DNA from: Actinomycetota bacterium
GTDB lineage: Bacteria > Actinomycetota > JAICYB01
NCBI GenBank assembly: GCA_040905525.1
Contig: JBBDRJ010000006.1
Location: forward strand, 268,858-332,857
Reading direction: 5' to 3'
DNA length: 64,000 nucleotides
Part shown: piece after piece, positions 1 through 64,000 of the stretch
Layout of the letters: the number at the start of each line of letters is the position of its first letter
Numbering within the stretch: position 1 is the stretch's first letter
Notes under the pieces: model-generated
Told to the model about the DNA's origin: nothing
What the model saw: the letters and a program-made list of their open reading frames with translations, nothing else
The model's database searches: none
Made by a program: the position numbers and the translations under genes

Positions 1-571
1 GCAGGGCGGCCAGGAACTGCCGCATGTCCAAGAAGTATCGGTAAGCCGCGACGTAGTACAGGACCGCGCCTATCCCGAAGATGACGTAGCTCGGCGCGCG
101 AAGGAACTCACCCGCTGGAGTGGTACCCAGCATCAGGCCAGGCAATGCGGTGAATAACGCGAATGTCGCAGTCTTCCCAACGCGACGCACGCGCGGCTTC
201 CCGAAACCGCGGCGAGCCAGGAACAGGAATGCCACCGACAACGCTGCTTCCCGCAAGAGGACGATGAGGCCCATCCACACGGGGAGGTAGTCCCCCATCA
301 TCAGCGTGACGAGGGCGACCATGGCCAGGATCCGGTCCGATACCGGGTCGAGCGTCGTTCCGAGGTCGGTGACGGTGTTGGTTCGCCGAGCGATCCAGCC
401 GTCGAAATAATCCGACACTCCCATCACACCGAAGAGCCCAACGGCGTAGTTGGTGTGGCCCTGGATGATCAACCACCCGAGTACGGGCGTGAGCGCAAGC
501 CTGCCGAAGCTCAGGAGGTTCGGAACCGTGCGCCACTCGGCCTGTGGGCGGGAGGAAGCCTCGATGTTCAC
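1..571 (-). CDS. CDP-alcohol phosphatidyltransferase family protein (PgsA-like), C-terminus runs off window start
   Basis: Minus-strand frame (not listed in the ORF track because it has no in-window stop) translates VNIEASSRPQAEWRTVPNLLSFGRLALTPVLGWLI...DYFDGWIARRTNTVTDLGTTLDPVSDR. This carries the D-G-x2-A-R-x8-G-x3-D-x3-D signature of CDP-OH phosphatidyltransferases. GTG start at 571..569; an alternative in-frame ATG lies at 676..674. Track ORF 108..536 is a different frame. Confidence 0.7.
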   Translation of the reverse strand, partial: MNIEASSRPQAEWRTVPNLLSFGRLALTPVLGWLIIQGHTNYAVGLFGVMGVSDYFDGWIARRTNTVTDLGTTLDPVSDRILAMVALVTLMMGDYLPVWMGLIVLLREAALSVAFLFLARRGFGKPRVRRVGKTATFALFTALPGLMLGTTPAGEFLRAPSYVIFGIGAVLYYVAAYRYFLDMRQFLAAL

Positions 572-930
572 TGAACCCTCATCGTATCGGTCCCCTTTGG
601 CACCTGCCGTGTGTCGCTCTTCGGTCGAAGGAGAGTAGGGGGTTGAGCCGCCGGCGTGGCTCCACCGGCGGCTCATCCGTCCCATCGGCGATAGCTTGGG
701 TGCCGTGCGACGCGAACGCCTCTCCTTGCCGGCCAAGGCGCTTCTCCGAGCGCTCGAGGTCCTCGCCTTGTTCCCGGCGGCCCTCGCCTGCGGAAGCGAG
801 ACCGTGCCCGGCCGGCGGCCAGCCCTGCGGCCACGGCCACAGCGGCGATCGCTGCTTCACCGGCGGCCTCCAACTGGTCGAGACGTTTTGTCCGAACGCC
901 CGAGCATCGGGAGCTTTGGGGGAAACCGGC

Positions 931-1302
931 ATGACGATGAATAACTCAAGGGTTGTCCTGGCCGTCGGCCTCGCACTGCTTGGAGGGTTGTTCGCCTTCT
1001 TGATCCAGCGATCTATCGATACCGCGCCCGTACCCACGGCCGATCGCAAGACGCCCTACCTCGACGCCGACCTCGTCGGACGACTTCCGAACAGGTCGAC
1101 GCCGGATCCATCCCCGTCGCCGCGGGCGAACGCGGCTCGCGCTCCACGTCCCGCCGGCGAGCAGGCGACACCCGAGCCGGTTGTCGGCGACCCACCATCG
1201 ATCGAGAACCTGCCGGCGGCACCGGAAGTGCCCGAGCAAGCCGATCCAGGAGCATGCGGGGACGTCGAAGGTCTCCCGGGTCTCAGCGGCACCTGCGAGT
1301 GA
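931..1302 (+). CDS. hypothetical membrane-anchored/secreted Pro-rich protein
   Basis: ATG at 931. N-terminal hydrophobic helix VVLAVGLALLGGLFAFLI followed by a Pro/Ala-rich low-complexity tail. Third-codon positions are G/C-rich. Stops 7 nt before the att repeat, so it is chromosomal flank. The long track ORF 544..1302 is rejected upstream of 931. Confidence 0.45.
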   Translation: MTMNNSRVVLAVGLALLGGLFAFLIQRSIDTAPVPTADRKTPYLDADLVGRLPNRSTPDPSPSPRANAARAPRPAGEQATPEPVVGDPPSIENLPAAPEVPEQADPGACGDVEGLPGLSGTCE

Positions 1303-1309
1303 GACTTGG

Positions 1310-1353
1310 CGTCGGGCCGCCGGGATTTGAACCCGGGACCTCTTGACCCCCAG
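1310..1353 (-). repeat. attR: 44-bp direct repeat, partial 3' copy of tRNA-Pro (last ~42 nt of tRNA plus 2 nt)
   Basis: cgtcgggccgccgggatttgaacccgggacctcttgacccccag is identical 44/44 to 10014..10057. It contains the T-arm and acceptor 3' half of the tRNA but no 5' half, so it is not a functional tRNA. Confidence 0.9.
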
Positions 1354-1503
1354 CTATCGCGAAGAATGCGGCGTGCTCGCAGGCATAGCCGCATGTCGAT
1401 TCACTCCGAAACTACGCGGAGTCATGCGCTGTGCGCGAAGCCCTCCTCGAAGCCCCCCGCTGTCGCCGATCCGGAGGATCCGCTCAAACGAGGAGAAGGA
1501 ACA

Positions 1504-2016
1504 TTGACCAATCTGGCCAGAGCTACCGACCGCTCAGAACGCGTCCGTGAGGTGTTGGACTACTACTACGGCCGCGGGCTCGATCTCGCCGCGGCAATCG
1601 ACGACGGATACGTCGTCTTCGCCAGCCGCACGCCAACTCGCTTGCGGGACAACGATCGCCCTGAGGTCATCGAAAAGATTCGCGCGAACAGCGTCCAGTG
1701 GTGGGGCGACGAGGAGTGGACTCGCGACCACCTGCTGCGCTGCCACGGATGGTCTCCGGAGCGCGTGGAGGCCTGGTGGACGGGTGAGGATCCAACGTCG
1801 TGGGACCCGGGCAACCCCAACCAGCACGATGAGCATGGCCAGGAGCACTACATCGATGTCGTCGAGGCGGCGCGGGCCATGCCGGTGCCCCACCTCCACG
1901 ATGCCTTCAGCGCCGTCGCAACCGTGCTCGGCGGCGACAACCCACGCTTCCATGCCGTCGGGTCCATCCTCGAGATCCTCATGCACTTGGAAGAAGGCAG
2001 CAGCCCGCTCGTCTAA
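1504..2016 (+). CDS. hypothetical protein (element cargo)
   Basis: TTG start at 1504 preceded by a strong SD, aggagaagga at 1491..1500. 170 aa with no recognisable motif. The track's longer version from 1306 would read through the att repeat and is rejected. Confidence 0.5.
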   Translation: MTNLARATDRSERVREVLDYYYGRGLDLAAAIDDGYVVFASRTPTRLRDNDRPEVIEKIRANSVQWWGDEEWTRDHLLRCHGWSPERVEAWWTGEDPTSWDPGNPNQHDEHGQEHYIDVVEAARAMPVPHLHDAFSAVATVLGGDNPRFHAVGSILEILMHLEEGSSPLV

Positions 2017-2024
2017 GGGCAGAT

Positions 2025-2090
2025 CGGACGCAACGGCATAGGCCCGGCTCCTTACATCTTTCGGGGGCCGGGCCTATGCCGTTGCGTCCG
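2025..2090 (+). terminator. perfect 24-bp inverted repeat hairpin immediately after the stop of CDS 1504..2016
   Basis: cggacgcaacggcataggcccggc ... gccgggcctatgccgttgcgtccg with an ~18-nt loop. There is no U-tract, which is common for actinobacterial terminators. Confidence 0.5.
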
Positions 2091-2163
2091 AAGTTCGAGA
2101 TCGCCGGGCGTCTTCGGCGGACGGCTCGGCTAAAACGACAGTGCTGTAGTTTGGTTCCGGCCG

Positions 2164-2610
2164 ATGACCAAGCTCGCTGAGCTGATGACGGCGATCAACC
2201 TCATCGCCACCGACCTCGAGAATCAACTCGATCCCGCGCTGCCGACCCACGAGCGCGAGCTCTACGCCAGACCGCCGGCCATCCTGCCCGATCACTGCCC
2301 GATGCTCGTGGTGTTCACCGAAAGCTTCGCCTGGGATCTCGTGGCAACACCGAGTCACTACTTCGTGCGTCCCGATGTTCGCGTCGGATGGTTCGTCGCG
2401 GCGGCCAAGGAATCAGAAACCGCGGACGGATTCGAGGAGCTGATGCTTGCGCAAGCGACGATCGCCGACCGCATCGCGGATCGACTCACCACGTACAGCG
2501 AGGGGCTACCCGGTCAGGTCGGGACCTACGCCAAGATCATCGAGACGACGACCGAGCGAAGCGACGGGCCGGTGTTCGGTTTCGTGCATCGCATGGAGCT
2601 CGAGCGTTGA
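2164..2610 (+). CDS. hypothetical protein (element cargo)
   Basis: 148-aa ORF with high-GC third positions and no recognisable motif. Confidence 0.45.
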   Translation: MTKLAELMTAINLIATDLENQLDPALPTHERELYARPPAILPDHCPMLVVFTESFAWDLVATPSHYFVRPDVRVGWFVAAAKESETADGFEELMLAQATIADRIADRLTTYSEGLPGQVGTYAKIIETTTERSDGPVFGFVHRMELER

Positions 2611-2642
2611 CGATCGCCGTTGACCGGCGGCATCGAGGATGG

Positions 2643-3032
2643 ATGAGTTTAGCGGCGTGTGCAGACAAGGATCCGTCGCTCTTCTTTTCGAAGAGCTCGA
2701 GGGCCGCTGCGGCTGCACGAGAGATCTGCGCGTCGTGTCCCGTCCTGACTCCTTGCTTGGTCGATGCGCTCGAGCGCGGAGAGAAGCACGGGATCTGGGG
2801 TGGGATGAGCTTCAAAGAGCGTCAACGGACCCGTTCGAAGCTGCCCCAGGATCTACGCTCCTACATCACGCAACGCGTGCGACAAACCAGCGACCTTTGC
2901 CCGACCTGTCTTTCGCAACCGATCCAGAATCACACGACGGGATGGTGCTCGACTTGCACGGCCGAATATCAACATGCGCAACGAAGCACGTCTACCCAAT
3001 GCCCATCTGACCGCGACGCTGCATCCGGATGA
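2643..3032 (+). CDS. whiB: WhiB-like (Wbl) transcription factor with C-terminal CxxC-x12-CxxC zinc-ribbon extension
   Basis: MSLAACADKDPSLFF...CASCPVLTPCLVDAL...HGIWGGMSFKERQR shows the four Wbl cysteines and the G[VI]WGG turn followed by a basic tail. A ~65-aa tail then carries CPTC-x12-CSTC. SD gagga precedes the ATG. The 3' end overlaps the convergent tape-measure gene by 41 nt. Confidence 0.8.
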   Translation: MSLAACADKDPSLFFSKSSRAAAAAREICASCPVLTPCLVDALERGEKHGIWGGMSFKERQRTRSKLPQDLRSYITQRVRQTSDLCPTCLSQPIQNHTTGWCSTCTAEYQHAQRSTSTQCPSDRDAASG

Positions 3033-5001
3033 GCTCGTCGCGGATCGTCCGCGCCAACTGTTGATCTCTTCCGCCACCGCCACCGCCGCCGCTCACGTTT
3101 ACCGTGTTGTAGTTGTTCACGACCATCGAAGAACGCGAACCTCGCGGGCTGCTTCCGCCGGCGGCGAGCCGAATAGCTAGACCTCGATTTCCGCCGGAAA
3201 GCCCGCCGACGGGGCCTCCGTCGTGCATGAGCGCGATGCGCTTGACTAGTTCGCCCTGCCGCGTGTTGCGGAGCCCCTTGAGATTGGCGAAGAAGGATGG
3301 GGTGAAGAACCCGGTAGTCCTGGGGTCGTTCACATATTCGCCGGGGATCAGCTTCGCATCGACCTCACGGCGGCCCACATTGCCGCCGCCGTGGAAGGAC
3401 GCGGCCGGCGACACGAGCCCTCCATCGTGGAAGAGCTTCACGATGCGCTGGAAAATCGTTACCGTCTTGTTCGCGATACTCCCGATCCAGCCCTTGACGC
3501 GATCGACGATGCTCTTGGAGTTGCCGGGGTCGACCTCGACGCGGGGACGAGCGGTATGTCCGGTGAGGCCGTTCAGGTCCCCGTGCACGCCGTTAATCTC
3601 ACTTCGTGCCGGCGCTCCTGTCGCGTCCAGCGTCGACATCGTGTGGACGGCCCCCACGTTGTCCAGGGCCGACCCCGTCGACGAAATCGTGCTCTTGGCG
3701 GGCGCGTCATTGGCGTCGAGCTTGGCCGTCGCCGTCGTTTCAGCGAATGTGTTTAGCACGGTCCCGGCTGCAGGAACCTTCTCGTGGATGTCGGAGTCGT
3801 CGAGCGAGATTTTCGGCGCGATGGGGATGGAGTTGATGTCGCGCATCTGCTTGTCGACGATGCCGAGCTTGTCCAGGAGAATCGAGACGCCCGCGACCGC
3901 CGCGGCGGTGCCGATGACCAACGTGAAGGGACTGGCCAACAGGCCCTTTATGAGGCCGAGCTTGGTTGCCACCCCGCCGAGCTTTCCGGCTCCCTGAGCC
4001 GTGCCTGCCGCGGCCCCTACGCTGGCGATGTCCTTCGCGGCCTTGGCCATCTTCCAAGTAGAGACGGCCGTTGACAGCCTTGATACGACCGACAGGACCG
4101 GGCCGAGGACGATCGCGATCGCTCCGGCATGCACGACGACGTCCTGCATGCCGGGTGAGAGCTTCTCGAAGGCACCCGCGAGCGCCTCTGCGCCTCCCGC
4201 GAGCTTCTCGTACATCTTCACCCTGATGGGATCTATGGCGGCACCGAGCTTCTCTTCTGCTTCACCCATCCGATTCGTGGCCTGAGCGACTTTACCGGCA
4301 CCCTGGGCGTAAGCCTCGGCCGACCCGCCGAACTGGTCCTTGAGCTCGCCGAGCATGATGTTCTGGGCACCGAGCAGATCGCCTGATTCGACGAGGGCCT
4401 TGATTGCCTTCTTCTGATCGTCGCTGAATTGAACGCCGGCCCTGCCCATCGCCGCGATGCCCTTGATGGGATCGTTCAGCGCTTTACCGATCATGATCGT
4501 CGCGCTCTCGAGGTCGGCTCCCTCGGAGACTCCCTTGTTCATGGCCGTGGCCATGTCGAGGATGGCCGTCTGAGCCTGGTCGAAAATTTTGTTGCCCTTT
4601 CCAACTTCATTGCGGACGTTCTTGAACGTGAGCAACAAGTTGGAGCTCTGCGTGACGGCTTCGTCGTCGAAGGCTGTGAGCTTCTGCATCGACGACGCGA
4701 GCTTGTCCACGTCGCCGGCCGTGACGTTCGCAGCGCCACCCGTCGACTTGATGACCGCGCGCGTCTGACCGATCGCGGCCTGCGATTCCCGAAATGCCTT
4801 GGCCGACTTACTAGCCAGCAGCAGCAGCGGAGCGGTTACTCCGACCGTGAGCGCGTCGCCGACCTTCTTCGCGCCCTGGCCGAACTTCTTAAGGCCGGCG
4901 CCGACTTGGTCGTTGCCTTTGCCGATCTTCTTCTGCTCGCGCAGGACCTGTGATGCATCCGCGGTGTAGCGGACGTTGAGGTCCCTGTTGCCGCCGCCCA
5001 T
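2992..5001 (-). CDS. phage tail tape measure protein (TP901/TMP core-like N-terminal region)
   Basis: 669 aa. The Ala/Gly/Lys-rich helical N-terminal ~250 aa (…KKFGQGAKKVGDAL…MQKLTAFDDEAVTQSSNLLLTFKN…GKALNDPIKGIAAMGRAGVQFSDDQKKAIKALVESGD…) is typical of TMP core. Gly-rich C-terminus. Confidence 0.8.
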   Translation of the reverse strand: MGGGNRDLNVRYTADASQVLREQKKIGKGNDQVGAGLKKFGQGAKKVGDALTVGVTAPLLLLASKSAKAFRESQAAIGQTRAVIKSTGGAANVTAGDVDKLASSMQKLTAFDDEAVTQSSNLLLTFKNVRNEVGKGNKIFDQAQTAILDMATAMNKGVSEGADLESATIMIGKALNDPIKGIAAMGRAGVQFSDDQKKAIKALVESGDLLGAQNIMLGELKDQFGGSAEAYAQGAGKVAQATNRMGEAEEKLGAAIDPIRVKMYEKLAGGAEALAGAFEKLSPGMQDVVVHAGAIAIVLGPVLSVVSRLSTAVSTWKMAKAAKDIASVGAAAGTAQGAGKLGGVATKLGLIKGLLASPFTLVIGTAAAVAGVSILLDKLGIVDKQMRDINSIPIAPKISLDDSDIHEKVPAAGTVLNTFAETTATAKLDANDAPAKSTISSTGSALDNVGAVHTMSTLDATGAPARSEINGVHGDLNGLTGHTARPRVEVDPGNSKSIVDRVKGWIGSIANKTVTIFQRIVKLFHDGGLVSPAASFHGGGNVGRREVDAKLIPGEYVNDPRTTGFFTPSFFANLKGLRNTRQGELVKRIALMHDGGPVGGLSGGNRGLAIRLAAGGSSPRGSRSSMVVNNYNTVNVSGGGGGGGRDQQLARTIRDELIRMQRRGQMGIG

Positions 5002-5107
5002 CTACCTAAACCATCCGGGGAGTGGGAGCCGGGCAGACGGAGTCGCTCGCCTGCGCTATGTCCCCGGCCCCCACGCCATTGTGAGAAGAGCTCCCCGGAG
5101 ATCGCAT

Positions 5108-6487
5108 CTACGCTGGGACAATGCCGTCCAGGATCTGGAAGGCAGTCGGGCGCATGACTTGTATGTCGCCTCGGAAGTGCCCGAGGAACCCGACCTCGCC
5201 AGTGTCGGCGAAGTGCTCGCGCAAGACCATCACGTCGAGCTCCAGGCGCACGCCGAGCACGAGGTAGCGCCACTCGCCGACATACGCCTTCGACTCATCG
5301 GTGCCGACGCCACCATCGACCGGGATCTTCTGCGTGTCGAGCATCGGAAGGTTGTCCTCGAGGTAGGCAGGGGGTCGCAGGTACTGTCCGGTGCCGGCGC
5401 CTTCGCGCAAGCTGCCCAGCGCCGCCGCATCGCGCACGGCGCCGATGAGTCGTCCCGGCCGGAAGTTGCGCCCTCTGACCGTGCTAACGGCGGTGATGAG
5501 CTTGTCGTAATCGATCTCGCCCACCGTCGCCGTCTCGGGGACACCGACCGTGGCGTCGAGTCCCGTCGGCTGGTCGTTGGTTCCATCACCCAGCAGCGCG
5601 GCGCGATCCCACTCGGCGGCGAACGCGGCGGCGAACGCGGTGGTGAGCAGGTCGTCGACAGCGATGCCTGAATCCTGCATCGCTTCCCACGAAACCCGCG
5701 CGATGACGGCCAGCGACTTCGGATCGAAGGTGAGACTTGAAAGCGTTGGTTCGGACTCACCGATCGCGCCATGCTCGGCCCTCCACGCGACGACGGGATC
5801 GTCGACGAACGCCGCAGCTTTCACTTGACCTTCCCGCAGCGGGATGACCGCAGCGCCGGCTTCCACGACTCGCGAGAACGCTCGGGCCGCGTCGAAGATC
5901 TCGGGCAAGACCCCCGTCGGAAAGAGTCCGCCGGTGCCGGCCGTTCCCGTCCCGATCTGGCGAAGCTCCGCCACCGTTGCGTGATCCTCCATGGCCATGG
6001 CTCGCAGATAGCGGCCAAAGCTCCCGGCCGGTGCGTCCGTGACACCCGGAAGCGAGCGGAAGCTCGTTCCGGCCGGCAGTGGGCGTCCGAAGTCCGCTCG
6101 CGCGTGCTCAGGAGTTCTCCCGTCGGCCGGGCGTTCCTGGCCGCGTGTATCCGAGAGGTCGGCGGCTTCGGCATTGCGTCGGCGCTGCGCTGTTTCGGCG
6201 CGGTCGCCGGCGGCCTCCTGCCGGGCGACTTCTTCGGCCATCCGCTCGAGCCGGCGGAGCTCGAGGATCTCATTGTCGAGCTGATCGAGCGCTCGCTGCT
6301 CGGACGCTAGAGGCGCCACGTCACGACTGCCGTCGGGCCTTTCGTTGGATCGATTCGCGATGGTGGATCGGACAGCCGCCGACATTCGCCGGCGCTCTTC
6401 TAGGGCCTCGCTACACATCTGCACAGCCTGGTAAGCGGATCCGCTCTCGTACTCCGTGCGGATACGCGACAGGAGTTCTGTGAACAT
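5108..6487 (-). CDS. phage major capsid protein, HK97 fold, with N-terminal coiled-coil (delta/scaffold-like) domain
   Basis: Coiled-coil N-terminus followed by …GTGGLFPTGVLPEIFD…TFDPKSLAVIARVSWEAMQDSGI…, typical of the Phage_capsid (HK97) family. Start chosen at ATG 6487 because of SD gggagg 5 nt upstream; alternative in-frame starts at 6508 and 6538. Confidence 0.8.
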   Translation of the reverse strand: MFTELLSRIRTEYESGSAYQAVQMCSEALEERRRMSAAVRSTIANRSNERPDGSRDVAPLASEQRALDQLDNEILELRRLERMAEEVARQEAAGDRAETAQRRRNAEAADLSDTRGQERPADGRTPEHARADFGRPLPAGTSFRSLPGVTDAPAGSFGRYLRAMAMEDHATVAELRQIGTGTAGTGGLFPTGVLPEIFDAARAFSRVVEAGAAVIPLREGQVKAAAFVDDPVVAWRAEHGAIGESEPTLSSLTFDPKSLAVIARVSWEAMQDSGIAVDDLLTTAFAAAFAAEWDRAALLGDGTNDQPTGLDATVGVPETATVGEIDYDKLITAVSTVRGRNFRPGRLIGAVRDAAALGSLREGAGTGQYLRPPAYLEDNLPMLDTQKIPVDGGVGTDESKAYVGEWRYLVLGVRLELDVMVLREHFADTGEVGFLGHFRGDIQVMRPTAFQILDGIVPA

Positions 6488-6561
6488 CTCAGCCTCCCTG
6501 ATCGACATCGGCACCCGGCCCACATGGGCCGGGGACATCGCCGAGGTCGCTGGGAGGTCGG

Positions 6562-6620
6562 GTGCGGAGCACTCGCCGGCCTCTCGTGGCCTCCGGCGGC
6601 CGTCGCGGTGCGGAGCACTC
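6562..6620. repeat. direct repeat gtgcggagcactc (2 copies, 46-bp period) upstream of capsid gene
   Basis: Copies at 6562..6574 and 6608..6620 (about 18 nt with 1 mismatch when extended). Lies in the 182-nt gap between the orf103 stop and the capsid start. Confidence 0.5.
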
Positions 6621-6669
6621 TCGCGACGACCAACTTCGACGCAAAGCATACGACGTGGCGACGACGCCA

Positions 6670-6981
6670 TCAAGGCTCCCCCGTGAGACGACGAAGGCCG
6701 GCGTCGGGATCGAGCGCGTCGCGAATGACCAGAGCATCAACACGAAAGAGCGGCGTGCCGCTCACTGAGTACTCCCAGTACGAGACGCCGTCGATGTGAC
6801 AGTCACGCCAAATCACCGGCTCGCCCCGCTCGATGGCGTCGATAACACGATCGATGACCTCGGGATCCTGCCGCGAGGTCCAATCGCGCAGATACAGCTT
6901 GACCAACGTGCAGATCACGTCGGAACCGGGGACTTGTGCGTCGTCTCCGTTCGAATTTCCGTCCGAATATTCGTCGTTCAT
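6670..6981 (-). CDS. hypothetical protein (element cargo)
   Basis: ATG at 6981 with SD ggagg 4 nt upstream. 103 aa. The track version starts at 7032. Confidence 0.5.
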   Translation of the reverse strand: MNDEYSDGNSNGDDAQVPGSDVICTLVKLYLRDWTSRQDPEVIDRVIDAIERGEPVIWRDCHIDGVSYWEYSVSGTPLFRVDALVIRDALDPDAGLRRLTGEP

Positions 6982-7094
6982 CCGGCCTCCTTGGGCGGCC
7001 GCGCATTTCGTCGGGACCGACGGAGCGTCCAATCCCTCAGAGGCGAGTGGAGCACACTCTCCCGCCTAAAAAAACGAGCGAGGCATGGAAGACA

Positions 7095-7155
7095 GGCAGC
7101 GAGGTGGGCAGGACCGGCGGCCGGCATGGCGCCGTTCACTGCCCACCTCGCTGCC
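7095..7155. promoter_or_regulatory. perfect 17-bp inverted repeat (ggcagcgaggtgggcag / ctgcccacctcgctgcc), 27-nt spacer, followed on the minus strand by a T7 tract
   Basis: Lies between the orf116 stop (7163) and the orf103 start. The A7 run at 7063..7069 reads as a T-tract on the minus strand, about 25 nt past the hairpin. Confidence 0.45.
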
Positions 7156-7162
7156 TCACGGC

Positions 7163-7513
7163 TCAAGGACGCTTTCCGACGCGTTCCAGCATCTTGCTCA
7201 CGGATCTGTCGTGTGCCGCCGTGACGCGCCGCACGTCCTCGTGGTGCTCGACGTCGGTCACCCAGCCCGTCGCGTGTGGTGCGATCCGTCCCTCCTCGTG
7301 GGCGCCCCCCGCGTCGGCGTGGGCCGACGAGACCGCTCGCCTCCGGAGGCCGTCGAAGTGCTCGCGCGCCCACTGCCCGTACAGCGTGCGTGCCTCGCCC
7401 TCGTCCTCGGCGAGCTTTTGCCTTCCCCACCAATGCCCGTGCTCGTCTTCGACGAGCAACTGCACGCGAAAAAGCCGCACGGCTCCACGACGAAGCTCAC
7501 CGAGCCGCGGCAC
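7163..7513 (-). CDS. hypothetical protein (element cargo)
   Basis: GTG start with SD aaggga. Overlaps the upstream HTH gene's stop by 17 nt. Confidence 0.5.
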   Translation of the reverse strand: MPRLGELRRGAVRLFRVQLLVEDEHGHWWGRQKLAEDEGEARTLYGQWAREHFDGLRRRAVSSAHADAGGAHEEGRIAPHATGWVTDVEHHEDVRRVTAAHDRSVSKMLERVGKRP

Positions 7514-8228
7514 GGCGGACTCCCTTCGCTCGCCGGCCGTCGCGGCCGATCTCCGTCGAGATCCACGTGAGGAACCCGCGTCGCCGATTCTTGTGCCGTC
7601 GCGACGGTGGCCTCGACTCGAGCCACGTCAGGTACTTGCGGAGCTCGACGTCGTAGAAGACCTGCGTCCCGCGCGTGAGCTCGTCGATCCGTCGCCAGAA
7701 GTCGACGTCGTGCAGATCATCCGGCGCATCTAGCTCGACGAGCAGTGCCCTGACGTCTTCGAGCTCGCCCCACGAGCCGTTGCGCGCGCGGGCGGCTTCT
7801 GCCGCATGCGCGTCCTTCGGTTCTAAGGACGGTTCAGTAGGACGGTTCCTTGCAACCCCGTTGGTACAATCGACGGCCCGAATTGGCACAATCGACGGCC
7901 CACTTGGCACATCCATGCCAGGCAGGGGTGTACCGATTCCTGACACATCCCTCATGCCGAGGATGGCGTAGCGATTCGTCCGCCTCCCTGGCTTGCGGCC
8001 CCATCCCATCCCCGGTTCGATGGCGAGCTCGCCGGCCGCGACGAGACGTTTCAAGCTGGCCTGCACCGTCGCCGGCGAGCAACGCGACTCCCGCGCGATC
8101 TGGCGGATCGAAGGGAACGACGACGAGCCGTCCGCGTGCGCGTGGTTGGCGATCGCCAGCAGCACGAGCCGCGCGTTGCCCTTGGCCTCCGAATGCTCGA
8201 GCACCCAGGCCAAAGCCTGGACGCTCAC
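7497..8228 (-). CDS. winged helix-turn-helix DNA-binding protein (phage/plasmid Rep-N or regulator-like)
   Basis: N-terminus MSVQALAWVLEHSEAKGNARLVLLAIANHAHADGSSSFPSIRQIARESRCSPATVQASLKRLVAAGEL matches the wHTH seen in actinophage/plasmid replication-initiator and regulator N-domains. GTG start overlaps the upstream stop as GTGA. Confidence 0.65.
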   Translation of the reverse strand: MSVQALAWVLEHSEAKGNARLVLLAIANHAHADGSSSFPSIRQIARESRCSPATVQASLKRLVAAGELAIEPGMGWGRKPGRRTNRYAILGMRDVSGIGTPLPGMDVPSGPSIVPIRAVDCTNGVARNRPTEPSLEPKDAHAAEAARARNGSWGELEDVRALLVELDAPDDLHDVDFWRRIDELTRGTQVFYDVELRKYLTWLESRPPSRRHKNRRRGFLTWISTEIGRDGRRAKGVRRAAAR

Positions 8229-8491
8229 GCCGGCTCCGGCTGTTGGTCTCGCCGCGATCGTGAGCGCGACCGCTTGAACGCCAAGCCGGACATGTAGGCC
8301 CGCATCGCGGCCTGGGCGCGTCGCTTCCGCTCCCGTTCGGGGAGTCGGCCGTCTGGATCTACCTCACGCTCGAACCGGGCGAGGAACGCTTCCCGGCCGG
8401 CCTTGGTCGTCTCGCGTGAGTCGTGCTTCGAGTGCAGCGCGTAGGCGCCCATGCGCGCACGCATAGTGCGTTGTGCTGGTGTGAGAGACAT
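8225..8491 (-). CDS. small basic hypothetical protein (88 aa), possible excisionase/regulator
   Basis: ATG start. Arg/Lys-rich. Stop overlaps the HTH start. A hairpin (cgggct…agcccg, ~8505..8535) lies upstream. Confidence 0.45.
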   Translation of the reverse strand: MSLTPAQRTMRARMGAYALHSKHDSRETTKAGREAFLARFEREVDPDGRLPERERKRRAQAAMRAYMSGLAFKRSRSRSRRDQQPEPA

Positions 8492-8562
8492 GCCAAACCC
8501 TTCGGGCGCGGGCTTCCGAGAGCCCGAAAGGTCGGTCTACGAACGACGTGCTAAATCCTAAC

Positions 8563-8997
8563 TCAACCCGAGGACAGAACCTTGGACAGCACCACGCGCT
8601 CGGCGGTCATCCACCGCGGCTGACCGTCATCGAGCACGTCGGTGGCCGTCGCATGGAGCTGATCGATGGTGGAGACGATTTGCCGCTGGCATGAAACACA
8701 GCGTGGCACGAAGCCGACTCGAAACCGCCACGTCCTGTGCTTTCGCTCTCGGAACGTGTGAAGGGTCACGTTGCCGTTGGGGTCGGATCGATCGACGACC
8801 GTCACTTCACTTGCCCACTGCACACGGGCGTAGTCGGCCTGTTGCCAAAGCACGTCGCCCTCCCCCTCCAACCGCATGACGGCGCCCATCAGCCGCGTCT
8901 GATCCCTTCGATGGTTGTGACTCAAACAGTGGGCGTAGACGGTTTCGAAGAAGGGCTGGACCACGATCTCCCCTGGCCACTGGAAGTGGAGCGCCAT
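8563..8997 (-). CDS. hypothetical protein (144 aa) translationally coupled to integrase
   Basis: ATG at 8997..8995 overlaps the integrase TGA by 1 nt. Contains HCLSHNH and a CVSC motif. Only this 3' part of track ORF 8563..9723 is accepted; the rest is out of frame inside int. Confidence 0.5.
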   Translation of the reverse strand: MALHFQWPGEIVVQPFFETVYAHCLSHNHRRDQTRLMGAVMRLEGEGDVLWQQADYARVQWASEVTVVDRSDPNGNVTLHTFRERKHRTWRFRVGFVPRCVSCQRQIVSTIDQLHATATDVLDDGQPRWMTAERVVLSKVLSSG

Positions 8998-9932
8998 CAC
9001 AGCCGGTCCCCCAGCGAGAGCCGCCGGTGTGCGGCGATCGCGCGCTCGCCGGCCGTGGAGCTCGCGTAGCGCCGCACCATCTCGCGGGAGCGCCACCCAG
9101 TGATGCGCATGAGATCCCCTTCCTCGCCGCCGGCGGCCAACCAGTTGTGCGCGAAGGTGTGGCGGAGCTGGTGCGGAAAGACGTGACCGATGCCGGCCTG
9201 CTCGCCGCGGCGCTTCACCATCTGGCGCACGCCCGAGGTTGTCATCTGTCCGCGCGCTCCGAGGAACAGCCAGGGCGAGGCCGCGTGATTGTGCTCGCGC
9301 CGCACGCGCAGGTAACGATCGACCGCGCGTGTCGTCCTGGCGCCGATGGGTAGAGCTCGCGCACGGCCGCCCTTGCCCGTCACGAAGACGAGTCCGGCGT
9401 CGAGGTCCAGATCGCTGTCGTCGTCGTCTGGTATATGGCGCACCCCGACCACCTCGGCCAGTCGCGCTCCGGTGTCGATGAACGTGCGCAGGACGGCCGT
9501 GTCGCGGCGATCGACAAAGCCTCGGCCCCCGCACGTGGCCAGCAGAGCGGCCAGAGCCGCGTCTGAGAGCACGGGGACGGGTTGCTCGGGTACGTGAGGC
9601 GGCGTCATGCGTTCCATGGGCGAGCGCGCGACGTCGCCTTCGTCGGCCGCCCATTTCCAGAACTGCTGGAGGGCCTTGAAGCGGTTGAGGGCCGAGGCCG
9701 GCTTCTGCCGAGTCAGCATCCATTCGAAGAAGCTCTCGAGGTGCTCGCGCGTGATCGAGCCCACGCGCCGCGGCATGCCCACCTCGGCCAGGAACCCGTC
9801 GAGCAGCGTCAGGGCCGAGGTGTAGGAGTAGACGGTGTTCTCGGAGCGGTTGGCGGCGCGCAGGTGGCGACGGAAGGGCCCGGCGAGCTCGGTCAGAGCG
9901 TCGGCTTGCGTCCTCGAAATCGTCCCAGTCAT
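8997..9932 (-). CDS. int: tyrosine-type site-specific integrase
   Basis: C-terminal [12 protein letters not shown]…[17 protein letters not shown] (R..H..R..Y catalytic pattern). Adjacent to tRNA-Pro. Confidence 0.9.
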
Positions 9933-10013
9933 GTGCTATTTATACGGAGTGCTAGTGACGAGGACGGGGGCCGGAATGGCAAAGGCGCAGGACAGCGCCC
10001 TTTTCGTCGGGCC

Positions 10014-10057
10014 GCCGGGATTTGAACCCGGGACCTCTTGACCCCCAGTCAAGCGCG
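10014..10057 (-). repeat. attL: 44-bp direct repeat (within/abutting tRNA-Pro 3' end)
   Basis: Identical to 1310..1353. Confidence 0.9.
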
Positions 10058-10089
10058 CTAACCAAGCTGCGCTACGGCCCGTAGGACAG
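10016..10089 (-). tRNA. tRNA-Pro (anticodon GGG)
   Basis: Reverse complement GGGCCGTAGCGCAGCTTGGTTAGCGCGCTTGACTGGGGGTCAAGAGGTCCCGGGTTCAAATCCCGGCGGCCCGA folds as a cloverleaf. Anticodon loop is CU-GGG-GG. CCA is not encoded. Confidence 0.9.
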
Positions 10090-10099
10090 ATGCTACCGG

Positions 10100-10891
10100 C
10101 TAAGCCGGGACGGCCTTGAACCGGAGCGTGATGCGCTCAGCCGTGCGGAACTCACGGCGGAAAGTCGGCTCGTCGTCCCACCGTGTGACCGGCGTCTGCA
10201 CTCCGGCGATATCGAAGACCGTCCCTTCCTCGCGGAACGGATACGGATCGAGAAGAAGATCCCCGTCCCCCGTCCCGCGAGCCACGATCTCGACGTCGCC
10301 TTCGACCGACGCGATCGGCGGCATCTTGCGTTCCGCATTCTCGTCCAGTTGCTGCATGCATACGAGAAGCGACAGCCGGTCCCACACCTGAAGCTGACGC
10401 CAGCCCTCGTCGGCTTCCACTTGCGTGCCGTGCCCGCCGATCCGTCCGAGAAGCTGCTCTTGGCGCTTCCGCTCCCCTTCCACATACGCGGTAGCCAGTT
10501 CGAGGTCCGTGTTCTTCAGGTTCTGGATGCGTGGATCCATACCCGGGAAGAACGGCCGCGTGTAAAGGCGCTCGCCGTGCAGTGATGCGATGAGTCCGGC
10601 GTAGTCGTCCTCGCTTTCCACGAGGTCGATCCCCCGCTTGTACAGAGCCACGTGCTGCTCCACCGGGATGTGTATGAAATCCACCGGGCCCCCGTTGGGA
10701 GCCAGGCGCGGCGCGAGCTCCCATTCGAACCATCCGTCGTCGTGGCGAGCTGCGGCCACGACCGTCGATTCGCGGCGCACGGGGACCGGGATCCGATCAT
10801 TACCCCAGACGTTCGCGAAAGCACCGGACAGGAGTGCATGGTCCGTTTGCCGGAATAGCAGCAGTGCGCCGTCGCGCTCTTGGAGGATCAT
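10100..10891 (-). CDS. conserved hypothetical protein (DUF3891-like)
   Basis: 263 aa, compact ORF. Tentative family recall from the N-terminus MILQERDGALLLFRQTDHALLSG. Confidence 0.5.
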   Translation of the reverse strand: MILQERDGALLLFRQTDHALLSGAFANVWGNDRIPVPVRRESTVVAAARHDDGWFEWELAPRLAPNGGPVDFIHIPVEQHVALYKRGIDLVESEDDYAGLIASLHGERLYTRPFFPGMDPRIQNLKNTDLELATAYVEGERKRQEQLLGRIGGHGTQVEADEGWRQLQVWDRLSLLVCMQQLDENAERKMPPIASVEGDVEIVARGTGDGDLLLDPYPFREEGTVFDIAGVQTPVTRWDDEPTFRREFRTAERITLRFKAVPA

Positions 10892-12201
10892 CCGGCGCGT
10901 TTTCTCCGCTGGCCCGTTTTAGTCACGAAGCGGATCGGCGTTCCCTCGAACCCGAAGCGGCGCCGAAGTCCGCGATCCAGATACCGCAGCCACTGCTCCG
11001 GGATCCGATTAGCCCCGAAAAGAACCACGGTTGGTGGCGACGTCTCGGCCTGCACCGCGTACTTGACGCGCTCTCCGCGACCGGTGGAAGGGATCGGCGT
11101 GCGGGCCTGCAAGTCGTCCACGACGGCGTTGAGGATTGGCGTCGGCACTCGGGTCGAGCGCGCCTCGAGCACCGGAGGCAGGGCCTCGAACAGTCGCGGC
11201 ACCCCCTTGCCCGTCAGCGCGGACAACTCTAGGAAAGGAGCCCAATGCAGGTGTGGCAGGCGGCGGCGAAGCTCCTGCTTATGTCTGGTCAGCTCGTCGC
11301 CGCTCAGCACGTCGACCTTGTTCAGGACGACGACGGCCGACCGCCCGAGCTCCGCTATATCGTCGGCGATCCGCATGTCCTGCCGGGAGATCCCCTCCGT
11401 CGCGTCGATAACGAGCACGGCTACGTCGCATCGCTCGAGCGCACGCTTGGTTCGAACGGTACCGAAGAACTCCGTTGGCTCGTCGATCCGGGCCGATCGG
11501 CGGAGGCCCGCCGTGTCGACGAACCGATACGTTCGCCCCTCGACCTCGACGAGTGTGTCGACGGCGTCGCGGGTGGTTCCGGGTTCATCGTGAACGATGC
11601 TGCGTTCGGCCCCCACCGCGCGGTTGAACAGGGTGGACTTTCCGACATTTGGACGGCCGACTATCGCGATCCGGGGCTCGCCCGATTCCTCTTCTCGCCC
11701 TTGCGGGAACTCATCGGTCAACACATCGAGGAGGTCGCCCACACTGCGTCCGTGCAGCGCGGACACAACGACGGGATCACCCATCCCAAGCGAGTAGAGC
11801 TCGGCGCTCTCACTCTCGCGCTTGGGCGTATCGGCTTTGTTGGCGACAAGCACCACGGGACGGTCCAGCTTCCGGATTACGTCGGCGACGGATTCGTCGT
11901 CCGGTGTAACGCCGGCCGTGACGTCGACGACGAAGGCGACGACGTCGGCCTCGGCGGCCGCCGCGCGCGCGGTATCGGCGACCTTCCCGGCCAGCTCGCC
12001 TTCCGGGTCGGTTTCCAAGCCTCCGGTATCCACGACCAGGAACGGCCGACCACGCCATTCGGCCTGGTAGAGGATGCGGTCGCGGGTGACACCCGGACGT
12101 TCTTCGACGATCGCCTCTCGTCGTCCGATAAGGCGATTCACGAGGGTCGACTTTCCGACGTTCGGTCTGCCGACGACGGCGACTACTGGAAGGTCGGTCA
12201 C
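10888..12201 (-). CDS. der: ribosome biogenesis GTPase Der (EngA), two GTPase domains + KH-like
   Basis: GRPNVGKST appears twice, DTGG appears twice, NKAD/NKVD present. Confidence 0.95.
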   Translation of the reverse strand: MTDLPVVAVVGRPNVGKSTLVNRLIGRREAIVEERPGVTRDRILYQAEWRGRPFLVVDTGGLETDPEGELAGKVADTARAAAAEADVVAFVVDVTAGVTPDDESVADVIRKLDRPVVLVANKADTPKRESESAELYSLGMGDPVVVSALHGRSVGDLLDVLTDEFPQGREEESGEPRIAIVGRPNVGKSTLFNRAVGAERSIVHDEPGTTRDAVDTLVEVEGRTYRFVDTAGLRRSARIDEPTEFFGTVRTKRALERCDVAVLVIDATEGISRQDMRIADDIAELGRSAVVVLNKVDVLSGDELTRHKQELRRRLPHLHWAPFLELSALTGKGVPRLFEALPPVLEARSTRVPTPILNAVVDDLQARTPIPSTGRGERVKYAVQAETSPPTVVLFGANRIPEQWLRYLDRGLRRRFGFEGTPIRFVTKTGQRRKRAG

Positions 12202-13472
12202 CGAGGCTCCAGTGCGTTCATGACGGCGGCGAAACGCCGCTGAGCCTCCACCGTAGCCTCCCGGATGCGCGAGCGAGGGACGATCCCATCCCGCGCGCGG
12301 TCGCCTAGTCGGAACGGCTCCCCCACCGAGGCTCGGATCGTCACGAGCTTGGGCATCTTCCGTCCGGGCGGGAACACGCCCTCGGTTCCACTTATGGCCA
12401 CCGGCAGGATCGGCGCGCCCGACTTCAATGCGATGTACGCGAAGCCTTCCTCGAGCACGTCGAACCGTGCATCGGGCGTCCGCGTGCCTTCTGGGAAGAT
12501 ACCTAGCAGGTCACCGGCATCCAGAACGGCAAGTGACTGCAGGAGCGCGCTTCGATCCGGACGGCCCCGCCGGACCGGAAACGTGCCCGTGTGTCGAATG
12601 AACCAGGCAGCAAACGAGTTCTTGAACAGCTCTTCCTTGGCCATGAAGCGCACGTGACGCTTGGTTACCGCCGCCGCCACAGGGATATCGATCAGCGATC
12701 GGTGATTGGGAGCCAGGATGGCGCCACCACGCTTCGGGATGTTTTCCGAGCCGATCACCTCGAAATGGAATGCAACCTTCAATAGAGCCTTGATCAGGTC
12801 CCGCACGCCGACGTACAGCGCCGGAGCCCGACGCGGCCGCATCAGCTCGAGGATCTTCTCCGCCACGGACTCGGCATCGAGGTCGGATGTGTCGACAATA
12901 ACCGCGTCCCTTGCCGGTCTCATCGGACCGACGGGGCGGGACGCGTCCCTCGAGTCCCGCTCGTGGATCTCGACGGACTCGTTGCCCGGAGTCCCGTGCT
13001 CGGCCGTCCGACGCTGTGCGCGAACATCGGGCGAAGCGTCCAGGAAGAGCTTGATATCCGCGTCCGGCCAAACGACGGTGCCGATGTCCCGGCCTTCGAC
13101 GACGGCGCCTTCTGGCGGAACTAGGCTTCGTTGGAACGCAACGAGAACAGAACGAACCGCGGGGTGTGCGGAGACGATGGACGTGGCCTCACTTACCTCA
13201 GGCGTGCGGATCTCCGGGCCCACGGGTTGGCCGTCGAACTGCAGCACACGTCCGTCGACGAGCCGGCTGCGCTGCATGGTCTCCTTCGCCAGCTCAGCGA
13301 GGGCTGCAGCCTCGCTCGTCGGCACTCCGCTCTGCATCGCCCTCAAGGCGACGAGCCGGTACGTCGCCCCCGTATCGACGTAGGCGAGCGACAGCTTGTC
13401 GGCCAACATCTTCGCCACGGTGGACTTTCCGGAGCCGGCCGGACCATCGATCGCGACGATCGTGCGTTTCAT
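12198..13472 (-). CDS. cmk: cytidylate kinase fused to 1-acyl-sn-glycerol-3-phosphate acyltransferase (Cmk-PlsC fusion)
   Basis: N-terminus IAIDGPAGSGKST (Cmk P-loop). C-terminal half carries NHRSLIDIP (HxxxxD) and FPEGTR acyltransferase motifs. Confidence 0.85.
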   Translation of the reverse strand: MKRTIVAIDGPAGSGKSTVAKMLADKLSLAYVDTGATYRLVALRAMQSGVPTSEAAALAELAKETMQRSRLVDGRVLQFDGQPVGPEIRTPEVSEATSIVSAHPAVRSVLVAFQRSLVPPEGAVVEGRDIGTVVWPDADIKLFLDASPDVRAQRRTAEHGTPGNESVEIHERDSRDASRPVGPMRPARDAVIVDTSDLDAESVAEKILELMRPRRAPALYVGVRDLIKALLKVAFHFEVIGSENIPKRGGAILAPNHRSLIDIPVAAAVTKRHVRFMAKEELFKNSFAAWFIRHTGTFPVRRGRPDRSALLQSLAVLDAGDLLGIFPEGTRTPDARFDVLEEGFAYIALKSGAPILPVAISGTEGVFPPGRKMPKLVTIRASVGEPFRLGDRARDGIVPRSRIREATVEAQRRFAAVMNALEPR

Positions 13473-14773
13473 ACGACCTCCACGTCGGCGCCCAGCTCAG
13501 CAAGGACTCCTTCGAATCCCGGCCACGACACCGCTGCGCACTCCCAGCCCGTGATGCGCGTCTCTCCGTGCGCGACCAAGCCCGCAACGGCCAGGGCCAT
13601 GGCGATTCGGTGATCGCCGGCCGCATCCACTTCAGCACCGTGCAACGGCCGGCCGCCGCGCACCACGAATCCGTCGGGAAGCTCGTGGATCTCCGCACCC
13701 AGCTTGCGAAGGCCGGTCACGAGCGAGTCGATCCTGTCCGACTCCTTCACGCGCAGCTCACCGGCACCCGTAACCGCAGTCTCGCCCTTGGCCTGGCTCG
13801 CAAGCACACCCAGCAGTGGCAATTCGTCGAGGAAACCGGCGACATCGTCGGCCCTCACATCGGCGGCAACAAGATCGGAACGCTCGGCGTTGATGCCTCC
13901 GAACGGCTCTCCCAGCTCAAGGCCCGCTTCCTCCAGCCGCACAGTGGCGCCCATGCGTTGCATCTGAGATGCGAAGCCCGTCCGTGTGGGGTTCAGGCCG
14001 ACGTGGGACATGGATACCTCGCCGCACAAAGCAGCCGCGCCGAGGAGGAACGCCGCCGAGGACACGTCGCCCGGGATCGTGATCTCGAACCTAGGTGGGT
14101 CGAATCCCTCGACCTCGACCTGATGAGCGCCACCTTCTACGCGACGTTGCTTGATCGGCGCGCCCAGCGCCTCGAGCAGCCGCTCCGTGTGGTCGCGAGT
14201 GAGGCTGGGCTCGGTGACGCGGGTTCGGCCGCCGGCGCCAAGGCCAGCGAACAGCGCGCAGGACTTTACTTGGGCGCTCGCGACCTCCGTGTCTATCTCC
14301 GTGCCGACAAGGGCTCCACCAACGATCCTCAAGGGTGGGTAACGCCCACCTTCGGCATCGACGTGAGCGCCGAGCGCTCGAAGAGGCCGGGCTATGCGAT
14401 CCATCGGTCTGCGCCGAAGAGAGGAGTCGCCGTCCAGCACCGACGTGAAGTCGTAGTGCGCGGCAAAACCGGCGAGCATCCGCATGGTGGTTCCCGAGTT
14501 TCCACAATCGAGCGCTCCATCCGGCTGGAGCCACGACCTTCTTCCCTTCCCGTGGACGCCGGCGTCCCCGTTCGTCGTCTCGATCTCGACCCCGTAGGAC
14601 CGAAGACACGCGATGGTGGACGCTACGTCGGCTCCCGAAGCGATGTTTCGGACCATGCTGGTTCCGGTGGCCGCCGCACCGATCATCAGCGCCCGGTGCG
14701 AGATCGACTTGTCTCCGGGCACGCGCGCATTTCCGGACATCCGGCATGGTCCGCGGACGATGAGTGTGCTCAT
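13469..14773 (-). CDS. aroA: 3-phosphoshikimate 1-carboxyvinyltransferase (EPSP synthase)
   Basis: Start at MSTLIV (ATG 14773); the track has an N-terminal over-extension. Contains …GNSGTTMR… and shows EPSP synthase family similarity. Confidence 0.85.
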   Translation of the reverse strand: MSTLIVRGPCRMSGNARVPGDKSISHRALMIGAAATGTSMVRNIASGADVASTIACLRSYGVEIETTNGDAGVHGKGRRSWLQPDGALDCGNSGTTMRMLAGFAAHYDFTSVLDGDSSLRRRPMDRIARPLRALGAHVDAEGGRYPPLRIVGGALVGTEIDTEVASAQVKSCALFAGLGAGGRTRVTEPSLTRDHTERLLEALGAPIKQRRVEGGAHQVEVEGFDPPRFEITIPGDVSSAAFLLGAAALCGEVSMSHVGLNPTRTGFASQMQRMGATVRLEEAGLELGEPFGGINAERSDLVAADVRADDVAGFLDELPLLGVLASQAKGETAVTGAGELRVKESDRIDSLVTGLRKLGAEIHELPDGFVVRGGRPLHGAEVDAAGDHRIAMALAVAGLVAHGETRITGWECAAVSWPGFEGVLAELGADVEVV

Positions 14774-15861
14774 TGCTCGGCCACCATCGTGGTTCGGAAG
14801 CCTTTGCTTTCGAGCAGCTCCGAAGCCCGGCGAGCCGTGTCCCCCCCGTCGAGCAGCACTCGCAACACTCCGCCGCTCGGAGTGTGATCGACCCACACAT
14901 CCTCGATGTTGATACCGCCCTCCCCAAGCGCCGTAGTGATGTCGGCGAGAACGCCGGCGCGATCGGGGATCGCAACTTCGACGACGACGGGATCGACGGG
15001 GGCCCGCTCACCCTTGGCCGGGAACCGCTTCCGTGCCGTTCGCGCGGCCTGGACCAATGCATCGAGCTCTTCCCACTTCCCTTCCGCGACGGCGCTGCGA
15101 AAGCGATCGAGGGCCGACGTGAACCCGTCGAGCTCTCTCACTACCGCGTCACGATTCGTCGCGAAGATGTCCCGCCACACACGCGGGTTGCTTCCCGCCG
15201 TTCGGGTGACATCACGAAACGAACCCGCGGCTGCTTGGAAGAGCCGTGGGTCTCCGTCCTCGCCGGCCAGCGTCATCAGGGCAGTGGCGATGGCGTAAGG
15301 AAGGTGGCTGACCAGTGCCACCAAGCGATCGTGCTCATCTGGTTCGAGCGCGAGCGTCCGCGCCCCCATACCGGTCACGAGCGTGTTCACGCGTCGATAG
15401 GCGTCGGAGTCGGTTGTTTGAGTCGGAGTGAGGATCCAGAGTGCGTCCTCGAAGAGGTCGGTGCGGGCCGACGACACACCTTCGCCCTCGGTACCGGCCA
15501 TCGGATGACCGCCGACGAACGGCCGCCGGGGGCCGAGCAAGCGTTCTGCCTCAGCCACGATTGTGCCTTTCGTCGATCCGACGTCGGTCACTATCGTTGC
15601 GTCAGTCGCATGTTTGGCGAGCTCCGCGATGGTTGCCGGTATCTCTCCAACCGGAGTAGCCACAACGATCAGGTCCGCCGACGCGATTCCGGTTTCCAGA
15701 TCGGTGACGGCCTCGTCCAGGGCTCCAGCCGCGAGCGCCGCTTCGGCGTTCTCCAGCGACACGTCGAATCCCGCGACCAAGCTTCCCGTCGACCGCCGGG
15801 CGGCTAACCCGATGGACCCGCCGATTAGCCCCGTCCCGACGACGAGGATGCGCCCCCTCAA
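14770..15861 (-). CDS. tyrA: prephenate dehydrogenase with C-terminal ACT domain
   Basis: Rossmann motif GTGLIGGS. PDH core followed by an ACT-like tail. Confidence 0.85.
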   Translation of the reverse strand: MRGRILVVGTGLIGGSIGLAARRSTGSLVAGFDVSLENAEAALAAGALDEAVTDLETGIASADLIVVATPVGEIPATIAELAKHATDATIVTDVGSTKGTIVAEAERLLGPRRPFVGGHPMAGTEGEGVSSARTDLFEDALWILTPTQTTDSDAYRRVNTLVTGMGARTLALEPDEHDRLVALVSHLPYAIATALMTLAGEDGDPRLFQAAAGSFRDVTRTAGSNPRVWRDIFATNRDAVVRELDGFTSALDRFRSAVAEGKWEELDALVQAARTARKRFPAKGERAPVDPVVVEVAIPDRAGVLADITTALGEGGINIEDVWVDHTPSGGVLRVLLDGGDTARRASELLESKGFRTTMVAEQ

Positions 15862-15864
15862 GAT

Positions 15865-16230
15865 CTACGCCGGGTCGGGCTGGTCGAGCAGACGGACCGT
15901 GTCGCCCAGATACACCGGTTCCGGCTTTGCATCCCCGTAGTACTGGAGCATCACGCGGATGCAACGCGGCATGGCCAATGAGCTGTGTACGTCCAATTCG
16001 CGTGCGCAAAGTAAAGGGATCCCGTTCAGACCCATCAGACGAGCCGCCGCGGCCGGGAACTCCGAATGGATGTCGTCGGTTGCGGTAAAGAACACGCTCA
16101 CGATGTCCGCTTGATCGATCTGGTTGCGTGCCAGGAGCTCTTTCAGGAGCGTCTGCGTACCCGAAACAACCTTTTCACGGGTGTCCTCATCGATCGCGAC
16201 GGCGCCGCGCACGGCATAAAGACGCTGCAT
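15865..16230 (-). CDS. aroH: chorismate mutase, AroH class
   Basis: MQRLYAVRGAV…, monofunctional AroH-type, 121 aa. Confidence 0.8.
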   Translation of the reverse strand: MQRLYAVRGAVAIDEDTREKVVSGTQTLLKELLARNQIDQADIVSVFFTATDDIHSEFPAAAARLMGLNGIPLLCARELDVHSSLAMPRCIRVMLQYYGDAKPEPVYLGDTVRLLDQPDPA

Positions 16231-16242
16231 GGTTCGGTAAGT

Positions 16243-16968
16243 CTAGGCGTTGCCAGATCTCAACAGATCGATGACCTCGGCGCGAGTGAGCGACCGATGA
16301 TGGCCCGGCCGAAGACGCTCCAAGCCGACGTTTCCGATCGCCGTCCGCTTGAGTGACAACACCCCGAGCCCCAGCGTGTCCATCAGGCGCCGGACCAACC
16401 GGTTCCTTCCTTCGCGCACGGTCAGTTCGATCACCGTTCGGCCGGCCGACGCCGCTCGCACACGAACCTTCTGGGCTCGAGCCGTTCCATCTTCCAGCTC
16501 GACGCCCGCCTCCAGCGCCTTGCGCTGAGATGGCGACACTCGACCCCGGATCTCAGCCACGTACACCTTGGGAACTTCGAAGCGGGGATGCGACACGCGC
16601 TCGGCGAACGCTCCGTCGTTGGTCAAGAACAGTAAGCCGCTGGTGTCACGGTCGAGGCGGCCGACTGGAAAAACTCTTGGTTCGCTGGGAACGAGCTCCA
16701 GCACGGTCGAGCGCCCGTGGGTGTCGCGCGCCGTGGTGACCACGCCAACGGGCTTGTGCAGGGCCAGATAGACGAGGTCGGTTCGCAGATCGACAGGAAG
16801 GCCGTCGATCTCAACGACATCCTCGGTGGGGTCGACCCGCTGGCCGAGTTCCGCGATGCGACCGTTGATCGCGACCCGGCCGGCGGCTATCACCTCCTCG
16901 CACGCCCGCCGAGATCCAAACCCGGCCCGTGCGAGGACCTTCTGCAGTCTCTCGCCCTGCTCGCTCAC
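16243..16968 (-). CDS. rluB: rRNA pseudouridine synthase (RluB/RsuA family) with S4 domain
   Basis: S4 N-terminus RLQKVLARAGFGSRR. Catalytic GRLDRDTSGLL. Confidence 0.9.
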   Translation of the reverse strand: MSEQGERLQKVLARAGFGSRRACEEVIAAGRVAINGRIAELGQRVDPTEDVVEIDGLPVDLRTDLVYLALHKPVGVVTTARDTHGRSTVLELVPSEPRVFPVGRLDRDTSGLLFLTNDGAFAERVSHPRFEVPKVYVAEIRGRVSPSQRKALEAGVELEDGTARAQKVRVRAASAGRTVIELTVREGRNRLVRRLMDTLGLGVLSLKRTAIGNVGLERLRPGHHRSLTRAEVIDLLRSGNA

Positions 16969-17603
16969 TCCTCCGAGGCGGGACCGGCTAACGCGCCGTC
17001 CTGCTCGGCCTCCACCTCGTTGTCCGCGCCCTCGGCTGCCCGGGCCTGAAGAACACGCTCGATCTCAGCGGCTGCCGCCGCGTCCGGTGCGAATGAGGCG
17101 AGGGGCGGAAGCTCCGAAACCGAGCCGAGCCCGATCTTCTCGAGGAACAACGGCGTCGTCGCGAACAACGGTGCTCGGCCGGGCCCGGGATCCCGTCCGA
17201 CCTCGACCACCAGGCCGCGCTCGGTCAAGGTCTGCAGCACCGAGTCGACGTTTACTCCCCGGACACGTGAGATCTCTCCCCGGGTGACGGGCTGACGGTA
17301 GGCGACGATCGACAGAGTCTCGAGCGCCGGTCGCGACAGTCGGCCGACCTTCGCACGATTGGCGAAATGCCCCACGTCATCGGCCAGCTCGGATCTGGTG
17401 TAGATGCGGTAGGCGTCCCCGATCTGGCGCACCTCGAGGCCGCTTCCCCGTTCTTGATAGCTACGACGTAGCGAGTCCACAACGCCGGCCACGTCGTCGG
17501 TGGATACACCGAAGGCCGCGGCGATGTCGTGCGCTCGCACGGGTTCCGGCGTGGCGAACAGGATCGCCTCGACGAGTGCCTCGCTCACCGGCTGTCGCGT
17601 CAT
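16965..17603 (-). CDS. scpB: segregation and condensation protein B
   Basis: ScpB wHTH pattern EAILFA…. Confidence 0.85.
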   Translation of the reverse strand: MTRQPVSEALVEAILFATPEPVRAHDIAAAFGVSTDDVAGVVDSLRRSYQERGSGLEVRQIGDAYRIYTRSELADDVGHFANRAKVGRLSRPALETLSIVAYRQPVTRGEISRVRGVNVDSVLQTLTERGLVVEVGRDPGPGRAPLFATTPLFLEKIGLGSVSELPPLASFAPDAAAAAEIERVLQARAAEGADNEVEAEQDGALAGPASEE

Positions 17604-18313
17604 GACGCGTGGGTCAGCTTGAGCTCGAGTTGCCCGACCGTGGCGCCTTCACTCAGCTCGATCTCGCCCCGCATGGCCAGCTCGAGCATCGCCAGAAACA
17701 ACGCGACGGACCAGGCCAAGCTCCTGCCCACCGCCACGGAAGAGAAAGTCACCGATCCCGTTTCTAGGAGCCGTACGAGCTCGACGGCCGCCTCCTGGGT
17801 CGACACCTGGTCGACGACGATCCGGGATGTGTCGACGGTGCGCATCGACTCGTGGACGACGTCCAGAAGCACCCGGGCCAGGTCCGCCGGTGAGATGTCC
17901 GCAAGCACTGGCAGCCGACGCAACGCTTCGTCGTCCGTCGACGGCTTCGGCGGGAATCGCAGATCGGCCGCCGAGAGCAACGCAGAGACGTGATCGCCGG
18001 CGGTGCGGAAGGTTTGAACCTCGAGGAGCCTCGCGATAAGCAGGTCACGCTCGATCTGCTCTTCCTCGTCGGCCTCGTCTGAAGGCCGAGGCAGGAGCGC
18101 TTTAGCCTTGAGAGCCAGCAGCGTGGCGGCCACAACCAGGAACTCGGTGGTCACTTCCAGGTCGGCACGCTCCATCGTCTCGATGTGCGCGAGGTAGTCC
18201 TCGGTCAGACGCGCGATGGGGATGTCGCAAACGTCGACGCGGTGCTCGGCGATGAGCGATAGGAGGAGCTGGAACGGCCCCTCGAAGACGTCGAGCTTCA
18301 CCTCGTAAGCCAT
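17600..18313 (-). CDS. scpA: segregation and condensation protein A
   Basis: ScpA family N-terminus; 4-nt overlap with scpB. Confidence 0.85.
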   Translation of the reverse strand: MAYEVKLDVFEGPFQLLLSLIAEHRVDVCDIPIARLTEDYLAHIETMERADLEVTTEFLVVAATLLALKAKALLPRPSDEADEEEQIERDLLIARLLEVQTFRTAGDHVSALLSAADLRFPPKPSTDDEALRRLPVLADISPADLARVLLDVVHESMRTVDTSRIVVDQVSTQEAAVELVRLLETGSVTFSSVAVGRSLAWSVALFLAMLELAMRGEIELSEGATVGQLELKLTHAS

Positions 18314-18339
18314 GCGCTTCGAGGATAGGCGCGGACCGG

Positions 18340-18966
18340 CTAGATGGGCAGTAACCGGATCAGACCCGACCTGATCAGGTCCACCACGCGGAACAAGGGC
18401 GCTTGGAGGAAGACGATCAACCCCAGAAGGATGAGGAATCCATAGGGCTCGATACGGTCAAGTCGTTGCCGGCCCTGGGCGCTGAGGAACACCCTCATGA
18501 AGCGCGAGCCGTCCAACGGAGGAATCGGGAGCAGGTTGAAGGCAGCCAATAACAGGTTCCACTCCAAGGCGAAGATGAGAATCTTGGTCCCGATGGACGG
18601 GTCGAACACCCTGTTGGGATCGAGAAGAGCAGCAGCGATGAATGCCAGGAACATGTTCGAAAGGGGCCCGGCAGCGGCCACCAGTGCAAACCCCCAACGA
18701 TCGGTTCCCTTGAGATTCCGAGGATTCACCGGCACCGGCTTGGCGTAACCGAACATGGACCCCGTAGAGAAGAACATCATGGCCGGGAGTATCAGCGAAC
18801 CCACAATGTCGAGATGCCGAATTGGGTTGAGGGTGAGACGCTTCGCTTTTTGAGCCGTCGGATCGCCAAGTGCAAGAGCGGCGACTCCATGAGCGTTCTC
18901 GTGGATCACGACACTCGCGAGCAGCACAACGAGGCCGAGTATTGCGTCGGGAAGCGATTGATTCAC
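18340..18966 (-). CDS. site-2 protease family (peptidase M50) membrane protein
   Basis: HENAHG (HExxH) motif; polytopic membrane protein. Confidence 0.8.
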   Translation of the reverse strand: MNQSLPDAILGLVVLLASVVIHENAHGVAALALGDPTAQKAKRLTLNPIRHLDIVGSLILPAMMFFSTGSMFGYAKPVPVNPRNLKGTDRWGFALVAAAGPLSNMFLAFIAAALLDPNRVFDPSIGTKILIFALEWNLLLAAFNLLPIPPLDGSRFMRVFLSAQGRQRLDRIEPYGFLILLGLIVFLQAPLFRVVDLIRSGLIRLLPI

Positions 18967-18972
18967 GCCGCG

Positions 18973-19323
18973 CTAGCTCGCGCGTTTCTTGCACGCCATG
19001 CATTGCCGAGCGTAGGGGCGCGCGTCCAGGCGGTCTTCCGGGATCGCGTTCCCGCAGGACTCACAGCGTCCGTACGTGCCCGTCTCCATGCGCGCTAGTG
19101 CGGCATCGACCTCGTGCAACGTCTCGAACAATCCCTCGGCCATCGAAAGCACACGGGTCTTCTCGTCGGTGGCTTGGCCGCTGTCGGCGAACCCCTGGTC
19201 GAATTCGACGTGGTCGGGCTGACCGGTCGTGGGATCGACCCCCATGTCCTTTAGCTGCGTGACGAGTTCCCTTCTTTCCCCGTCTAGGCGACGGCGGAGT
19301 TGATCGAGGTTTGTCTGGTCCAC
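18973..19323 (-). CDS. TraR/DksA family C4-type zinc finger protein
   Basis: C-terminal CESCG…CMACKK. Confidence 0.75.
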   Translation of the reverse strand: MDQTNLDQLRRRLDGERRELVTQLKDMGVDPTTGQPDHVEFDQGFADSGQATDEKTRVLSMAEGLFETLHEVDAALARMETGTYGRCESCGNAIPEDRLDARPYARQCMACKKRAS

Positions 19324-19346
19324 TGTGGCGGCCTCCCCGGTCGGCG

Positions 19347-20276
19347 CTACGACGAGCGCCGACGGCGCCCACGGGGGTGGGCTTCGTCGTACACGTCCTT
19401 GAGCTTCTGTCTGGTTACCAACGTGTACACCTGTGTCGTCGACAATCTGGCGTGACCCAAAGCTTCTTGCACCACCCGTACATCGGCCCCCCGAGCCACA
19501 AGATGTGTGGCATAGGAGTGACGCAAAGCGTGCGGGAAAACCCGTAAATCAGGGCTTACCCGTGCAGCGTACCGCTTGACACAGCGCCAGGCGCTCTGAC
19601 GTGAAAGTCGGCGACCCCCGGTCCCCAGGAAAAGAGCGGCCGTGAGCTGCTTCGCCGACGCAAGGTCTCCGCGTCCACCTCGAAGGTAGGCACGCACCGC
19701 ATCCGCGGCCTGTCCGCCGATCGGGACGATCCGCTCCTTGGACCCCTTCCCCAGGCAGCGCAGCGTGCGGTCCTCGAGGTCGACGTCGTCGATATCCAGG
19801 CCGACCAGCTCCGACACCCGCAGGCCGGCCCCGTACAGCAGCTCGAGCATCGCGCGGTCCCGGCGCTCGCGTGGTGAAGATCCGGAAGCGGCTTCGATGA
19901 TCTTTGTAACCGCGTCCTCGTCCAGGGCTTTGGGAAGGGCAAGACCCCGGCCGGGACCGTCCACCAACGCCGCCGGGTTGCTCCCGGCGAAACCCTCGCG
20001 GACGCAGAACTTGTGGAAATGCCGCAGCGCCGCAAGATGGCGGTTGAGAGTCGTTGCTGCCCCACCGGCCTTCGCTCGCTCATCGAGGGCGGCCGCGACG
20101 TGCCGGGGCTTGGTCTCTGACATCTCCGTCACACCGTCGGCTCCGAGCGCCGCGATGTATCGGCGCACATCGCGCCGGTAGGTGGCGATCGTGGAAACCG
20201 CAGCTCCGCGTTCCACCCGCAGGTAGTCCTCGAAGCTGTCGGCCGCCCGTCGCAGAGCTTCGGGGATGTCAGCCAT
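19347..20276 (-). CDS. xerD: site-specific tyrosine recombinase XerD
   Basis: Start at MADIPEAL (ATG 20276). C-terminal …ALRHSYATHLV…LGHARLSTTQVYT…. Confidence 0.85.
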   Translation of the reverse strand: MADIPEALRRAADSFEDYLRVERGAAVSTIATYRRDVRRYIAALGADGVTEMSETKPRHVAAALDERAKAGGAATTLNRHLAALRHFHKFCVREGFAGSNPAALVDGPGRGLALPKALDEDAVTKIIEAASGSSPRERRDRAMLELLYGAGLRVSELVGLDIDDVDLEDRTLRCLGKGSKERIVPIGGQAADAVRAYLRGGRGDLASAKQLTAALFLGTGGRRLSRQSAWRCVKRYAARVSPDLRVFPHALRHSYATHLVARGADVRVVQEALGHARLSTTQVYTLVTRQKLKDVYDEAHPRGRRRRSS

Positions 20277-20361
20277 GGGAGTAAGTCGAGCGTACCGTCG
20301 GTTCGCCTCGCGGGCACGGATTCCCGTTGCGCGATCGTGCCCGCAGGGGTAGCCTCGCTCC

Positions 20362-20988
20362 ATGTTCGAGCGCTTTACCGACGCCGGTCGCCGTGTCGTG
20401 GTCGTCGCACAACATGAAGCTCGGCGCCTCGACCACAATTACATCGGTACAGAACACATCCTCCTGGGTCTCATCAACGAGGAAGAAGGACTGGCTTCGC
20501 AGGCTCTGAAGAGGTTCGGCGTCAGCCTCGACGAAACGCGCGCTGAAGTGGAGCGCCGGATCGGCCGCGGCAAAGAACCTCCCAAAGGCCACATACCTTT
20601 CACACCGAGGGCAAAGAAGGTGCTTGAGTTGTCGCTCCGCCAAGCCATCCGTTTGGGCCATGACTACATCGGCACCGAGCACGTCCTCCTAGGCCTCATA
20701 GCCGAGGGCGAAGGTGTTGCCGCGCAGATCCTGGTCTCTCAAGTCGACGGAGGGTTGACCGCCGTTCGAGACGCTGTTTTTGAGTTGCTTGGACGCGAAC
20801 CGATCGAGCTGTCGGGACTCGAAAGCCGCATTGCGGAGCTTGGGAAGCGGGCTCGGGGGGTACTCGGCGCCGTCTCTCTCGCGGGCGCGGAGGACGAGAC
20901 GAGGAAACGGTTGGAGGCCATCGAGGCCCGTCTGAGCGTGATCGAGCAACTCATTCGCCGTCAGCTCGGCGAGGAAGAAGTCTCCTAG
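20362..20988 (+). CDS. Clp amino-terminal (ClpN) repeat domain protein
   Basis: Two Clp_N repeats (…YIGTEHILLGL… and …YIGTEHVLLGL…). No AAA+ module. Confidence 0.8.
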   Translation: MFERFTDAGRRVVVVAQHEARRLDHNYIGTEHILLGLINEEEGLASQALKRFGVSLDETRAEVERRIGRGKEPPKGHIPFTPRAKKVLELSLRQAIRLGHDYIGTEHVLLGLIAEGEGVAAQILVSQVDGGLTAVRDAVFELLGREPIELSGLESRIAELGKRARGVLGAVSLAGAEDETRKRLEAIEARLSVIEQLIRRQLGEEEVS

Positions 20989-21506
20989 GCGCGCAGCGCC
21001 AGGAACGCGAGACCGAGCAAACTCTTCGCGTCGCGTACTTCACCCGAGAACAGCAGATTCCGGACCGATCGCGCCGGCCGGCGCTCGATGGTCACGATCT
21101 CGCCCGGATCTGTTGAACCCGGCTCGGGTGAGACGTCATCGGTGAAGTACAGGTGGAATTTCTCGTTGGAGAATCCCGGCGTGGTGTAAAAGGTGGCCAA
21201 GTGATCGAGGCGCGCCGGACGCAGCCCTACTTCCTCGACCAGCTCACGCGCCGCGCAGAGTTCGGGATCTTCACCCTCCTCGAGCTTGCCGGCGGGAATC
21301 TCCAGAAGGTCCTCCGAGGTGGCGTGCCTGTACTGGCGGACGAGCACGATGTCGCCCTCCTCGACGCACACGATGCCCACGGCGCCACGGTGCTCGATGA
21401 CCTCCCGTGTCGACCGATGACCGTCGCCCGCCTCGACCTCGTCCACACGCAGCCGAAGAACGGATCCTTCGAAGATCGTCCGCGACCCGAGGACTCGGTC
21501 GCGCAC
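20985..21506 (-). CDS. NUDIX hydrolase (ADP-ribose pyrophosphatase-like)
   Basis: Nudix box GKLEEGEDPELCAARELVEEVG. GTG start at 21506 chosen to avoid overlapping pyrG. Confidence 0.8.
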   Translation of the reverse strand: MRDRVLGSRTIFEGSVLRLRVDEVEAGDGHRSTREVIEHRGAVGIVCVEEGDIVLVRQYRHATSEDLLEIPAGKLEEGEDPELCAARELVEEVGLRPARLDHLATFYTTPGFSNEKFHLYFTDDVSPEPGSTDPGEIVTIERRPARSVRNLLFSGEVRDAKSLLGLAFLALRA

Positions 21507-21513
21507 GGACGCG

Positions 21514-23139
<1,626 letters not shown>

Positions 23140-23212
23140 TCACGCTAACACGAGGCCCGAGGTAATGGGTGGACCCGGGCCGACGGGAGACTACGGGCCG
23201 CCGCCGACAGCC

Positions 23213-24037
23213 TCAGTCGGCTCGCCCGAGCTGGTCCAGCCAGCGCAGAGGTGGCGTGGCCTCGATGATCCGGGAGAACGACACGAGCTCCGAGACGAGC
23301 GTCAGCGCAAACAGCAAGGCTGCGCACGTCAGCAGTGCCGTATGACCGAGCGAAGCTACAGCAGCGGCACCAACCACCGCGCCGAGCAGATTCGCACCCG
23401 CGTCACCGAGCATCACGCGCTCGCGCAACTCGGCGATCAGGAAGACGGCCATGCCTCCGGCCACCGCCCACAAGACCGGTTCACCCCTTCCCGGCACGTT
23501 CAGCCAGCCGAGGGCAAATGCGCAAGGGAACCACACTTTGGCCGTGCGGCCAGGTCGAAGATCGAGAAGGTTGGCCATGTTCGCCGCCAGCGCGATCACC
23601 GCACCACCCACGAGGATCCAGATCCCCCGCCGTCCGATCCCCCAAGCGGACGCCAGACCCACAACTACGCCCCCCGCCGCTTTGACCATGCCGGTCGTCA
23701 TATGTCCGTTGAGGAGCTCGCGGAAGTGCCCGGCCAAACCGCCGGCTCGGCGACTCCCGTAGAGGTCGTCGATCAATCCAAGGACGCACATAACGGCCAC
23801 CGCGGAGGCCATGGTTCCGGCCACCCGGTAGCCCTCGTCGCTTATCCCGTTCAGCGCGGCCAGTGCGCCGACGCCAACGGGTCCCAAGAGCAGCACGCCC
23901 GCCGTAGCAAGGACGTTTCGTCCGCGATAGTTCAGCTTGTGATGTCGCGCTCCGGAAAGGATCGATCCCGACCACCGCAGTGCAGCCGCCATGACGACAC
24001 AACCGCCGAGCGTCGAGGAGACGGCGAGGAGGATCAC
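23213..24037 (-). CDS. polyprenyl-phosphate phospho-sugar transferase, MraY/WecA family (Pfam Glycos_transf_4), compact 274-aa form
   Basis: Motifs LIDDLYG (DD), NMANLLDLRPG and VMLGDAGANLLG. Polytopic membrane protein. Confidence 0.65.
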   Translation of the reverse strand: MILLAVSSTLGGCVVMAAALRWSGSILSGARHHKLNYRGRNVLATAGVLLLGPVGVGALAALNGISDEGYRVAGTMASAVAVMCVLGLIDDLYGSRRAGGLAGHFRELLNGHMTTGMVKAAGGVVVGLASAWGIGRRGIWILVGGAVIALAANMANLLDLRPGRTAKVWFPCAFALGWLNVPGRGEPVLWAVAGGMAVFLIAELRERVMLGDAGANLLGAVVGAAAVASLGHTALLTCAALLFALTLVSELVSFSRIIEATPPLRWLDQLGRAD

Positions 24038-24438
24038 TGACCCGAGAGGATGGTTCCGCCGGCCCCTGCCTTCACGCGACCCGCCAGCCGGCGACTCGAG
24101 GTTTCCGCAGCCCAGAGGTCACCCTCGACGGCGTAACGTCCCTCGAGCTCCCGGATCTGCGCTACAACCTCACGCTGGGACACCGACGAACCGAACGTGT
24201 ACACCACAACAGAGCCATCGCTGCACTCGGCCTGACGGTTGATCTCGAAGCCCTCAACCGGATCGACCTCGGCCAGATCGCACCCGATGTCACGCAGCGC
24301 CTCGATGAGCTCTGGAAGTGTTCGGTACTGAGCGCCCGTCGGTCGCGGCGTTCCATTTGTGCCTGCGTCTGACCCACACGCCGCGACGAGGGCGGCCAGG
24401 GCCAAAGCGGCAAATCTCGCTCGGTTACTCGTCATCAC
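24034..24438 (-). CDS. putative lipoprotein
   Basis: Signal peptide with lipobox LVAACGS. Confidence 0.55.
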   Translation of the reverse strand: MMTSNRARFAALALAALVAACGSDAGTNGTPRPTGAQYRTLPELIEALRDIGCDLAEVDPVEGFEINRQAECSDGSVVVYTFGSSVSQREVVAQIRELEGRYAVEGDLWAAETSSRRLAGRVKAGAGGTILSGQ

Positions 24439-26573
24439 CGGTCCTCCGAATCCCCGATCCGAACTTCATGCAGCCGGTCGGCATCATCGATCTCGTATAT
24501 GGCCAAGGTATTGCGGCCCTCACGAAAGAGCCTCTCCGAAAGGAGCACCGCGATCTCGGTGTCCTTCTCGTCCCGGTAGGTCTGCCCCACCCCGGCAACC
24601 ACCCCGTTGAGCGCCACCGCGTATTCGACGCCGGCAGCGCCGGAGCGGACGCGTCCTCGTAAGAAGGCCGGACGGGCGGGCGAAGACAGGTCGACGTCCT
24701 CATAGGGAGCCGTCCCGGCATCCAGGTCTATCTCCAACTCCGAACCTCGATCACTCATAGCGAGGTCGGAGACGCGCTCACCCATCAGCTCGCGATGCTC
24801 ACCGAACCCAAAAAGATCGTCATCGCCACCACCTGGACCGAACATCGCCTCGTAATCGCGCGCGACCTCGTAGAGGTGCTCTATGTCTCCGGACAGCTCG
24901 CGGATACGGGAGCCGTCGAAGACCCGCTTGCTGCTCGACCTCGTTCGGCCGAGCAGGGAGCGACCTTCGGTGTCGAATGGCAGGTCGATGTCCAGCGCGT
25001 CGGCGATCGTTGGGACCACGTCGACCAATTCGGCGTTGCGATGGTCCGTGAGTCCCTTCTCTTGACCGGGGAGCTTGATGAACAACGGCACCCAGAGCAA
25101 AGCACCTTCGTTCACGCCATCTAACCGCCGGCGCGTTCCGTCGGGCAGCCACGTTGCTCCATGATCGGCCGTCACGACGATCAGCGCGTCGTCCCATTCG
25201 TCGCGCTCGTCTAAATCGTCCATCAGCTCGCCGACGAGCCGGTCGGCGAGTCCGACCTGAAGGTACGAGCGTTGGAGACCCTCGGTTGCAAGATATGGAT
25301 CCGATCCCCAGCGAAAGTTCTTGTACCCGGGAACGTTGCCGCCCGACGGATAGAAGTGTCCCGACGGCAGATAGCGCCACGGCGGATGCGGGATCTGCAT
25401 ATGGGCGTACGACATCGTGGGCCGCTTTCCGGCGCCGGAGATGCTGCCCAGCCATTGGTGGAACACGCCCACCTCGTCACGCGTCCTGTTCTCGGCCAGC
25501 GCCGACCGCAACCAGCCACGTACGGGATCACCGCCGGCGTCGCCGCCCGCCGCCGCCCGTCCGGCGCCCGTGAACCCGGCCCACCGGTCCCCCAAGGGAG
25601 GAAGCCATCGCTTCGCGCCATCGGGCGGAGTCACGAGATGCAGATAGACGATCGCGGCATCTCCCACGAGCGATGAGAAGGACCCGACCGATTCAGCGGC
25701 GTCGGAGGCACACGCGTCGGGTGGGCACAGCTGCGTCACGAACTCCTTCACTTTCATGTCGTGCGACGGAGCAAGCAACGAGAAGAGGTTGTTCGGATAC
25801 ACAAAGGACGAGGGAACGTCACGTCGCGTGGGACGAGTTCCCGTGAGGAGCGCCGGCACCGCCTGGTCCGTACGCAGTGCCGCCGTCGTTGCGTTCGCAT
25901 ACCAGTTGGAGCGCTCGGCCAGCCGTGCGAAGTTCGGGAAGCGCGTTTCGTTAATGTCCCCGTTAGGCCGGACGAGCTGCGCGAGCGACAACTCGTCGAG
26001 GATGACCATCGCCACCGGATGCTTCGCGGCGGCGGAGGCCGCGGCGGCCGGTGCCGTCGCGGCCTTCTTGGGGAAGATGACATCGCGTACAGGGCTGCCG
26101 ATCAGGAAAAGGCCGAGGAACACCGGGATGGCAAGACCGGCCAACGTGAGGAACCGCCGCAAGCCCGTGAACCGCGCGTAGGCAGCTGCGGCGAGCACGC
26201 CCACAACGATCAATACCACCGCCGTCGGAACGACGCTGACAGCTGCGACCCGTCGCAGGACCGGCGCTACCACGAGACCGGAGAACAACCCGATGGCGAT
26301 CAGGTGCACGATCCGTCCGGCGTCCTTCGACACCGCCGACACGACGGCGCGCACGAGGAGCACGACGAGCGTCGGAACGAGGAGGGCGATCGCGGTCAGG
26401 GCCAGGATGTCGCCGGGCGTCGAGCGGTGCGCCACGAAGAAGGTGGCGTAGCGTCCGAACAGATCGAAGATCGGTTGCGCGACAGCGAAGGCGGACAAGG
26501 TGAGCAGATGCAGTGCTTCCGTCGTCCATGCCGGAAGGCGGCGCTGCGCCGCTGCGGATGCGATGGGTTCCAC
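24435..26573 (-). CDS. membrane-anchored sulfatase/alkaline-phosphatase superfamily protein (LtaS/MdoB-like transferase)
   Basis: N-terminal multi-TM region. Extracytoplasmic domain with TADHG and MSYAHMQIPHPPW-type sulfatase features. 712 aa. Confidence 0.65.
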   Translation of the reverse strand: MEPIASAAAQRRLPAWTTEALHLLTLSAFAVAQPIFDLFGRYATFFVAHRSTPGDILALTAIALLVPTLVVLLVRAVVSAVSKDAGRIVHLIAIGLFSGLVVAPVLRRVAAVSVVPTAVVLIVVGVLAAAAYARFTGLRRFLTLAGLAIPVFLGLFLIGSPVRDVIFPKKAATAPAAAASAAAKHPVAMVILDELSLAQLVRPNGDINETRFPNFARLAERSNWYANATTAALRTDQAVPALLTGTRPTRRDVPSSFVYPNNLFSLLAPSHDMKVKEFVTQLCPPDACASDAAESVGSFSSLVGDAAIVYLHLVTPPDGAKRWLPPLGDRWAGFTGAGRAAAGGDAGGDPVRGWLRSALAENRTRDEVGVFHQWLGSISGAGKRPTMSYAHMQIPHPPWRYLPSGHFYPSGGNVPGYKNFRWGSDPYLATEGLQRSYLQVGLADRLVGELMDDLDERDEWDDALIVVTADHGATWLPDGTRRRLDGVNEGALLWVPLFIKLPGQEKGLTDHRNAELVDVVPTIADALDIDLPFDTEGRSLLGRTRSSSKRVFDGSRIRELSGDIEHLYEVARDYEAMFGPGGGDDDLFGFGEHRELMGERVSDLAMSDRGSELEIDLDAGTAPYEDVDLSSPARPAFLRGRVRSGAAGVEYAVALNGVVAGVGQTYRDEKDTEIAVLLSERLFREGRNTLAIYEIDDADRLHEVRIGDSEDR

Positions 26574-26631
26574 GGTGCACGAGGCTACCCATAGCTAGCA
26601 TTGGCCCGTGCTGAGCACTCGAGGACGCGTC

Positions 26632-27027
26632 ATGCGGAATCTCGCTGCCGTCGCGCTCGTAGTCGGCCTGATGGCAGGCACCGTTTGGTGGCAGACCGAC
26701 GACACGTGGCCCCTCGCACAGATGCGGATGTTCCCCGGAGGCTCCGAGTCCAACGTCGCGATCCTCGCGATCAAAGGGGAGCTGGCGGGCGGGCGCCTCA
26801 TCACTCTCGCCCCTTCCGTCTTTCATATGAAGCGCGCCGACATCGAAGGTCAGCTGGACCGTGCTTCTGCAGATCCGCGGATGCTTCGCGACCTTATGGA
26901 CCACTACAACCTCAGCGCATCGAGCGGCCGCCGTATCGAGTCACTGGTCTTCATCCGCCGCGAGCGGATCAGCCGGGCGGATGGCGGGCGATGGGCGGAG
27001 AGGGAGCTCGTTCGATGGCCGTCCTGA
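26632..27027 (+). CDS. hypothetical small membrane protein
   Basis: MRNLAAVALVVGLMAGTVWW N-terminal TM. Overlaps the next gene by 13 nt. Confidence 0.45.
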   Translation: MRNLAAVALVVGLMAGTVWWQTDDTWPLAQMRMFPGGSESNVAILAIKGELAGGRLITLAPSVFHMKRADIEGQLDRASADPRMLRDLMDHYNLSASSGRRIESLVFIRRERISRADGGRWAERELVRWPS

Positions 27028-27908
27028 CTCCGTCCGGGCCGCAGGCTCCACAACGCCGGACGAGCCTGCGCCTTGCGAAGTGGCACGGATGGTGGTTCTC
27101 ACAAATGCCGATGGATCACTTCACCGTCTTTCGCGTGATCATCTACCTGTACATACCGATCGACGTGCTCACCACGCGGTGGGTGCAACATCACGGACTC
27201 GTGCCCGAGTCCTGGTATCAGCCGCTGCTGATGGGCCGGCTCCTGAACCTCCCCGCCGCAACGGCCACCTCGATGGCAGTGACCGTCATTGCGCTCAGCG
27301 TCCTCGCGCCGGTAGCCGCACTCGGCCGTGGGAGACGCACGATCGGGCCACTGGTCGCGGTGCTGTACTTCTATTGGGCGTTCGTCGCGTTCACCTACGG
27401 CAAAGTCGACCACGATCGCGTGGCGCTGCTCACCGCCCTCGCCGTGATGGTGACCGTCGACTGGCGAGCCCGAGGTGAGAGTAAGACCGCAGGGTGGGCG
27501 TTAGGGATGGTGCAGACCTCCTTCATGCTCACCTACTTCCTCGCCGGCGTTACCAAGCTGCTCGTCGGCGGCGTCGGTTGGGTGACGTCGACCACACTCG
27601 AGCGCGCCATCGCCCGCAGAGGAACGATGTTCGCGGACCCCTTGCTCGACATGCCCGAGTTGGTCCTTTACGTGATTCAGCTCTTGATCCTCGCCTTCGA
27701 GCTGACGTCGCCGTTGATGCTCCTGCGCAACCGAATCGGACGCATCTACGTGGCGGCCGCCATCCTCTTTCATCTCTTCTCGCTTGTCGGCATCACGATC
27801 TACTTCAGATCGCATCTGATCTGCGTGATCGCCTTTCTGCCGCTCGAGCGGATCGCGCACTTCGTCCGGAGCCGAGCCCTCGGGCGAGTGCGGCTAGGAA
27901 GCCTGTGA
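27015..27908 (+). CDS. polytopic integral membrane protein, possibly HTTM-domain-like
   Basis: 297 aa with 6–8 predicted TM helices and conserved W/H-rich loops. HTTM assignment is tentative. The upstream part of track ORF 26601..27908 is rejected. Confidence 0.4.
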   Translation: MAVLTPSGPQAPQRRTSLRLAKWHGWWFSQMPMDHFTVFRVIIYLYIPIDVLTTRWVQHHGLVPESWYQPLLMGRLLNLPAATATSMAVTVIALSVLAPVAALGRGRRTIGPLVAVLYFYWAFVAFTYGKVDHDRVALLTALAVMVTVDWRARGESKTAGWALGMVQTSFMLTYFLAGVTKLLVGGVGWVTSTTLERAIARRGTMFADPLLDMPELVLYVIQLLILAFELTSPLMLLRNRIGRIYVAAAILFHLFSLVGITIYFRSHLICVIAFLPLERIAHFVRSRALGRVRLGSL

Positions 27909-30197
27909 GGGCTGGTCGGTCGTCTGGCCGCGCGGGCGGATCTGGTCCAGGCCGAGAAGAACGAGCACGGGAACGGCTTGACCGAGCAACAAGGCCGGTA
28001 CCGCCACACCGGAGTCGTTGAGGGCGAAACCAAGCACCCCGGCCGCGAGCAAGCCGGCTAAGCCCGCGCGGAACCACGGATAGCTCGGCAAGGCGCCGCC
28101 GAGCGGCCCACGCTGACGGTGCAACAAGACCGCGAGCGCAGCCGCCCCGAGGGGCACGATGTAGGTGAACCGTGTGAAGCCCAGGGAGCCGAAGCTCTGC
28201 GCCGCTTTGCGACGGATAACGGTCCACGCAGTTCCATCGCCGGACAGAAGGCCTTCTGCGAATCTTCCGAGGTGCGTCTGCATCTCCGCCGAGCGAAGCG
28301 AGTCGGCATAAGCCACGGCCGCGGTTGCGATCACGGCGATGATCCCGGCGACCACCAATGGTCGCCAGGGGAGGTTTCCGCCCCCGCGCAGGACGATGAG
28401 GATTATCGCCACAGCGGCGATGCCGGTGAGCAGACCGCCGAAATCGGCACCCCACGGCGGCAAGCCGATCAAGGCGAGCAGCACGACGAACCCCGACATG
28501 ACGATCAACGTCCGACGACGAGGCCCGCTGGCTTCGGCGAGTCCCGTCAACGCCAACACGCCCGCGCCGAAGAAGACGGCCGAGCCCGTGTTGGGGATGC
28601 CGTAGAAACGTCCGGCAGCAAGAACCGAGTTGCCGAACACAGCGTTCACCAAGGGCTGACCTCCGCCCAGAAGCTCTCCCGCAACCAGACCGGCCGTAGC
28701 CGCAAGCAATGCGGTTGCTCCAACCCAACGGGGGCCGGGGATGAACCAAGCGAGTGCTGCCAACGCTGCGCCCAGCGTCCAAAGAACCGTATGCGCGCCA
28801 CCCGTGCCAGAGCGCCACAGCGGGAAGAACGCGATCAAGAAGGATGCGAGTGGTACGGCCAAGATGAAGTAACAAACCCCTATCAACAAAGACCGCAAGC
28901 GCGCTCGAGCAAGGAACACCAAACCGACAAGGATCGAAAGCAAAGCAAACAGACCAACGAAGATGTAGAACACGAGCCGGACAAAGCGCTCGCGGAACTG
29001 CGACGATCGATCGAGGCCGGCGTGCTGTCCGACGCGATCCGTCCTATCCGTCTCGGTAACGTCGATGGGCCGGCCGGACATGACATCCGGCCTCGGCACT
29101 CCGAGCACAGCGAGAACGGTTGGGGCAACGTCCGTCAGTGTCACGATCCCCGGTCGACGAGTGCTGGACGACACGAGTTCGCCCGGTCGGACGCCGGCTC
29201 CGTAAGCAACGGCAACGGTTAGATGCTCGGGACCACGCCAAGAACGCGGGCTCGACGGGGCGAGCGCAAGCAATAGGTCTTCCGGTCCTAGCTCGTCGAC
29301 AACCGTCTTCAACAACCGATCCGTTCGCACCAAAGCTCGCTGCCGATGTTCGATCGCTTGTCGGGGCGTCGCCAACGGGGCGAACTCGTCGGCCCTCATC
29401 GTTTCGCCACCTTCGACCAGCACTACACGGGTGTCGTGAAGTGCATCGGTGAACTCCTTTTGTAAAGCGCGTTGGATCGTGTGCACACCAAAGGGGGTGC
29501 CAGCATCGCCCCGCAGCATTCCGCGGATCTGTCCGGCGTCGACGGTTCCCGTCTCGTCTACAAGCCCAAGCACAGGGCTTCCGCGTACATCCCGAACATC
29601 GCCGAACTCCCTATGACCAGCCGCCGAAACAACCGCACGCTTGATACCGGCGTCTGCAAGGGCTTCGCCTAGGGCACCGACCCTAGTCCCGTGATAGGAA
29701 CGGTCCTGCGCGGCCTGAAGCGCCGGAACACCGAGATGAACGATCTCGCCCTTGCGATGGGCCCCGACGCGCAACGTCAGCTCAGCTTCGCCCGTGACGG
29801 AACCTGAGACATCCTGTAGAGGATCGTCGGCCATGAAGGCATGCTCGGCTTCCTCGATGTCAGAACCCGCACCGCGGTTTCCTGCCCCGAGGGTCAGGAA
29901 TCCTCGGACAGGACTCGGACGCGTGCTCGCCGTTCGTACGGCCAGAGCAGCCGATGCACCATCCTCTGCGATCCGCTTCAGCTCGGGCATCGTCCCCCGC
30001 GCCACATCCAGCCATGTGACACCGGGCATCGTGAACATCACCACGCGTTTGGCCCGGAGTTGCGAACGCTCCCCTTCGGCTGGACGAGCACTCCAAGCCA
30101 CCGCCGCACCGACGATTGCCGCCAATGCGACCGAGGCAACCAGGACCGTTCGCGCTCGGCCAGCAGGCGGGCGTATCCCCCTCGGATCAGCGCTCAT
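27894..30197 (-). CDS. large membrane protein: N-terminal extracytoplasmic alkaline-phosphatase-like domain + C-terminal ~10-TM domain
   Basis: 767 aa. N-terminus VVMFTMPGVTWLDV… resembles a metal-binding AlkP-superfamily start. C-terminal half is highly hydrophobic. Confidence 0.5.
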   Translation of the reverse strand: MSADPRGIRPPAGRARTVLVASVALAAIVGAAVAWSARPAEGERSQLRAKRVVMFTMPGVTWLDVARGTMPELKRIAEDGASAALAVRTASTRPSPVRGFLTLGAGNRGAGSDIEEAEHAFMADDPLQDVSGSVTGEAELTLRVGAHRKGEIVHLGVPALQAAQDRSYHGTRVGALGEALADAGIKRAVVSAAGHREFGDVRDVRGSPVLGLVDETGTVDAGQIRGMLRGDAGTPFGVHTIQRALQKEFTDALHDTRVVLVEGGETMRADEFAPLATPRQAIEHRQRALVRTDRLLKTVVDELGPEDLLLALAPSSPRSWRGPEHLTVAVAYGAGVRPGELVSSSTRRPGIVTLTDVAPTVLAVLGVPRPDVMSGRPIDVTETDRTDRVGQHAGLDRSSQFRERFVRLVFYIFVGLFALLSILVGLVFLARARLRSLLIGVCYFILAVPLASFLIAFFPLWRSGTGGAHTVLWTLGAALAALAWFIPGPRWVGATALLAATAGLVAGELLGGGQPLVNAVFGNSVLAAGRFYGIPNTGSAVFFGAGVLALTGLAEASGPRRRTLIVMSGFVVLLALIGLPPWGADFGGLLTGIAAVAIILIVLRGGGNLPWRPLVVAGIIAVIATAAVAYADSLRSAEMQTHLGRFAEGLLSGDGTAWTVIRRKAAQSFGSLGFTRFTYIVPLGAAALAVLLHRQRGPLGGALPSYPWFRAGLAGLLAAGVLGFALNDSGVAVPALLLGQAVPVLVLLGLDQIRPRGQTTDQPSQAS

Positions 30198-31273
30198 CTC
30201 TTGATCTCGATCTCACGCGCCGCCCGCACGCCCGCGGCGGCGGCTGATTCGAAGAACACCGGATCCTCATCTGGACCCCGACTCATATGCGATGCATGCA
30301 GACCGTCGGCGGCCGCCGCGGCGAGAGCGGCCATGATCGTGCCCGGGTCTTCCTCGATCACCGGCCACGGCGCGAGAGCCTCGGCGGCTTCCTTCCCCCA
30401 CCCCGGCGGCACAACGACGCTCGCCGTATCCGTCTTCACCGCAGGAGCGACCCAGCGCAGCGCCGAGACGACGTGGTGGCTAAGCCCTTGATGCCGGGGG
30501 CGCGGATCGGCGGACGACAGGCGCACGCAAACCACGCAACGTCCACCGAGCGAAATCGCAGCGAGGGCGATCGTTCCCAGATCTAATGCGGTCGTCCCGT
30601 ACGGCGTGCCCGTCCCCACCACCCCGGGCCCTAGACCCGCAACGATCAGATCTGCCTCGAGCACGTGCTTGGCCGCCAGCAGCCCGCTGTGCAGGGTGAC
30701 GGACTCGAGGTCGCCGCCGACCGCATGTCCCGTGGTGACGACACCTTTCAACCATCCGATCTCGCGCGATCGCCGGAGCGTGTTCGAGAAGCCGGCCTCC
30801 AGCGCCGCGCCGTCCGTCATCACGTAGACAACGTTCAGGTCGTTTCGTACCGAACGCACTCCGCACAACACGGGTAGCAGCTGAGAGTGCAAGGACGTCG
30901 CCACGACCGGCGTGCCATCGAGCGAGGTGGCGCGCGTCATCACCTCGTGATGCGGTGACTCCTGTGCCTCGACTGCGAGCACGTCGCATTGAGCGGGTGT
31001 ATAGCGCAACTTCATGATGTGGCCTTGGCCCGGTGCGTCGTAAGACTCGACAGCGTGGTTCCACACCACGAAGTCGACGCCACCGGTTCCGAGGTCAAGA
31101 TCGAGCGCAGTCGTGTTGACCACTACCCGGTCGCCCTCGCGAGCGGGAGCCGCCCACCGCGGGAACAGAATCGCATCGCGTTGTGACCCGTCGATGTCGA
31201 CGGTCAAGCGTTGCACCCCACCTTCGAGATCCTCGACCACAGCGAGCACCGTTCCCGTCCGGAACCTAGGCAC
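30194..31273 (-). CDS. conserved hypothetical protein (DUF3866-like)
   Basis: GTG start at 31273 chosen to avoid a 130-nt overlap with the upstream glycosyltransferase. Family assignment is tentative. Confidence 0.45.
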   Translation of the reverse strand: MPRFRTGTVLAVVEDLEGGVQRLTVDIDGSQRDAILFPRWAAPAREGDRVVVNTTALDLDLGTGGVDFVVWNHAVESYDAPGQGHIMKLRYTPAQCDVLAVEAQESPHHEVMTRATSLDGTPVVATSLHSQLLPVLCGVRSVRNDLNVVYVMTDGAALEAGFSNTLRRSREIGWLKGVVTTGHAVGGDLESVTLHSGLLAAKHVLEADLIVAGLGPGVVGTGTPYGTTALDLGTIALAAISLGGRCVVCVRLSSADPRPRHQGLSHHVVSALRWVAPAVKTDTASVVVPPGWGKEAAEALAPWPVIEEDPGTIMAALAAAAADGLHASHMSRGPDEDPVFFESAAAAGVRAAREIEIKR

Positions 31274-32273
31274 GAGCGCGCCTCCGCCCGTCCAATTCGT
31301 CGTACACCGCACCGAGCTCCGCGATGAGTGCATCGGGGTCCGGCCGTCGTCTACCACGTGCCGCAGATGCCAATGATGAGCGCACCACTTCGTCATGTAC
31401 GAGCCTCTTGACGGCAGCTATGAACCCCTCGTGGTCGTCCGGCGCCACGACCACACCTGCGCCTCCGATGAGCTCAGCGTGCGCACCGGTGTCGGTCGCC
31501 ACCACGGGCAGTCCGGCTTCGAGTGCTTCGGCGATGGCAATGCCGTAGCTCTCCGAAGCCGATGGCAGAGCGAACAAGTCTGCGGCGAAGAGGATGTCGG
31601 CTATGTCTTCACGATGACCGAGCAGCCGGACACGTGTCCCAACCGCCAGCTCCTCCAGTCGAGCACGCTCCGGACCATCTCCCACTATCCATCCGATGCT
31701 GTTGCTGCCTTCCACGGCTCGGATGAACACGTCCAAGCGCTTGTCCCTGTCGAGTCGCGCCACGGTGACCACGACGGTCGCGTCGGCCGGTGCGTCGAGA
31801 TCCGCGCGAACTTCGCCGCGGGACAGCCGTGGGACGGCCAGCGGTTCGGAAGCAGGCGCCATCACCCGTGCGCGCGGATAGCTCCGGGCTGCCGCCGCCG
31901 ACGGTGCGATAAGTGCGTCTGCACGGGTGAGTGCAACATTCGCGACGGCACGCGAAAACGGTGAACTCGCGGTGCGTCCGCTGGACCCGACGACAACGTG
32001 CAACGTCGTAACGACGGGCGGCCGCAACGGCCGCAACGCACAGAGTCCGGCCGTGAACCCATGCGCGTGAACTACATCGGCATCCGGTGCCAAGCGCAAG
32101 ACGCCCCCGATCGACGTGGCGTAGAACGGGGCGTCCGAGAACAAGCCCGCAAGCTCCGATGGACCAAACACGGCGGATGTGGCCCAGCCGCTAGGCGGAT
32201 GCGTCGCAACGTAGTGCACGTGGCGGCGGATGCCACCGTGCGAGCGCCAAAGAACATGGGCGACCTTCTTCAT
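31266..32273 (-). CDS. GT-B glycosyltransferase (Pfam Glycos_transf_1 / CAZy GT4)
   Basis: C-terminal …PSASESYGIAIAEALEAGLPVVATDTGAHAELI… motif. Confidence 0.8.
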   Translation of the reverse strand: MKKVAHVLWRSHGGIRRHVHYVATHPPSGWATSAVFGPSELAGLFSDAPFYATSIGGVLRLAPDADVVHAHGFTAGLCALRPLRPPVVTTLHVVVGSSGRTASSPFSRAVANVALTRADALIAPSAAAARSYPRARVMAPASEPLAVPRLSRGEVRADLDAPADATVVVTVARLDRDKRLDVFIRAVEGSNSIGWIVGDGPERARLEELAVGTRVRLLGHREDIADILFAADLFALPSASESYGIAIAEALEAGLPVVATDTGAHAELIGGAGVVVAPDDHEGFIAAVKRLVHDEVVRSSLASAARGRRRPDPDALIAELGAVYDELDGRRRARA

Positions 32274-33874
32274 GAGTCCGTTTGAGTCTGCATGCCACGT
32301 CCGGCCAGAGCGAGAGTCTTTCGCAGCTCGGGTGATCGCGCGCCGAGCACCACCCCAACTACCACTCCGGCTCCGAGAGCCGCGGCCAGCGCGAGCACCG
32401 GCGCGTCCTCACCAACTGCGCGGACGGCAGCCCAGACCGCAGCTCCCACAACCACCGCGCGCGCGGCGCTGGCGAGCAGGGATCGCACGGCAGAACCGAG
32501 GCTCCACGCCCGAGCTGCTCGCGACAGCAAGACCACGCCGGCGATCGCCGCCACCCACCACCCCAGGCCGACCGATGATCCGAGCAAACGCATCGCGTCC
32601 ACCCCACGGCTGTCCCACGCGATGGCTCCGCCGATCCCGACGAGCGCGACGACACCGAGGGCCAGCCCGTTCAGCAAAGCCGGGCGCGATGTCGCGCCTC
32701 GCGCGTAGAACCCCCGAACGATCGTTGCCATTAACACCCAGGGCGGAACACCGATAGCAAGCCCGCGCAACGTCGCCGCAACGAGTGCCGGGTCGGCGAT
32801 GTCAGACCATCCGAGCAGCGTTTCCGAAGCCACCGGAGCGATGAAATACAGCGCGACACCCGCCGGCAATGCAACGAATGACGCCAGGCGCCATCCATCG
32901 GTCAGCAGCCTCGCGTATTGCCTCTCGTCGCGGCGGACGAACGCTTCCGACAGAGCAGGGAAGAGCGCGATGGCTACGGGAAGACCGACGATCGCGTTGG
33001 GCAGCTCGAAGAAGGCGTTGGCTATCTGGAACGCGACGACACCACCCTCGACGCGGTTCGCGAGCGCTACGACTACGAGCAGCAACAGTTGGAGCAGACC
33101 GACGAACACCGCGCCCCACAATCCAGCTCGTAAGGCCTTGCGTACGACCGGATCTCGATGATCCAACCGAGGGCGCCAGCGGATCCCGATGCGCAGAAGG
33201 GGTGGAAGCTGACAGAACGTGAGCACGAACACACCAAGGGTTGTCCCGCCGGCCAGGACGTACATCTGCAACCCGCGGTCGTCCAGCGACGCATCGGTTC
33301 CCATGGCGCGGAACACGAGGTACGTAGCGATGACAGTGAGGCTGGACAACAACGGACCGAGAGCCGGCCAAACGAACCGACGGTGCGCATGCAAAAGCCC
33401 CTGCATCAATATCCCCAGCAGGTACAGCGGGACCTGCGGCAGAAAGAAGCGAAGGAACCACGCGCCGAGCTGTACCTGTTGTTCGCGCACGGCATCGGGT
33501 GCACCGGCGAGCAAGACTCGGAAGAGCGGCTCGGCGAACACTATCCCCGCCACAACCAACGGGATGCTAACCAGCAGCAACGCGTTGGCCAGAGTAGAAG
33601 CGAGCTCGTTGACGCGCTCGCGTCCTGCGGCCATCTCGCCCACGAACGTCGGAACGACGATGGAGGCAAGCATGCCACCGGCGAGTAGCTCGAAAACCAC
33701 GTTCGGGATGAGGTTCGCCGACTGGTAAACGTTGCCGAGGTAAGTGGTTCCGACCGCAAACCCGAGAACGATCCAACGCGCGAACCCGGCGACGCGTGCC
33801 AGTAGCGTGATCCCGGAAATCTGCGCACTCGACCGTAGGACCGACGACCCGGAAGCCGGGCCGGGTTCGTCCAC
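32270..33874 (-). CDS. murJ: MurJ/MviN family lipid-linked glycan flippase (MOP superfamily)
   Basis: 534 aa with ~14 TM helices. MurJ-like N-terminus with conserved Arg and Glu. Confidence 0.75.
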   Translation of the reverse strand: MDEPGPASGSSVLRSSAQISGITLLARVAGFARWIVLGFAVGTTYLGNVYQSANLIPNVVFELLAGGMLASIVVPTFVGEMAAGRERVNELASTLANALLLVSIPLVVAGIVFAEPLFRVLLAGAPDAVREQQVQLGAWFLRFFLPQVPLYLLGILMQGLLHAHRRFVWPALGPLLSSLTVIATYLVFRAMGTDASLDDRGLQMYVLAGGTTLGVFVLTFCQLPPLLRIGIRWRPRLDHRDPVVRKALRAGLWGAVFVGLLQLLLLVVVALANRVEGGVVAFQIANAFFELPNAIVGLPVAIALFPALSEAFVRRDERQYARLLTDGWRLASFVALPAGVALYFIAPVASETLLGWSDIADPALVAATLRGLAIGVPPWVLMATIVRGFYARGATSRPALLNGLALGVVALVGIGGAIAWDSRGVDAMRLLGSSVGLGWWVAAIAGVVLLSRAARAWSLGSAVRSLLASAARAVVVGAAVWAAVRAVGEDAPVLALAAALGAGVVVGVVLGARSPELRKTLALAGRGMQTQTDS

Positions 33875-34785
33875 TAGTTGCCGGTGTTCGGCGCGGGGAC
33901 GAAGGTAAGGTCCGGCGCCGTCCCGTAATGTCCGCCCCGCTCCTCGGTGGCCGCCACGAGCGCTGCAACGACTCCGATCCCGCCGGGGTCGTCCGCGTCG
34001 GTGGCGGAGTCGAACGTTGTCAGCTGTTGCGACAGGTCTTCTTCTTCTCGGAGATCGCTTACGACGCTTTCACCCAACGGAGAGTTGGTCGTCGCCAGGG
34101 TTGGTGTCTGCGCCCCTACACTGCCGGCGAGGGCCGAGACCCAACGTGGCCGCGCCGTCTCATCGGCCTTGGACTCGGACAAGATCACAACAGCCGAGCC
34201 GGGTGCGGGCCAGACACCATCGGGCCGTCCCTGTATCGAGATGAAATCTCGCTCGGCGAGTGCATCGAGCAAGGCCCGGCCAACCGGCTCGAAGAAGTTG
34301 TTACCCAGCAGCTCCACAACTCGCGTCGGCGGGTTGTTGCCCTCTTCGAAAGCCGGATCGACTTCCCTCACCACCTCGACAAGAGCGTCGAGGTCCCCGG
34401 ATTCTGAAAGCGCCCAGCGTGGCCCGAAGAGGAGGCTTCCCGAAGGAACGGCCCCGGCGTTCGTGAGCGAGCTCACAACGTGCTCCCGCCATTCAGGAAG
34501 ATCCTGAGTCTCCGAAACGATCACGAACGGGAGTCCGGCCATACGCCCGTCGACGGCCCAGGGTCCGGCGCCGTCGGAAAGACGCTCATTGAGCGCCTCG
34601 AGACTTGTCGAGAGCTCGTCCCTTTCGCTTTGCGCCTGTTCTCGCGATTCGCGCGCCCGATTCAAATCGTCCTGCAGGCGTTGCTCCAATGGACCGCTCA
34701 CCACGGCCGAACCCAAGAGGATCCCCAGGCCGAGCGCCAAAAAGACAGCGACTACGGAGACGATGTGGTAGCGAAAATCGATCAA
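33874..34785 (-). CDS. steB: SteB / MctB family membrane protein (copper transport protein B homolog)
   Basis: TTG start at 34785 gives (M)IDFRYHIVSVVAVFLALGLGILLGS, which aligns with the MctB/Rv1698 N-terminus MISLRQHAVSLAAVFLAL… Overlaps the steA stop by 2 nt. Confidence 0.75.
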   Translation of the reverse strand: MIDFRYHIVSVVAVFLALGLGILLGSAVVSGPLEQRLQDDLNRARESREQAQSERDELSTSLEALNERLSDGAGPWAVDGRMAGLPFVIVSETQDLPEWREHVVSSLTNAGAVPSGSLLFGPRWALSESGDLDALVEVVREVDPAFEEGNNPPTRVVELLGNNFFEPVGRALLDALAERDFISIQGRPDGVWPAPGSAVVILSESKADETARPRWVSALAGSVGAQTPTLATTNSPLGESVVSDLREEEDLSQQLTTFDSATDADDPGGIGVVAALVAATEERGGHYGTAPDLTFVPAPNTGN

Positions 34786-35999
34786 CGCAGGCTCGAGAAG
34801 AACCCCGCCAACTGGTCCCACACGCCCAGCCAGAACAGGCGCATAGGAGGCATCACCGCGCTGATGACGATCATGCAAGCGAGCGCGGCACCCACGATCA
34901 TCCAAAGATCACGAGTCCGCACCCGGGCCCGGTAGAGCAGCGACACACCCTTCGCGTCGACGAGGTCGGGGCCGAGTCGCATGCGAACGAGAAATGTGGA
35001 CGCCATCCCGCGACGCCCCTTGTCGAGCATCTCCATCGCGGAGTTGTGGCAGCCGACGGCCACGACGAGATCGGCCCCCTTCTCGTGAGCGAGCAACATC
35101 GCGATGTCCTCACTCATCCCGGGCGCCGTCACGATGCTGCAATCCAGACCGAGCAGCCTGAGCTTTTCGACCTCCGGAGCATCGCCGTTGGCCTCGCCGC
35201 GTTCGTTCTGGCGCCGCCAGTCCCCCTGTGGATGCACGATGAGCTCTGCCCCACTGCGCAACGCATCCACGGATACCGAATCTACGTCGCCCAGGATCAC
35301 GTCCGGTTTCATCCCCTCAGCGAGGCAAGCATCGGCTGCGCCGTCCACCGCTACGACAACCGGCCGCATCTCCCGGACGAAGGCTCGGAGAGCACGCAGA
35401 TCCTGCTTGTAGTGATAACCACGCACGACAACGAGCGCACACCGTCCCTGAAAGCGCGTTTTGATCTCGGGTAGGTGGACCGAGTCGAGCAGCAGATGCT
35501 GTTCGCGTCGGATGTACTCGAGTGTGTTCTCGGCAAATGCTTCGAGCGTGCGAGAGAGTCCGGACCGGGCCTTGTCCATACGCCTGGCGATCTCGTCGTC
35601 CGACAACAGCGTTCCCTTGGCGACGACCTTCCCGTTGCAGAGGAGGCTCGCGCCCTCGAGACGAACGAGGTCGCCTTCCTTCAGCGCATCGAAGACGTCT
35701 TTTCCGACCTCGTCGATCAGCGGGATCCCGGCCCGGGCCAGGACGAGGGGGCCGATGTTGGGATATCGCCCGGTGATCGATTGTCCGGCATTCAGGACGG
35801 CGACTACGCCCTTCTCGATCAAGGTCTCGGCCGCGAGCAAGTCGAGGTCTTCGTGATCGATCACGGCGACGTTCCCCGGATGGAGCCGGCGCACGAGGTC
35901 TTTCGTCCTTCGGTCGAGGCGCACCGTGCCCTCGATCAGGCGGGTGCTACTCGAGACTTTCGGGCGCGACGGATTGCGTCGAAGAAGACGGATAGCCAT
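34782..35999 (-). CDS. steA: putative cytokinetic ring protein SteA (Rv1697 family)
   Basis: 405 aa with thiamin-pyrophosphokinase-like fold and a C-terminal TM helix. Conserved synteny with steB and recN. Confidence 0.75.
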   Translation of the reverse strand: MAIRLLRRNPSRPKVSSSTRLIEGTVRLDRRTKDLVRRLHPGNVAVIDHEDLDLLAAETLIEKGVVAVLNAGQSITGRYPNIGPLVLARAGIPLIDEVGKDVFDALKEGDLVRLEGASLLCNGKVVAKGTLLSDDEIARRMDKARSGLSRTLEAFAENTLEYIRREQHLLLDSVHLPEIKTRFQGRCALVVVRGYHYKQDLRALRAFVREMRPVVVAVDGAADACLAEGMKPDVILGDVDSVSVDALRSGAELIVHPQGDWRRQNERGEANGDAPEVEKLRLLGLDCSIVTAPGMSEDIAMLLAHEKGADLVVAVGCHNSAMEMLDKGRRGMASTFLVRMRLGPDLVDAKGVSLLYRARVRTRDLWMIVGAALACMIVISAVMPPMRLFWLGVWDQLAGFFSSLR

Positions 36000-36051
36000 G
36001 GGGTTCCCGCGCCCACCCTACCGCCTGCGAGCCTCCGTAGGCCCGAACCGG

Positions 36052-37728
36052 TCAGCCCGCGCGGGCTTTGACCTGCGGGTTCGCTCGTTCTTCGTCCGCC
36101 AGCTCCAGCAGCTCGGCGGCATGTGCACGACCGCGATCGGACTCTCCGAGGCCGGCGAGCATGCGTGAGATCTCGGCTATGCGGCCGTCTCCACCAAGTG
36201 CGTTCACCTCAACGACGTCCTGACCGGAGCGGCGGACGCTGAGGTGGCGGTCCGCGAAAGCCGCGATCTGTGGCAAGTGCGAGACGACCAGGACTTGGTG
36301 GCTTCGGCCCAGTCGCGCGAGTCGACGGGCAAGCTCCAACGCGGCCTCACCGCCGACACCCTGGTCGGCTTCGTCGAACACGAGCACGGGCACGTCGTGA
36401 GAATGCGCGAGCGCGAGCGTCACGGCGATCATCGCGCGCGACAACTCGCCACCCGAAGCGATCTTGCCGATGAGGTCCGGCGACCTGGCCCCCGAGGACG
36501 AGAAAAGGAACTCCACGTCGTCGGCTCCCGATTCGGTCAGATCGGAAGGTGAGCAGGCGGCCTCGAACACCGCGTTGGGCATGGCCAGCGCGGGCAACTC
36601 AGCAGAAACGAGCTTGGTGAGCTCCTTCGCAGCGCGCTTGCGTCGCTTCGTCAGATCGCCCGCCGCTCGCTCCACGTTGACCCGAGCCGCGTCGACTTCG
36701 GCATCGATGCCGGCGCGGCGTTCGTCGCTGTGCGCGAGCTGATCGAGCCGCGTCGCCGCGCCGTCGCGGACTTCGAGGATCTCTTCCGTCGTCGATCCGT
36801 ACTTCCTCTTGAGCGTGCGGAGCAGGGCCTTGCGCTCGCGAAGCAGCTCCAATCTCTGCGGGTCTGGTTCGAGTCCCTCGGCCCACGTTCGCAGCTCACG
36901 CGCGAGCTCAGATGCTTCCACGGCCACGTCACCCAGACGCTGCCCCAGTGCTGTGGCACTCCCATCCAGGGCGGCGGCGTCGAGCAGTGACTTGTGTGCA
37001 GTGGCCAGGTCACCGGCTGCACCTTCGGCTCCCGCCAGAGAAAGGATGTCGTCGGCCAGTCGTCCGAGTTGTTCGGCGTGTTCGAGTCGGGCCAGCTCGA
37101 TCCGAAGCTGCTCTTCTTCGCCTGCCGCAAGATCGGCCTGGTCTATCTCGGATACCTGGAACGACAGCACGTCGATCTCGCGCAAACGGGTTCGCTCGTC
37201 GGTGCGCAGCTCACCGCGTTCGGCGTCCAGCTCGCGATACCGGCCCAGCGCTTCGCGGTAGCAACCTAGTGTTTCGTCGTTGCGTCCCAAAGCATCCAGA
37301 GCGGCAAGCTGGGCCGCAGGACGGGCGAGCGCGAAGCTCGAGCCCTGGCCGTGGATCTCGAGGACGCGCTCACCAACCGCGGCCAGGGTCGACATGGGGA
37401 CGAGCTGTCCACCGGCCCAGGCGCGGGATCGGCCGTCGGCACCGAGCTTGCGGACGAGAACGAGCTCCTCCACGTCATCGATCCCACGAGAAGCCAGATC
37501 TGCCTGCGTTGCCGCGGTCGGAGTCACGACAGCCTCGACCACGGCCTCGGACTCCTTCTCGTAAACCAGGCGCGCATTCCCGCGGGCACCACCCAAAAGA
37601 CCAAGAGAGGTGACGAGCAGCGTCTTGCCCACACCGGTCTCACCGGTGATGACGTTGAGGCCCGGCCCCAGCTCGAGATGGGCCTCAGCTATGACGCCGA
37701 GGTTGCGCAGATGCAGCTCGAGGAGCAC
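36052..37728 (-). CDS. recN: DNA repair protein RecN
   Basis: Walker A GETGVGKT. Long coiled-coil. C-terminal signature region. Confidence 0.95.
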   Translation of the reverse strand: MLLELHLRNLGVIAEAHLELGPGLNVITGETGVGKTLLVTSLGLLGGARGNARLVYEKESEAVVEAVVTPTAATQADLASRGIDDVEELVLVRKLGADGRSRAWAGGQLVPMSTLAAVGERVLEIHGQGSSFALARPAAQLAALDALGRNDETLGCYREALGRYRELDAERGELRTDERTRLREIDVLSFQVSEIDQADLAAGEEEQLRIELARLEHAEQLGRLADDILSLAGAEGAAGDLATAHKSLLDAAALDGSATALGQRLGDVAVEASELARELRTWAEGLEPDPQRLELLRERKALLRTLKRKYGSTTEEILEVRDGAATRLDQLAHSDERRAGIDAEVDAARVNVERAAGDLTKRRKRAAKELTKLVSAELPALAMPNAVFEAACSPSDLTESGADDVEFLFSSSGARSPDLIGKIASGGELSRAMIAVTLALAHSHDVPVLVFDEADQGVGGEAALELARRLARLGRSHQVLVVSHLPQIAAFADRHLSVRRSGQDVVEVNALGGDGRIAEISRMLAGLGESDRGRAHAAELLELADEERANPQVKARAG

Positions 37729-37779
37729 GCCCCGGATGGTAGGCAGCGGTGCCGACGGAACGAATGGTCAGCGCCTGAT

Positions 37780-38586
37780 CTACGTCCGCCAGCGCTCTTC
37801 ACGGAAGAACTGGTTGAGGTCTCCGCCGGGCTCGGCGTTTTCGAGACCGGCGAACGTGCCTCCCTCCGCCAGCTCTCGCGCGGCACGCAGGAAGCCGCCC
37901 CACGCGGCGCGTGAAAGACCAGACGCGAGCGAGATCCGTCGCACGCCGAGCGCTTCCAGCTCTTCCACCGAGCTCGAGGGTGTCGCGATCACGTTGACCG
38001 GCTTGGGCGCAACGGCCGAGACGATCGCTCTGATCGCCTCGGCATCGCGAGCCCCGGGCGCGAAGAGGACATCCGCACCGACATCGGCGAAAGCCTCCAA
38101 ACGACGGCACGCCTCGCCCAGCGGATCCGCATGTCCGACAACGAAGGCCTCGCAGCGCGCGGTGAGCATGACTCCTGGGTCGATCCCGTCGATGGCTGCT
38201 CGCGCCGCTCGCACGCGATCTAACGCGTGGCCGAAGTCGTAAAGCGAACGATCGCTACGCATGTCCTCGACCGACAGGCCGGCAACACCCGTTCCAACGC
38301 ACCCCCGGACGTTCGCTGTCACTTCGTCGGGGTCGTCCGCAAAGGCGTTCAGGAAGTCGGCATTCACGGGCAGATCTGTTGCCTCGACGATCTCGCGGAC
38401 GTGGACGATCATCTCCCCCAACGGCACATCCCCATCCGGCAGCCCTCGACTGAACGCGAAGCCGCTCGATGTCGTGGCCAACGCCTCGAAGCCGAGCCCG
38501 GCGAGATACCGTGCGCTTCCGGTGTCCCACGGGTTGGGGATTACGAAGCAACCCGACTCGTGCAACGCGCGGAAACGATCGGACAC
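37780..38586 (-). CDS. isocitrate lyase / PEP mutase family protein (2-methylisocitrate lyase or carboxyvinyl-carboxyphosphonate phosphorylmutase-like)
   Basis: …HESGCFVIPNPWDTGSAR…GFEALATTSSGFA… GTG start at 38586, 1 nt after the nadK stop. Confidence 0.7.
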   Translation of the reverse strand: MSDRFRALHESGCFVIPNPWDTGSARYLAGLGFEALATTSSGFAFSRGLPDGDVPLGEMIVHVREIVEATDLPVNADFLNAFADDPDEVTANVRGCVGTGVAGLSVEDMRSDRSLYDFGHALDRVRAARAAIDGIDPGVMLTARCEAFVVGHADPLGEACRRLEAFADVGADVLFAPGARDAEAIRAIVSAVAPKPVNVIATPSSSVEELEALGVRRISLASGLSRAAWGGFLRAARELAEGGTFAGLENAEPGGDLNQFFREERWRT

Positions 38587-38587
38587 G

Positions 38588-39442
38588 TCAGGCTTTCGGT
38601 AGACCGAAGCGGCGCGCCAAGCGCGTGAAGAACGAATCGGGTGCCAGCCGGACCAAGCGCACCACCGACGGCCCGACCTTTGCGCGCAGCACGTCACCTT
38701 CTCGGATCTCGGTCCGGCTCTTACCGTCGGCCAGGACGATACCCACACCGCCGAAGCGCACCGTAACTTCGATGTCCTGGTCGTCGGCGATCACCAAGGG
38801 GCGATCGAACAGCGCGTGCGCTCCGATCGCCACAACCACCAGAGAGTGCAGCAGTGGAGAAACCACAGGCCCTCGCATCGAGAATGCATACGCCGTCGAT
38901 CCCGTCGGTGTGGCCACGATGAGACCGTCGGCGCCGAACGTCGTGAAAGGTTGTCCGCCGATCGTCAGGGCCATCTGGATCACTTTGCCGCCGATCCCAC
39001 GTTCGACCGAGATCTCGTTGATCGCCTCACCGACTTCCTCGACCGTGCCGCCCGGGCGTTCCACACTCGCGCAAACCGTCGACCGCTCGTCGATCGTGGC
39101 CTCCCCGCTCAGTGAACGGGCCAAGGCGTCATAGACGTCGTCGGGTCCAACCTCGGTGAGGAAACCGAGATAGCCGAGATTCACGCCGAGGACGGGAACG
39201 CCCGCGAACCCCGCCAGCTCGATTCCGTGGAGCATCGTGCCGTCTCCGCCAAGAACGACGAGTAGATCGAGGGTCGCAAAGGCTTCGCGCTCGATCGGCG
39301 TCGCTACTTCACCGATGTCTTCCGCATCCGTGATCGACAGGCAAGGCTCGTGGTCTTGGTCCCGTAGCCAATGCGCGACCTTGGATGCGAGCTCCCTCGC
39401 CTCCGGCTTGGCACGGTGCAACAGCAAACCGACGCGGCTCAT
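38588..39442 (-). CDS. nadK: NAD kinase
   Basis: GGDGT motif. NAD kinase family. Confidence 0.9.
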   Translation of the reverse strand: MSRVGLLLHRAKPEARELASKVAHWLRDQDHEPCLSITDAEDIGEVATPIEREAFATLDLLVVLGGDGTMLHGIELAGFAGVPVLGVNLGYLGFLTEVGPDDVYDALARSLSGEATIDERSTVCASVERPGGTVEEVGEAINEISVERGIGGKVIQMALTIGGQPFTTFGADGLIVATPTGSTAYAFSMRGPVVSPLLHSLVVVAIGAHALFDRPLVIADDQDIEVTVRFGGVGIVLADGKSRTEIREGDVLRAKVGPSVVRLVRLAPDSFFTRLARRFGLPKA

Positions 39443-40155
39443 TCGTATCGCCTCATAAGAAGGAAGAACTCACGATTGCCTTCGGCTCCCTCCAGCACCG
39501 AAGGGCCGGCCGCCACGCATCTCAGACCGGCACGTTCAGCCGTCGTCGCCACCACCGTCACCGCCTCCTGGTGCAGAGCGGGATCCCGCACCACTCCGCC
39601 CCTCCCCAGACGCCTGCGTCCCACTTCGAACTGTGGTTTCACAAGAGCAAGTATCGGTGCGGGGCCGGCCAGCGCGGCGATCGGAGCAAGAACGGTTCGC
39701 AGGGAGATGAAGGACACATCGGCGACAACGAGATCGAACTCGCCGATGTCGTCCGCTCTGACGTTTCGCACATCGGTTTGCTCGAACACCGATACGCGTT
39801 CGTCGTTGCGAAGCGACCACGCGAGCTGGCCTCGTCCGACATCGATTGCGACCACTGCCGAAGCACCGCGCGAAAGCAGGCAATCTGTGAAGCCGCCGGT
39901 GGAGGAGCCGACGTCCAGGCATCTCCGGCCCCGAACGTCGATCCCGAGCTCGTCGAGAGCTGCATCGAGCTTCTCTCCTCCCCTAGATACGAACCGGGGC
40001 GGTGGCCCGGCCATCTCGATCGCTTCAGCGGGATCCACCAGACGTTCGGGCTTGGTCGCCGGTGCGCCGGACACGAGCACCCGGCCTTCGAGCACAGCAT
40101 CACGCGCTCGTGCGCGAGAATCCGCGATCCCGCGGCGGACGAGCTCGGCGTCCAA
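39439..40155 (-). CDS. tlyA: TlyA family rRNA (cytidine-2'-O)-methyltransferase
   Basis: S4-like N-terminus followed by an FtsJ-like methyltransferase domain (…VSRGGEKL…DVGSSTGGFTD…). TTG start. Confidence 0.85.
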   Translation of the reverse strand: MDAELVRRGIADSRARARDAVLEGRVLVSGAPATKPERLVDPAEAIEMAGPPPRFVSRGGEKLDAALDELGIDVRGRRCLDVGSSTGGFTDCLLSRGASAVVAIDVGRGQLAWSLRNDERVSVFEQTDVRNVRADDIGEFDLVVADVSFISLRTVLAPIAALAGPAPILALVKPQFEVGRRRLGRGGVVRDPALHQEAVTVVATTAERAGLRCVAAGPSVLEGAEGNREFFLLMRRYE

Positions 40156-40166
40156 CCTTCGCCTGG

Positions 40167-40544
40167 TCAGCTCCCCTGCTTTTTCCGTGTGGTCGAGGGC
40201 TTCCCTCTGACAGGCTTGCGCTGCGAAGGCCTTTCCAGCTCCCGGACGCGCCGCTGAAGTCGCTCCACTTCGTCGCGCGTTGCCAAACCTAGTCCTTTCA
40301 CCTGACGGCGGATCTCCTTCTGGATGAGGCTGGCCAGTTCACGCCGGTTCTTGGCCGAACGCTCCGCGAGCTCACGCGCCGCCTTCTGCATGTCGCGCGC
40401 GCGAACCTCGCCGCGCTGGGCAAGATCCTTCATGATCTTCTCGGCCCGGTCACGGGGAACTTCCGTTACTCCGACTACGGCATCGACGTATCTACGGAGC
40501 GCGTCCAGGATTGCTCGCTGGGGGGACTCGTTGCTCTCGACCAA
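40167..40544 (-). CDS. hypothetical coiled-coil protein
   Basis: 125 aa, charged helical. Sits in the position of the small gene next to tlyA in mycobacterial synteny. Confidence 0.5.
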   Translation of the reverse strand: MVESNESPQRAILDALRRYVDAVVGVTEVPRDRAEKIMKDLAQRGEVRARDMQKAARELAERSAKNRRELASLIQKEIRRQVKGLGLATRDEVERLQRRVRELERPSQRKPVRGKPSTTRKKQGS

Positions 40545-40567
40545 GGCCCTTCGAGGATACTGCTCCC

Positions 40568-41335
40568 ATGTCGATGCTGATCCCGATCCGGGATCTGAAC
40601 CCCACCCGTCGCTTCCCTGTAGTCACGCTCGTTCTCATCGGGGCCAACGTACTCGCCTTCTTCGCAGCTTCCTCCGGACTCGGGATCTCCGAAGGTGCCG
40701 CCTATCGTTGGGGCGCCGTCCCCTGCGATGTCTTCAACCACTGTCCGACTCTTACTCAACAACTCGAAGTTGCATTTCCCAACCGCTCATCACTCATGAG
40801 CATCTTCACGTCCATGTTCATGCACGCCGACATTCTTCATCTCGGATTCAACATGCTGTTCCTATGGGTCTTCGGGAACAACGTTGAAGACCGCCTCGGA
40901 CGGATCCGCTTCCCCATCTTCTACGTCGCCACCGGCTTGGCTGCAGCGTTCGCCCACATGCTCGTCAGCGCGGAATCGGTCGTCCCGGTGATCGGCGCCT
41001 CGGGGGCGGTATCCGGTGTGCTCGGCGCCTACGCCGTTCTCTGGCCGGGCGCGACCGTGATAGCGCTGGTCCCTATCTTCTTTTTCTTCTTCACCACGAG
41101 GCTGCCCGCATGGATCATGCTCGGGATCTGGTTCTTGGTCCAGCTGCTCGGGTCAGCTGCCGGGTTCGGCCGAGCCACCGGGGAACAAGGTGGCGTCGCC
41201 TATCTCGCTCACGTCGGCGGGTTCATCGCCGGCGTCGTACTCATCTTCGTCTTCGGCGGTTATCAGCGAAGCCCGCGAGGTCCCCTCGATCCCCGGGGAG
41301 ATCCGTTCGGCGATCGGCGCTCCCCCTTCGAGTGA
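40568..41335 (+). CDS. rhomboid family intramembrane serine protease
   Basis: Start at MSMLIPIRDL. GASGAVSG (catalytic Ser) and AHVGG (catalytic His) motifs. Confidence 0.85.
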   Translation: MSMLIPIRDLNPTRRFPVVTLVLIGANVLAFFAASSGLGISEGAAYRWGAVPCDVFNHCPTLTQQLEVAFPNRSSLMSIFTSMFMHADILHLGFNMLFLWVFGNNVEDRLGRIRFPIFYVATGLAAAFAHMLVSAESVVPVIGASGAVSGVLGAYAVLWPGATVIALVPIFFFFFTTRLPAWIMLGIWFLVQLLGSAAGFGRATGEQGGVAYLAHVGGFIAGVVLIFVFGGYQRSPRGPLDPRGDPFGDRRSPFE

Positions 41336-42130
41336 GGGCTCGTCCGTCGTTAGGACATCAACCAGGCTTCCGAGGATCACATCCGGACGATCGCTGAGTG
41401 TTCCAAGCTCGCGTTCCCCCGTAACACCCGTCAGAACCAGAGCAACCGGCAGGCCGGCCGCGCGTGCGCCGGCGACGTCGGTCTCCGGCCGGTCCCCGAT
41501 GAAGAGGGCGCGGGACGGATCGACGTCCGCGCGATGCAGTGCGATCCGGATCACACCGGGCTGTGGTTTCCCGACGACCGTGGCAGATCGTCCGGCCGCC
41601 GTCTCGATGGCCGCCAGGATCGCTCCCGTCCCCGGCAACAGTCCGGACTCGCTCGGGTAGGTCGCGTCGCGGTTCGCCCCGATGAACGGCATACCCGTCC
41701 GCGCCAGGTCGGCGGCTCTTCGGATGTCCTCGAAGGTCAGCCGGGGATTCCAGGCAACGACGAGCGCTTTCACGTCCTGCGTCTGGACGGTCGGCGCGAA
41801 TCCGTGCCCGCGAAGCACTTGAGCCAGGCCGGGAGCCCCGCAGATGTGCACGCGGTCCCCCCGATGCAGGCGGATAGAACGCAGGTGCTCGACCACGGCA
41901 TGGGCGGAGGTCACCACGTCGGACGGATCGGTGGGTATGCGGAGTCGCATCAGCTTCACCGCATACTCGCGAGGCGAACGCGAAGCGTTGTTCGTCACAA
42001 ACACAACGCGCTTGCCCTCGTCGCGAAGGATCTCGATCGTCTCGGTCGATCCTGCGATCGCTTCCTCTCCGCGCCACACCACACCGTCCAGATCTATGAG
42101 GAAGGCGTCGAAGCGGTCGGTGAGCTTCAT
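41153..42130 (-). CDS. HAD-superfamily hydrolase, subfamily IIA (NagD-like)
   Basis: FLIDLDGVVW (motif I) … VTNN … GKP … GDRPETD. Acidic low-complexity C-terminal tail overlaps the rhomboid gene's 3' end. Confidence 0.8.
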   Translation of the reverse strand: MKLTDRFDAFLIDLDGVVWRGEEAIAGSTETIEILRDEGKRVVFVTNNASRSPREYAVKLMRLRIPTDPSDVVTSAHAVVEHLRSIRLHRGDRVHICGAPGLAQVLRGHGFAPTVQTQDVKALVVAWNPRLTFEDIRRAADLARTGMPFIGANRDATYPSESGLLPGTGAILAAIETAAGRSATVVGKPQPGVIRIALHRADVDPSRALFIGDRPETDVAGARAAGLPVALVLTGVTGERELGTLSDRPDVILGSLVDVLTTDEPSLEGGAPIAERISPGIEGTSRASLITAEDEDEYDAGDEPADVSEIGDATLFPGGSAEPGS

Positions 42131-42513
42131 GAGGACCGCCCCGCGGACCGTCCGGCGAGCCTCGCCTCCGAGCTCGCGAGGGCAGCCTCGTAGTCGGCGT
42201 TGCCCGGCCGCATCACGTTGGCCATTCGAAGCTGGCCGACGGCCTCCTCGAGACGGCCCAGCCGGTCGAGCGACAGCCCCAGGCCGAAGTACGCGTAGTC
42301 GTTGGCCGGCGAGAGATCGATCACAAGGTTGAACTGCTTGAGAGCCAAGGAGAACCGGCGCGACCGGAAATACGCACGCGCGAGAGCCTCGTGGATGGAG
42401 CTCTTGCCGGGCTCTTCGGCCGCCGCTCGTTCGAGAAGCGTGGCTGCGGCGTGGAAGTCACCGCCGTCGAGCAGGGCCAATCCTCGTTGGTACCACTCGT
42501 AGGCTGGCGTCAT
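42127..42513 (-). CDS. tetratricopeptide repeat protein
   Basis: TPR-like helical repeats. Start at MTPAYEWYQ. Confidence 0.6.
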   Translation of the reverse strand: MTPAYEWYQRGLALLDGGDFHAAATLLERAAAEEPGKSSIHEALARAYFRSRRFSLALKQFNLVIDLSPANDYAYFGLGLSLDRLGRLEEAVGQLRMANVMRPGNADYEAALASSEARLAGRSAGRSS

Positions 42514-42565
42514 CCGGCCAATTATCGCCCGATCGCTTGGGGAAGGCGTCCGGCGCGACGTTACG

Positions 42566-43807
42566 ATGGCGAGCATGGCAACCGTCCAGCCTTTCCGAGG
42601 CGTGACCTACGATCCCGTCCGGGTTCCCGATCTCGGCGACGTGACCTGCCCTCCATACGACGTCATCTCCGAAGCCGAGCGCAACCGGCTCTACGACCGG
42701 CATCCCTACAACTTCGTCCGCATCACCTCCGGACGCGAAGAGACCGACGACACGGTGGACCAGAACAAGTACACGCGCGCCTGCGGCTTCTTCCGATCTT
42801 GGCTGTGGGAGGGCATGCTCCACGAGGATCCCGAGCCGGCGCTCTATGTGTATCGACAGGCCTTCGACGATCCGACCGGCCACCTGCGCCGAGTTTGGGG
42901 GCTTCTGGCCACGATCGGCCTCGATGACGAGATCCTCGCTCACGAAAAGACCATGCCCGGCCCCAAGGCCGACCGCCTTGCGCTGATGGAAACGATCCCG
43001 GCGAACCTGTCCCCGATCTATGCGATGTACAAGGAACAGGGCGGCGGAATATCGGCCGACCTGCCGTCGATGACCGGCGGATCCCCCGTCGCCGATTTCA
43101 CCGACGATGAGGGGACACGTCACACGGTGTGGCCCGTCCACGACGAGGCCTTTCACGAGAAGGTCCAGAGTGCGCTCCGACCATGCCCCCTCCTGATCGC
43201 CGACGGACATCACCGCTTCGAGACGGCGAAGGCCTACCGCGACAAGAGACGGGCCGCAGGTGGTGCCGGGCCCTGGGATTCGATCCTCACCCTGCTCGTC
43301 GACGCGGGGGCCCAGCCCGTGCTGATCCTTCCCTACCACCGCATAGTGCGGCGCTCGGACGCCGCCGACCCGTTGGAAACGGTGGGGACCGGTTTCTCCG
43401 TCGAAGACCTGGGACAGGCCGGCGACGAGCTACTCGACGATTTCTCGCACGAGCTGTGGGACCGCACCGAGATGTTCGGAATGATCCACGACGGCCACCT
43501 CTACCGGCTCGTCCCCAAACAGCCGGATACCGACGACATACCGGCCGGCATCCTCGCGAAGCTCGCGCTGCAGCCGTTGGGTGTCCGATCCGCGGAGGAG
43601 GGGCTCTCCTTCTCGCCCCACGCGAAGGTCGTCCGCGACGAAACGCTCGCCGGCCGGGCCGTTTGCGGCTTCTTGATCCCTCCGGTGGAGGTTGAGCGAG
43701 TGTGGAACCTGGCTGCCGGCGGCGGGAAGATGCCGGAGAAGTCCACGTACTTCCACCCCAAGCCTCGCGACGGCATCGTCGTCCGGGCGCTCGAGCCTTG
43801 CGGCTGA
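42566..43807 (+). CDS. DUF1015 family protein
   Basis: N-terminal …VQPFRGVTYDP… pattern, as I recall it for DUF1015. Confidence 0.6.
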   Translation: MASMATVQPFRGVTYDPVRVPDLGDVTCPPYDVISEAERNRLYDRHPYNFVRITSGREETDDTVDQNKYTRACGFFRSWLWEGMLHEDPEPALYVYRQAFDDPTGHLRRVWGLLATIGLDDEILAHEKTMPGPKADRLALMETIPANLSPIYAMYKEQGGGISADLPSMTGGSPVADFTDDEGTRHTVWPVHDEAFHEKVQSALRPCPLLIADGHHRFETAKAYRDKRRAAGGAGPWDSILTLLVDAGAQPVLILPYHRIVRRSDAADPLETVGTGFSVEDLGQAGDELLDDFSHELWDRTEMFGMIHDGHLYRLVPKQPDTDDIPAGILAKLALQPLGVRSAEEGLSFSPHAKVVRDETLAGRAVCGFLIPPVEVERVWNLAAGGGKMPEKSTYFHPKPRDGIVVRALEPCG

Positions 43808-43810
43808 GAT

Positions 43811-43840
43811 TTGCTTGAAGCGTTCAGCGACGGGTACATA
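43811..43840 (+). promoter_or_regulatory. candidate sigma-A-type promoter for sodA (-35 TTGCTT, 18-nt spacer, -10 TACATA)
   Basis: Motif spacing only. Followed by SD gaggagg and a GTG at 43876. Confidence 0.3.
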
Positions 43841-43875
43841 CCGTTAAAGACCGCACACTAAGAGGAGGGATCCAC

Positions 43876-44478
43876 GTGGCCCATTCGCTTCCCGACCTGC
43901 CCTACGCTTACAACGCTCTCGAGCCGCACATCGACGAGCAGACAATGACGATCCACCACACCAAGCACCACCAGACCTACGTTGACAAGCTCAACGACGC
44001 CATCAAGGGAACCGATCTGGAGAGCAAGGACCTCGAGGCCCTGCTTCGGGACTTCGCCTCGGTTCCCGATGACAAGAAAACGCCGGTCAAGAATCACGCC
44101 GGCGGACACCACAACCACTCCTTGTTCTGGACGATCATGGGCCCCAACGGCGGTGGCGAGCCGTCCGGTGAGCTGGCTTCAGCCATCGAAGGAGCCTTCG
44201 GCTCCTTCGACACCTTCAAGGAGAAGTTCAGCGCGGCGGCGACCAACCAGTTCGGAAGCGGCTGGGCATGGCTCGTAGTTTCCGGCGGCAAGCTCGATAT
44301 CGTGGCCCGTCCGAACCAGGACTCGCCGTTGATGGACGGCCTCACCCCCATCGCCGGAATCGACGTCTGGGAGCACGCGTACTACCTCAAGTACCAGAAC
44401 CGGCGGCCGGAGTACATCACCGCATGGTGGAACGTCGTGAACTGGGACGAGGTCGCCCGGCGGCTGAAGGAAGCGTAG
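43876..44478 (+). CDS. sodA: superoxide dismutase [Mn/Fe]
   Basis: [10 protein letters not shown] and DVWEHAYYL motifs. Confidence 0.95.
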
Positions 44479-44541
44479 TCACCTAGTTACCGCCTAGCTC
44501 CCCCTACAACGCCACCTGCCGGGGCCGAAGCCCTGGTAGGG

Positions 44542-46299
44542 ATGTCCAGATATCGCGTGCTCCTGCCTCAGTTGAGGCGCCCTAAGGGTGCCGGCAGACG
44601 CGCAAGGCTCCGCGGACTAGTCCGTTCGGATGACAAGGGCCTCTCGATAGTCGAGATCATCATCTCGATCGCGATCTTCGCCCTGATCGCAGCTTTCATG
44701 TCCCAAACCCTGGCCACGGGGCTGCGCGGAGTTCTCCTCGGCAAGCGCCGCGAGGTCGCTACCCAAGAAGCCAACCGAGCGCTCGAGATTGTTCGCAGCC
44801 TTTCCTACGACGCGATCGGCCTGGTTCAAACAGATCCAACGATCGCATCCGACGACGAGATCGAAACGCAAGGGGGCAAGCTCAGCTATCGGGCCAATGC
44901 CACCTGGGAGCCCCTGATGTGGGCGATCCAGCCTGATAGCCATCCTTTCAACCCGCACATACTGGATGTGGTGCGAGGTTCGACCGACCTCACACGTCAT
45001 ATCTACGTCACTGGCGTCGACACCGACGGCGACGCGAACTCGTTCGAGCTGAAACGCGTGACGGTCCAGGTGTTCTGGGACGATTCCGGCACCAAGGGCC
45101 CGGAGAACTCAGTCCGCGCTTCGACCCTGGTCAACGAAAGCGGTTTGATCCCAACCGGAGACCCGGGCACCGGCACCGACCCGCTCTTCGCAAGGACGTT
45201 CGCCACCGGCGGATCACTGAAGGTGAACTCGACCCTCCTAGGACTGACCAACCCCCTCAACGTCTCGCTGCCCTCGAGCAGCGGCGACTCCACGTTCCGC
45301 GCGATCTCCACGACGAACTGCACGACCAAGTCGGCCAGCCTGGACGCCCTCAACCTGGTCGATCTTCCCGGCTATTCGGTGACCACAACGGCCGACGACG
45401 ACTCTCAGACGGCAACGCCCTCGGATCCGGATCCCGCATCGAATCCCGGCGTATTGACCATCCCGCTCGGACCCGTCGGCAACCTGATCGGAGCAGCCAT
45501 CAACTCACCGGTCGCGTGCGAAGCGACGACCAACCCCCTCGGTCACGAAGCGGGGTCCGCCTCGGCGTTGAGCGCTCTGAACGCAACGTCCAACGTTTCG
45601 TTGCTCGGGCTGCCGCTTCTGCCATGGGTGCTCAACCTCGCGAACATCCAAGCTCTGCCCGTCACTCAGGAGATCAACCACGAGATCGTCTCCGACGAAC
45701 GCGAGGTAGAGGCAACCGCCGGCGCGTCTACCGGCGCAGTCAACCTGCTCAAGATCGCCGGTGTCGTTCCCGACGGCCTGTTCCGTCTGGACGCGATCAC
45801 CTACGGCGCCACGGTGCGAGGGGTCAGCCGCCCCGCAACGCCGTCGGCCGCGCCCAGTGTCTCCTCGCCCACGATCAATCTGCGCGTGTTCGACACAACC
45901 AGCCAGCTCGGCTCGACCTGCAACGGCGCCATCGCTACCGGCATCACGGCGGTACGGAGTCACCCCTACTGCGTTCTCACCATCAACCCCGCGGCGGCAG
46001 GGTTCACCGGCCGGTCGATCGAGCTCAGCTCGAGCTTCCTCCACGGCCTCGGGCTTTTGCTTCCCGTCGTGGACCTGGGCTACTCGCTGAAGCTGGACAT
46101 CCTGCCTCCGGCCAAGAGCCCGATCGATGGTGTGACCGGGCCGAATGGAGAGACCCGCTGGTCCGCCGAATACACGCCCATCTCGGTGTCCGCCCATCTC
46201 GATGCCACGCTGTTGGGCATCTCGATCATCAACGCCGACGTCGATCTCAACTTCGGGACCGTCAGAGCCGAAGCGTGCGCGGGGCCGACATGTGGATGA
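44542..46299 (+). CDS. prepilin-type N-terminal cleavage/methylation domain protein with large C-terminal domain (minor-pilin-like)
   Basis: KG|LSIVEIIISIAIFALIAAF is a class III signal with Glu at +5. 585 aa with Thr/Ser/Asn-rich β-rich remainder. Confidence 0.65.
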   Translation: MSRYRVLLPQLRRPKGAGRRARLRGLVRSDDKGLSIVEIIISIAIFALIAAFMSQTLATGLRGVLLGKRREVATQEANRALEIVRSLSYDAIGLVQTDPTIASDDEIETQGGKLSYRANATWEPLMWAIQPDSHPFNPHILDVVRGSTDLTRHIYVTGVDTDGDANSFELKRVTVQVFWDDSGTKGPENSVRASTLVNESGLIPTGDPGTGTDPLFARTFATGGSLKVNSTLLGLTNPLNVSLPSSSGDSTFRAISTTNCTTKSASLDALNLVDLPGYSVTTTADDDSQTATPSDPDPASNPGVLTIPLGPVGNLIGAAINSPVACEATTNPLGHEAGSASALSALNATSNVSLLGLPLLPWVLNLANIQALPVTQEINHEIVSDEREVEATAGASTGAVNLLKIAGVVPDGLFRLDAITYGATVRGVSRPATPSAAPSVSSPTINLRVFDTTSQLGSTCNGAIATGITAVRSHPYCVLTINPAAAGFTGRSIELSSSFLHGLGLLLPVVDLGYSLKLDILPPAKSPIDGVTGPNGETRWSAEYTPISVSAHLDATLLGISIINADVDLNFGTVRAEACAGPTCG

Positions 46300-46880
46300 C
46301 CCAAGCGATGGCAAGGATGCATAGCTTGGGTCGCGACGACCGGGGAACAACCCTGGTCGAGCTGTCCGTTGCCGGACTTCTCGCCGGAATCGTCCTCACG
46401 ATCATGGCCTTCTTTCTCGTGAGCTCCATGAAGACGAGTGCCTTCACACAGGGCCAGTCCGAAACGATCAACAACGTCAGGAATGCCGTGCAGCGCATCG
46501 AGAAGGAGGTGCGGGGCGCCGACTCGCTCATCTGGGCCCCCAGCGGAGACTGCTCGGGCTATGCGGCCGGCAGTTGCGTAACCGTAGGCGCCCAAAACGT
46601 GGATACCGATTTCCGAACCGTGCGGTATACGCACTCCGGTACGGAGCTAAGGCGCGAGCTGTACAACACGGACACCTCAACGTGGGGCTCTGCACAAACG
46701 ATAATCGAGCGCGTCTCCAACGATTCTGGTCAACCGGTATTCACCTGCGACACACAGGTCACGCTGCTGCGACTCACGATAGATCTCTACGTAGAGCCCA
46801 CACCCGTCTCGAATCCGAACTTCCACGTCCAGACCTCGATCCGGCCTCGGAACTTCCCATCAGTGGCGGTGTGCTCATGA
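46290..46880 (+). CDS. pseudopilin-like protein (prepilin-type N-terminal domain)
   Basis: RG|TTLVELSVAGLLAGIVL, E at +5. ATG at 46290 overlaps the upstream stop by 10 nt. 196 aa. Confidence 0.6.
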   Translation: MWMTQAMARMHSLGRDDRGTTLVELSVAGLLAGIVLTIMAFFLVSSMKTSAFTQGQSETINNVRNAVQRIEKEVRGADSLIWAPSGDCSGYAAGSCVTVGAQNVDTDFRTVRYTHSGTELRRELYNTDTSTWGSAQTIIERVSNDSGQPVFTCDTQVTLLRLTIDLYVEPTPVSNPNFHVQTSIRPRNFPSVAVCS

Positions 46881-48283
46881 AAGGCCCGCTCATGAAACTC
46901 ACAAAGACTCTCTCGGCTCTGCGGCGCGAGGAAGGCTCAACGCTCGCCGCTGTCCTCATGGTCATGTTGGTCCTCGGGGCCATAGGGACGGCCTCGATCC
47001 AGGTCGCGCAACACGCCAATGACGCAACCTCGGTCGACCGCGAGCGGCTCCAGACGGTGGAAGCCGCAGAGGCCGGTGTCAACGATTCGATCCGCAGGAT
47101 CGAGACCGGTGTCGGCTGTGACGGCACGCCGACGGCGTTCTCCGATCTGTACGACGGCAGCCGGCTGGTTGGTCGCTACCGCGCTCAGATCCAGCCGGAA
47201 GCCGGAGAGCCGACCTGCACCTCACTCGCCCGTGTCATCCACGCCTGGGGCTACTCTCCCACGGGTGGAACCCGCGCCATGCGCCATCTCGCTGTGGACG
47301 TCAAGCTCGTGCCTCAGGAAGGCTTCCCCTTCACGATCTTCGCCGAGGGCGGGACGGGAACCGTTTACGTCAAGAACAACGGCACGGTCCAAGGCGACGT
47401 TTACGCCGAGAACCTGGATCAGACCCAGAACAACATCACGGCCGACAACGTGGTCTCCCCGGGGTCGATCATCACGAAGAACAACGCCACGTATTCCGGA
47501 ACGCTGTGGGCCGGCGGCAACATCAATGTCGGCGCCAACTCTTCGATCGGGAAATCCGTGATCGCGTCCGGCTCGGCGTCCGGGACGCAGGGAACGATTT
47601 ACCTTCAGAACAACAGCGTGGTCGCCGGCGACGCGGTGGCGAAGTCGACGGTGACGCTCGAGAACGGCTCCGCCGTCCAGGGTTCGATCTCCCAGAACAA
47701 CCCGAACACCCCTCAACCTCCAGTTCTGAGCAAGCCGACGTTCAACTACGACCAGAGCAACTACGACCCGCCGCCGGCGTCGGGTCAGAGCGCAAGTCAG
47801 GTCACGAGCGCCCTCAACGCCGCCAAGAACAACCTTCAAGGGACGTACCGAGCCAATGACAGCGGCGGAACCGTGGTCCTTCCAGACACCCTCACCGTCA
47901 CGGGTCCCTTGACGATCATCGCCGCCGGCAAGGTCGACTTGGGCCGGACGATGCTGGTCTCGGGTGGCCCGCACCAGGTTGTGATCATCGCCGAGAGCGA
48001 CGATGCGGACGCGATCGACGTCGTGAAGAGCCTCACCGTTGCATCCGGCATCGAGATGCTTCTGTGGACCAACGGCGGAGTCGACATGAAGAACGGGATG
48101 TCTTTCGCCGGCGCGATCTACGCAAACTCCATCGACGCCAAGAACGCCTTCACTATCAGCCACGGCTCCACACTTATGACGAACCCTCCGGCCGGATTCG
48201 ACTTCACGAACTCCTCGGCCTCGAACTACAACGTAGTCCCCACGCTCTGGCGCGAGGTCAAGCCGGGAACGCCTCCCGCGTAG
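46877..48283 (+). CDS. PilX N-terminal domain protein with β-helix-like Asn/Gly/Ser repeats
   Basis: ATGA overlap with the upstream gene. EEGSTLAAVLMVMLVLGAIGTASIQVA matches the PilX_N pattern. Repetitive N-x-S/G motifs. Confidence 0.6.
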   Translation: MKGPLMKLTKTLSALRREEGSTLAAVLMVMLVLGAIGTASIQVAQHANDATSVDRERLQTVEAAEAGVNDSIRRIETGVGCDGTPTAFSDLYDGSRLVGRYRAQIQPEAGEPTCTSLARVIHAWGYSPTGGTRAMRHLAVDVKLVPQEGFPFTIFAEGGTGTVYVKNNGTVQGDVYAENLDQTQNNITADNVVSPGSIITKNNATYSGTLWAGGNINVGANSSIGKSVIASGSASGTQGTIYLQNNSVVAGDAVAKSTVTLENGSAVQGSISQNNPNTPQPPVLSKPTFNYDQSNYDPPPASGQSASQVTSALNAAKNNLQGTYRANDSGGTVVLPDTLTVTGPLTIIAAGKVDLGRTMLVSGGPHQVVIIAESDDADAIDVVKSLTVASGIEMLLWTNGGVDMKNGMSFAGAIYANSIDAKNAFTISHGSTLMTNPPAGFDFTNSSASNYNVVPTLWREVKPGTPPA

Positions 48284-48309
48284 CTCGATCGCCCGCGTAG
48301 CATGACGCG

Positions 48310-49218
48310 GTGCCCGACTTTCGTCTTCCGGCTCCGGCCGGCGTCGAGACAATCGACGTCAACCTCTTCGGCGCCCGCGAGCTGTCCTGCAGCTATCTGG
48401 TCCACGCGGCCGAACCGGCTCTGATCGAGACCGGCCCCGCGACGGTGTTCGAGACCGTTCGCGACGAGCTCGCGCGGCTCCGAGTCGAGCCCAAGCACGT
48501 CGTGCTCACCCACATCCATCTCGATCACGGCGGCGGAGTTGGTCACGTCGCCGACCTCTTCCCCGACTCAACGATCTGGGTTCACGACGTCGGCGCTCCT
48601 CACGTCGTCGATCCGACGCGGCTCGTCGCCAGCGCCCGACGGTTGTTCGGCGACGCGTTGGAGACGATGTACGGAGAGCCCGTGCCCGTGGCCGAGGATC
48701 GCGTCCGCGTGATGGACGAAGGCTCGGTCATCGGCCTCGGTGACCGGGACCTGCGCGTGCTCTACACGCCCGGTCACGCGCGCCACGAGGTCACCCTTTA
48801 CGAACCCGACTCCGGCACGGCTTTCGTCGGGGACACGGCGGGCATCTGCTACGGCAAGGATTGGCAGAAGCCGGCCACTCCCCCGCCGGAGTTCGACCTC
48901 GAAGCCGCCCTCGACTCGCTCGCCCGGGTCCAGAAGCTGAAGCCCCAGACCATCTGCTTCACCCATTTCGGTACCGCGCGGGAGTCGGCGCTCGATAAGG
49001 CCGCTTCCGACCTGCGCAAATGGGACTCGATCCTACGGCCCCTGGTTCTTCGCGAAGCTGGGGAAGACGAGATCCTCGCAGCATTGGAACCCGCCGTCGG
49101 CGATCCCCCGGGCGACGAGTCGTTCGCCGGCGCGGCGACGGAGCTGTCGTCCACTCGCAACAGCATGCTCGGGTATCTCCGGTACTACCGGAAGCAGGCG
49201 GAAACCGCTAAGTCCTAG
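48310..49218 (+). CDS. MBL-fold metallo-hydrolase
   Basis: THIHLDHGGG motif. Confidence 0.8.
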   Translation: MPDFRLPAPAGVETIDVNLFGARELSCSYLVHAAEPALIETGPATVFETVRDELARLRVEPKHVVLTHIHLDHGGGVGHVADLFPDSTIWVHDVGAPHVVDPTRLVASARRLFGDALETMYGEPVPVAEDRVRVMDEGSVIGLGDRDLRVLYTPGHARHEVTLYEPDSGTAFVGDTAGICYGKDWQKPATPPPEFDLEAALDSLARVQKLKPQTICFTHFGTARESALDKAASDLRKWDSILRPLVLREAGEDEILAALEPAVGDPPGDESFAGAATELSSTRNSMLGYLRYYRKQAETAKS

Positions 49219-49870
49219 GGCGCACGCCCAGGCGCCGCCGAGCCACGTCGAAGAACTCGGCGTCCTCGGCGTAGATCAGGTCCCACCACGGTCGCGAGTC
49301 GCGGCGCCGGTCGGCCAGCTCCAGAGAGTCGGCCAGCGCGTACCAAAGCCGGAGATGGTGCGGCTCGACTTCCTTCGGGCTCGTCGGCCCAGATTCCAAA
49401 ACGGCAACAGCCTCGTCGTGACGGCCCAGGTCGTTCAGGGCACCGGCGTGAACGACCAAGGCTTCACAAAGGACGTCTTCCGTCACTTCGTCCCGCGGAA
49501 GGGATCGAAGGATCTCCGCTGCCTTCTCGGGGCGGCCCAGCGCCCGCTCGCAATCCGCGAACTCCGGATCGCGGTCGTGCTTGTCGGACAAGCGCCGGTA
49601 AGCCGCGAACTCGCGCGCCGCCTCGCGCCACTTCCCGAGCTGGTAGTACACAAGCCCGAGCAGCTCCCGGACGTGGACCGACCGTGGTGCCCTCGTCTTC
49701 GCCTCGAGCAGACCGGGCAACGCCTCCTCGTAAAGCTCGTCGTCGATCGACGTCGCGGCCGCCGCAACGAGCTCTTTGACTTTGCCGGCGCTGCCGAAGT
49801 GCGCGACCTGGCGGATCTCGCGCGCGATCTCGGGACGCAGGTCGCGATACTCGGGCGACTGGTCGGTCAT
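49208..49870 (-). CDS. tetratricopeptide repeat protein
   Basis: TPR-like repeats. Confidence 0.55.
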   Translation of the reverse strand: MTDQSPEYRDLRPEIAREIRQVAHFGSAGKVKELVAAAATSIDDELYEEALPGLLEAKTRAPRSVHVRELLGLVYYQLGKWREAAREFAAYRRLSDKHDRDPEFADCERALGRPEKAAEILRSLPRDEVTEDVLCEALVVHAGALNDLGRHDEAVAVLESGPTSPKEVEPHHLRLWYALADSLELADRRRDSRPWWDLIYAEDAEFFDVARRRLGVRPRT

Positions 49871-51082
49871 CTAGACCAGGCGCGCGAAGCGCCGCTTCCC
49901 TACTTGGAGCACGCGTCCCTTGAGCTTGTCGACGGGGATGCGACCCTCGCTTACCGGCTCGCCGTCGATGCGTACTCCACCTTGTTCCAACTTCCGCCGC
50001 GCATCGCTCAGCGACTTCGCCAGACCGACGGTCTTCATAGCGCACGGGATGTCTACGCTTCCGTCGGCGACGCAATCAGCCGGCAGAGGGAATTCCGCGA
50101 TGTCCGCTTCATCCGGAAGCTCCCGGTTCTTGAACACTCGGTCGAAATGAGTCAGCGCAGCATCGGCGGCGTCGGCCCCGTGGTACAGCTCGACCACGGA
50201 CTGCGCCAGCCGGCGCTTCGCAGCTTCGGGACGAAGGGCTCCCGATTCCAGATCGCGCTCGATCGCGCCGATCTCAATCGGCGTCAGAGCCGTCGTGAGC
50301 CGGAAGTACTTGATCATCAGCTGATCGGGCAGCCGCATGAGCTTCCCGAATATCTCGTCCGCCGGCTCGGTGACGGCTACGTAGTTGCCTACGCTCTGGG
50401 ACATCTTCTTCACGCCGTCCGTGCCCTCGATCAGCGGCATGCTCACCACGACCTGCGGATCCTGGCCGTAGGCGCGTTGGATGTGACGTCCGACCATCAG
50501 GTTGAAGTGCTGGTCGGTTCCACCGAGCTCCACATCGGACCGGACGGCAACGGAGTCGTATCCCTGGAGCAGCGGGTAGAGGAACTCACGAAGCGAGATC
50601 GGTTGCTCGGCGGCGTAACGCTTGGCGAAGTCGTCACGTTCGAGCATGCGCGCGACGGTGTAATGAGTGGCGAGCTCGAGGACTCCGGTCGTTCCGAGAG
50701 GGTCCAGCCACTCCGAATTACGGCGGATCTCGAGGTTGTCCTCGGCTAGGATCAGCGAGATCTGGTCGAGCACCCGAGCCGCATGCGCGTCCACCTCGTC
50801 CTTGGTGAGCATCGGGCGCGTCGTCTCCGCCTCGGACGGGTCGCCGATCCGAGCCGTGTAGTCGCCGACGATCAGAACGGCTGTGTGTCCGAGGTCCTGG
50901 AACTCCCGGAGCTTTCGAAGGACCACCGTCCAGCCCAGGGTCACGTGCTCGGCGGTGGGGTCCAGCCCAAGCTTCACTCGCAAAGGCCGGCCGGCCTTGA
51001 GCTTTTCGGTTAGCTCTTCGGTCGGGATGACCTCGGCCGCGTTGCGCGTGAGCAGTTCCAGCTGTTCGGTGGCGGTAGTCGT
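49871..51082 (-). CDS. tyrS: tyrosine--tRNA ligase
   Basis: HIGH region …GLDPTAEHVTLGW…, KMSKS region (KMSQS) and a C-terminal S4 domain. Confidence 0.9.
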   Translation of the reverse strand, partial: TTTATEQLELLTRNAAEVIPTEELTEKLKAGRPLRVKLGLDPTAEHVTLGWTVVLRKLREFQDLGHTAVLIVGDYTARIGDPSEAETTRPMLTKDEVDAHAARVLDQISLILAEDNLEIRRNSEWLDPLGTTGVLELATHYTVARMLERDDFAKRYAAEQPISLREFLYPLLQGYDSVAVRSDVELGGTDQHFNLMVGRHIQRAYGQDPQVVVSMPLIEGTDGVKKMSQSVGNYVAVTEPADEIFGKLMRLPDQLMIKYFRLTTALTPIEIGAIERDLESGALRPEAAKRRLAQSVVELYHGADAADAALTHFDRVFKNRELPDEADIAEFPLPADCVADGSVDIPCAMKTVGLAKSLSDARRKLEQGGVRIDGEPVSEGRIPVDKLKGRVLQVGKRRFARLV

Positions 51083-51147
51083 CACAAAGCTCCTCGATAC
51101 GAGCGGATGCGTAGTAGAAGTATAGGAACGCACTTGAGCGACCAACG

Positions 51148-53520
51148 ATGACGTTGCGCCGATCCCGACCCATCCTCGTCCTTCTCACCGTGGCCGTACT
51201 GGCCTCTGGTTGCGGGCGTCTGGAGCCCCTCTCGACGGAGGAGGCCCTCGACCGCCTCACCGTGGCGACGTCCCGGGTCTTCGACGCCGAAGGCAACGTG
51301 ATCGCGAACCTGCACGGTGAGATCAACCGGGACATCGTCGAGCTGGAGCAGATACCGCTCCATGTCCGGAATGCCGTTATCGCGATCGAGGACGAACGGT
51401 TCTGGGATCACCAGGGTGTGGATCTGCGCTCGATCACTCGGGCCGTGGTTTCGAACCTGCGAACAGAGCCCGAAAGCGGAAGCGTGCAGGGCGGATCGAC
51501 GATCTCGCAGCAGCTCGCCAAGAACCTCTACTTCCCTCGTCCCGCACGGAACCTTTCGAGGAAGGTCGCCGAGGCCAGGGTGACATTGCAGCTAGAGAGG
51601 CAATACACGAAGGAAGAGATCCTCGCGATGTACCTCAACACGATCTATCTAGGGCGTGGCGTGTACGGCATCGAGACGGCCGCCAATTCCTATTTCGGAA
51701 AGGCGGCCTCCGCGCTATCCCTCGACGAGGGCGCGTTCCTCGCCGGACTCATCCACGAGCCGGCCCGCTACGAGTGGACACCCAGCGATCCGCGAGACCG
51801 GCGGCTGGCCCGGCTCGCCGATGCTCAGCGTCGTCGCGACTCCGTCATCGACCGCATGCTTTCCCTCGACATGATCTCCGACGACGACGCGAACACCGCC
51901 GAACAGGAGAAGGTCCGTGTCGAGCCACCGGTCGAGCAACGTTGGAAGCATCCGTACTTCGTCGATCTCGTGCTGCGGCAACTAGGAGTCCTGCGTACGC
52001 AGGCCCAGGCCCTCGATCCCCGCTTCGACTTCCTCGGCTCGACCTTCGAGGAGCGATCCCGCAACGTCTACCTGAGAGGCTTGCGGATCCACACGACGCT
52101 CGATCCCGCGGCGCAGAAATCGGCCGAGCAAGCCGTCAAGGTTCTGCCGGCCGAGCTCGAGCGACTGTCGGTCGCCATGGCCGCCATAGAGCCGCGGACG
52201 GGGTACGTGCGGGCCCTGATCGGGGGCCGCGACTACTATCCCGATTGCGACGATTTGCCCGACGACCAGCAGCCCCCGGTCTGCAAGCTGGCGAAGGTGA
52301 ACCTCGCGCTCGGGAACTTCGGCGGAGGATCGGGACGCCAACCGGGGTCGTCGTTCAAGCCGTTCGTCCTCGCCGCCGCCTTGCAGCGAGGGATCTCGCT
52401 TCACCAATCGTTCTCGGGGGCCGAGTTCGTTCATCGATACCAGGGCAGCGAGTGGAGAGTAAGGAACTACGAAGGATCCGGCGCCGGATCGATGACTCTC
52501 GTCGATGGGACGGCGCGTTCCGTGAACGCCGTCTTCGCGCGCCTCGAGATCGAAGGCGTGGGAGAAGGAGACGCACTCAAGGGTTCGGCCTTCGTGGCCG
52601 AGACTGCACGGCGCATGGGGATTGGGTTTCCGACTAGAGAGCAACTCGATTCTCGGAAGCTTTGCCAGGGCGTGACGTACGGCACGAAGGACAGCTGCCT
52701 GGCCGCCGACGACGTGCCCGCGATCGCTCTAGGCGCCAAGGAGGTTTCTCCGATCGACATGGCCTCTGCCTACGGGACGTTCGCGAACGACGGGGTCCGC
52801 ACCGAACCGACCGTGATCGTGAAGATCACCGATGCGAACGGGCGCGTTCTCTACGAAGCCGATCCGGACGAGGGCCGCGTGCTGCCCTCCGGTGTTGCCC
52901 GCGGCGTGACGTACGCGCTCCGCAGGGTCGTCCAGGGCGGCACCGGAACCGCGGCCGCCATCGATCGGCCGGCCGCTGGAAAGACCGGAACGTCGCAGGC
53001 GTGGCGCGATGCGTGGTTCGCCGGCTTCGTGCCGCAACTCGTTGGTGTCGTCTGGATCGGAAACCCGATCCCGATACCGAACGTTGGCAACGAGTCGATG
53101 ATCCCGTCCAACGGCTATCCCAGACGCATCGTCGGTGGAAGCTATCCGGCGATGATCTGGAAGGAATTCATGACCGGAGCTCTCGAAGGAGTTCCCGTCC
53201 GGGAGTTCCGTGGCCCTCCACAAGCTGTATTCCGTGGCGACGCGCTGTCTTCACCGGGCCCTACCGACCCGACAGGATTGACGGGGCCGGAGGCCGAAGT
53301 AGCACCGCCGGGGACCGTGCCGTCCGTCATCGGGAATTCGTTCGGCGGTGCCTCGAACGTCCTCAAGAGCGCGGGTTACGACGTCGACCGCAGCCGCGGG
53401 TGCGACCCGTCGGGCCAGGCCGGCTTGCACGAGGTGTACGCGCAGAGCCCGGGCGGCGGATCGGAGGCACCGCAAGGGTCGACGATCTCGATCCAGTACC
53501 AGGGCGGCAGCTGCAACTAA
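51148..53520 (+). CDS. ponA: class A penicillin-binding protein (transglycosylase + transpeptidase + C-terminal PASTA)
   Basis: GT51 motif IEDERFWDHQGVD. Transpeptidase SxxK/KTG(T). A PASTA-like domain at the C-terminus. Confidence 0.9.
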   Translation: MTLRRSRPILVLLTVAVLASGCGRLEPLSTEEALDRLTVATSRVFDAEGNVIANLHGEINRDIVELEQIPLHVRNAVIAIEDERFWDHQGVDLRSITRAVVSNLRTEPESGSVQGGSTISQQLAKNLYFPRPARNLSRKVAEARVTLQLERQYTKEEILAMYLNTIYLGRGVYGIETAANSYFGKAASALSLDEGAFLAGLIHEPARYEWTPSDPRDRRLARLADAQRRRDSVIDRMLSLDMISDDDANTAEQEKVRVEPPVEQRWKHPYFVDLVLRQLGVLRTQAQALDPRFDFLGSTFEERSRNVYLRGLRIHTTLDPAAQKSAEQAVKVLPAELERLSVAMAAIEPRTGYVRALIGGRDYYPDCDDLPDDQQPPVCKLAKVNLALGNFGGGSGRQPGSSFKPFVLAAALQRGISLHQSFSGAEFVHRYQGSEWRVRNYEGSGAGSMTLVDGTARSVNAVFARLEIEGVGEGDALKGSAFVAETARRMGIGFPTREQLDSRKLCQGVTYGTKDSCLAADDVPAIALGAKEVSPIDMASAYGTFANDGVRTEPTVIVKITDANGRVLYEADPDEGRVLPSGVARGVTYALRRVVQGGTGTAAAIDRPAAGKTGTSQAWRDAWFAGFVPQLVGVVWIGNPIPIPNVGNESMIPSNGYPRRIVGGSYPAMIWKEFMTGALEGVPVREFRGPPQAVFRGDALSSPGPTDPTGLTGPEAEVAPPGTVPSVIGNSFGGASNVLKSAGYDVDRSRGCDPSGQAGLHEVYAQSPGGGSEAPQGSTISIQYQGGSCN

Positions 53521-54110
53521 CGTCGGCCGACCGCGGCACTCTCGATCCAGAACCGCCACGCGCGTTCGTCGTCCAACGTAAGGCCCACACGCGTACCGGA
53601 CAGGATCTTCGGCCGCGTTCCGTCGCGAGGGAGGACGCGCAGTGGCCCGGCTACGAGGTCCGCACCGTTGAACCGCTTCTCGATGCCGAGAGCGCGGCAA
53701 AGGCGGCCCGGTCCGGAGGTGAGACGATGGTCGGGAAGCGACGCCGGCGCGCGCGTACGCATCCCGCGGAGGCCCCAGATGGGCTCGAGGGCCCGAATGA
53801 GAACGGCGCTCCCCTTCCCCTCACGATCGGCGACGGCGTTCAGACAGTGATGCATGCCGTAGGTGAAATACACGTACGCGATCCCCGCCGGACCGAACAT
53901 GATGCGCGCGCGTCCCGAAGGTGCCCGGTCGGCATGGGAGCCGGGGTCACCTGGTCCGCCGTACGCTTCGGTTTCGACGATGCGGCCGCCGACAAAACGA
54001 CTTCTTGCCCGATGGACGAGATAGCATCCGAGCAGCTCACGGGCGACAACTCGAACCGGTCGCTCGTAGAACGAGCGTGGGAGCGGTGCGTCAAAGGTAA
54101 GGGGTTGCAT
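53517..54110 (-). CDS. mpg: DNA-3-methyladenine glycosylase (Mpg/AAG family)
   Basis: …RIVETEAYGGPGDPGSHA… Start at MQPLTF. Confidence 0.8.
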   Translation of the reverse strand: MQPLTFDAPLPRSFYERPVRVVARELLGCYLVHRARSRFVGGRIVETEAYGGPGDPGSHADRAPSGRARIMFGPAGIAYVYFTYGMHHCLNAVADREGKGSAVLIRALEPIWGLRGMRTRAPASLPDHRLTSGPGRLCRALGIEKRFNGADLVAGPLRVLPRDGTRPKILSGTRVGLTLDDERAWRFWIESAAVGRR

Positions 54111-55383
54111 GGCCACTGAGGTCGCACAGCGTACCCCCCTCCACGAGACCAACCCTTTCGCGGCCGTCGTCGGCTTCTTCGAGCGCGCAGCCGACCACAT
54201 CGGGCTCGAAGAGGACATGCGCGAGATCCTGCGCAGCTCGTACCGCGAGATCAGCGTTCAGGTACCGGTGCGCATGGACAACGGGGACAGTGTCGTCTTC
54301 ATGGGCTACCGGGTCCAGCACAACGGGGCACGGGGACCGTACAAAGGCGGCATCCGCTACCACAGCACGGCCGACCTCGACGAGGTCCGCGCATTGGCCG
54401 CCCTAATGACATGGAAGACGGCTCTGGTCGATCTCCCCTTCGGTGGCGCCAAAGGCGGGATCCAATGCGAGCCACATCTGATGAGCGAGGCCGAGCTGCA
54501 ACGGATGACGCGGCGGTTCACCGGAGCGATCTCCTACGTGCTCGGCGTGAACCGCGACATCCCGGCTCCCGATCTGAACACCAACGCGCAGACCATGGCC
54601 TGGATGATGGACGCCTACGGCCAGCGCTACGGCTACACGCCGGCCATCGTGACGGGAAAGCCGGTCGAGCTCGGCGGATCACTGGGCCGGGAAGCGGCCA
54701 CGGGACGCGGCGTCGTGATCGTGACGGAGCAAGCGGCGCGTCATCTCAACCGGTCCCTCGAAGGGTCAACCGTCGCCATCCAAGGCTTTGGCAACGTCGG
54801 CTCATGGACGGCACGGCTCATAGCCGAGCTCGGATGCAAGGTTGTGGCCGTGTCGGACGTCCGCGGTGGCATCCACAAGCCGGACGGCCTCGACCTGGAG
54901 GAAGTGTTCCGACACCTGAAGGAGAACGGATCGGTCGTGGAGTGTCCGGGGACCGATCCGATCTCGAACGACGACCTACTGCTTCTCGACGTCGATTGGT
55001 TGATCCCGGCTGCGCTCGGTGGAGTGATCAACACCCGTAACGCGGACAAGATCGCAGCGAAGGCAATCGTAGAGGCGGCCAATCACCCGGTCACTCCCGA
55101 TGCAGACGCGGTTCTCAACGACCGCGGAGTAGTTCTCATCCCGGACGTCATGGCTAACTCCGGCGGAGTAACAGTGTCGTACTTCGAGTGGACGCAGAAC
55201 ATCCAGCAATACCGCTGGGAAGAAGAACGAGTGAACACCGAGCTGCGCAAGATCATGACGAAGATGTTCGCGGACGTGGTGGCGTTCAAGGACCATCACG
55301 AGAAGGCCAACTTCAGGGAGGCCTCCTTCGCCCTGGGGGTCGAGCGCGTGGCCCACGCCGTAAAGCTCCGCGGCTACGTCTAG
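54109..55383 (+). CDS. gdhA: Glu/Leu/Phe/Val dehydrogenase (glutamate dehydrogenase)
   Basis: PFGGAKGG (K catalytic) and GFGNVG Rossmann motifs. Confidence 0.9.
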   Translation: MATEVAQRTPLHETNPFAAVVGFFERAADHIGLEEDMREILRSSYREISVQVPVRMDNGDSVVFMGYRVQHNGARGPYKGGIRYHSTADLDEVRALAALMTWKTALVDLPFGGAKGGIQCEPHLMSEAELQRMTRRFTGAISYVLGVNRDIPAPDLNTNAQTMAWMMDAYGQRYGYTPAIVTGKPVELGGSLGREAATGRGVVIVTEQAARHLNRSLEGSTVAIQGFGNVGSWTARLIAELGCKVVAVSDVRGGIHKPDGLDLEEVFRHLKENGSVVECPGTDPISNDDLLLLDVDWLIPAALGGVINTRNADKIAAKAIVEAANHPVTPDADAVLNDRGVVLIPDVMANSGGVTVSYFEWTQNIQQYRWEEERVNTELRKIMTKMFADVVAFKDHHEKANFREASFALGVERVAHAVKLRGYV

Positions 55384-55430
55384 ACCCACCCTCGTGTTTC
55401 CCGTTGCGTACCGATGTGCGAGCTCTCCAC

Positions 55431-56765
55431 CTAGGACGACATCGCGCGCCGGAGCTTCGCTACCTGCCGCTGGACGCTGTCCTTCGAGGGTCCGCCCGAT
55501 GTCGACCGGGCCCGCACGGAAACGCGAGCGGCGCTCCGGGGTGGCGGCGTCGTCTTCTTCTTGCGGAAGGCCTTCGCCACCTCTTCGTGTGCCGCGCGGA
55601 AAGGCGTGCCGCCGCGCACGAGGTCCTCGGCCACGTCGGTCGCGAGCAGTGAAGGGTCGGAGACCGCCTCACGTAGTCGGGCCTCGTCGAACTTGAGCCC
55701 GCCCATCAGACCGCCCATCGCATCGAACGCGGCCTTCGTTACGGAGAACACCTCGCGGACGTGCTGCTTGTCGGTCTGGAGGTCGCGGTCGTAAGCGAGC
55801 GGGAGCGACTTCATCGTCACGAGAAGGCCGGTGAGGGCACCCACGGCGATCCCGCTCGTCCCCCGAGCCAGCTCGGCCACGTCGGGGTTCTTCTTCTGAG
55901 GCATCATGCTCGACCCCGTCGCGTATCGGTCGGGCAGCTTCACAAAGGCGAACTCGCTGCTCGACCACAGAACGATCTCTTCGGCCAGACGTGAGAGATG
56001 CACCAAAGCCATCGAGCACGCGTACGCGCCGTCGGCCAAGAAGTCTCGATCCGACACGGCGTCGATCGAGTTCGAGAACACTTCGCCAAACCCGAGCTGG
56101 GCTTGGGCCACGGCGGGATCGATCCGGAGCGTACTCGTAGCCAGCGCGCCGGCTCCCAGCGGCGAGACGTCGGCCGAGGACCGGGCTGCGGCGAGGCGCT
56201 CGAGATCTCTGGCGAAGGCGAATCCGTGCGCGCAAAGCCAGTGACCGATGGTGACGGGCTGCGCGCGTTGCAGGTGCGTGTATCCGGGTGCGAGCGTGGC
56301 CGCGTGCTCTTCCGCCTGGGTCGCGAGCACCGCGATGAGCTTCGCCACGGCGTCGTGAACGCCGCCGAGCACGTCCTTGGCCCAGAGACGGAGGGCCGTT
56401 GCCACTTGATCGTTGCGTGAGCGTCCGGTGTGAACCTTGGCGCCGACGTCGCCCAGCCTTTCCGTGAGGACGCGTTCGATAGCCGAATGGACGTCCTCGT
56501 CCGAGTCCTCGATCAGCTCCGGGCGTCCCTTGATGCTGCGGAGCTCCTTCTTGAGCGCGGTCGCCTCCGGCTTCGTGACCAGGTTCGCCGCCTCGAGGCC
56601 GTGGACGTGGCCGATGGTTCCCTCAACGTCGTACGGCCACAGGAAGCGATCGTGCGGGAGAGAGTGCAAAAAATCCCATGCGTCCTTCGCCAGGCCTCCG
56701 GGTAAGCGGCCCGCCCACGTCGGCTTGGGTTTAGCTCTTGGTTTCTTAGCTTTCGGCTTCGCCAT
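55431..56765 (-). CDS. argH: argininosuccinate lyase
   Basis: ATG 56765 gives MAKPKAKKPRAKPKPTWAGRLPGG…, a Lys-rich N-terminal extension. 20-nt overlap with argG. Confidence 0.9.
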   Translation of the reverse strand: MAKPKAKKPRAKPKPTWAGRLPGGLAKDAWDFLHSLPHDRFLWPYDVEGTIGHVHGLEAANLVTKPEATALKKELRSIKGRPELIEDSDEDVHSAIERVLTERLGDVGAKVHTGRSRNDQVATALRLWAKDVLGGVHDAVAKLIAVLATQAEEHAATLAPGYTHLQRAQPVTIGHWLCAHGFAFARDLERLAAARSSADVSPLGAGALATSTLRIDPAVAQAQLGFGEVFSNSIDAVSDRDFLADGAYACSMALVHLSRLAEEIVLWSSSEFAFVKLPDRYATGSSMMPQKKNPDVAELARGTSGIAVGALTGLLVTMKSLPLAYDRDLQTDKQHVREVFSVTKAAFDAMGGLMGGLKFDEARLREAVSDPSLLATDVAEDLVRGGTPFRAAHEEVAKAFRKKKTTPPPRSAARVSVRARSTSGGPSKDSVQRQVAKLRRAMSS

Positions 56766-57960
56766 TACCCTGCCTTTCGGCCCACACGCGAAGCGGTAGC
56801 GACCACAGACGGATGAACCCCGCTGCATCTTCGTGACGGAACGCGTCCTCGGCCGATCCGTACGTAGCCAGGCCCGTGTCGTACAAACCATGAGCCGAAC
56901 GGCGCCCGATCGCCTGCGCACTCCCCTTCAGCAGTCGCATCTTCACTTCGCCCGTGACGTGGGTCTGCGTCGCGTCGACGAAAGCGTCGAGCGCGGTGCG
57001 CAGCGGTGCGAACCACAATCCGTTGTAGACGAGGTCCGCGTACCTGTCCTCGATAGAGCGCTTGAAGCGTCCGACGTCGCGTTCCAGAGTCAGACCTTCC
57101 AGATCCTTGTGAGCTCCGATCAGCGTCGTTGCCGCCGGCACCTCGTACACCTCGCGCGACTTGATGCCCACGAGACGGTTCTCGATCATGTCGATCCGTC
57201 CGACGCCGTGACGACCGGCGAGCACGTGCACCTTTGAGACCAGATCGAGCGGATCGAGGACCTTGCCGTCCAGCGACACCGGCGTGCCCTTATCGAAGCC
57301 GATCACGATGTCGTCCGGCGCGTCCGGCCATTCACTTTCCTGCGACGTCATCTCGTAGACGTCTTTGGCCGGCGGTTCGGCCCACGGGTCCTCCAGCACA
57401 CCGGACTCGCTGGCGCGCCCCCAGAGGTTCTCGTCGACCGAGAACGGCTTGTCCGCCGTCACCGTCACCGGGATGCCGTGCTCCTTGGCGTAGGAGATCG
57501 CCTGGTCGCGCTGCATCGCCGTTTCGCGTATAGGTGCGTGGATCTCCAGGTCCGGTGCCAGCGCAGCGATGGAGGACTCGAACCGCACCTGATCGTTCCC
57601 CTTGCCCGTGCAACCGTGCGCCACTGCGGTTGCGCGCTTCTCGCGAGCTATCCGCACCAGATGGCGAGCGATCAGAGGACGGGAGAGCGCCGATACGAGC
57701 GGGTAGCGGCCCTCGTATAAAGCGTTGGCGCGCAGTGTCGGCCAGCAGAACTCCGTGACGAACTCCTCGCGCGCGTCGAGGATCTCCAGGTCCGACACGC
57801 CGGCGGCCTCGGCCCGGACGCGGACACCGTCGAGCTCGCGTCCTTGGCCGACGTCGACGGTCACGGCAACGACTTCGAACCCTCTTTCTGCCCGCAGCCA
57901 TGCCGCGCAAACAGATGTGTCGAGCCCGCCGGAGAAGGCAAGAACGCAGCGCTTGGTCAC
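56746..57960 (-). CDS. argG: argininosuccinate synthase
   Basis: AFSGGLDTS P-loop-like motif. Confidence 0.95.
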   Translation of the reverse strand: MTKRCVLAFSGGLDTSVCAAWLRAERGFEVVAVTVDVGQGRELDGVRVRAEAAGVSDLEILDAREEFVTEFCWPTLRANALYEGRYPLVSALSRPLIARHLVRIAREKRATAVAHGCTGKGNDQVRFESSIAALAPDLEIHAPIRETAMQRDQAISYAKEHGIPVTVTADKPFSVDENLWGRASESGVLEDPWAEPPAKDVYEMTSQESEWPDAPDDIVIGFDKGTPVSLDGKVLDPLDLVSKVHVLAGRHGVGRIDMIENRLVGIKSREVYEVPAATTLIGAHKDLEGLTLERDVGRFKRSIEDRYADLVYNGLWFAPLRTALDAFVDATQTHVTGEVKMRLLKGSAQAIGRRSAHGLYDTGLATYGSAEDAFRHEDAAGFIRLWSLPLRVWAERQGNGEAES

Positions 57961-58427
57961 GACGCCACCCCGAGATCCCCGATGCGTTTGGCCACGCGCT
58001 TGCCGCCCGAACGTTCGTCGGCCACGACGATGACCGTGTCGTCACCGGCCACTGTGCCGAGAACGCCCGGGAGGCCGGCTTGGTCGAGGACCGCGGCCAC
58101 GGTCGGCGCCATCCCCGGATAAGTGCGGACGACGACGAGGTTCGCGGAGGTCGCGATGTCTCGCACCAGCTCGGCGAACACTCGCTTGCCGAAACCGGTC
58201 GGAGGACCGTTCCTCTCCGGCAGGCCGTAGACGATCTTTCCGTTGTCGTGCTTGCGCATGGCCCCGATGTCGTCCAGGTCTCGGGAGATCGTGGCCTGCG
58301 TCGCACGCACACCCACGCTCGCCAGACGTTCGACTATCTCTTCCTGCGTCGCTTCCAACCCTCTCTCGAGCAACTCGAGGAGAAGCTTGCGGCGCTTGGC
58401 GCGGTCACCCGTCGTCGTGCGCGGCAT
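57957..58427 (-). CDS. argR: arginine repressor
   Basis: ArgR wHTH followed by an oligomerisation domain. Confidence 0.9.
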   Translation of the reverse strand: MPRTTTGDRAKRRKLLLELLERGLEATQEEIVERLASVGVRATQATISRDLDDIGAMRKHDNGKIVYGLPERNGPPTGFGKRVFAELVRDIATSANLVVVRTYPGMAPTVAAVLDQAGLPGVLGTVAGDDTVIVVADERSGGKRVAKRIGDLGVAS

Positions 58428-59347
58428 CAGTGACCTCCGAAGATCTTGAGGAAGACGGCAACCGTCGTATGCAGTCGGTTCTCAGCCTGGTCGAACACGC
58501 GCGAGGCACGTCCGTCGATGACGTCGGCTTCGACCTCCTCGCCGCGATGCGCGGGAAGGCAGTGAAGGAAGATAGCGTCCTTTGCCGCGTGCGACATCAG
58601 CTCGGCCCCCACGCGATAGGGCGCGAACAGCTCCTTGCGGGCGTCCGCCTCGGCTTCCTGTCCCATCGATGCCCAAACGTCGGTGTAGACGACGTCTGCT
58701 TCCGTCACGGCCTCGACTGGATCCGCAGTGACCGCCACCTCGCCTCCGCGAGTGCGCGCCCACTCGACTATCCCGTCATCGGGAGCGTGCCCCGGCGGGC
58801 CGGCGATCGTCACCGCGGTCCCGGTGAGGGCGCAGGCTTCGATCAGAGAGTGCGCGACGTTGTTGCCGTCGCCGACGAAGGCGATGCGCACCGACTTGAG
58901 AGCCCGGACATCCCCGGCGCAGCACTCCTCGGCCACCGTCTGAAGGTCAGCGAGAGCCTGCATCGGGTGGTGCGCATCCGACAACGCGTTGATCACGGGG
59001 ACGTTCGCCGCAGTCGCAAGCTTCTCCACCCGCTCATGCTCGAAGGTTCGGATCACGATGGCGTCGACGTAGCGCTCCAGAACGCGTCCCGCGTCTTCGA
59101 CGGACTCCCGGGAGCCGAGACCCACCTCACGGTCGTAAGCGCCGATCGGATGGGCGCCGAGACGCGCCAGAGCAGCCTCGACGGAGAAGCGCGTCCGCAG
59201 AGACGGCTTCTCGAACAGGACGGCAACCGACCGTCCATCCGCCATTCCGCGGATAGAGGCCGGATCGCGCTTGGTCGCGATGGCGCTTTCCAAGAGCTCG
59301 ACGAGCTCGGTGGCGTCCAGGTCGGCGACGCGCAGGAGATCGTTCAT
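58427..59347 (-). CDS. argF: ornithine carbamoyltransferase
   Basis: STRTR and HCLP motifs. Confidence 0.95.
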   Translation of the reverse strand: MNDLLRVADLDATELVELLESAIATKRDPASIRGMADGRSVAVLFEKPSLRTRFSVEAALARLGAHPIGAYDREVGLGSRESVEDAGRVLERYVDAIVIRTFEHERVEKLATAANVPVINALSDAHHPMQALADLQTVAEECCAGDVRALKSVRIAFVGDGNNVAHSLIEACALTGTAVTIAGPPGHAPDDGIVEWARTRGGEVAVTADPVEAVTEADVVYTDVWASMGQEAEADARKELFAPYRVGAELMSHAAKDAIFLHCLPAHRGEEVEADVIDGRASRVFDQAENRLHTTVAVFLKIFGGH

Positions 59348-60510
59348 CCGCGTACCGCCTCGATCGATGCGCGCAGCTTCTCCGCACCTTCGAGCGCTTG
59401 TTCCTCGGTGATGATCAACGGTGGAGCCAGTCGGATCGACGTCGGGTTCACGTCGTTGACCACGATCCCTCGCTCCAGTCCCGCGCGAACGACGTCGGAT
59501 GCGATGGGCTCACCCAGCTCCACTGCGAGCAGGAGGCCACGCCCACGAACTTCGGTCCCCAGCGGCGCGAGGGCCGCGCGAAGGGACTCGCCCACCTTGC
59601 GCGCGTTCGCGATGAGCCCGTCCTTTTCGATCGTCTCGAACACGGCAACGGCGGCCGCGCACGCCAAAGGATTTCCGCCCTGCGTTGTTCCGTGATCGGA
59701 AGGCTGGAAAGCATCGACGTAATCGGCGTCAACCCACAAAGCTCCGGCCGGAACACCGCCGCCCAAACCCTTGGCCAGTGTCACGGTATCGGGGCGGATC
59801 CCGTAGTGCTCGATCCCCCACCAGGCTCCCGTGCGCCCCATCCCCGTTTGGATCTCGTCGACGACGAGCATCGCGTTGTGCTCTGTCGTCAGGGCTCGGG
59901 CCGCCTTGGCGAAGTCGTCGGAAATCGGACGGATCCCGATCTCACCCTGGATCGGCTCGATGAAGACGGCGGCCGTGTGTTCGCCGACCGCGGCCTCCAG
60001 AGCTGCCACGTCGTCGAAGGGCACGGTGACGACGCCGGCCGGTAGCGGCGCGAAGCCCTCCCATTTAGCGGGTTGGACGGTTATGGAAAGGGAGCCGAGC
60101 GTGCGTCCGTGGAAGGAACCCTCGATCGCCACGATCTCCGTGCGCCCGGGCTGCCCCGCGCGCCACGCGCGCTTGCGGACGAGCTTGATCGCGGCTTCGT
60201 TGGCTTCGGTGCCCGAGTTGCAGAAGAAGACGCCACCCGGGCCGATCCTGTCAACGATCGCTTCAGCCGCGGCTGTGCCCGGTCCGTGGTGAAAGAGGCT
60301 CGTCGTGTGAAGAACCTTGGCCGCCTGCTCGGAGATCGCCCTTACGAGAGCGGGATGAGCGTGTCCGAGCAGACTGACGGCGATGCCGGCCATGAGGTCG
60401 AGATACCGTCCGCCCTTCTCGTCGAACAGCCAAACACCCTCTCCACGCTCGAACACTACCGAGTGACGGCGGAAGAGAGGCAAGAAGGGCGCATGGGGAA
60501 GGGTCTTCAC
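59344..60510 (-). CDS. argD: acetylornithine aminotransferase
   Basis: Class III PLP aminotransferase. DEIQTG motif. Confidence 0.95.
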   Translation of the reverse strand: MKTLPHAPFLPLFRRHSVVFERGEGVWLFDEKGGRYLDLMAGIAVSLLGHAHPALVRAISEQAAKVLHTTSLFHHGPGTAAAEAIVDRIGPGGVFFCNSGTEANEAAIKLVRKRAWRAGQPGRTEIVAIEGSFHGRTLGSLSITVQPAKWEGFAPLPAGVVTVPFDDVAALEAAVGEHTAAVFIEPIQGEIGIRPISDDFAKAARALTTEHNAMLVVDEIQTGMGRTGAWWGIEHYGIRPDTVTLAKGLGGGVPAGALWVDADYVDAFQPSDHGTTQGGNPLACAAAVAVFETIEKDGLIANARKVGESLRAALAPLGTEVRGRGLLLAVELGEPIASDVVRAGLERGIVVNDVNPTSIRLAPPLIITEEQALEGAEKLRASIEAVRG

Positions 60511-61382
60511 GAGAACTCCACCATCGTTCCCACTCCTTCATCGGTGAAGATCTCGAGCAGTAAGGCGTGCTCGACTCGCCCGTCGAGGATGTGCGCGCGC
60601 TCCACTCCCGCCTTGAGGGCGCCGACGCATCCGCGCACCTTGGGGATCATTCCGGCCGAGAGCTTCCCGGCGGCCAGCAGTCCTTCGAGCGCCGCCACCG
60701 TTACGCGCGAGAGCAGCGATCCGGCATCTCCCAGGTCCTCGTACAGTCCCTCAACATCGGTGAGGAACACGAGCTTCGTCGCGCCCAGCGCGGCTGCCAC
60801 AGCCGCCGCGGCGTGATCGGCGTTGATGTTCAGAACCTGCCCGCCGGCCACGCCCATGGGGGCGACGACCGGGATGTATCCCGACTTCAAGAGCTCACGC
60901 AGCATCCGTGCATCGACCCGATCCACCTCCCCGACGAACCCGAGATCGGCGCCATCGAGCGCATTCATCTTCTTCGCGCGGATCAGATTGGCGTCCTCAC
61001 CGGATACACCTACTCCGAGGTCCCCGTGGGCGTTGAGCAACGAGACGAGATCCTTGTTCGTCTTCTGTAGGACCATGCGCACGACATCCAGCTCTTCGGC
61101 CCCCGTTACACGGTAGCCGTCGATGAACTGAGGCTCCTGGTCCAGACGCTTCATCAGATCGGAGATCTGCGGGCCGCCGCCGTGGACCACGACTGGACGC
61201 ATCCCCACGTAGTGCATAAGAGCGATGTCGCTTGCGAAGGAACGGGCCATCGCGGGGTCGATCATGGCGTGGCCGCCGTACTTGATCACGACGACCTTCC
61301 CCGAGAAGCGAGTGATGTACGGCAGTGACTCGATGAGAGTGCGCGCCTTGTCGACCACGGTGGACGTGTCACCCCTCGTCAT
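60507..61382 (-). CDS. argB: acetylglutamate kinase
   Basis: VVIKYGG and HGGGP motifs. Start at MTRGD. Confidence 0.9.
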   Translation of the reverse strand: MTRGDTSTVVDKARTLIESLPYITRFSGKVVVIKYGGHAMIDPAMARSFASDIALMHYVGMRPVVVHGGGPQISDLMKRLDQEPQFIDGYRVTGAEELDVVRMVLQKTNKDLVSLLNAHGDLGVGVSGEDANLIRAKKMNALDGADLGFVGEVDRVDARMLRELLKSGYIPVVAPMGVAGGQVLNINADHAAAAVAAALGATKLVFLTDVEGLYEDLGDAGSLLSRVTVAALEGLLAAGKLSAGMIPKVRGCVGALKAGVERAHILDGRVEHALLLEIFTDEGVGTMVEFS

Positions 61383-62560
61383 GTCGTGTACTCCGCGTTG
61401 AACGTCACGTACTCGGGCGTGAGATCGCACGTCAGGAACTCGAAGGACCCCGTGCCCAGCCCCATGTCGACTTCGATCACGGCGTCACCGCCTTCGGCCA
61501 GAGCCTTCGCTGCTTCTCCTCGCCTCTCGGTCTCCACACCGCCGCGCGACAGCTCGATCCCCGCCATCGAGACGTTGATCAGCTCCGGATTCACCTGCAC
61601 CGGTGCCTGACCGATGGCCTGCACGATTCGTCCGAGATTCGGATCGTTGCCGTACACGGCGGCGCGTAGGAGGTCGGAGTGCGCTATCTCGCGTGCGGCT
61701 TCGCGCGCATCATCGGCCGACGCCGCCCCCCTCACTTGAACTCTGATAACCCGCGTAGCGCCCTCACCGTCGGCGACTACTGCATAAGCGAGCTCGGCCA
61801 TCACCTCGTACACGGCATTCGCGAAGTCCCCGGACCCTTCGGTGTCGATGCCGGATGCCCCGTTCGCAAAGAGCAACAACGTGTCACTCGTCGACATGCA
61901 GCCGTCGATGGTGACCGCGTTGAACGTCGTTTCGACGAACGGACTCAGCACATCGCGGAGTGCTTCTGGTCCGATGGCGGCATCGGTCGTGAGAAAGACG
62001 AGCAAGGTCGCCTGCGGCTCCATCTTGGGAGCGATCATCCCCGCCCCCTTGGCCATGCCACCCACGGTGACGAGCCGGCCTCCGATCGTCACGGCTCGGG
62101 TGCTCATCTTCGGCTTCGTATCCGTGGTGAGGATCGCTGCGGCAGCGTCGGCGCCGCCTTCGATGGACAGAGCCTTGGACACCTGCTCGATCTCCGGCAA
62201 CAGGACGTCGACGGGGAGCCGGGGGCCGATGGTGCCGGTAGCGCACATCAGCATCTCGTCGGACGGCGTCCCGGTCGCCAGCGCGGCGGCTTCCGTAAGG
62301 ACTTTCGCGTCCTCCAAACCCGCCGCACCGGTGAAGGCGTTCGCGATCCCGGCGGACACGAGCACGCTACGCGCCTTTCCGGAAGAAACCACCGGGCGGC
62401 ACAACGTGACGTGCGCCGACGGCACGCGGCTCGTCGTAAAGGCGCCGGTCACCACGGCCGGGTGCTCGGACCAAACAAGTGCCAGATCCAGATCGCCCGA
62501 CGGCTTCGTCCCCGCGCGAAGTCCCGCGGCCATCCAGCCCTCCGCCGCGGTAACGCTCAT
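61379..62560 (-). CDS. argJ: bifunctional glutamate N-acetyltransferase / amino-acid acetyltransferase
   Basis: ArgJ family; self-cleaving …ATML… threonine region. Start at MSVTAAEG. Confidence 0.9.
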   Translation of the reverse strand: MSVTAAEGWMAAGLRAGTKPSGDLDLALVWSEHPAVVTGAFTTSRVPSAHVTLCRPVVSSGKARSVLVSAGIANAFTGAAGLEDAKVLTEAAALATGTPSDEMLMCATGTIGPRLPVDVLLPEIEQVSKALSIEGGADAAAAILTTDTKPKMSTRAVTIGGRLVTVGGMAKGAGMIAPKMEPQATLLVFLTTDAAIGPEALRDVLSPFVETTFNAVTIDGCMSTSDTLLLFANGASGIDTEGSGDFANAVYEVMAELAYAVVADGEGATRVIRVQVRGAASADDAREAAREIAHSDLLRAAVYGNDPNLGRIVQAIGQAPVQVNPELINVSMAGIELSRGGVETERRGEAAKALAEGGDAVIEVDMGLGTGSFEFLTCDLTPEYVTFNAEYTT

Positions 62561-63594
62561 GGGTACACACCGCCGCCGGTGAGCCCGGCGGTCTCTTCGA
62601 GCCCGAGCATGAGATTGGCGTTCTGGATCATCTGACCGGCCGCGCCCTTGCCGAGGTTGTCGATCGCGCACGTGATGACCAGGTGTCCGGTGCGCTCGTC
62701 GCCGCCCACGGCGATCAGCGCTTGATTGGTCCCCGATGCATGCTTCGTCGCCGGTTGTGCACCGAGCGGAAGGACGCGGACGAAGGGCTCGCCCTTGTAC
62801 GCGGTGGCGAGAGCGTCATAGGCGTCGCCGACGCTGCCGAGTGCTTGTGCGTAGCACGTAGCCAGCAGGCCCCGTGCCATGGGAGCCAGATGTGGAGTGA
62901 ACGTGACGACGACATCGGTGCCCGCAGCGAGTGACAGCTCCTGCTCGATCTCCGGGGTGTGGCGATGCTTGCCCACTCCGTAGGCCTTGAACGAAGCATC
63001 GAGCTCGGAGAACAGGTAGTCGGCGTCGACCTTGCGTCCGGCACCGCTGACGCCGGACACCGCGTCGACCACGATTCCCGCCGGTGCCACCAAACGCTCC
63101 TGCAACAAGGGCGCCAGAGCCAGGACGGCGGCCGTCGGATAGCACCCAGGACTCGCCACGCGACTCGACCCAGAGATCTCGTCGCGATGGAGCTCGGGGA
63201 GTCCGTACACCCAGGACGCGAGCTCGTCGGGGTGCGGATGCTCGAAGTCGTACCACTGGCTGTAGGCCGCGGCGTCGTGCAGACGCCAGTCCGCGGACAG
63301 GTCCACGACTCGGATCCCCCGATCGGCGAGCGTACGGCCGCGGGAGGCAGCGGCTCCGTGAGGCAGCGCTAGGAAGGCAACATCCACGTCGGGGACGGTG
63401 GCGGGGTCGGTGGTCGCGAGCTCAACGTCCGAGAGGTGGGACAAGTGCCCGAAGACCTCGCCAACGAGCTTCCCGGCGTTCTGGTCGGCCGTGGCCCAGG
63501 CGAGCTCGAGGTAGGGATGCGCCACCAGATAGCGCAAGAGCTCCCCTCCGGCGTAGCCGGAGGCGCCCAGGACGGCAACCTTGTGCTTGTTCAT
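62557..63594 (-). CDS. argC: N-acetyl-gamma-glutamyl-phosphate reductase
   Basis: N-terminus VAVLGASGYAG. Catalytic Cys in …SGCYPT…. Confidence 0.9.
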   Translation of the reverse strand: MNKHKVAVLGASGYAGGELLRYLVAHPYLELAWATADQNAGKLVGEVFGHLSHLSDVELATTDPATVPDVDVAFLALPHGAAASRGRTLADRGIRVVDLSADWRLHDAAAYSQWYDFEHPHPDELASWVYGLPELHRDEISGSSRVASPGCYPTAAVLALAPLLQERLVAPAGIVVDAVSGVSGAGRKVDADYLFSELDASFKAYGVGKHRHTPEIEQELSLAAGTDVVVTFTPHLAPMARGLLATCYAQALGSVGDAYDALATAYKGEPFVRVLPLGAQPATKHASGTNQALIAVGGDERTGHLVITCAIDNLGKGAAGQMIQNANLMLGLEETAGLTGGGVYP

Positions 63595-63648
63595 ACGGAA
63601 GAACGAATATACATGCAGTCCGGGCCCGGGGCAAGCTTTCCCGGGAGC

Positions 63649-63927
63649 CTAGAGCGGCTCGGCCAGGACGTCCTGCTCTTCGGGGTGCCGTTCCAGGAAG
63701 GAGCGCACGAACGGGCACGTCGGAACGACCTTGAGCCCCCGCTCCCGCGCGTCGGCCAGCGCGGCTCGAACGAGCTGCGACCCGACGCCTCGGCCCTCGA
63801 GGTCATCGGGCACCTCCGTGTGGATGAGGTTCAGCCGTTCACCGTTCTCGTGGAACGTCAAGAAAGCGGCATGCCCGTCCAGTTCCGTCTCGAACCGCTC
63901 GGTTGAGTCGTTACGCTCGACCGTCAC
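63649..63927 (-). CDS. small GNAT-like N-acetyltransferase (Acetyltransf_CG-type)
   Basis: ~90 aa, …RFETELDGHAAFLTFHENGERLNLIHTEVPDDLEGRGVGSQLVRAALADARERGLKVVPTCPFV…. Confidence 0.6.
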   Translation of the reverse strand: MTVERNDSTERFETELDGHAAFLTFHENGERLNLIHTEVPDDLEGRGVGSQLVRAALADARERGLKVVPTCPFVRSFLERHPEEQDVLAEPL

Positions 63928-64000
63928 CGGATCTCGGCGCCGTGCTGTTCCCGGCACGCCTGCGCGATCGCTTCGCGGGCGGCGTCTGCCTCCTCAGATC

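Follow-up and report, generated by a model that had tools for sequence, protein, structure and literature searches.

An 8.7-kb element with capsid and tape-measure genes at an actinobacterial tRNA-Pro, a probable phage satellite

The 64-kb stretch of DNA from an uncultured member of the Actinomycetota analysed here (the window) contains an 8.7-kb segment that ends at a tRNA-Pro gene and raises the question of what kind of mobile element it represents. The segment is probably an integrated, helper-dependent phage satellite (probability about 0.6), and most likely parasitises a helper phage in the way of the recently described Extracellular Prophage-Inducing Particle (EPIP) satellites of mycobacteria. 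Coordinates of all features are given in Table 1.

The perfect 44-bp direct repeats of the original prediction are identical at 44/44 nt; the match ends sharply with 0 extra identical bases at either flank, and no further repeat fragments of at least 16 nt occur elsewhere across the window. Chance recurrence of a given 44-mer within 64 kb has an expectation of ~1e-22. The sole tRNA called by ARAGORN in the window is the tRNA-Pro(GGG) (Rfam RF00005 match at 10007–10081, 66.5 bits), and the earlier placement of this tRNA at 10016–10089 and of the element end at 10057 was off by 8–10 nt. The right repeat corresponds to the final 43 nt of the tRNA, from anticodon loop to 3′ end, plus 1 nt. No tRNA is called at the left repeat by ARAGORN or by Rfam (E≤0.1); this copy is therefore a 3′ fragment only and, as had been proposed, not part of a second tRNA.

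Three related metagenome-assembled genomes (MAGs) from species other than the element's host (L008, L009, L010) contain the der-DUF3891-tRNA-Pro neighbourhood but lack the element, and the site is therefore empty in them. In L008, with a Der protein 86% identical to that of the window, only 33 bp and nothing else lie between the 3′ end of the tRNA-Pro and the stop codon of a 115-aa Pro-rich membrane ORF homologous to the window ORF at 931–1302 (blastp E 1.8e-10), which is the junction expected from the original attL/attR reading. Site-specific recombination thus inserted the element into the 3′ half of tRNA-Pro(GGG), restoring an intact tRNA at one end and displacing the original 3′ fragment to the other, 8.7 kb away. 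Logan contigs simply break within the repeat, as k=31 assembly would predict; the element may be recent or still functional. The tyrosine integrase adjoins the tRNA as predicted (73 bp from its 3′ end), resembles XerD and XerA structures in the PDB, and has a SAM-like core-binding domain but no arm-binding domain. Its catalytic set is complete (R157, K187, H254, R257, W280, Y289). A TATAAAT motif is located 5 nt upstream of its ATG, such that the transcript could be leaderless.

Table 1. Features of the integrated element and its target site (window coordinates).
Feature	Coordinates	Strand	Basis
attR: displaced tRNA-Pro 3′ fragment, 44-nt core, no 5′ half	1310–1353	-	exact repeat of 10005–10048
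orf170, orphan, TTG start with GAGGAGAAGG ribosome-binding site	1504–2016	+	GC3 0.82
28-bp-stem hairpin between orf170 and orf148	2024–2091		inverted repeat 96% complementary; DNA fold -39.6 kcal/mol, z -11
orf148, paired with downstream WhiB gene	2164–2610	+	sole homolog P0145
WhiB-like transcription factor, 141 aa	2607–3032	+	PF02467 E 4.7e-22, phrog_472
Tape-measure-like protein (TMP), 669 aa	2992–5001	-	phrog_27166 TMP E 6.9e-30
HK97-fold major capsid protein (MCP), 459 aa	5108–6487	-	PF05065 E 2.7e-32, TIGR01554 E 2.2e-36, phrog_10 E 6.4e-42
Two exact copies of GGTGCGGAGCACTC, 46 nt apart, in 183-bp spacer upstream of MCP gene	6561–6620		
orf103, orphan, strong AAGGAGG ribosome-binding site	6670–6981	-	also called as gene in Logan assemblies
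Strong hairpin between orf116 and orf103	7096–7154		DNA fold -36.2 kcal/mol, z -9.1
orf116, orphan	7163–7513	-	no family matches; GC3 0.80
Replication-initiator-like protein (Rep), 243 aa, N-terminal HTH_36, lambda-O-like	7497–8228	-	PF13730 E 6.4e-12
22-bp tandem repeat, 2.4 copies, within rep gene	7861–7911		TRF score 81
orf88, basic orphan	8225–8491	-	no family matches
orf144, orphan	8563–8997	-	single match P0146
Tyrosine integrase (Int), XerC/D/XerA-like, 311 aa	8997–9932	-	PF00589 E 1.6e-22, PF02899, PF13495, phrog_1 E 7.7e-42
attL core: 3′ 43 nt of intact tRNA + 1 nt	10005–10048	-	exact repeat of 1310–1353
Intact tRNA-Pro(GGG), integration target	10006–10081	-	ARAGORN; Rfam RF00005; synteny in L008, L009, L010

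The 8.65 kb between the repeats contain 11 ORFs, one more than first counted, and are 89% coding with a GC content of 65.3% (host 65.1%; GC3 0.65–0.86). The ORFs are intact and tightly packed as described, with start and stop codons overlapping by 1–4 nt at three junctions (int/orf144, orf88/rep, orf148/whiB) and rep overlapping orf116 by 17 nt. The minus strand carries Int, two orphans, the HTH_36 rep gene, two further orphans, and the MCP and TMP genes, these last two being the only ORFs of at least 350 aa; orf170 and then the orf148-WhiB pair converge on them from the plus strand, and six of the 11 ORFs are orphans. The content is unlike that of a prophage, AICE, or IS, as originally proposed: searches with Pfam, PHROGs, and NCBIfam revealed no terminase (TerL), portal, protease, tail tube, or lysis family in any ORF, and neither an FtsK-type Tra nor a transposase was found. 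A small terminase, cos/pac site, tail-assembly chaperone, head-tail adaptor, excisionase, repressor, or antirepressor sensor was likewise not recognised in the element. The databases searched contain no close relative of the entire element, the best MCP match being 40% identical, and no helper prophage is present within the window.

The Rep protein is related to O-like replication initiation proteins (phrog_1032, E 8e-17; phrog_8540, E 2e-14), and residues 1–111 are 42% identical to the HTH_36 protein of a 27-kb phage contig, L047. The tandem repeat within its gene has a motif that is unique in the window (0.08 chance matches expected) and a 22-nt period that is not a multiple of 3; it is therefore a DNA-level feature, and a candidate iteron origin. 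The sole match to orf144 among 1.84 billion representatives is P0146 (96 aa, 99% identical to query aa 49–144), the length of which would fit a start at GTG 8853 (C-terminal 96 aa). The hairpin at 7096–7154, which surfaces in Rfam as a hairpin-type match, divides the int-rep block from an orf103-MCP-TMP block.

The MCP has a helical, delta-domain-like N-terminus (aa 2–113), and the best Foldseek matches to its AF2 model (pLDDT 73) are HK97 gp5 proheads. The GenBank call is likewise 459 aa, the protein is as long as its relatives P0007 and P0008, and all clade-invariant residues are kept. Other close relatives are located in small int/primase/TerS islands at tRNAs, and part of the MCP relatives sit in ordinary TerL-portal-protease head modules. 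The TMP contains an N-terminal segment of ~310 aa belonging to a TMP family, a unique C-terminal segment of ~290 aa, and two hydrophobic segments (aa 285–314 and 348–382, by hydropathy). It has 1545 relatives, some with PF06791 TMP_2; relatives are found within complete siphophage tail modules, and tblastn matches include annotated TMPs of Gordonia, Microbacterium, and Dinoroseobacter phages. The MCP and TMP genes are 106 bp apart, whereas 8–11 genes (4–5 kb) separate them in true phages with related TMPs.

On the plus strand, orf170 has no match in Pfam, PHROGs, NCBIfam, or PADLOC and no IMG/VR relative; the hairpin that follows it is a probable terminator. The only homolog of orf148 (AF2 model pLDDT 44, unusable) is P0145 at 53% identity, which is encoded in a 41-kb phage-like contig, L044, where a WhiB gene is again next with a 4-nt overlap and a product 46% identical to that of the window. 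The WhiB protein contains C-x22-C-x2-C-x5-C and GIWGG motifs, and its gene is convergent with the TMP gene, their 3′ ends overlapping by 41 nt.

Because an integrase and replication module are accompanied by only two virus-particle genes, parasitism of a helper phage is the most likely way of life. Integration is supported by the repeats, three empty sites, and intact integrase catalytic residues; the MCP, TMP N-terminal domain, Rep, and WhiB pair point to phage ancestry with an incomplete virion module; and the coding density, host-like GC content, and full-length MCP with invariant residues argue against debris. The satellite reading is also favoured by the short MCP-TMP spacing and its recurrence in two metagenomic islands and in the isolated EPIP satellite Alyssa1, by the small tRNA islands that hold other close MCP relatives, and by the chimeric tails of PLE11. 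Counting against it are the packaging, connector, and regulatory functions not recognised, the six orphans, the lack of a helper prophage in the window and of a close relative of the entire element in the databases searched, the MCP relatives in ordinary head modules, and the weak sequence ties among elements of this layout. Upon infection by, or induction of, a helper siphophage, Int would excise the element and Rep would replicate it from the candidate iteron origin. The orf103-MCP-TMP block downstream of the 7096–7154 hairpin would be a late expression unit of its own, and the MCP could then build capsids sized for ~9 kb using the helper portal, protease, terminase, and connectors. By analogy with PLE11 and the EPIPs, the TMP may substitute for the helper TMP in helper-made tails. 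The orf148-WhiB pair, common to a real phage, probably couples expression to helper regulation or interferes with it.

The main rival, itself unlikely, is a defective (cryptic) prophage, in which internal deletions stripped a small temperate siphophage at tRNA-Pro of the genes for packaging, connector, tail, and lysis and ended its spread by particles, with Int, Rep, MCP, TMP, and the regulatory pair surviving by chance. The order int, replication, MCP, TMP, and regulatory genes follows that of a temperate siphophage map, L047 holds homologs of both Rep and TMP, L044 shares the orf148-WhiB pair, no packaging function is recognised, and tRNA genes very commonly harbour small remnants with an int gene. 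However, at least three separate deletions are needed, yet the ORFs are clean, densely coding, and free of pseudogene debris between perfect att cores. Moreover, adjoining MCP and TMP genes, together with Rep and Int, are found again, independently, in two metagenomic islands (L052 and L057) and in the isolated, particle-forming EPIPs, and the gene set therefore appears selected rather than accidental.

It is improbable that the element is instead an unpackaged, Int-mobile defence or interference island of phage origin, with MCP and TMP mainly as decoys poisoning capsid or tail assembly. WhiB-type regulators are known from actinophage exclusion systems, and TerS and a chaperone are absent here. 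Assembly-interference functions are also frequent in satellites and islands, such as Rta against the ICP1 TMP (PMC12987554). However, a PADLOC search of the element ORFs returned nothing better than E 0.028, a replication initiator and candidate origin are superfluous for purely chromosomal defence genes, and a full-length MCP with scaffold domain and a full-length TMP look assembly-competent, not merely blocking; this reading also overlaps the satellite model, as satellites too interfere with helpers. An AICE-like or integrative-plasmid element moving by conjugation or mobilisation with phage genes as cargo shares the ~9-kb size, int and rep backbone, and tRNA-Pro 3′ site of pSAM2, but is highly improbable given that FtsK/SpoIIIE-type Tra, Spd, Nudix/Pif, and RepSA/Prim-Pol families were not detected, that the Rep N-terminus matches 124 phage but only three plasmid records, and that MCP and TMP constitute >40% of the element.

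The Streptomyces AICE pSAM2 integrates in the tRNA-Pro 3′ end, and like other tRNA-integrating actinobacterial elements resembles the window element in its tyrosine integrase, the tRNA-Pro segment from anticodon loop to 3′ end, and a size of ~10 kb; the window element differs in lacking Tra/Spd conjugation genes and in having a phage-type replication protein and capsid and tape-measure genes. Satellites making small capsids from an HK97-fold protein of their own are known among the cf-PICIs, with the EcCI2 capsid among the structural matches to the window MCP model, and in SaPIbov5 with its Ccm-type capsid homolog. The cf-PICIs differ in carrying a complete head/packaging module (protease, portal, adaptors, TerS, HNH), where the window element has the MCP only. 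Putative tmp genes are present in some cf-PICIs (PMC12987554, Extended Data Fig. 10).

Vibrio cholerae PLE11 is the mechanistic precedent for TMP genes in satellites: experiments showed that its TMP is built into the helper-derived tails of its virions, changing tail length by ~10 nm (PMC12987554). The PLEs have no sequence relationship with the window element and live in an unrelated host; besides TAC and BhuB they encode a large serine recombinase but no MCP, and the phage they exploit is a lytic myovirus. They use an external scaffold, TcaP.

The metagenomic islands found in the present analysis, L052 (VFQR01000313.1) and L057 (a TARA scaffold), are 9.1–9.7 kb in length with a GC content of 0.67, and share a Rep(HTH), an MCP 36–37% identical to that of the window, an adjacent TMP, and a tyrosine integrase beside a tRNA, with ends formed by 16–19-bp repeats of the tRNA 3′ end. 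Their integrases (358–379 aa, 42% mutually identical) are of another subfamily with no BLAST match to that of the window, and follow the TMP gene rather than heading the operon; their att cores are shorter and lie at the very 3′ end of the tRNA, their TMPs fall into other families (TMP_3; phrog_10574), and the WhiB pair is absent. An MCP neighbour-joining tree does not group the three Rep-MCP-TMP-Int elements together, and the window Int, Rep, and TMP have no or marginal BLAST similarity to their counterparts in L052, L057, or the EPIPs, so that the common layout could be convergent or mosaic.

The EPIPs of Mycolicibacterium aichiense (e.g. Alyssa1, OR387110; PMC12822802, preprint Dec 2025) are actinobacterial elements of ~9–11 kb, as is the window element. 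Alyssa1 contains an HTH_36-type protein, small ORFs, a PF05065 MCP, a 72-bp gap, and a 651-aa TMP, such that both systems have an HTH_36-type protein of ~245 aa, small ORFs, a PF05065 MCP, a gap of at most 110 bp, a TMP of ~650 aa, and a convergent ORF, and both lack portal, TerL, tail tube, and lysis genes. The EPIPs differ in their serine integrase, their TerS, head-to-tail adaptor, stopper, and scaffold genes, and a short MCP (274 aa) without a delta domain; no pairwise similarity to the window Rep, MCP, or TMP was found, and they were isolated as free particles, whereas only the integrated, tRNA-located form of the window element, with its tyrosine integrase, is known. The EPIPs encode a TMP and form particles with small capsids and altered tail lengths (PMC12822802), the phenotype predicted for the window element.

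The element, 8,651 bp between its terminal repeats and carried on a 550,743-bp contig of a GenBank MAG (locus tags WD646_), is a site-specific insertion into the 3′ half of tRNA-Pro(GGG), with an intact integrase and phage-type replication, capsid and tape-measure genes. The two repeats have 44/44 identity, by both a repeat search and direct string comparison, and the identity stops exactly at both edges with no added matching base. Given where ARAGORN and Rfam place the tRNA, the repeat begins in the anticodon loop (CTGGGGG...) and covers the final 43 nt of the tRNA and one further base. The tRNA at the right end is intact and is the sole tRNA in the window, and the left copy is a 3′ fragment alone; it has no 5′ half and is not a second tRNA, with nothing tRNA-like reported there by Rfam even at E<=0.1, and there is no further fragment of at least 16 nt in the 64-kb window. 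The original prediction had the tRNA at 10016-10089 and the end of the element at 10057, which are 8-10 nt off, although the perfect 44-bp direct repeats, tRNA-Pro and the neighbouring integrase that it described are all as stated.

A scan with the flanking Der GTPase as the query against one genome per species returned three related MAGs (L010, L008 and L009, with Der 87%, 86% and 74% identical, respectively). All three contain der-DUF3891-tRNA-Pro(GGG) followed directly by the flank genes, such that the site is unoccupied in 3/3, and a second copy of the tRNA 3′ end is absent from these loci. In blastn alignments, window 15993..10005 is colinear to the tRNA 3′ end and the match then skips to the pgsA-like gene (window 589..4). 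The empty junction that the original prediction proposed to look for is present in L008, where the tRNA is followed 33 bp later by the stop codon of a 115 aa Pro-rich membrane ORF matching window ORF 931-1302 (blastp E 1.8e-10); L010 has a homologue of the same ORF (blastp E 4e-15). Because the site is empty in these relatives, the element is, by comparison of the loci, an insertion and not ancestral sequence, and because they are other species it was acquired in this lineage, not necessarily recently. The attL/attR reading is thus supported by the repeat, the integrase and the empty sites. In the der-sense orientation, the predicted attP is CGCATTCTTCGCGATAG-CTGGGGGTCAAGAGGTCCCGGGTTCAAATCCCGGCGGCCCGACG-AAAAGGGCGCTGTCCTGCGCC and the predicted attB is GCGCGCTTGA-(44-nt core as in attP)-CCAAGTCTCACTCGCAGGTGCC. 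Two Logan contigs carrying the element (L003 and L004) are 100% identical to the window and end inside or before the att repeat, where any k=31 graph breaks, so these ends are uninformative on excision.

Between tRNA-Pro and the pgsA-like gene, the relatives have intervening sequence of different lengths (65 bp, 1.9 kb or 2.5 kb), which includes a poorly conserved Pro-rich membrane ORF and, in L010, an additional 213-aa esterase-like ORF; gains and losses of genes may generally concentrate in this tRNA flank. Close relatives also have different tRNA-Pro(GGG) T-arms, all changes being fully compensatory: the window and L010 have CCCGG...CCGGG, and L008 and L009 have GGGAG...CTCCC. The crossover point is not locatable from this difference because both window copies have the same version.

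Features of the element, its flanks and the compared loci. MCP, major capsid protein; TMP, tape-measure-like protein; Rep, HTH_36/O-like initiator; orfN, ORF of N aa.
Feature	Locus	Coordinates	Strand	Details
tRNA-Pro(GGG)	window	10006-10081	minus	ARAGORN; confirmed by Rfam
Right repeat	window	10005-10048		
Left repeat	window	1310-1353		
-10-like TATAAAT	window	9938-9944	minus	
Int	window	8997-9932	minus	PF00589 E 1.6e-22 and SAM-like domains; XerC/D/XerA-like; 73 bp from tRNA
orf144, orf88	window		minus	between Int and Rep; no family match
Rep	window	7497-8228	minus	243 aa; N-terminal HTH_36; PHROG 'replication initiation / O-like'
Tandem repeat inside rep	window	7861-7911		22 bp, 2.4 copies; TRF score 81; unique in window
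orf116	window		minus	after Rep
Hairpin, ~20-bp stem	window	7096-7154		z -9; after orf116
orf103	window		minus	between hairpin and 183-bp spacer
Repeats in 183-bp spacer	window	6561-6620		GGTGCGGAGCACTC x2, exact 14-nt direct repeat, 46 nt apart; upstream of MCP gene
MCP	window	5108-6487	minus	PF05065 E 2.7e-32; TIGR01554 E 2.2e-36; phrog_10 E 6.4e-42
TMP	window	2992-5001	minus	669 aa; 106 bp past MCP
orf170	window		plus	converging on TMP gene
Hairpin, 28-bp stem	window	2024-2091		z -11; between orf170 and orf148
orf148 and WhiB-like gene	window	2164-3032	plus	4-nt overlap; WhiB PF02467 E 4.7e-22
Second tyrosine recombinase	window	about 19347-20438	minus	near scpB; PF00589 E 6.8e-44
T-arm	window	10014-10030		
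T-arm	L008	12166-12182		
T-arm	L009	12161-12177		
Variable stretch	window	544-1309		
Variable stretch	L008	12194-14079		
Variable stretch	L010	12194-14697		
Variable stretch	L009	12188-12252		
Island	L052	5615-15303		9.7 kb; 16-bp repeat 5615-5630 / 15288-15303; tRNA-Ser(GGA) 3′ end
Rep	L052	5897-6706		HTH_36 protein
MCP	L052	7560-8912		
TMP	L052			580 aa; phrog_10574 E 1e-124
Integrase	L052			tyrosine; 20 bp from tRNA
Island	L057	2491-11639		9.1 kb; 19-bp repeat 2491-2509 / 11621-11639; tRNA-Arg(CCT) 3′ end
Rep	L057	2662-3507		O-like (weak)
MCP	L057	4546-5868		
TMP	L057			999 aa; PF20155 TMP_3 E 1e-45; 89 bp past MCP
Integrase	L057			tyrosine; 41 bp from tRNA
Island	L005	4851-13139		8.2 kb; perfect 59-bp repeat of tRNA-Leu(CAA) 3′ end
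orf148-WhiB pair	L044	211-899		4-nt overlap as in window
HTH protein	Alyssa1	5434-6183		249 aa; HTH_36 E 6.5e-5
MCP	Alyssa1	7458-8282		PF05065
TMP	Alyssa1	8355-10310		651 aa; 72-bp gap after MCP

The element is 89% coding, with a GC content of 65.3% versus 65.1% for the rest of the window; ORF GC3 values are 0.65-0.86, and GC3-based gene picking gave no discrimination among ORFs at 65% GC. The integrase contains the catalytic residues R157, K187, H254, R257, W280 and Y289. A -10-like motif lies 5 nt upstream of its ATG and there is no Shine-Dalgarno sequence, which suggests from the sequence that the transcript is leaderless, as is common in Actinomycetota; a sigma-70 promoter scan found none, and a terminator scan was at background. 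The N-terminus of Rep matched 124 phage records versus 3 plasmid records, and the tandem repeat within its gene has a period that is not a multiple of three and is therefore a DNA-level feature; it is a candidate iteron origin, in an arrangement like that of lambda O. Two perfect or near-perfect and unusually long hairpins lie at operon boundaries within the element, and gave spurious miRNA-like matches alone in Rfam.

The MCP and TMP are the only products of at least 350 aa. An AF2 model of the MCP (pLDDT 73) has a long helical N-terminus (aa 2-113), and its best structural matches are HK97 gp5 proheads, in a list that includes the SaPI1 and cf-PICI EcCI2 capsids. The Logan gene call extends the MCP through the spacer to 520 aa; a strong ribosome-binding site at 6487 and two 459-aa relatives (P0007 and P0008) support the 459-aa GenBank call, for which an exact look-up returned no contig. 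The first ~310 aa of the TMP fall in tape-measure families (phrog_27166 E 6.9e-30); this part is 47-51% identical to metagenomic TMPs, some with PF06791, and also matches annotated TMPs of Gordonia, Microbacterium and Dinoroseobacter phages. The protein has two hydrophobic segments. PDB sequence searches with the MCP and TMP were empty.

No ORF of the element matched a terminase subunit, portal, prohead protease, connector, tail tube, chaperone or lysis family in Pfam, PHROGs or NCBIfam, or, with PADLOC included, an FtsK-type Tra, a transposase or a known defence protein; a TerS gene or cos/pac site was likewise not found in the element. As the original prediction stated, the content does not fit a standard prophage, an AICE or an IS. 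Six ORFs match nothing in Pfam, PHROGs, NCBIfam or PADLOC at relaxed thresholds. Three of the small ORFs (orf144, orf170 and orf103) have no IMG/VR relatives, and Rep has one N-terminal match only; an exhaustive representative search with orf144 gave a single 96-aa entry identical to its own C-terminal part, plus repeat-protein noise. For orf148, AF2 modelling on an alignment of two sequences gave an unusable structure (pLDDT 44). At the sequence level the element stands alone, and six of its genes are orphans.

Among 5.8 billion clusters, only 23 are related to the MCP, at 40% identity for the best; those with readable context are mostly in small islands, including a primase (PriCT_2/DUF5906 or Prim-Pol/D5_N) and MCP beside tRNA-Asn. 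An island of Thioalkalivibrio sulfidiphilus (GCA_048594305.1, L005) contains int, HTH_17, AAA_25, an MCP 38% identical to that of the window and a Terminase_4 small terminase, and is a different minimal capsid-bearing, satellite-like layout; int ... MCP-Terminase_4 also lies at the end of an IMG/VR contig (L026). A wholly satellite-borne MCP clade was ruled out: in 5/17 IMG/VR loci the MCP is in an ordinary TerL-portal-protease-MCP module, so the clade is mixed. The closest relatives of the TMP all belong to siphophage tail modules that are complete and have 8-11 genes (4-5 kb) between MCP and TMP, and a 27-kb phage contig (L047) has both a TMP relative and an HTH_36 protein 42% identical to the Rep N-terminus. 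The single homologue of orf148 (53% identity) is in a 41-kb phage-like contig (L044), where it is paired with a WhiB gene (46% identity) upstream of methylase-HNH-portal-protease-MCP; this phage type is a candidate helper or donor. With the relatives of the MCP, of TMP and Rep, and of the orf148-WhiB pair lying in different phage and island contexts, the element is a mosaic whose modules derive from phages.

Scanning metagenomes with an alignment of six MCP sequences uncovered two further islands with the same gene set, in an 80.5-kb contig (L052, VFQR01000313.1; GC 0.67) and a TARA scaffold (L057; GC 0.67). Their MCPs are 41% identical to each other and 36-37% identical to that of the window, their integrases are 42% identical (E 5e-85), and the three TMPs belong to three different families, an exchange that is expected if a TMP must fit the tail of the local helper. 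A single MCP subclade of the three elements is unsupported, as an NJ tree does not join them. The set of Rep, MCP, adjacent TMP and Int is kept in three independent small tRNA islands, which argues that it is selected and that a chance residue of deletion is unlikely. A defective prophage reduced by deletions could account for the colinear gene order and for the lack of packaging genes, but the clean ORFs, perfect att cores and recurring layout fit this poorly, and we consider such an origin doubtful.

We favour an integrated, helper-dependent phage satellite, with a probability of roughly 0.6 for this identity together with the following mechanism. A helper siphophage would supply the portal, protease, terminase, connectors, tail tube, tip and lysis functions. 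The element would excise and replicate from the candidate iteron origin, its own delta-domain MCP would form capsids sized for about 9 kb, and its own TMP would be inserted into helper tails. The delta domain is present and a protease is absent from the element, which implies dependence on an outside prohead protease. Judging by the hairpin at 7096-7154 and the 14-mer repeated ahead of the MCP gene, orf103-MCP-TMP is probably a late unit under separate control, and the orf148-WhiB pair, shared with a phage, could connect the element to helper regulation. A mobile island for assembly interference or defence is improbable, and overlaps with satellite biology in any case. An AICE-like integrative plasmid with phage cargo is more improbable still, since there are no Tra/Spd genes and Rep is of the phage type.

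Outside the element, the window contains housekeeping genes (cmk, der, aroA, pyrG, scpB, a chromosomal XerD-like gene, arginine biosynthesis and others), with no co-resident prophage or helper in its 64 kb. A second tyrosine recombinase lies among these housekeeping ORFs, its position taken from synteny and not from an individual match. Conserved counterparts in the same relative position in the three empty-site relatives are 27-29% identical to the Int of the element, and it is most likely a chromosomal XerD/XerC.

Satellites with a tape-measure gene have been reported only recently, with PLE11 (Nature 2026) and the EPIPs (Extracellular Prophage-Inducing Particles; preprint, Dec 2025). The element together with the L052 and L057 islands suggests wider use of the MCP-plus-TMP strategy. 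The strategy would be older and smaller, and would exist in integrated, tRNA-targeting form in uncultured high-GC bacteria of soils and the sea. A very recent discovery is thereby carried over to uncultured lineages, with a hint that the family is larger. Tentatively, the three could constitute an undescribed family of ~9-kb tRNA satellites of high-GC bacteria with tyrosine integrases, whose entire morphogenetic load is the pair of proteins governing virion dimensions, an MCP with a built-in scaffold and a TMP exchanged to match the local helper, the EPIPs being a larger serine-integrase branch of the same strategy. With only two structural genes and without any recognisable terminase subunit, such a satellite would change the dimensions of both the head and the tail of the phage it hijacks. 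If confirmed, this very small design would offer a handle on what determines capsid size and tail length when the ruler proteins and the rest of the virion come from different genomes, and a marker gene pair for satellites missed by PICI-, cf-PICI-, P4- and PLE-based detectors; a mere prophage remnant would make it an ordinary tRNA island.

Compared with known systems, the element has the intact tRNA with displaced 3′ fragment, catalytic tyrosine recombinase and unoccupied site in relatives of a tRNA island, and the small genome and incomplete virion and lysis gene set of a generic satellite, being 8.65 kb with its own Int, an O-like Rep with a tandem repeat, and MCP and TMP as sole structural genes. 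The large terminase, portal, tail tube and lysis genes expected of a complete temperate prophage are all absent. AICEs are expected to have an FtsK/SpoIIIE-type Tra and RepSA/RepAM/Prim-Pol, neither of which was detected, the Rep being of the phage O-like HTH_36 type. Among int, Stl/AlpA-type regulator, pri-rep and TerS/cpm of the PICI/SaPI set, only int is present, with no HTH_17/AlpA, primase or Terminase families in the ORFs of the element, and unlike PICIs there is an MCP; cf-PICIs have a complete MCP, protease, portal, adaptor/connector, TerS and HNH module, whereas MCP alone was detected here. P4-like elements are expected to have an alpha primase of the Prim-Pol/D5 type together with sid/psu/delta; none of the ORFs of the element belongs to the Prim-Pol, D5_N or Psu families, although primases of this kind lie beside some MCP relatives elsewhere. 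Marine VEIMEs are without capsid genes (PMC9618062). MiniFlayer and MulchRoom, satellites from Streptomyces, have sizes of 15-17 kb (PMC10690885), and were absent among tblastn matches of the window MCP and TMP in the phage collection. PLE11 puts its own TMP, chaperone and BhuB into ICP1-derived tails, which were found experimentally to be ~10 nm shorter, and putative tmp genes occur in PLE-like elements and cf-PICIs (PMC12987554).

The closest resemblance in layout is to the EPIPs, 11-kb satellites of the Mycolicibacterium aichiense prophage HerbertWM that encode TerS, adaptor, stopper, serine integrase, HTH protein, scaffold, MCP and TMP, and whose particles have smaller capsids and longer, variable tails; satellite TMPs were described there as otherwise unreported apart from PLE11 (PMC12822802). 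There is no phmmer or tblastn match between the proteins of the EPIP Alyssa1 (OR387110) and the window; Rep and TMP match EPIP proteins only at BLASTP E>2 and the MCP not at E<=0.1, the EPIP MCP being matched weakly (1e-6 to 6e-8) and only by the L052 and L057 MCPs. No ORF of the element matches the TerS, head-to-tail adaptor or stopper families at E<=1, and the orphans could hide divergent versions. The integrase types also differ, serine in Alyssa1 and tyrosine in the window. The right half of Alyssa1 is organized as HTH protein, four small ORFs, MCP, TMP and a convergent ORF, and the order of its core, HTH protein, small ORFs, MCP and adjacent TMP, is common to the window element (Rep, orf116, orf103, MCP, TMP). 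The element is best filed as a smaller EPIP-like satellite, without recognisable TerS or connector genes, that combines an MCP and TMP with a tyrosine integrase targeting a tRNA.

Follow-up and report, generated by a model that had tools for sequence, protein, structure and literature searches.

A capsid gene directly followed by a tape measure gene in an integrated actinobacterial element that is probably a phage satellite of EPIP-like layout

The 64-kb stretch of DNA from an uncultured actinobacterium that we analyzed (hereafter the window) carries an 8,695-bp island in a tRNA-Pro gene, bounded at both ends by 45-nt direct repeats (repeat family D2, no strand). The left repeat (attL, 1309..1353) duplicates the 3' part of the tRNA gene, and the right repeat (attR, 10004..10048) lies within the intact tRNA-Pro(GGG) gene that served as integration target (10006..10081, minus strand); the two are identical over 45 nt, with a start-to-start spacing of 8,695 bp. 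A XerC/D-like tyrosine integrase of 311 aa (8997..9932, minus strand; PF00589, 1.6e-22; PHROG_1, 7.7e-42) has put this 8.7-kb element into the tRNA-Pro 3' end. From the integrase gene a leftward string of genes runs through orf144, orf88, a gene for an HTH_36 protein, orf116 and orf120 to the capsid gene and the tape measure protein (TMP) gene, and a WhiB regulator gene and two orphan genes (orf148 and orf206) are oriented opposite to this capsid operon. All eleven ORFs of the element are open, with coding-type GC3. Based on the identical att repeats, the integrase adjoining the tRNA and the open ORFs, we conclude that the element is an intact, bounded integrative island.

The coordinates originally given for the two structural genes, and the 106-nt gap between them, proved correct. 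The capsid gene (5108..6487, minus strand) encodes an HK97-fold major capsid protein of 459 aa with a fused N-terminal helical domain that is scaffold- or delta-like. We preferred the ATG at 6487 over the program-made TTG start at 6673 because an AGGGAGG ribosome-binding site lies six nt upstream of the former. The protein matches Pfam PF05065 (1.9e-32), TIGR01554 major_cap_HK97 (2.2e-36) and PHROG_10 (1e-41), and an AlphaFold2 model (20 homologues in the alignment, pLDDT 82) predicts long N-terminal helices (residues 2-48 and 61-109), a disordered linker and an HK97 fold, whose best Foldseek match in the PDB is HK97 Head II (2ft1, E 1.7e-13), all in agreement with the original prediction of an HK97-fold capsid protein with a scaffold-like N-terminus. 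The encapsulins 9fy6 and 8wol were also among the Foldseek matches (E about 5e-11 to 7.5e-11), as might be expected if an integrative element carried a domesticated capsid that forms an encapsulin-like nanocompartment or some other structure of the host. This reading is extremely unlikely, given that phage and GTA capsids outscored the encapsulins in the same search, that the TIGR01554 match is to an equivalog model, that the scaffold domain is of phage type, that a TMP gene and no cargo-type enzyme gene adjoins, and that relatives of the protein are found with phage-type replicases and integrases.

The TMP gene (2992..5001, minus strand) encodes 669 aa, and its assignment as a tape measure was likewise borne out: the protein matches PHROG_27166 ('tail length tape measure', 6.9e-30), it shares 40-49% identity over residues ~70-304 with proteins annotated as TMPs in phages of Gordonia, Dinoroseobacter and Rhodobacter, and it has hydrophobic segments in its centre (285-314 and 348-382) and xHxGG motifs in its C-terminal part. 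Its nearest homologues are found in ordinary siphophage tail modules, at the position of the TMP. Database homologues cover the N-terminal ~45% only, and the C-terminal half (residues ~330-669) has no homologues in the databases. The 106-nt spacer between the two genes (5002..5107, minus strand) has a predicted RNA fold no better than that of shuffled sequences (z -1.44). We conclude that both the capsid and the TMP are authentic and of full length.

Among the remaining genes, the HTH_36 gene (7497..8228, minus strand) encodes a lambda-O-like protein of replication-initiator type with 243 aa (PF13730, 6.4e-12; PHROG_1032 'replication initiation protein', 7.8e-17). Inside it lie two tandem 19-nt repeats (7861..7901, no strand; repeat family D19; 2 matches vs 0.08 expected), which by their likeness to lambda O/ori are candidate origin iterons. 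The 129-aa WhiB-family regulator (2643..3032, plus strand; PF02467, 2e-16; PHROG_472, 1.2e-15) is encoded convergently with the TMP gene and overlaps its 3' end by 41 nt; translation confirmed its start at ATG 2643, and its GC3 is merely 0.66. The six small ORFs matched no family and have no assigned function. On the plus strand these are orf206 (1396..2016, GC3 0.78; the N-terminus of the longer program-made ORF, 1306-2016, is a translated att/tRNA fragment) and orf148 (2164..2610, GC3 0.80; annotated as hypothetical protein WD646_02700), for which a single-sequence AlphaFold2 model was poor (pLDDT 47) and gave no significant match in a fold search. On the minus strand they are orf120 (6670..7032, GC3 0.72; 103 aa if an internal ATG is used), directly upstream of the capsid gene, orf116 (7163..7513, GC3 0.80), orf88 (8225..8491) and orf144 (8563..8997), which shows a frame-specific GC3 signal and whose start overlaps the integrase stop. 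For orf206, orf148, orf120, orf116 and orf144 no match was found in Pfam, PHROG, NCBIfam or by tblastn, and for orf88 none in the family searches.

We searched for further structural genes with Pfam, PHROGs and NCBIfam on all eleven ORFs and with tblastn against 50,697 phage genomes for five of the six small ORFs (all but orf88). Apart from the capsid protein and TMP these searches yielded no structural or packaging match, very remote homologues remaining possible, and no portal, terminase, protease, tail tube, chaperone or lysis gene was detected in the 8.7-kb element. The same searches gave no support to the suggestion that orf116, orf120 (in its 103-aa form) or orf144 might be remote homologues of TerS, portal or adaptor proteins. 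Neither a TerS gene nor a cos or pac site was identified, nor a tail assembly chaperone to partner the TMP, and the 64-kb window holds housekeeping genes outside the element and no helper prophage. The original prediction of a bounded 8.7-kb island with nothing else structural thus stands, and with these genes alone the element cannot make virions.

Comparison with other genomes placed the capsid gene in a distinctive setting. Its closest relatives (35-52% identity) are without exception located in small islands of the integrase/excisionase/replicase kind (L002, L004, L018, L045, L046, L077 and L078), where no portal or terminase was detected and the capsid gene is the sole recognised structural gene; they never adjoin portal, protease or terminase genes. 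Similar islands occur in several bacterial phyla, and a capsid gene followed by a TMP gene recurs in five islands besides the window element, from other lineages, with gaps of about 90-620 nt and TMPs of different families: PF10145 in L004, PF20155 in L065 (next to a tRNA-Arg integrase), PHROG_9483 in L057 (with an integrase after it and, beyond that, host genes), PHROG_10574 in L055 (next to a tRNA-Ser integrase), and L010, a 9.28-kb island of Silicibacter lacuscaerulensis ITI-1157 that ends in 51-nt repeats of the tRNA-Thr 3' end and has a TerS gene between capsid and TMP. Genes missing from L004 and L057 may lie off-contig because both contigs are truncated. Ten small islands (L002, L018, L046, L077, L078, L004, L010, L055, L057 and L065) belong to the window's capsid clade (35-52% identity), have integrase, Xis or replicase genes adjoining the capsid gene and, like the window element, are integrated at tRNAs wherever boundaries are visible. 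L018, which is 11.05 kb long and flanked by perfect 43-nt att repeats, shares both the integrase (49% identity) and, beside it, orf88 (48% identity to L018 2014-2265) with the window element. The HTH_36 protein has a single direct phmmer match, the HTH_36 protein of L077 (6.5e-7), and its equivalents in L004, L055, L065 and the Mycolicibacterium particle genome WillG fall into the same phmmer-linked cluster via intermediate sequences; the O-like gene of L065 contains three 33-nt repeats. The islands differ in their extra morphogenetic genes (none, TMP, TerS plus TMP, or portal), and their small ORFs are not conserved from island to island. Cargo varies as well, with GNAT, TIR and Fic in other islands and WhiB in the window element; the defence-like genes in sister islands are TIR_2 in L046 and Fic in L077.

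For 31 further loci we took a census of the large ORFs situated no more than 5.5 kb from the capsid gene; of these 104 ORFs, 14 were integrases and 10 AAA_25 replicases, and only 5 were TerL and 3 portals. L075 and L076 show the canonical phage order, with portal upstream of the capsid gene and TMP about 4 kb downstream, and at the TMP-homologue locus L081 the TMP gene is about 4.9 kb downstream of the capsid gene. The original prediction was to be refuted if homologues were always embedded in complete structural modules; they are not, which speaks in its favor. These data bear on the possibility that the locus is a defective prophage remnant, a siphophage at tRNA-Pro stripped to integrase, replication, capsid and TMP genes, in which the adjacency is a functionless deletion scar. 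The nearest TMP homologues in ordinary siphophage tail modules, the ordinary HK97 family of the capsid and the lack of a visible helper in the window speak for such a remnant, but we consider it very unlikely: the att copies are identical, the eleven ORFs are open with coding-type GC3, the capsid's closest relatives avoid phage head modules, and a compact layout of replicase, small ORFs, capsid and TMP is present in at least five other islands with differing TMP families, which independent deletions would not yield repeatedly. Judged by gene order, the capsid-TMP layout is not a one-off deletion remnant. The intact att sites and ORFs and the recurring architecture also disfavor the earlier proposal that a prophage was pruned recently and its remaining genes retained because they serve the host.

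Small elements with capsid genes have precedents. The phiRv1 and phiRv2 elements of Mycobacterium tuberculosis are prophage-like, ~10 kb long and too small for autonomous phages, and carry integrase, replication and capsid genes and, in addition, a prohead protease and a terminase-like gene; to our knowledge they have no TMP. The capsid-forming PICIs (cf-PICIs) and the Streptomyces satellites MiniFlayer, MulchRoom and Ando resemble the window element in having an HK97-type capsid gene of their own, which in the known satellites goes with small heads. They differ in possessing all genes for head formation and packaging (portal, protease or scaffold, connectors, TerS/TerL, HNH), of which the window element has the capsid gene only, and MiniFlayer, MulchRoom and Ando lack the TMP that it has.

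The closest parallel in layout is provided by the Extracellular Prophage-Inducing Particles (EPIPs) of Mycolicibacterium aichiense, for example Alyssa1 (OR387110) and WillG (OR387121), which were isolated experimentally as small-headed, infectious particles with ~11-kb genomes (PMC12822802, bioRxiv December 2025). Their gene order is HTH_36 protein, small ORFs, scaffold, PF05065 capsid protein and, after a 73-76-nt gap, a 651-aa TMP. The window element shares with them the small genome, the actinobacterial host, this order of functions, a TMP of ~650-670 aa at 73-106 nt from the capsid gene, reverse-oriented orphan gene(s) beyond the TMP gene, and the lack of portal, TerL, protease, tail tube and lysis genes. 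The capsid profile aligned with the EPIP capsid protein (hhalign probability 97.2%, E 3.6e-11), and except for this capsid fold (blastp E 0.008) no significant sequence similarity was found between window and EPIP proteins, the TMPs being unrelated. EPIPs further differ in having a serine rather than a tyrosine integrase and a separate 156-aa scaffold rather than one that is part of the capsid protein. They also encode TerS, an adaptor of Gp19 type and a stopper of HCP type, which were not detected in the window element, and their genomes measure ~11 kb, whereas the window element has 8.7 kb, sits at tRNA-Pro and carries WhiB; they are known as particles, the window element solely as an integrated island. 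That genomes of like layout are packaged also argues against a remnant. Why a satellite should carry a TMP is explained by a tested mechanism in the Vibrio cholerae PLEs: PLE11, PLE1 and PLE4 encode TMP, TAC and BhuB, their own TMP is built into chimeric tails in place of the helper's, its deletion cuts transduction by 96-99.9%, and it acts as a ruler, with tails 10 nm shorter, as the length difference predicts (PMC12987554, Nature 2026). PLEs are unrelated to the window element in sequence and host and, unlike it, use the helper's capsid protein, encode a chaperone and baseplate hub, and have a myovirus as helper. The earlier statement that cf-PICI-type satellites lack a tape measure was not supported, as some cf-PICIs carry putative tmp genes (PMC12987554).

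We therefore consider the element likely to be a phage satellite in its integrated form, of a capsid-plus-tape-measure type whose layout resembles that of EPIPs; a phage satellite was also the first interpretation offered for it, and this is the best reading. The accompanying claim that it fits no described category did not survive, since EPIPs have a capsid gene directly followed by a TMP gene, and the element most likely belongs to an already known class, first described in late 2025. Upon infection by a compatible helper siphophage, or upon its induction, the element would excise, replicate from its own origin and then switch on its capsid and TMP genes. With its own scaffold domain, the capsid protein would assemble on the helper portal into small heads for about 9 kb that keep out the helper genome, and packaging of the satellite DNA would fall to the helper terminase; as no TerS was found, the element would have to contain either a cos or pac site of helper type or a TerS that went unrecognised among the orphan ORFs. 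In tails made of helper tube, chaperone and tip proteins, the satellite TMP would take the place of the helper TMP, giving satellite-specific chimeric tails by analogy with those demonstrated for PLEs, with a predicted length of about 100 nm (0.15 nm-per-residue ruler). That the TMP sets tail length is uncertain because EPIP tails, at 284-385 nm, much exceed the prediction from a 651-aa ruler. The reverse-oriented WhiB/orf148/orf206 block is probably the part expressed while the element is integrated, serving regulation or benefiting the host.

Siphophage TMPs are ejected into the cell envelope before the DNA, which counts for a variant in which the satellite's TMP-like protein serves not as a length ruler but as an ejection or pilot protein or an injected effector, whose C-terminal half might conceivably induce a resident helper prophage as the protein enters the cell. 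The restriction of homologues to the N-terminal ~45% fits this variant, as do the EPIPs, whose tails depart from ruler expectation and which trigger helper prophage induction on infection without antirepressors (PMC12822802). It is nevertheless quite unlikely, as the C-terminal half has the ordinary TMP features of hydrophobic segments and xHxGG motifs, and the PLE TMP does act as a ruler.

Finally, the capsid protein and TMP could mainly be dominant-negative decoys that poison head and tail assembly and protect the host population, with transfer rare or never occurring. Defence by tail-assembly interference, including the targeting of TMPs, is well established (PMC11364771, PMC10884400), Rta is an example of tail-assembly interference (PMC12987554), and the TIR_2 and Fic cargo of sister islands fits such an assembly-interference island. 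We judge it unlikely as the main function: the complete scaffold-plus-HK97 architecture is kept with a high-confidence predicted fold, the TMP is full length with all usual regions, and EPIPs with the same gene pair form infectious particles. Since known satellites both interfere with their helper and are transferred, interference is compatible with the satellite model.

The 8.7-kb element in the window is bounded by a 49-nt direct repeat (45 nt identical; 1309-1353 and 10004-10048, 8,695 bp apart) whose right copy is the 3' part of a tRNA-Pro(GGG) gene (10006-10081), and direct repeats of tRNA 3' ends are a classic sign of integrase-mediated insertion into a tRNA gene. The G+C content is ~65% across the whole window, whose proteins are assigned in the source database to an Actinomycetota MAG. 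Based on frame-specific GC3 and profile searches, the reverse strand of the element encodes a tyrosine integrase (8997-9932; PF00589, 1.6e-22), orf144 (8563-8997; ORFs without a family match are named by their length in amino acids), orf88 (8225-8491), an HTH_36 protein of the lambda-O-like initiator type (7497-8228; profile match), orf116 (7163-7513), orf120 (6670-7032), the capsid protein (5108-6487; PF05065, TIGR01554 and PHROG_10) and the tape measure protein (TMP; 2992-5001; PHROG_27166), and the forward strand encodes orf206 (1396-2016), orf148 (2164-2610) and a WhiB protein (2643-3032). The original prediction of a capsid gene abutting a TMP gene was correct in its coordinates, in the lengths of both proteins and in the 106-nt gap between the genes, and the capsid ATG at 6487 is preceded by a strong Shine-Dalgarno motif (AGGGAGG). 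The predicted RNA fold of the capsid-TMP spacer is not significant (z = -1.44), a promoter scan found nothing, and terminator-like sites occur at chance level. The WhiB gene is convergent with the stop region of the TMP gene, which it overlaps by 41 nt, and its GC3 (0.66) is noticeably lower than that of its neighbours (0.77-0.86), features that may reflect recent acquisition or antisense regulation. A degraded prophage would be expected to show pseudogenes, truncation of structural genes or decay of the att sites, and we found none of these: the two att copies share an identical 45-nt core, the ORFs remain open and have coding-type GC3, and the capsid and TMP genes are full length. An exact-sequence look-up recovered identical element proteins in two NCBI MAGs (locus tags WD646_ and WD179_, on contigs of 550,743 and 397,067 bp), indicating that the element is stably present in that population. 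No helper prophage lies within the 64-kb window; judged by eye from N-terminal sequences, positions 10100-64000 appear to carry the housekeeping genes of an ordinary chromosome (der, cmk, scpA/B, pyrG, recN and genes of the arg type) and no phage genes.

The capsid protein matches PF05065 (1.9e-32), TIGR01554 major_cap_HK97 (2.2e-36) and PHROG_10 (1e-41), and its scores against the first two exceed the curated cut-offs (113 versus 24.2 bits and 125.8 versus 27.5 bits, respectively). An AlphaFold2 model built with 20 homologues (mean pLDDT 82) starts at the N-terminus with two long helices (residues 2-48 and 61-109), which are followed by a disordered linker and then by the HK97 fold that had been expected for 5108-6487; its best PDB matches are HK97 Head II (2ft1, Foldseek E 1.7e-13) and the capsids of RcGTA and of actinophages. 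The helices of this model also indicate that the delta/scaffold-like N-terminus ascribed to the protein is real. Beside these matches to phage and RcGTA capsids, and with a TMP gene as the next gene on the strand, we regard it as unlikely that the HK97-fold protein serves to build an encapsulin-like compartment. In an exhaustive HMMER search, 457 homologues were retrieved at E <= 1e-30, the closest of them only 40-52% identical. Because the 20-sequence alignment was too diverse, a 6-sequence capsid alignment was used for the locus scan, and all capsids returned by the genome, metagenome and viral scans were at or below 40% identity.

The 669-aa protein encoded next to the capsid matched no family in Pfam or NCBIfam, and its assignment as a TMP therefore rests on PHROGs, on BLAST to annotated TMPs and on the genomic context of its homologues. 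It matches PHROG_27166 ("tail length tape measure protein", 6.9e-30), residues ~70-304 share 40-49% identity with proteins annotated as TMPs in Gordonia, Dinoroseobacter and Rhodobacter phages, and its nearest homologues in the database (47-51% identity over the N-terminal ~45%) belong to ordinary siphophage tail modules, where they are encoded in the TMP position downstream of the tail tube and chaperone genes. In addition to this core-region homology, the protein is long and largely helical, with the central hydrophobic segments of a TMP, and carries C-terminal xHxGG motifs. Its gene does not occupy the usual place after tail tube and chaperone genes but directly follows the capsid gene, and this succession is the unusual feature of the finding. 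A role of the protein other than that of a ruler is a less likely reading.

No portal, TerL, tail tube or lysis genes were detected in the 8,695-bp element by profiles and tblastn. The six orphan ORFs had no match in Pfam, PHROGs or NCBIfam (some searched at E up to 10), nor did five of them (all but orf88) in tblastn against 50,697 phage genomes, and the claim that nothing else in the element is structural thus holds at the level of these profile libraries and of tblastn with five of the six orphans, very remote folds aside. According to an exact look-up, the orphan proteins exist only in the two sister MAGs, annotated as hypothetical in both. For orf148, a single-sequence AlphaFold2 model was too poor for use (pLDDT 47) and gave no Foldseek hit at E <= 0.001; its faint resemblance to chains of phage connectors and terminators (9ilv, 9d94 and 2gjv; probability <= 0.14) was dismissed as noise. 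The island is integrative, encodes an integrase and replication functions of its own and has an incomplete set of virion genes, which are the general features of a phage satellite. It differs from capsid-forming PICIs (cf-PICIs), which carry capsid, protease, portal, connectors, TerS and TerL/HNH, in that only the capsid protein of this set was detected. A GTA was rejected, as was an actinomycete integrative and conjugative element (AICE), since no ORF of the element contains an FtsK/SpoIIIE-type Tra protein or a RepSA-type replicase domain.

The closest precedent for the layout is provided by the Extracellular Prophage-Inducing Particles (EPIPs), ~11-kb satellites of a Mycolicibacterium aichiense prophage described in a December 2025 preprint (PMC12822802). 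Besides an HTH protein, a scaffold, a capsid protein and a TMP, EPIPs encode a serine integrase, TerS, an adaptor and a stopper; they are packaged in tailed particles, with heads that are small (32-51 nm) and tails that are long and of variable length, induce the helper prophage, and show 58-99% intergenomic similarity among themselves (PMC12822802). In their GenBank records, four small ORFs separate the HTH protein from the scaffold, next comes the capsid protein (274 aa), and a 651-aa TMP follows after a gap of 73-76 nt. The window element likewise has a small genome (8,695 bp versus ~11 kb) without portal, TerL, tail tube or lysis genes, in which the capsid gene, downstream of an HTH_36 protein, is followed directly by the TMP gene (gap of 106 nt versus 73-76 nt), and the EPIP capsid and HTH proteins belong to PF05065 and HTH_36, two families also found in the window. 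However, the integrase is of the tyrosine type here and of the serine type in EPIPs, scaffold and capsid form a single fused protein in the window element, and no EPIP-type TerS, adaptor or stopper was found among the six orphan ORFs with Pfam, PHROGs and NCBIfam or, for five of the six, with tblastn. In blastp between window and EPIP proteins, the capsids matched at E 0.008 and nothing else did; the orphan ORFs, compared for all but orf144, had no match. Direct similarity between the two sets of proteins is thus negligible. The capsid-clade profile aligned to the EPIP capsid with an hhalign probability of 97.2%; similarity to EPIP genomes was found in the capsid fold only, the TMPs being unrelated: hhalign against the TMP of the EPIP Alyssa1 was negative, and a match of the TMP profile to that of the EPIP WillG (E ~1e-15) was taken as compositional, being confined to the hydrophobic, variable middle. 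On these grounds the window element is not an EPIP in the strict sense. Among our comparison loci, phmmer, whose E-values here apply to a set of just 448 sequences, linked the EPIP capsids to those of L057, L065 and L010, the EPIP TerS to the ORF after the capsid gene in L078, the WillG HTH protein to that of L004, and the EPIP serine integrase to the serine integrase of L046. By the ruler rule, the 651-aa EPIP TMP (L048, Alyssa1; L049, WillG) would correspond to a tail of ~98 nm; the published tails measure 284-385 nm and the helper tail 134 nm.

To our knowledge, satellites were believed before 2025 to take over helper tails unchanged. The Vibrio phage satellites known as PLEs encode TMP, TAC and BhuB, their chimeric tails contain the PLE TMP, and deletion of tmp reduces transduction by 96-99.9% (PMC12987554, Nature 2026). 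Putative tmp genes also occur in some cf-PICIs (PMC12987554), and MiniFlayer, MulchRoom and Ando lack a TMP and encode the full set of head and packaging genes. PLEs and EPIPs thus establish that a satellite can provide its own tape measure, and since EPIPs have the capsid-TMP layout and PLEs supply their own TMP, the assertion that no described category accommodates the element is out of date. The window element is best regarded as a variant of this recently described kind of satellite and is the most stripped-down example seen so far, with capsid and TMP and no detectable TerS, connector or chaperone, a gene set that suggests the minimum by which a satellite might take control of a helper's head as well as its tail.

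Nor is the element a one-off. Every close capsid relative with readable context sits in a small island and not in a complete structural module: L002 encodes an integrase, HTH_17, an AAA_25 replicase and the capsid between glnA and other host genes; L004 encodes an integrase, HTH_17, three small ORFs and the capsid, followed by a 940-aa PF10145 TMP; and L045, L046, L077 and L078 are small islands as well. L018 (DATKBB010000047, 374-11465), from a Candidatus Limnocylindria MAG, is 11.05 kb long and lies at tRNA-Arg between att repeats that match perfectly over 43 nt; its sole structural gene is the capsid, accompanied by an AAA_25 replicase and GNAT and PRC-barrel cargo, and its integrase, orf88 and capsid are 49%, 48% and 35% identical to those of the window element, across phyla. 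Among more distant capsids (~35-40% identity), a TMP gene closely follows the capsid gene in four islands. In L065, a TARA scaffold, a PF20155 TMP lies at +90 nt and the integrase adjoins tRNA-Arg; in L057, whose flanking host genes we take to be Planctomycetes-type from a DUF1559 domain, a PHROG_9483 TMP at +188 nt is followed by the integrase and then by host genes; and in L055, the TMP belongs to PHROG_10574 and the integrase adjoins tRNA-Ser. The fourth, L010 (GG704596.1, 5709-15040), is a 9.28-kb island with 51-nt repeats of the tRNA-Thr 3' end in the cultured Silicibacter lacuscaerulensis ITI-1157, where a TerS gene, 49% identical in product to TerS of Brucella phage BiPBO1, lies between the capsid gene and that of a 612-aa TMP, and an HTH replication protein is associated with 52-nt repeats. 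By eye, we also assigned to L010 a P4-type integrase, an AlpA-like gene and a small HNH-like ORF.

The capsid-TMP pair thus occurs in Actinomycetota, an alphaproteobacterial isolate, a contig with Planctomycetota-type flanks and a marine metagenome scaffold. The TMPs are of different families and the capsids form one clade, which argues for a repeated, selected pairing and not for shared deletion scars; that the window element is the deletion remnant of a prophage is accordingly the less likely explanation. A census of 104 large ORFs <= 5.5 kb from the capsid gene at 31 further loci returned 14 integrases and 10 AAA_25 replicases, with only 5 TerL and 3 portals, and on a seed-based map many of the loci have a replicase at 0.2-2 kb upstream of their capsid gene. 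Canonical phage order was seen at L075 and L076, and in L081, a locus retrieved with the TMP, the TMP gene lies ~4.9 kb downstream of its capsid gene. HK97 capsid genes beside replicases and integrases are therefore unreliable prophage markers. Judging from these sequences, capsid-TMP islands appear to be common and to cross phylum boundaries, and the data suggest that a minimal satellite architecture of capsid plus TMP is widespread and has a culturable representative. Metagenome assemblies, and not studied strains, supplied most of the examples. One island belongs to a cultured marine isolate of the Rhodobacteraceae, so that the satellite hypothesis can be tested directly and L010 offers a tractable model for the class.

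The window element is best read as an integrated phage satellite with an EPIP-like layout, a reading already put forward as one possibility in the original prediction and now supported by its integration, the identity of its genes and the recurrence of its architecture, the three points that our analysis establishes. From gene content and the EPIP and PLE precedents, we infer a mechanism in which the element's own capsid protein would form small heads on the helper portal, the helper terminase would package the satellite DNA, and the element's own TMP would replace that of the helper in otherwise helper-built tails, with the reverse module that includes WhiB active in the integrated state. An island that purely interferes with phage assembly is a less likely interpretation than a satellite. 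We also advance, tentatively and as one joint proposal that we think somewhat more apt to fail than to hold in full, that the capsid-TMP pair, found beside a replicase of the O-like or AAA_25 type and an integrase that targets a tRNA gene, defines a cross-phylum, largely undescribed class of minimalist satellites of which EPIPs are the first cultured glimpse, that its members re-specify the helper head and the tail core or DNA-ejection device, the window element doing so without packaging or connector genes of its own, and that the C-terminal half of the TMP, which is not conserved, might have a function specific to the satellite, for example helper induction.

A separate variant occurs within the same capsid clade. 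The large ORFs after the capsid gene in L074, L073, L014, L030 and L022, considered as TMPs, proved to be HK97-type portals (PHROG_12, E down to 1e-119), and L020 and L023 share this capsid-plus-portal arrangement; L014 and L073 also encode an integrase, at ~2 kb downstream of the capsid gene, and the capsid ORFs of L022, L020 and L023 measure 576-595 aa. Tandem repeats were located inside or just 3' of replication-protein genes in the window (2 x 19 nt, 7861-7901, within the HTH_36 gene), L065 (3 x 33 nt, 3037-3135), L046 (5 x 15 nt, 7230-7319) and L010 (2 x 52 nt, 9048-9153). These are candidate origin iterons, and those of the window, L065 and L010 suggest lambda-O-style origins. Beyond the capsid module, sister islands encode TIR_2 (L046, 11694-12674), Fic (L077, 6167-7393) and GNAT (L018, 7856-9097) proteins, which may be defence or toxin cargo, and the WhiB gene of the window element occupies an equivalent position.
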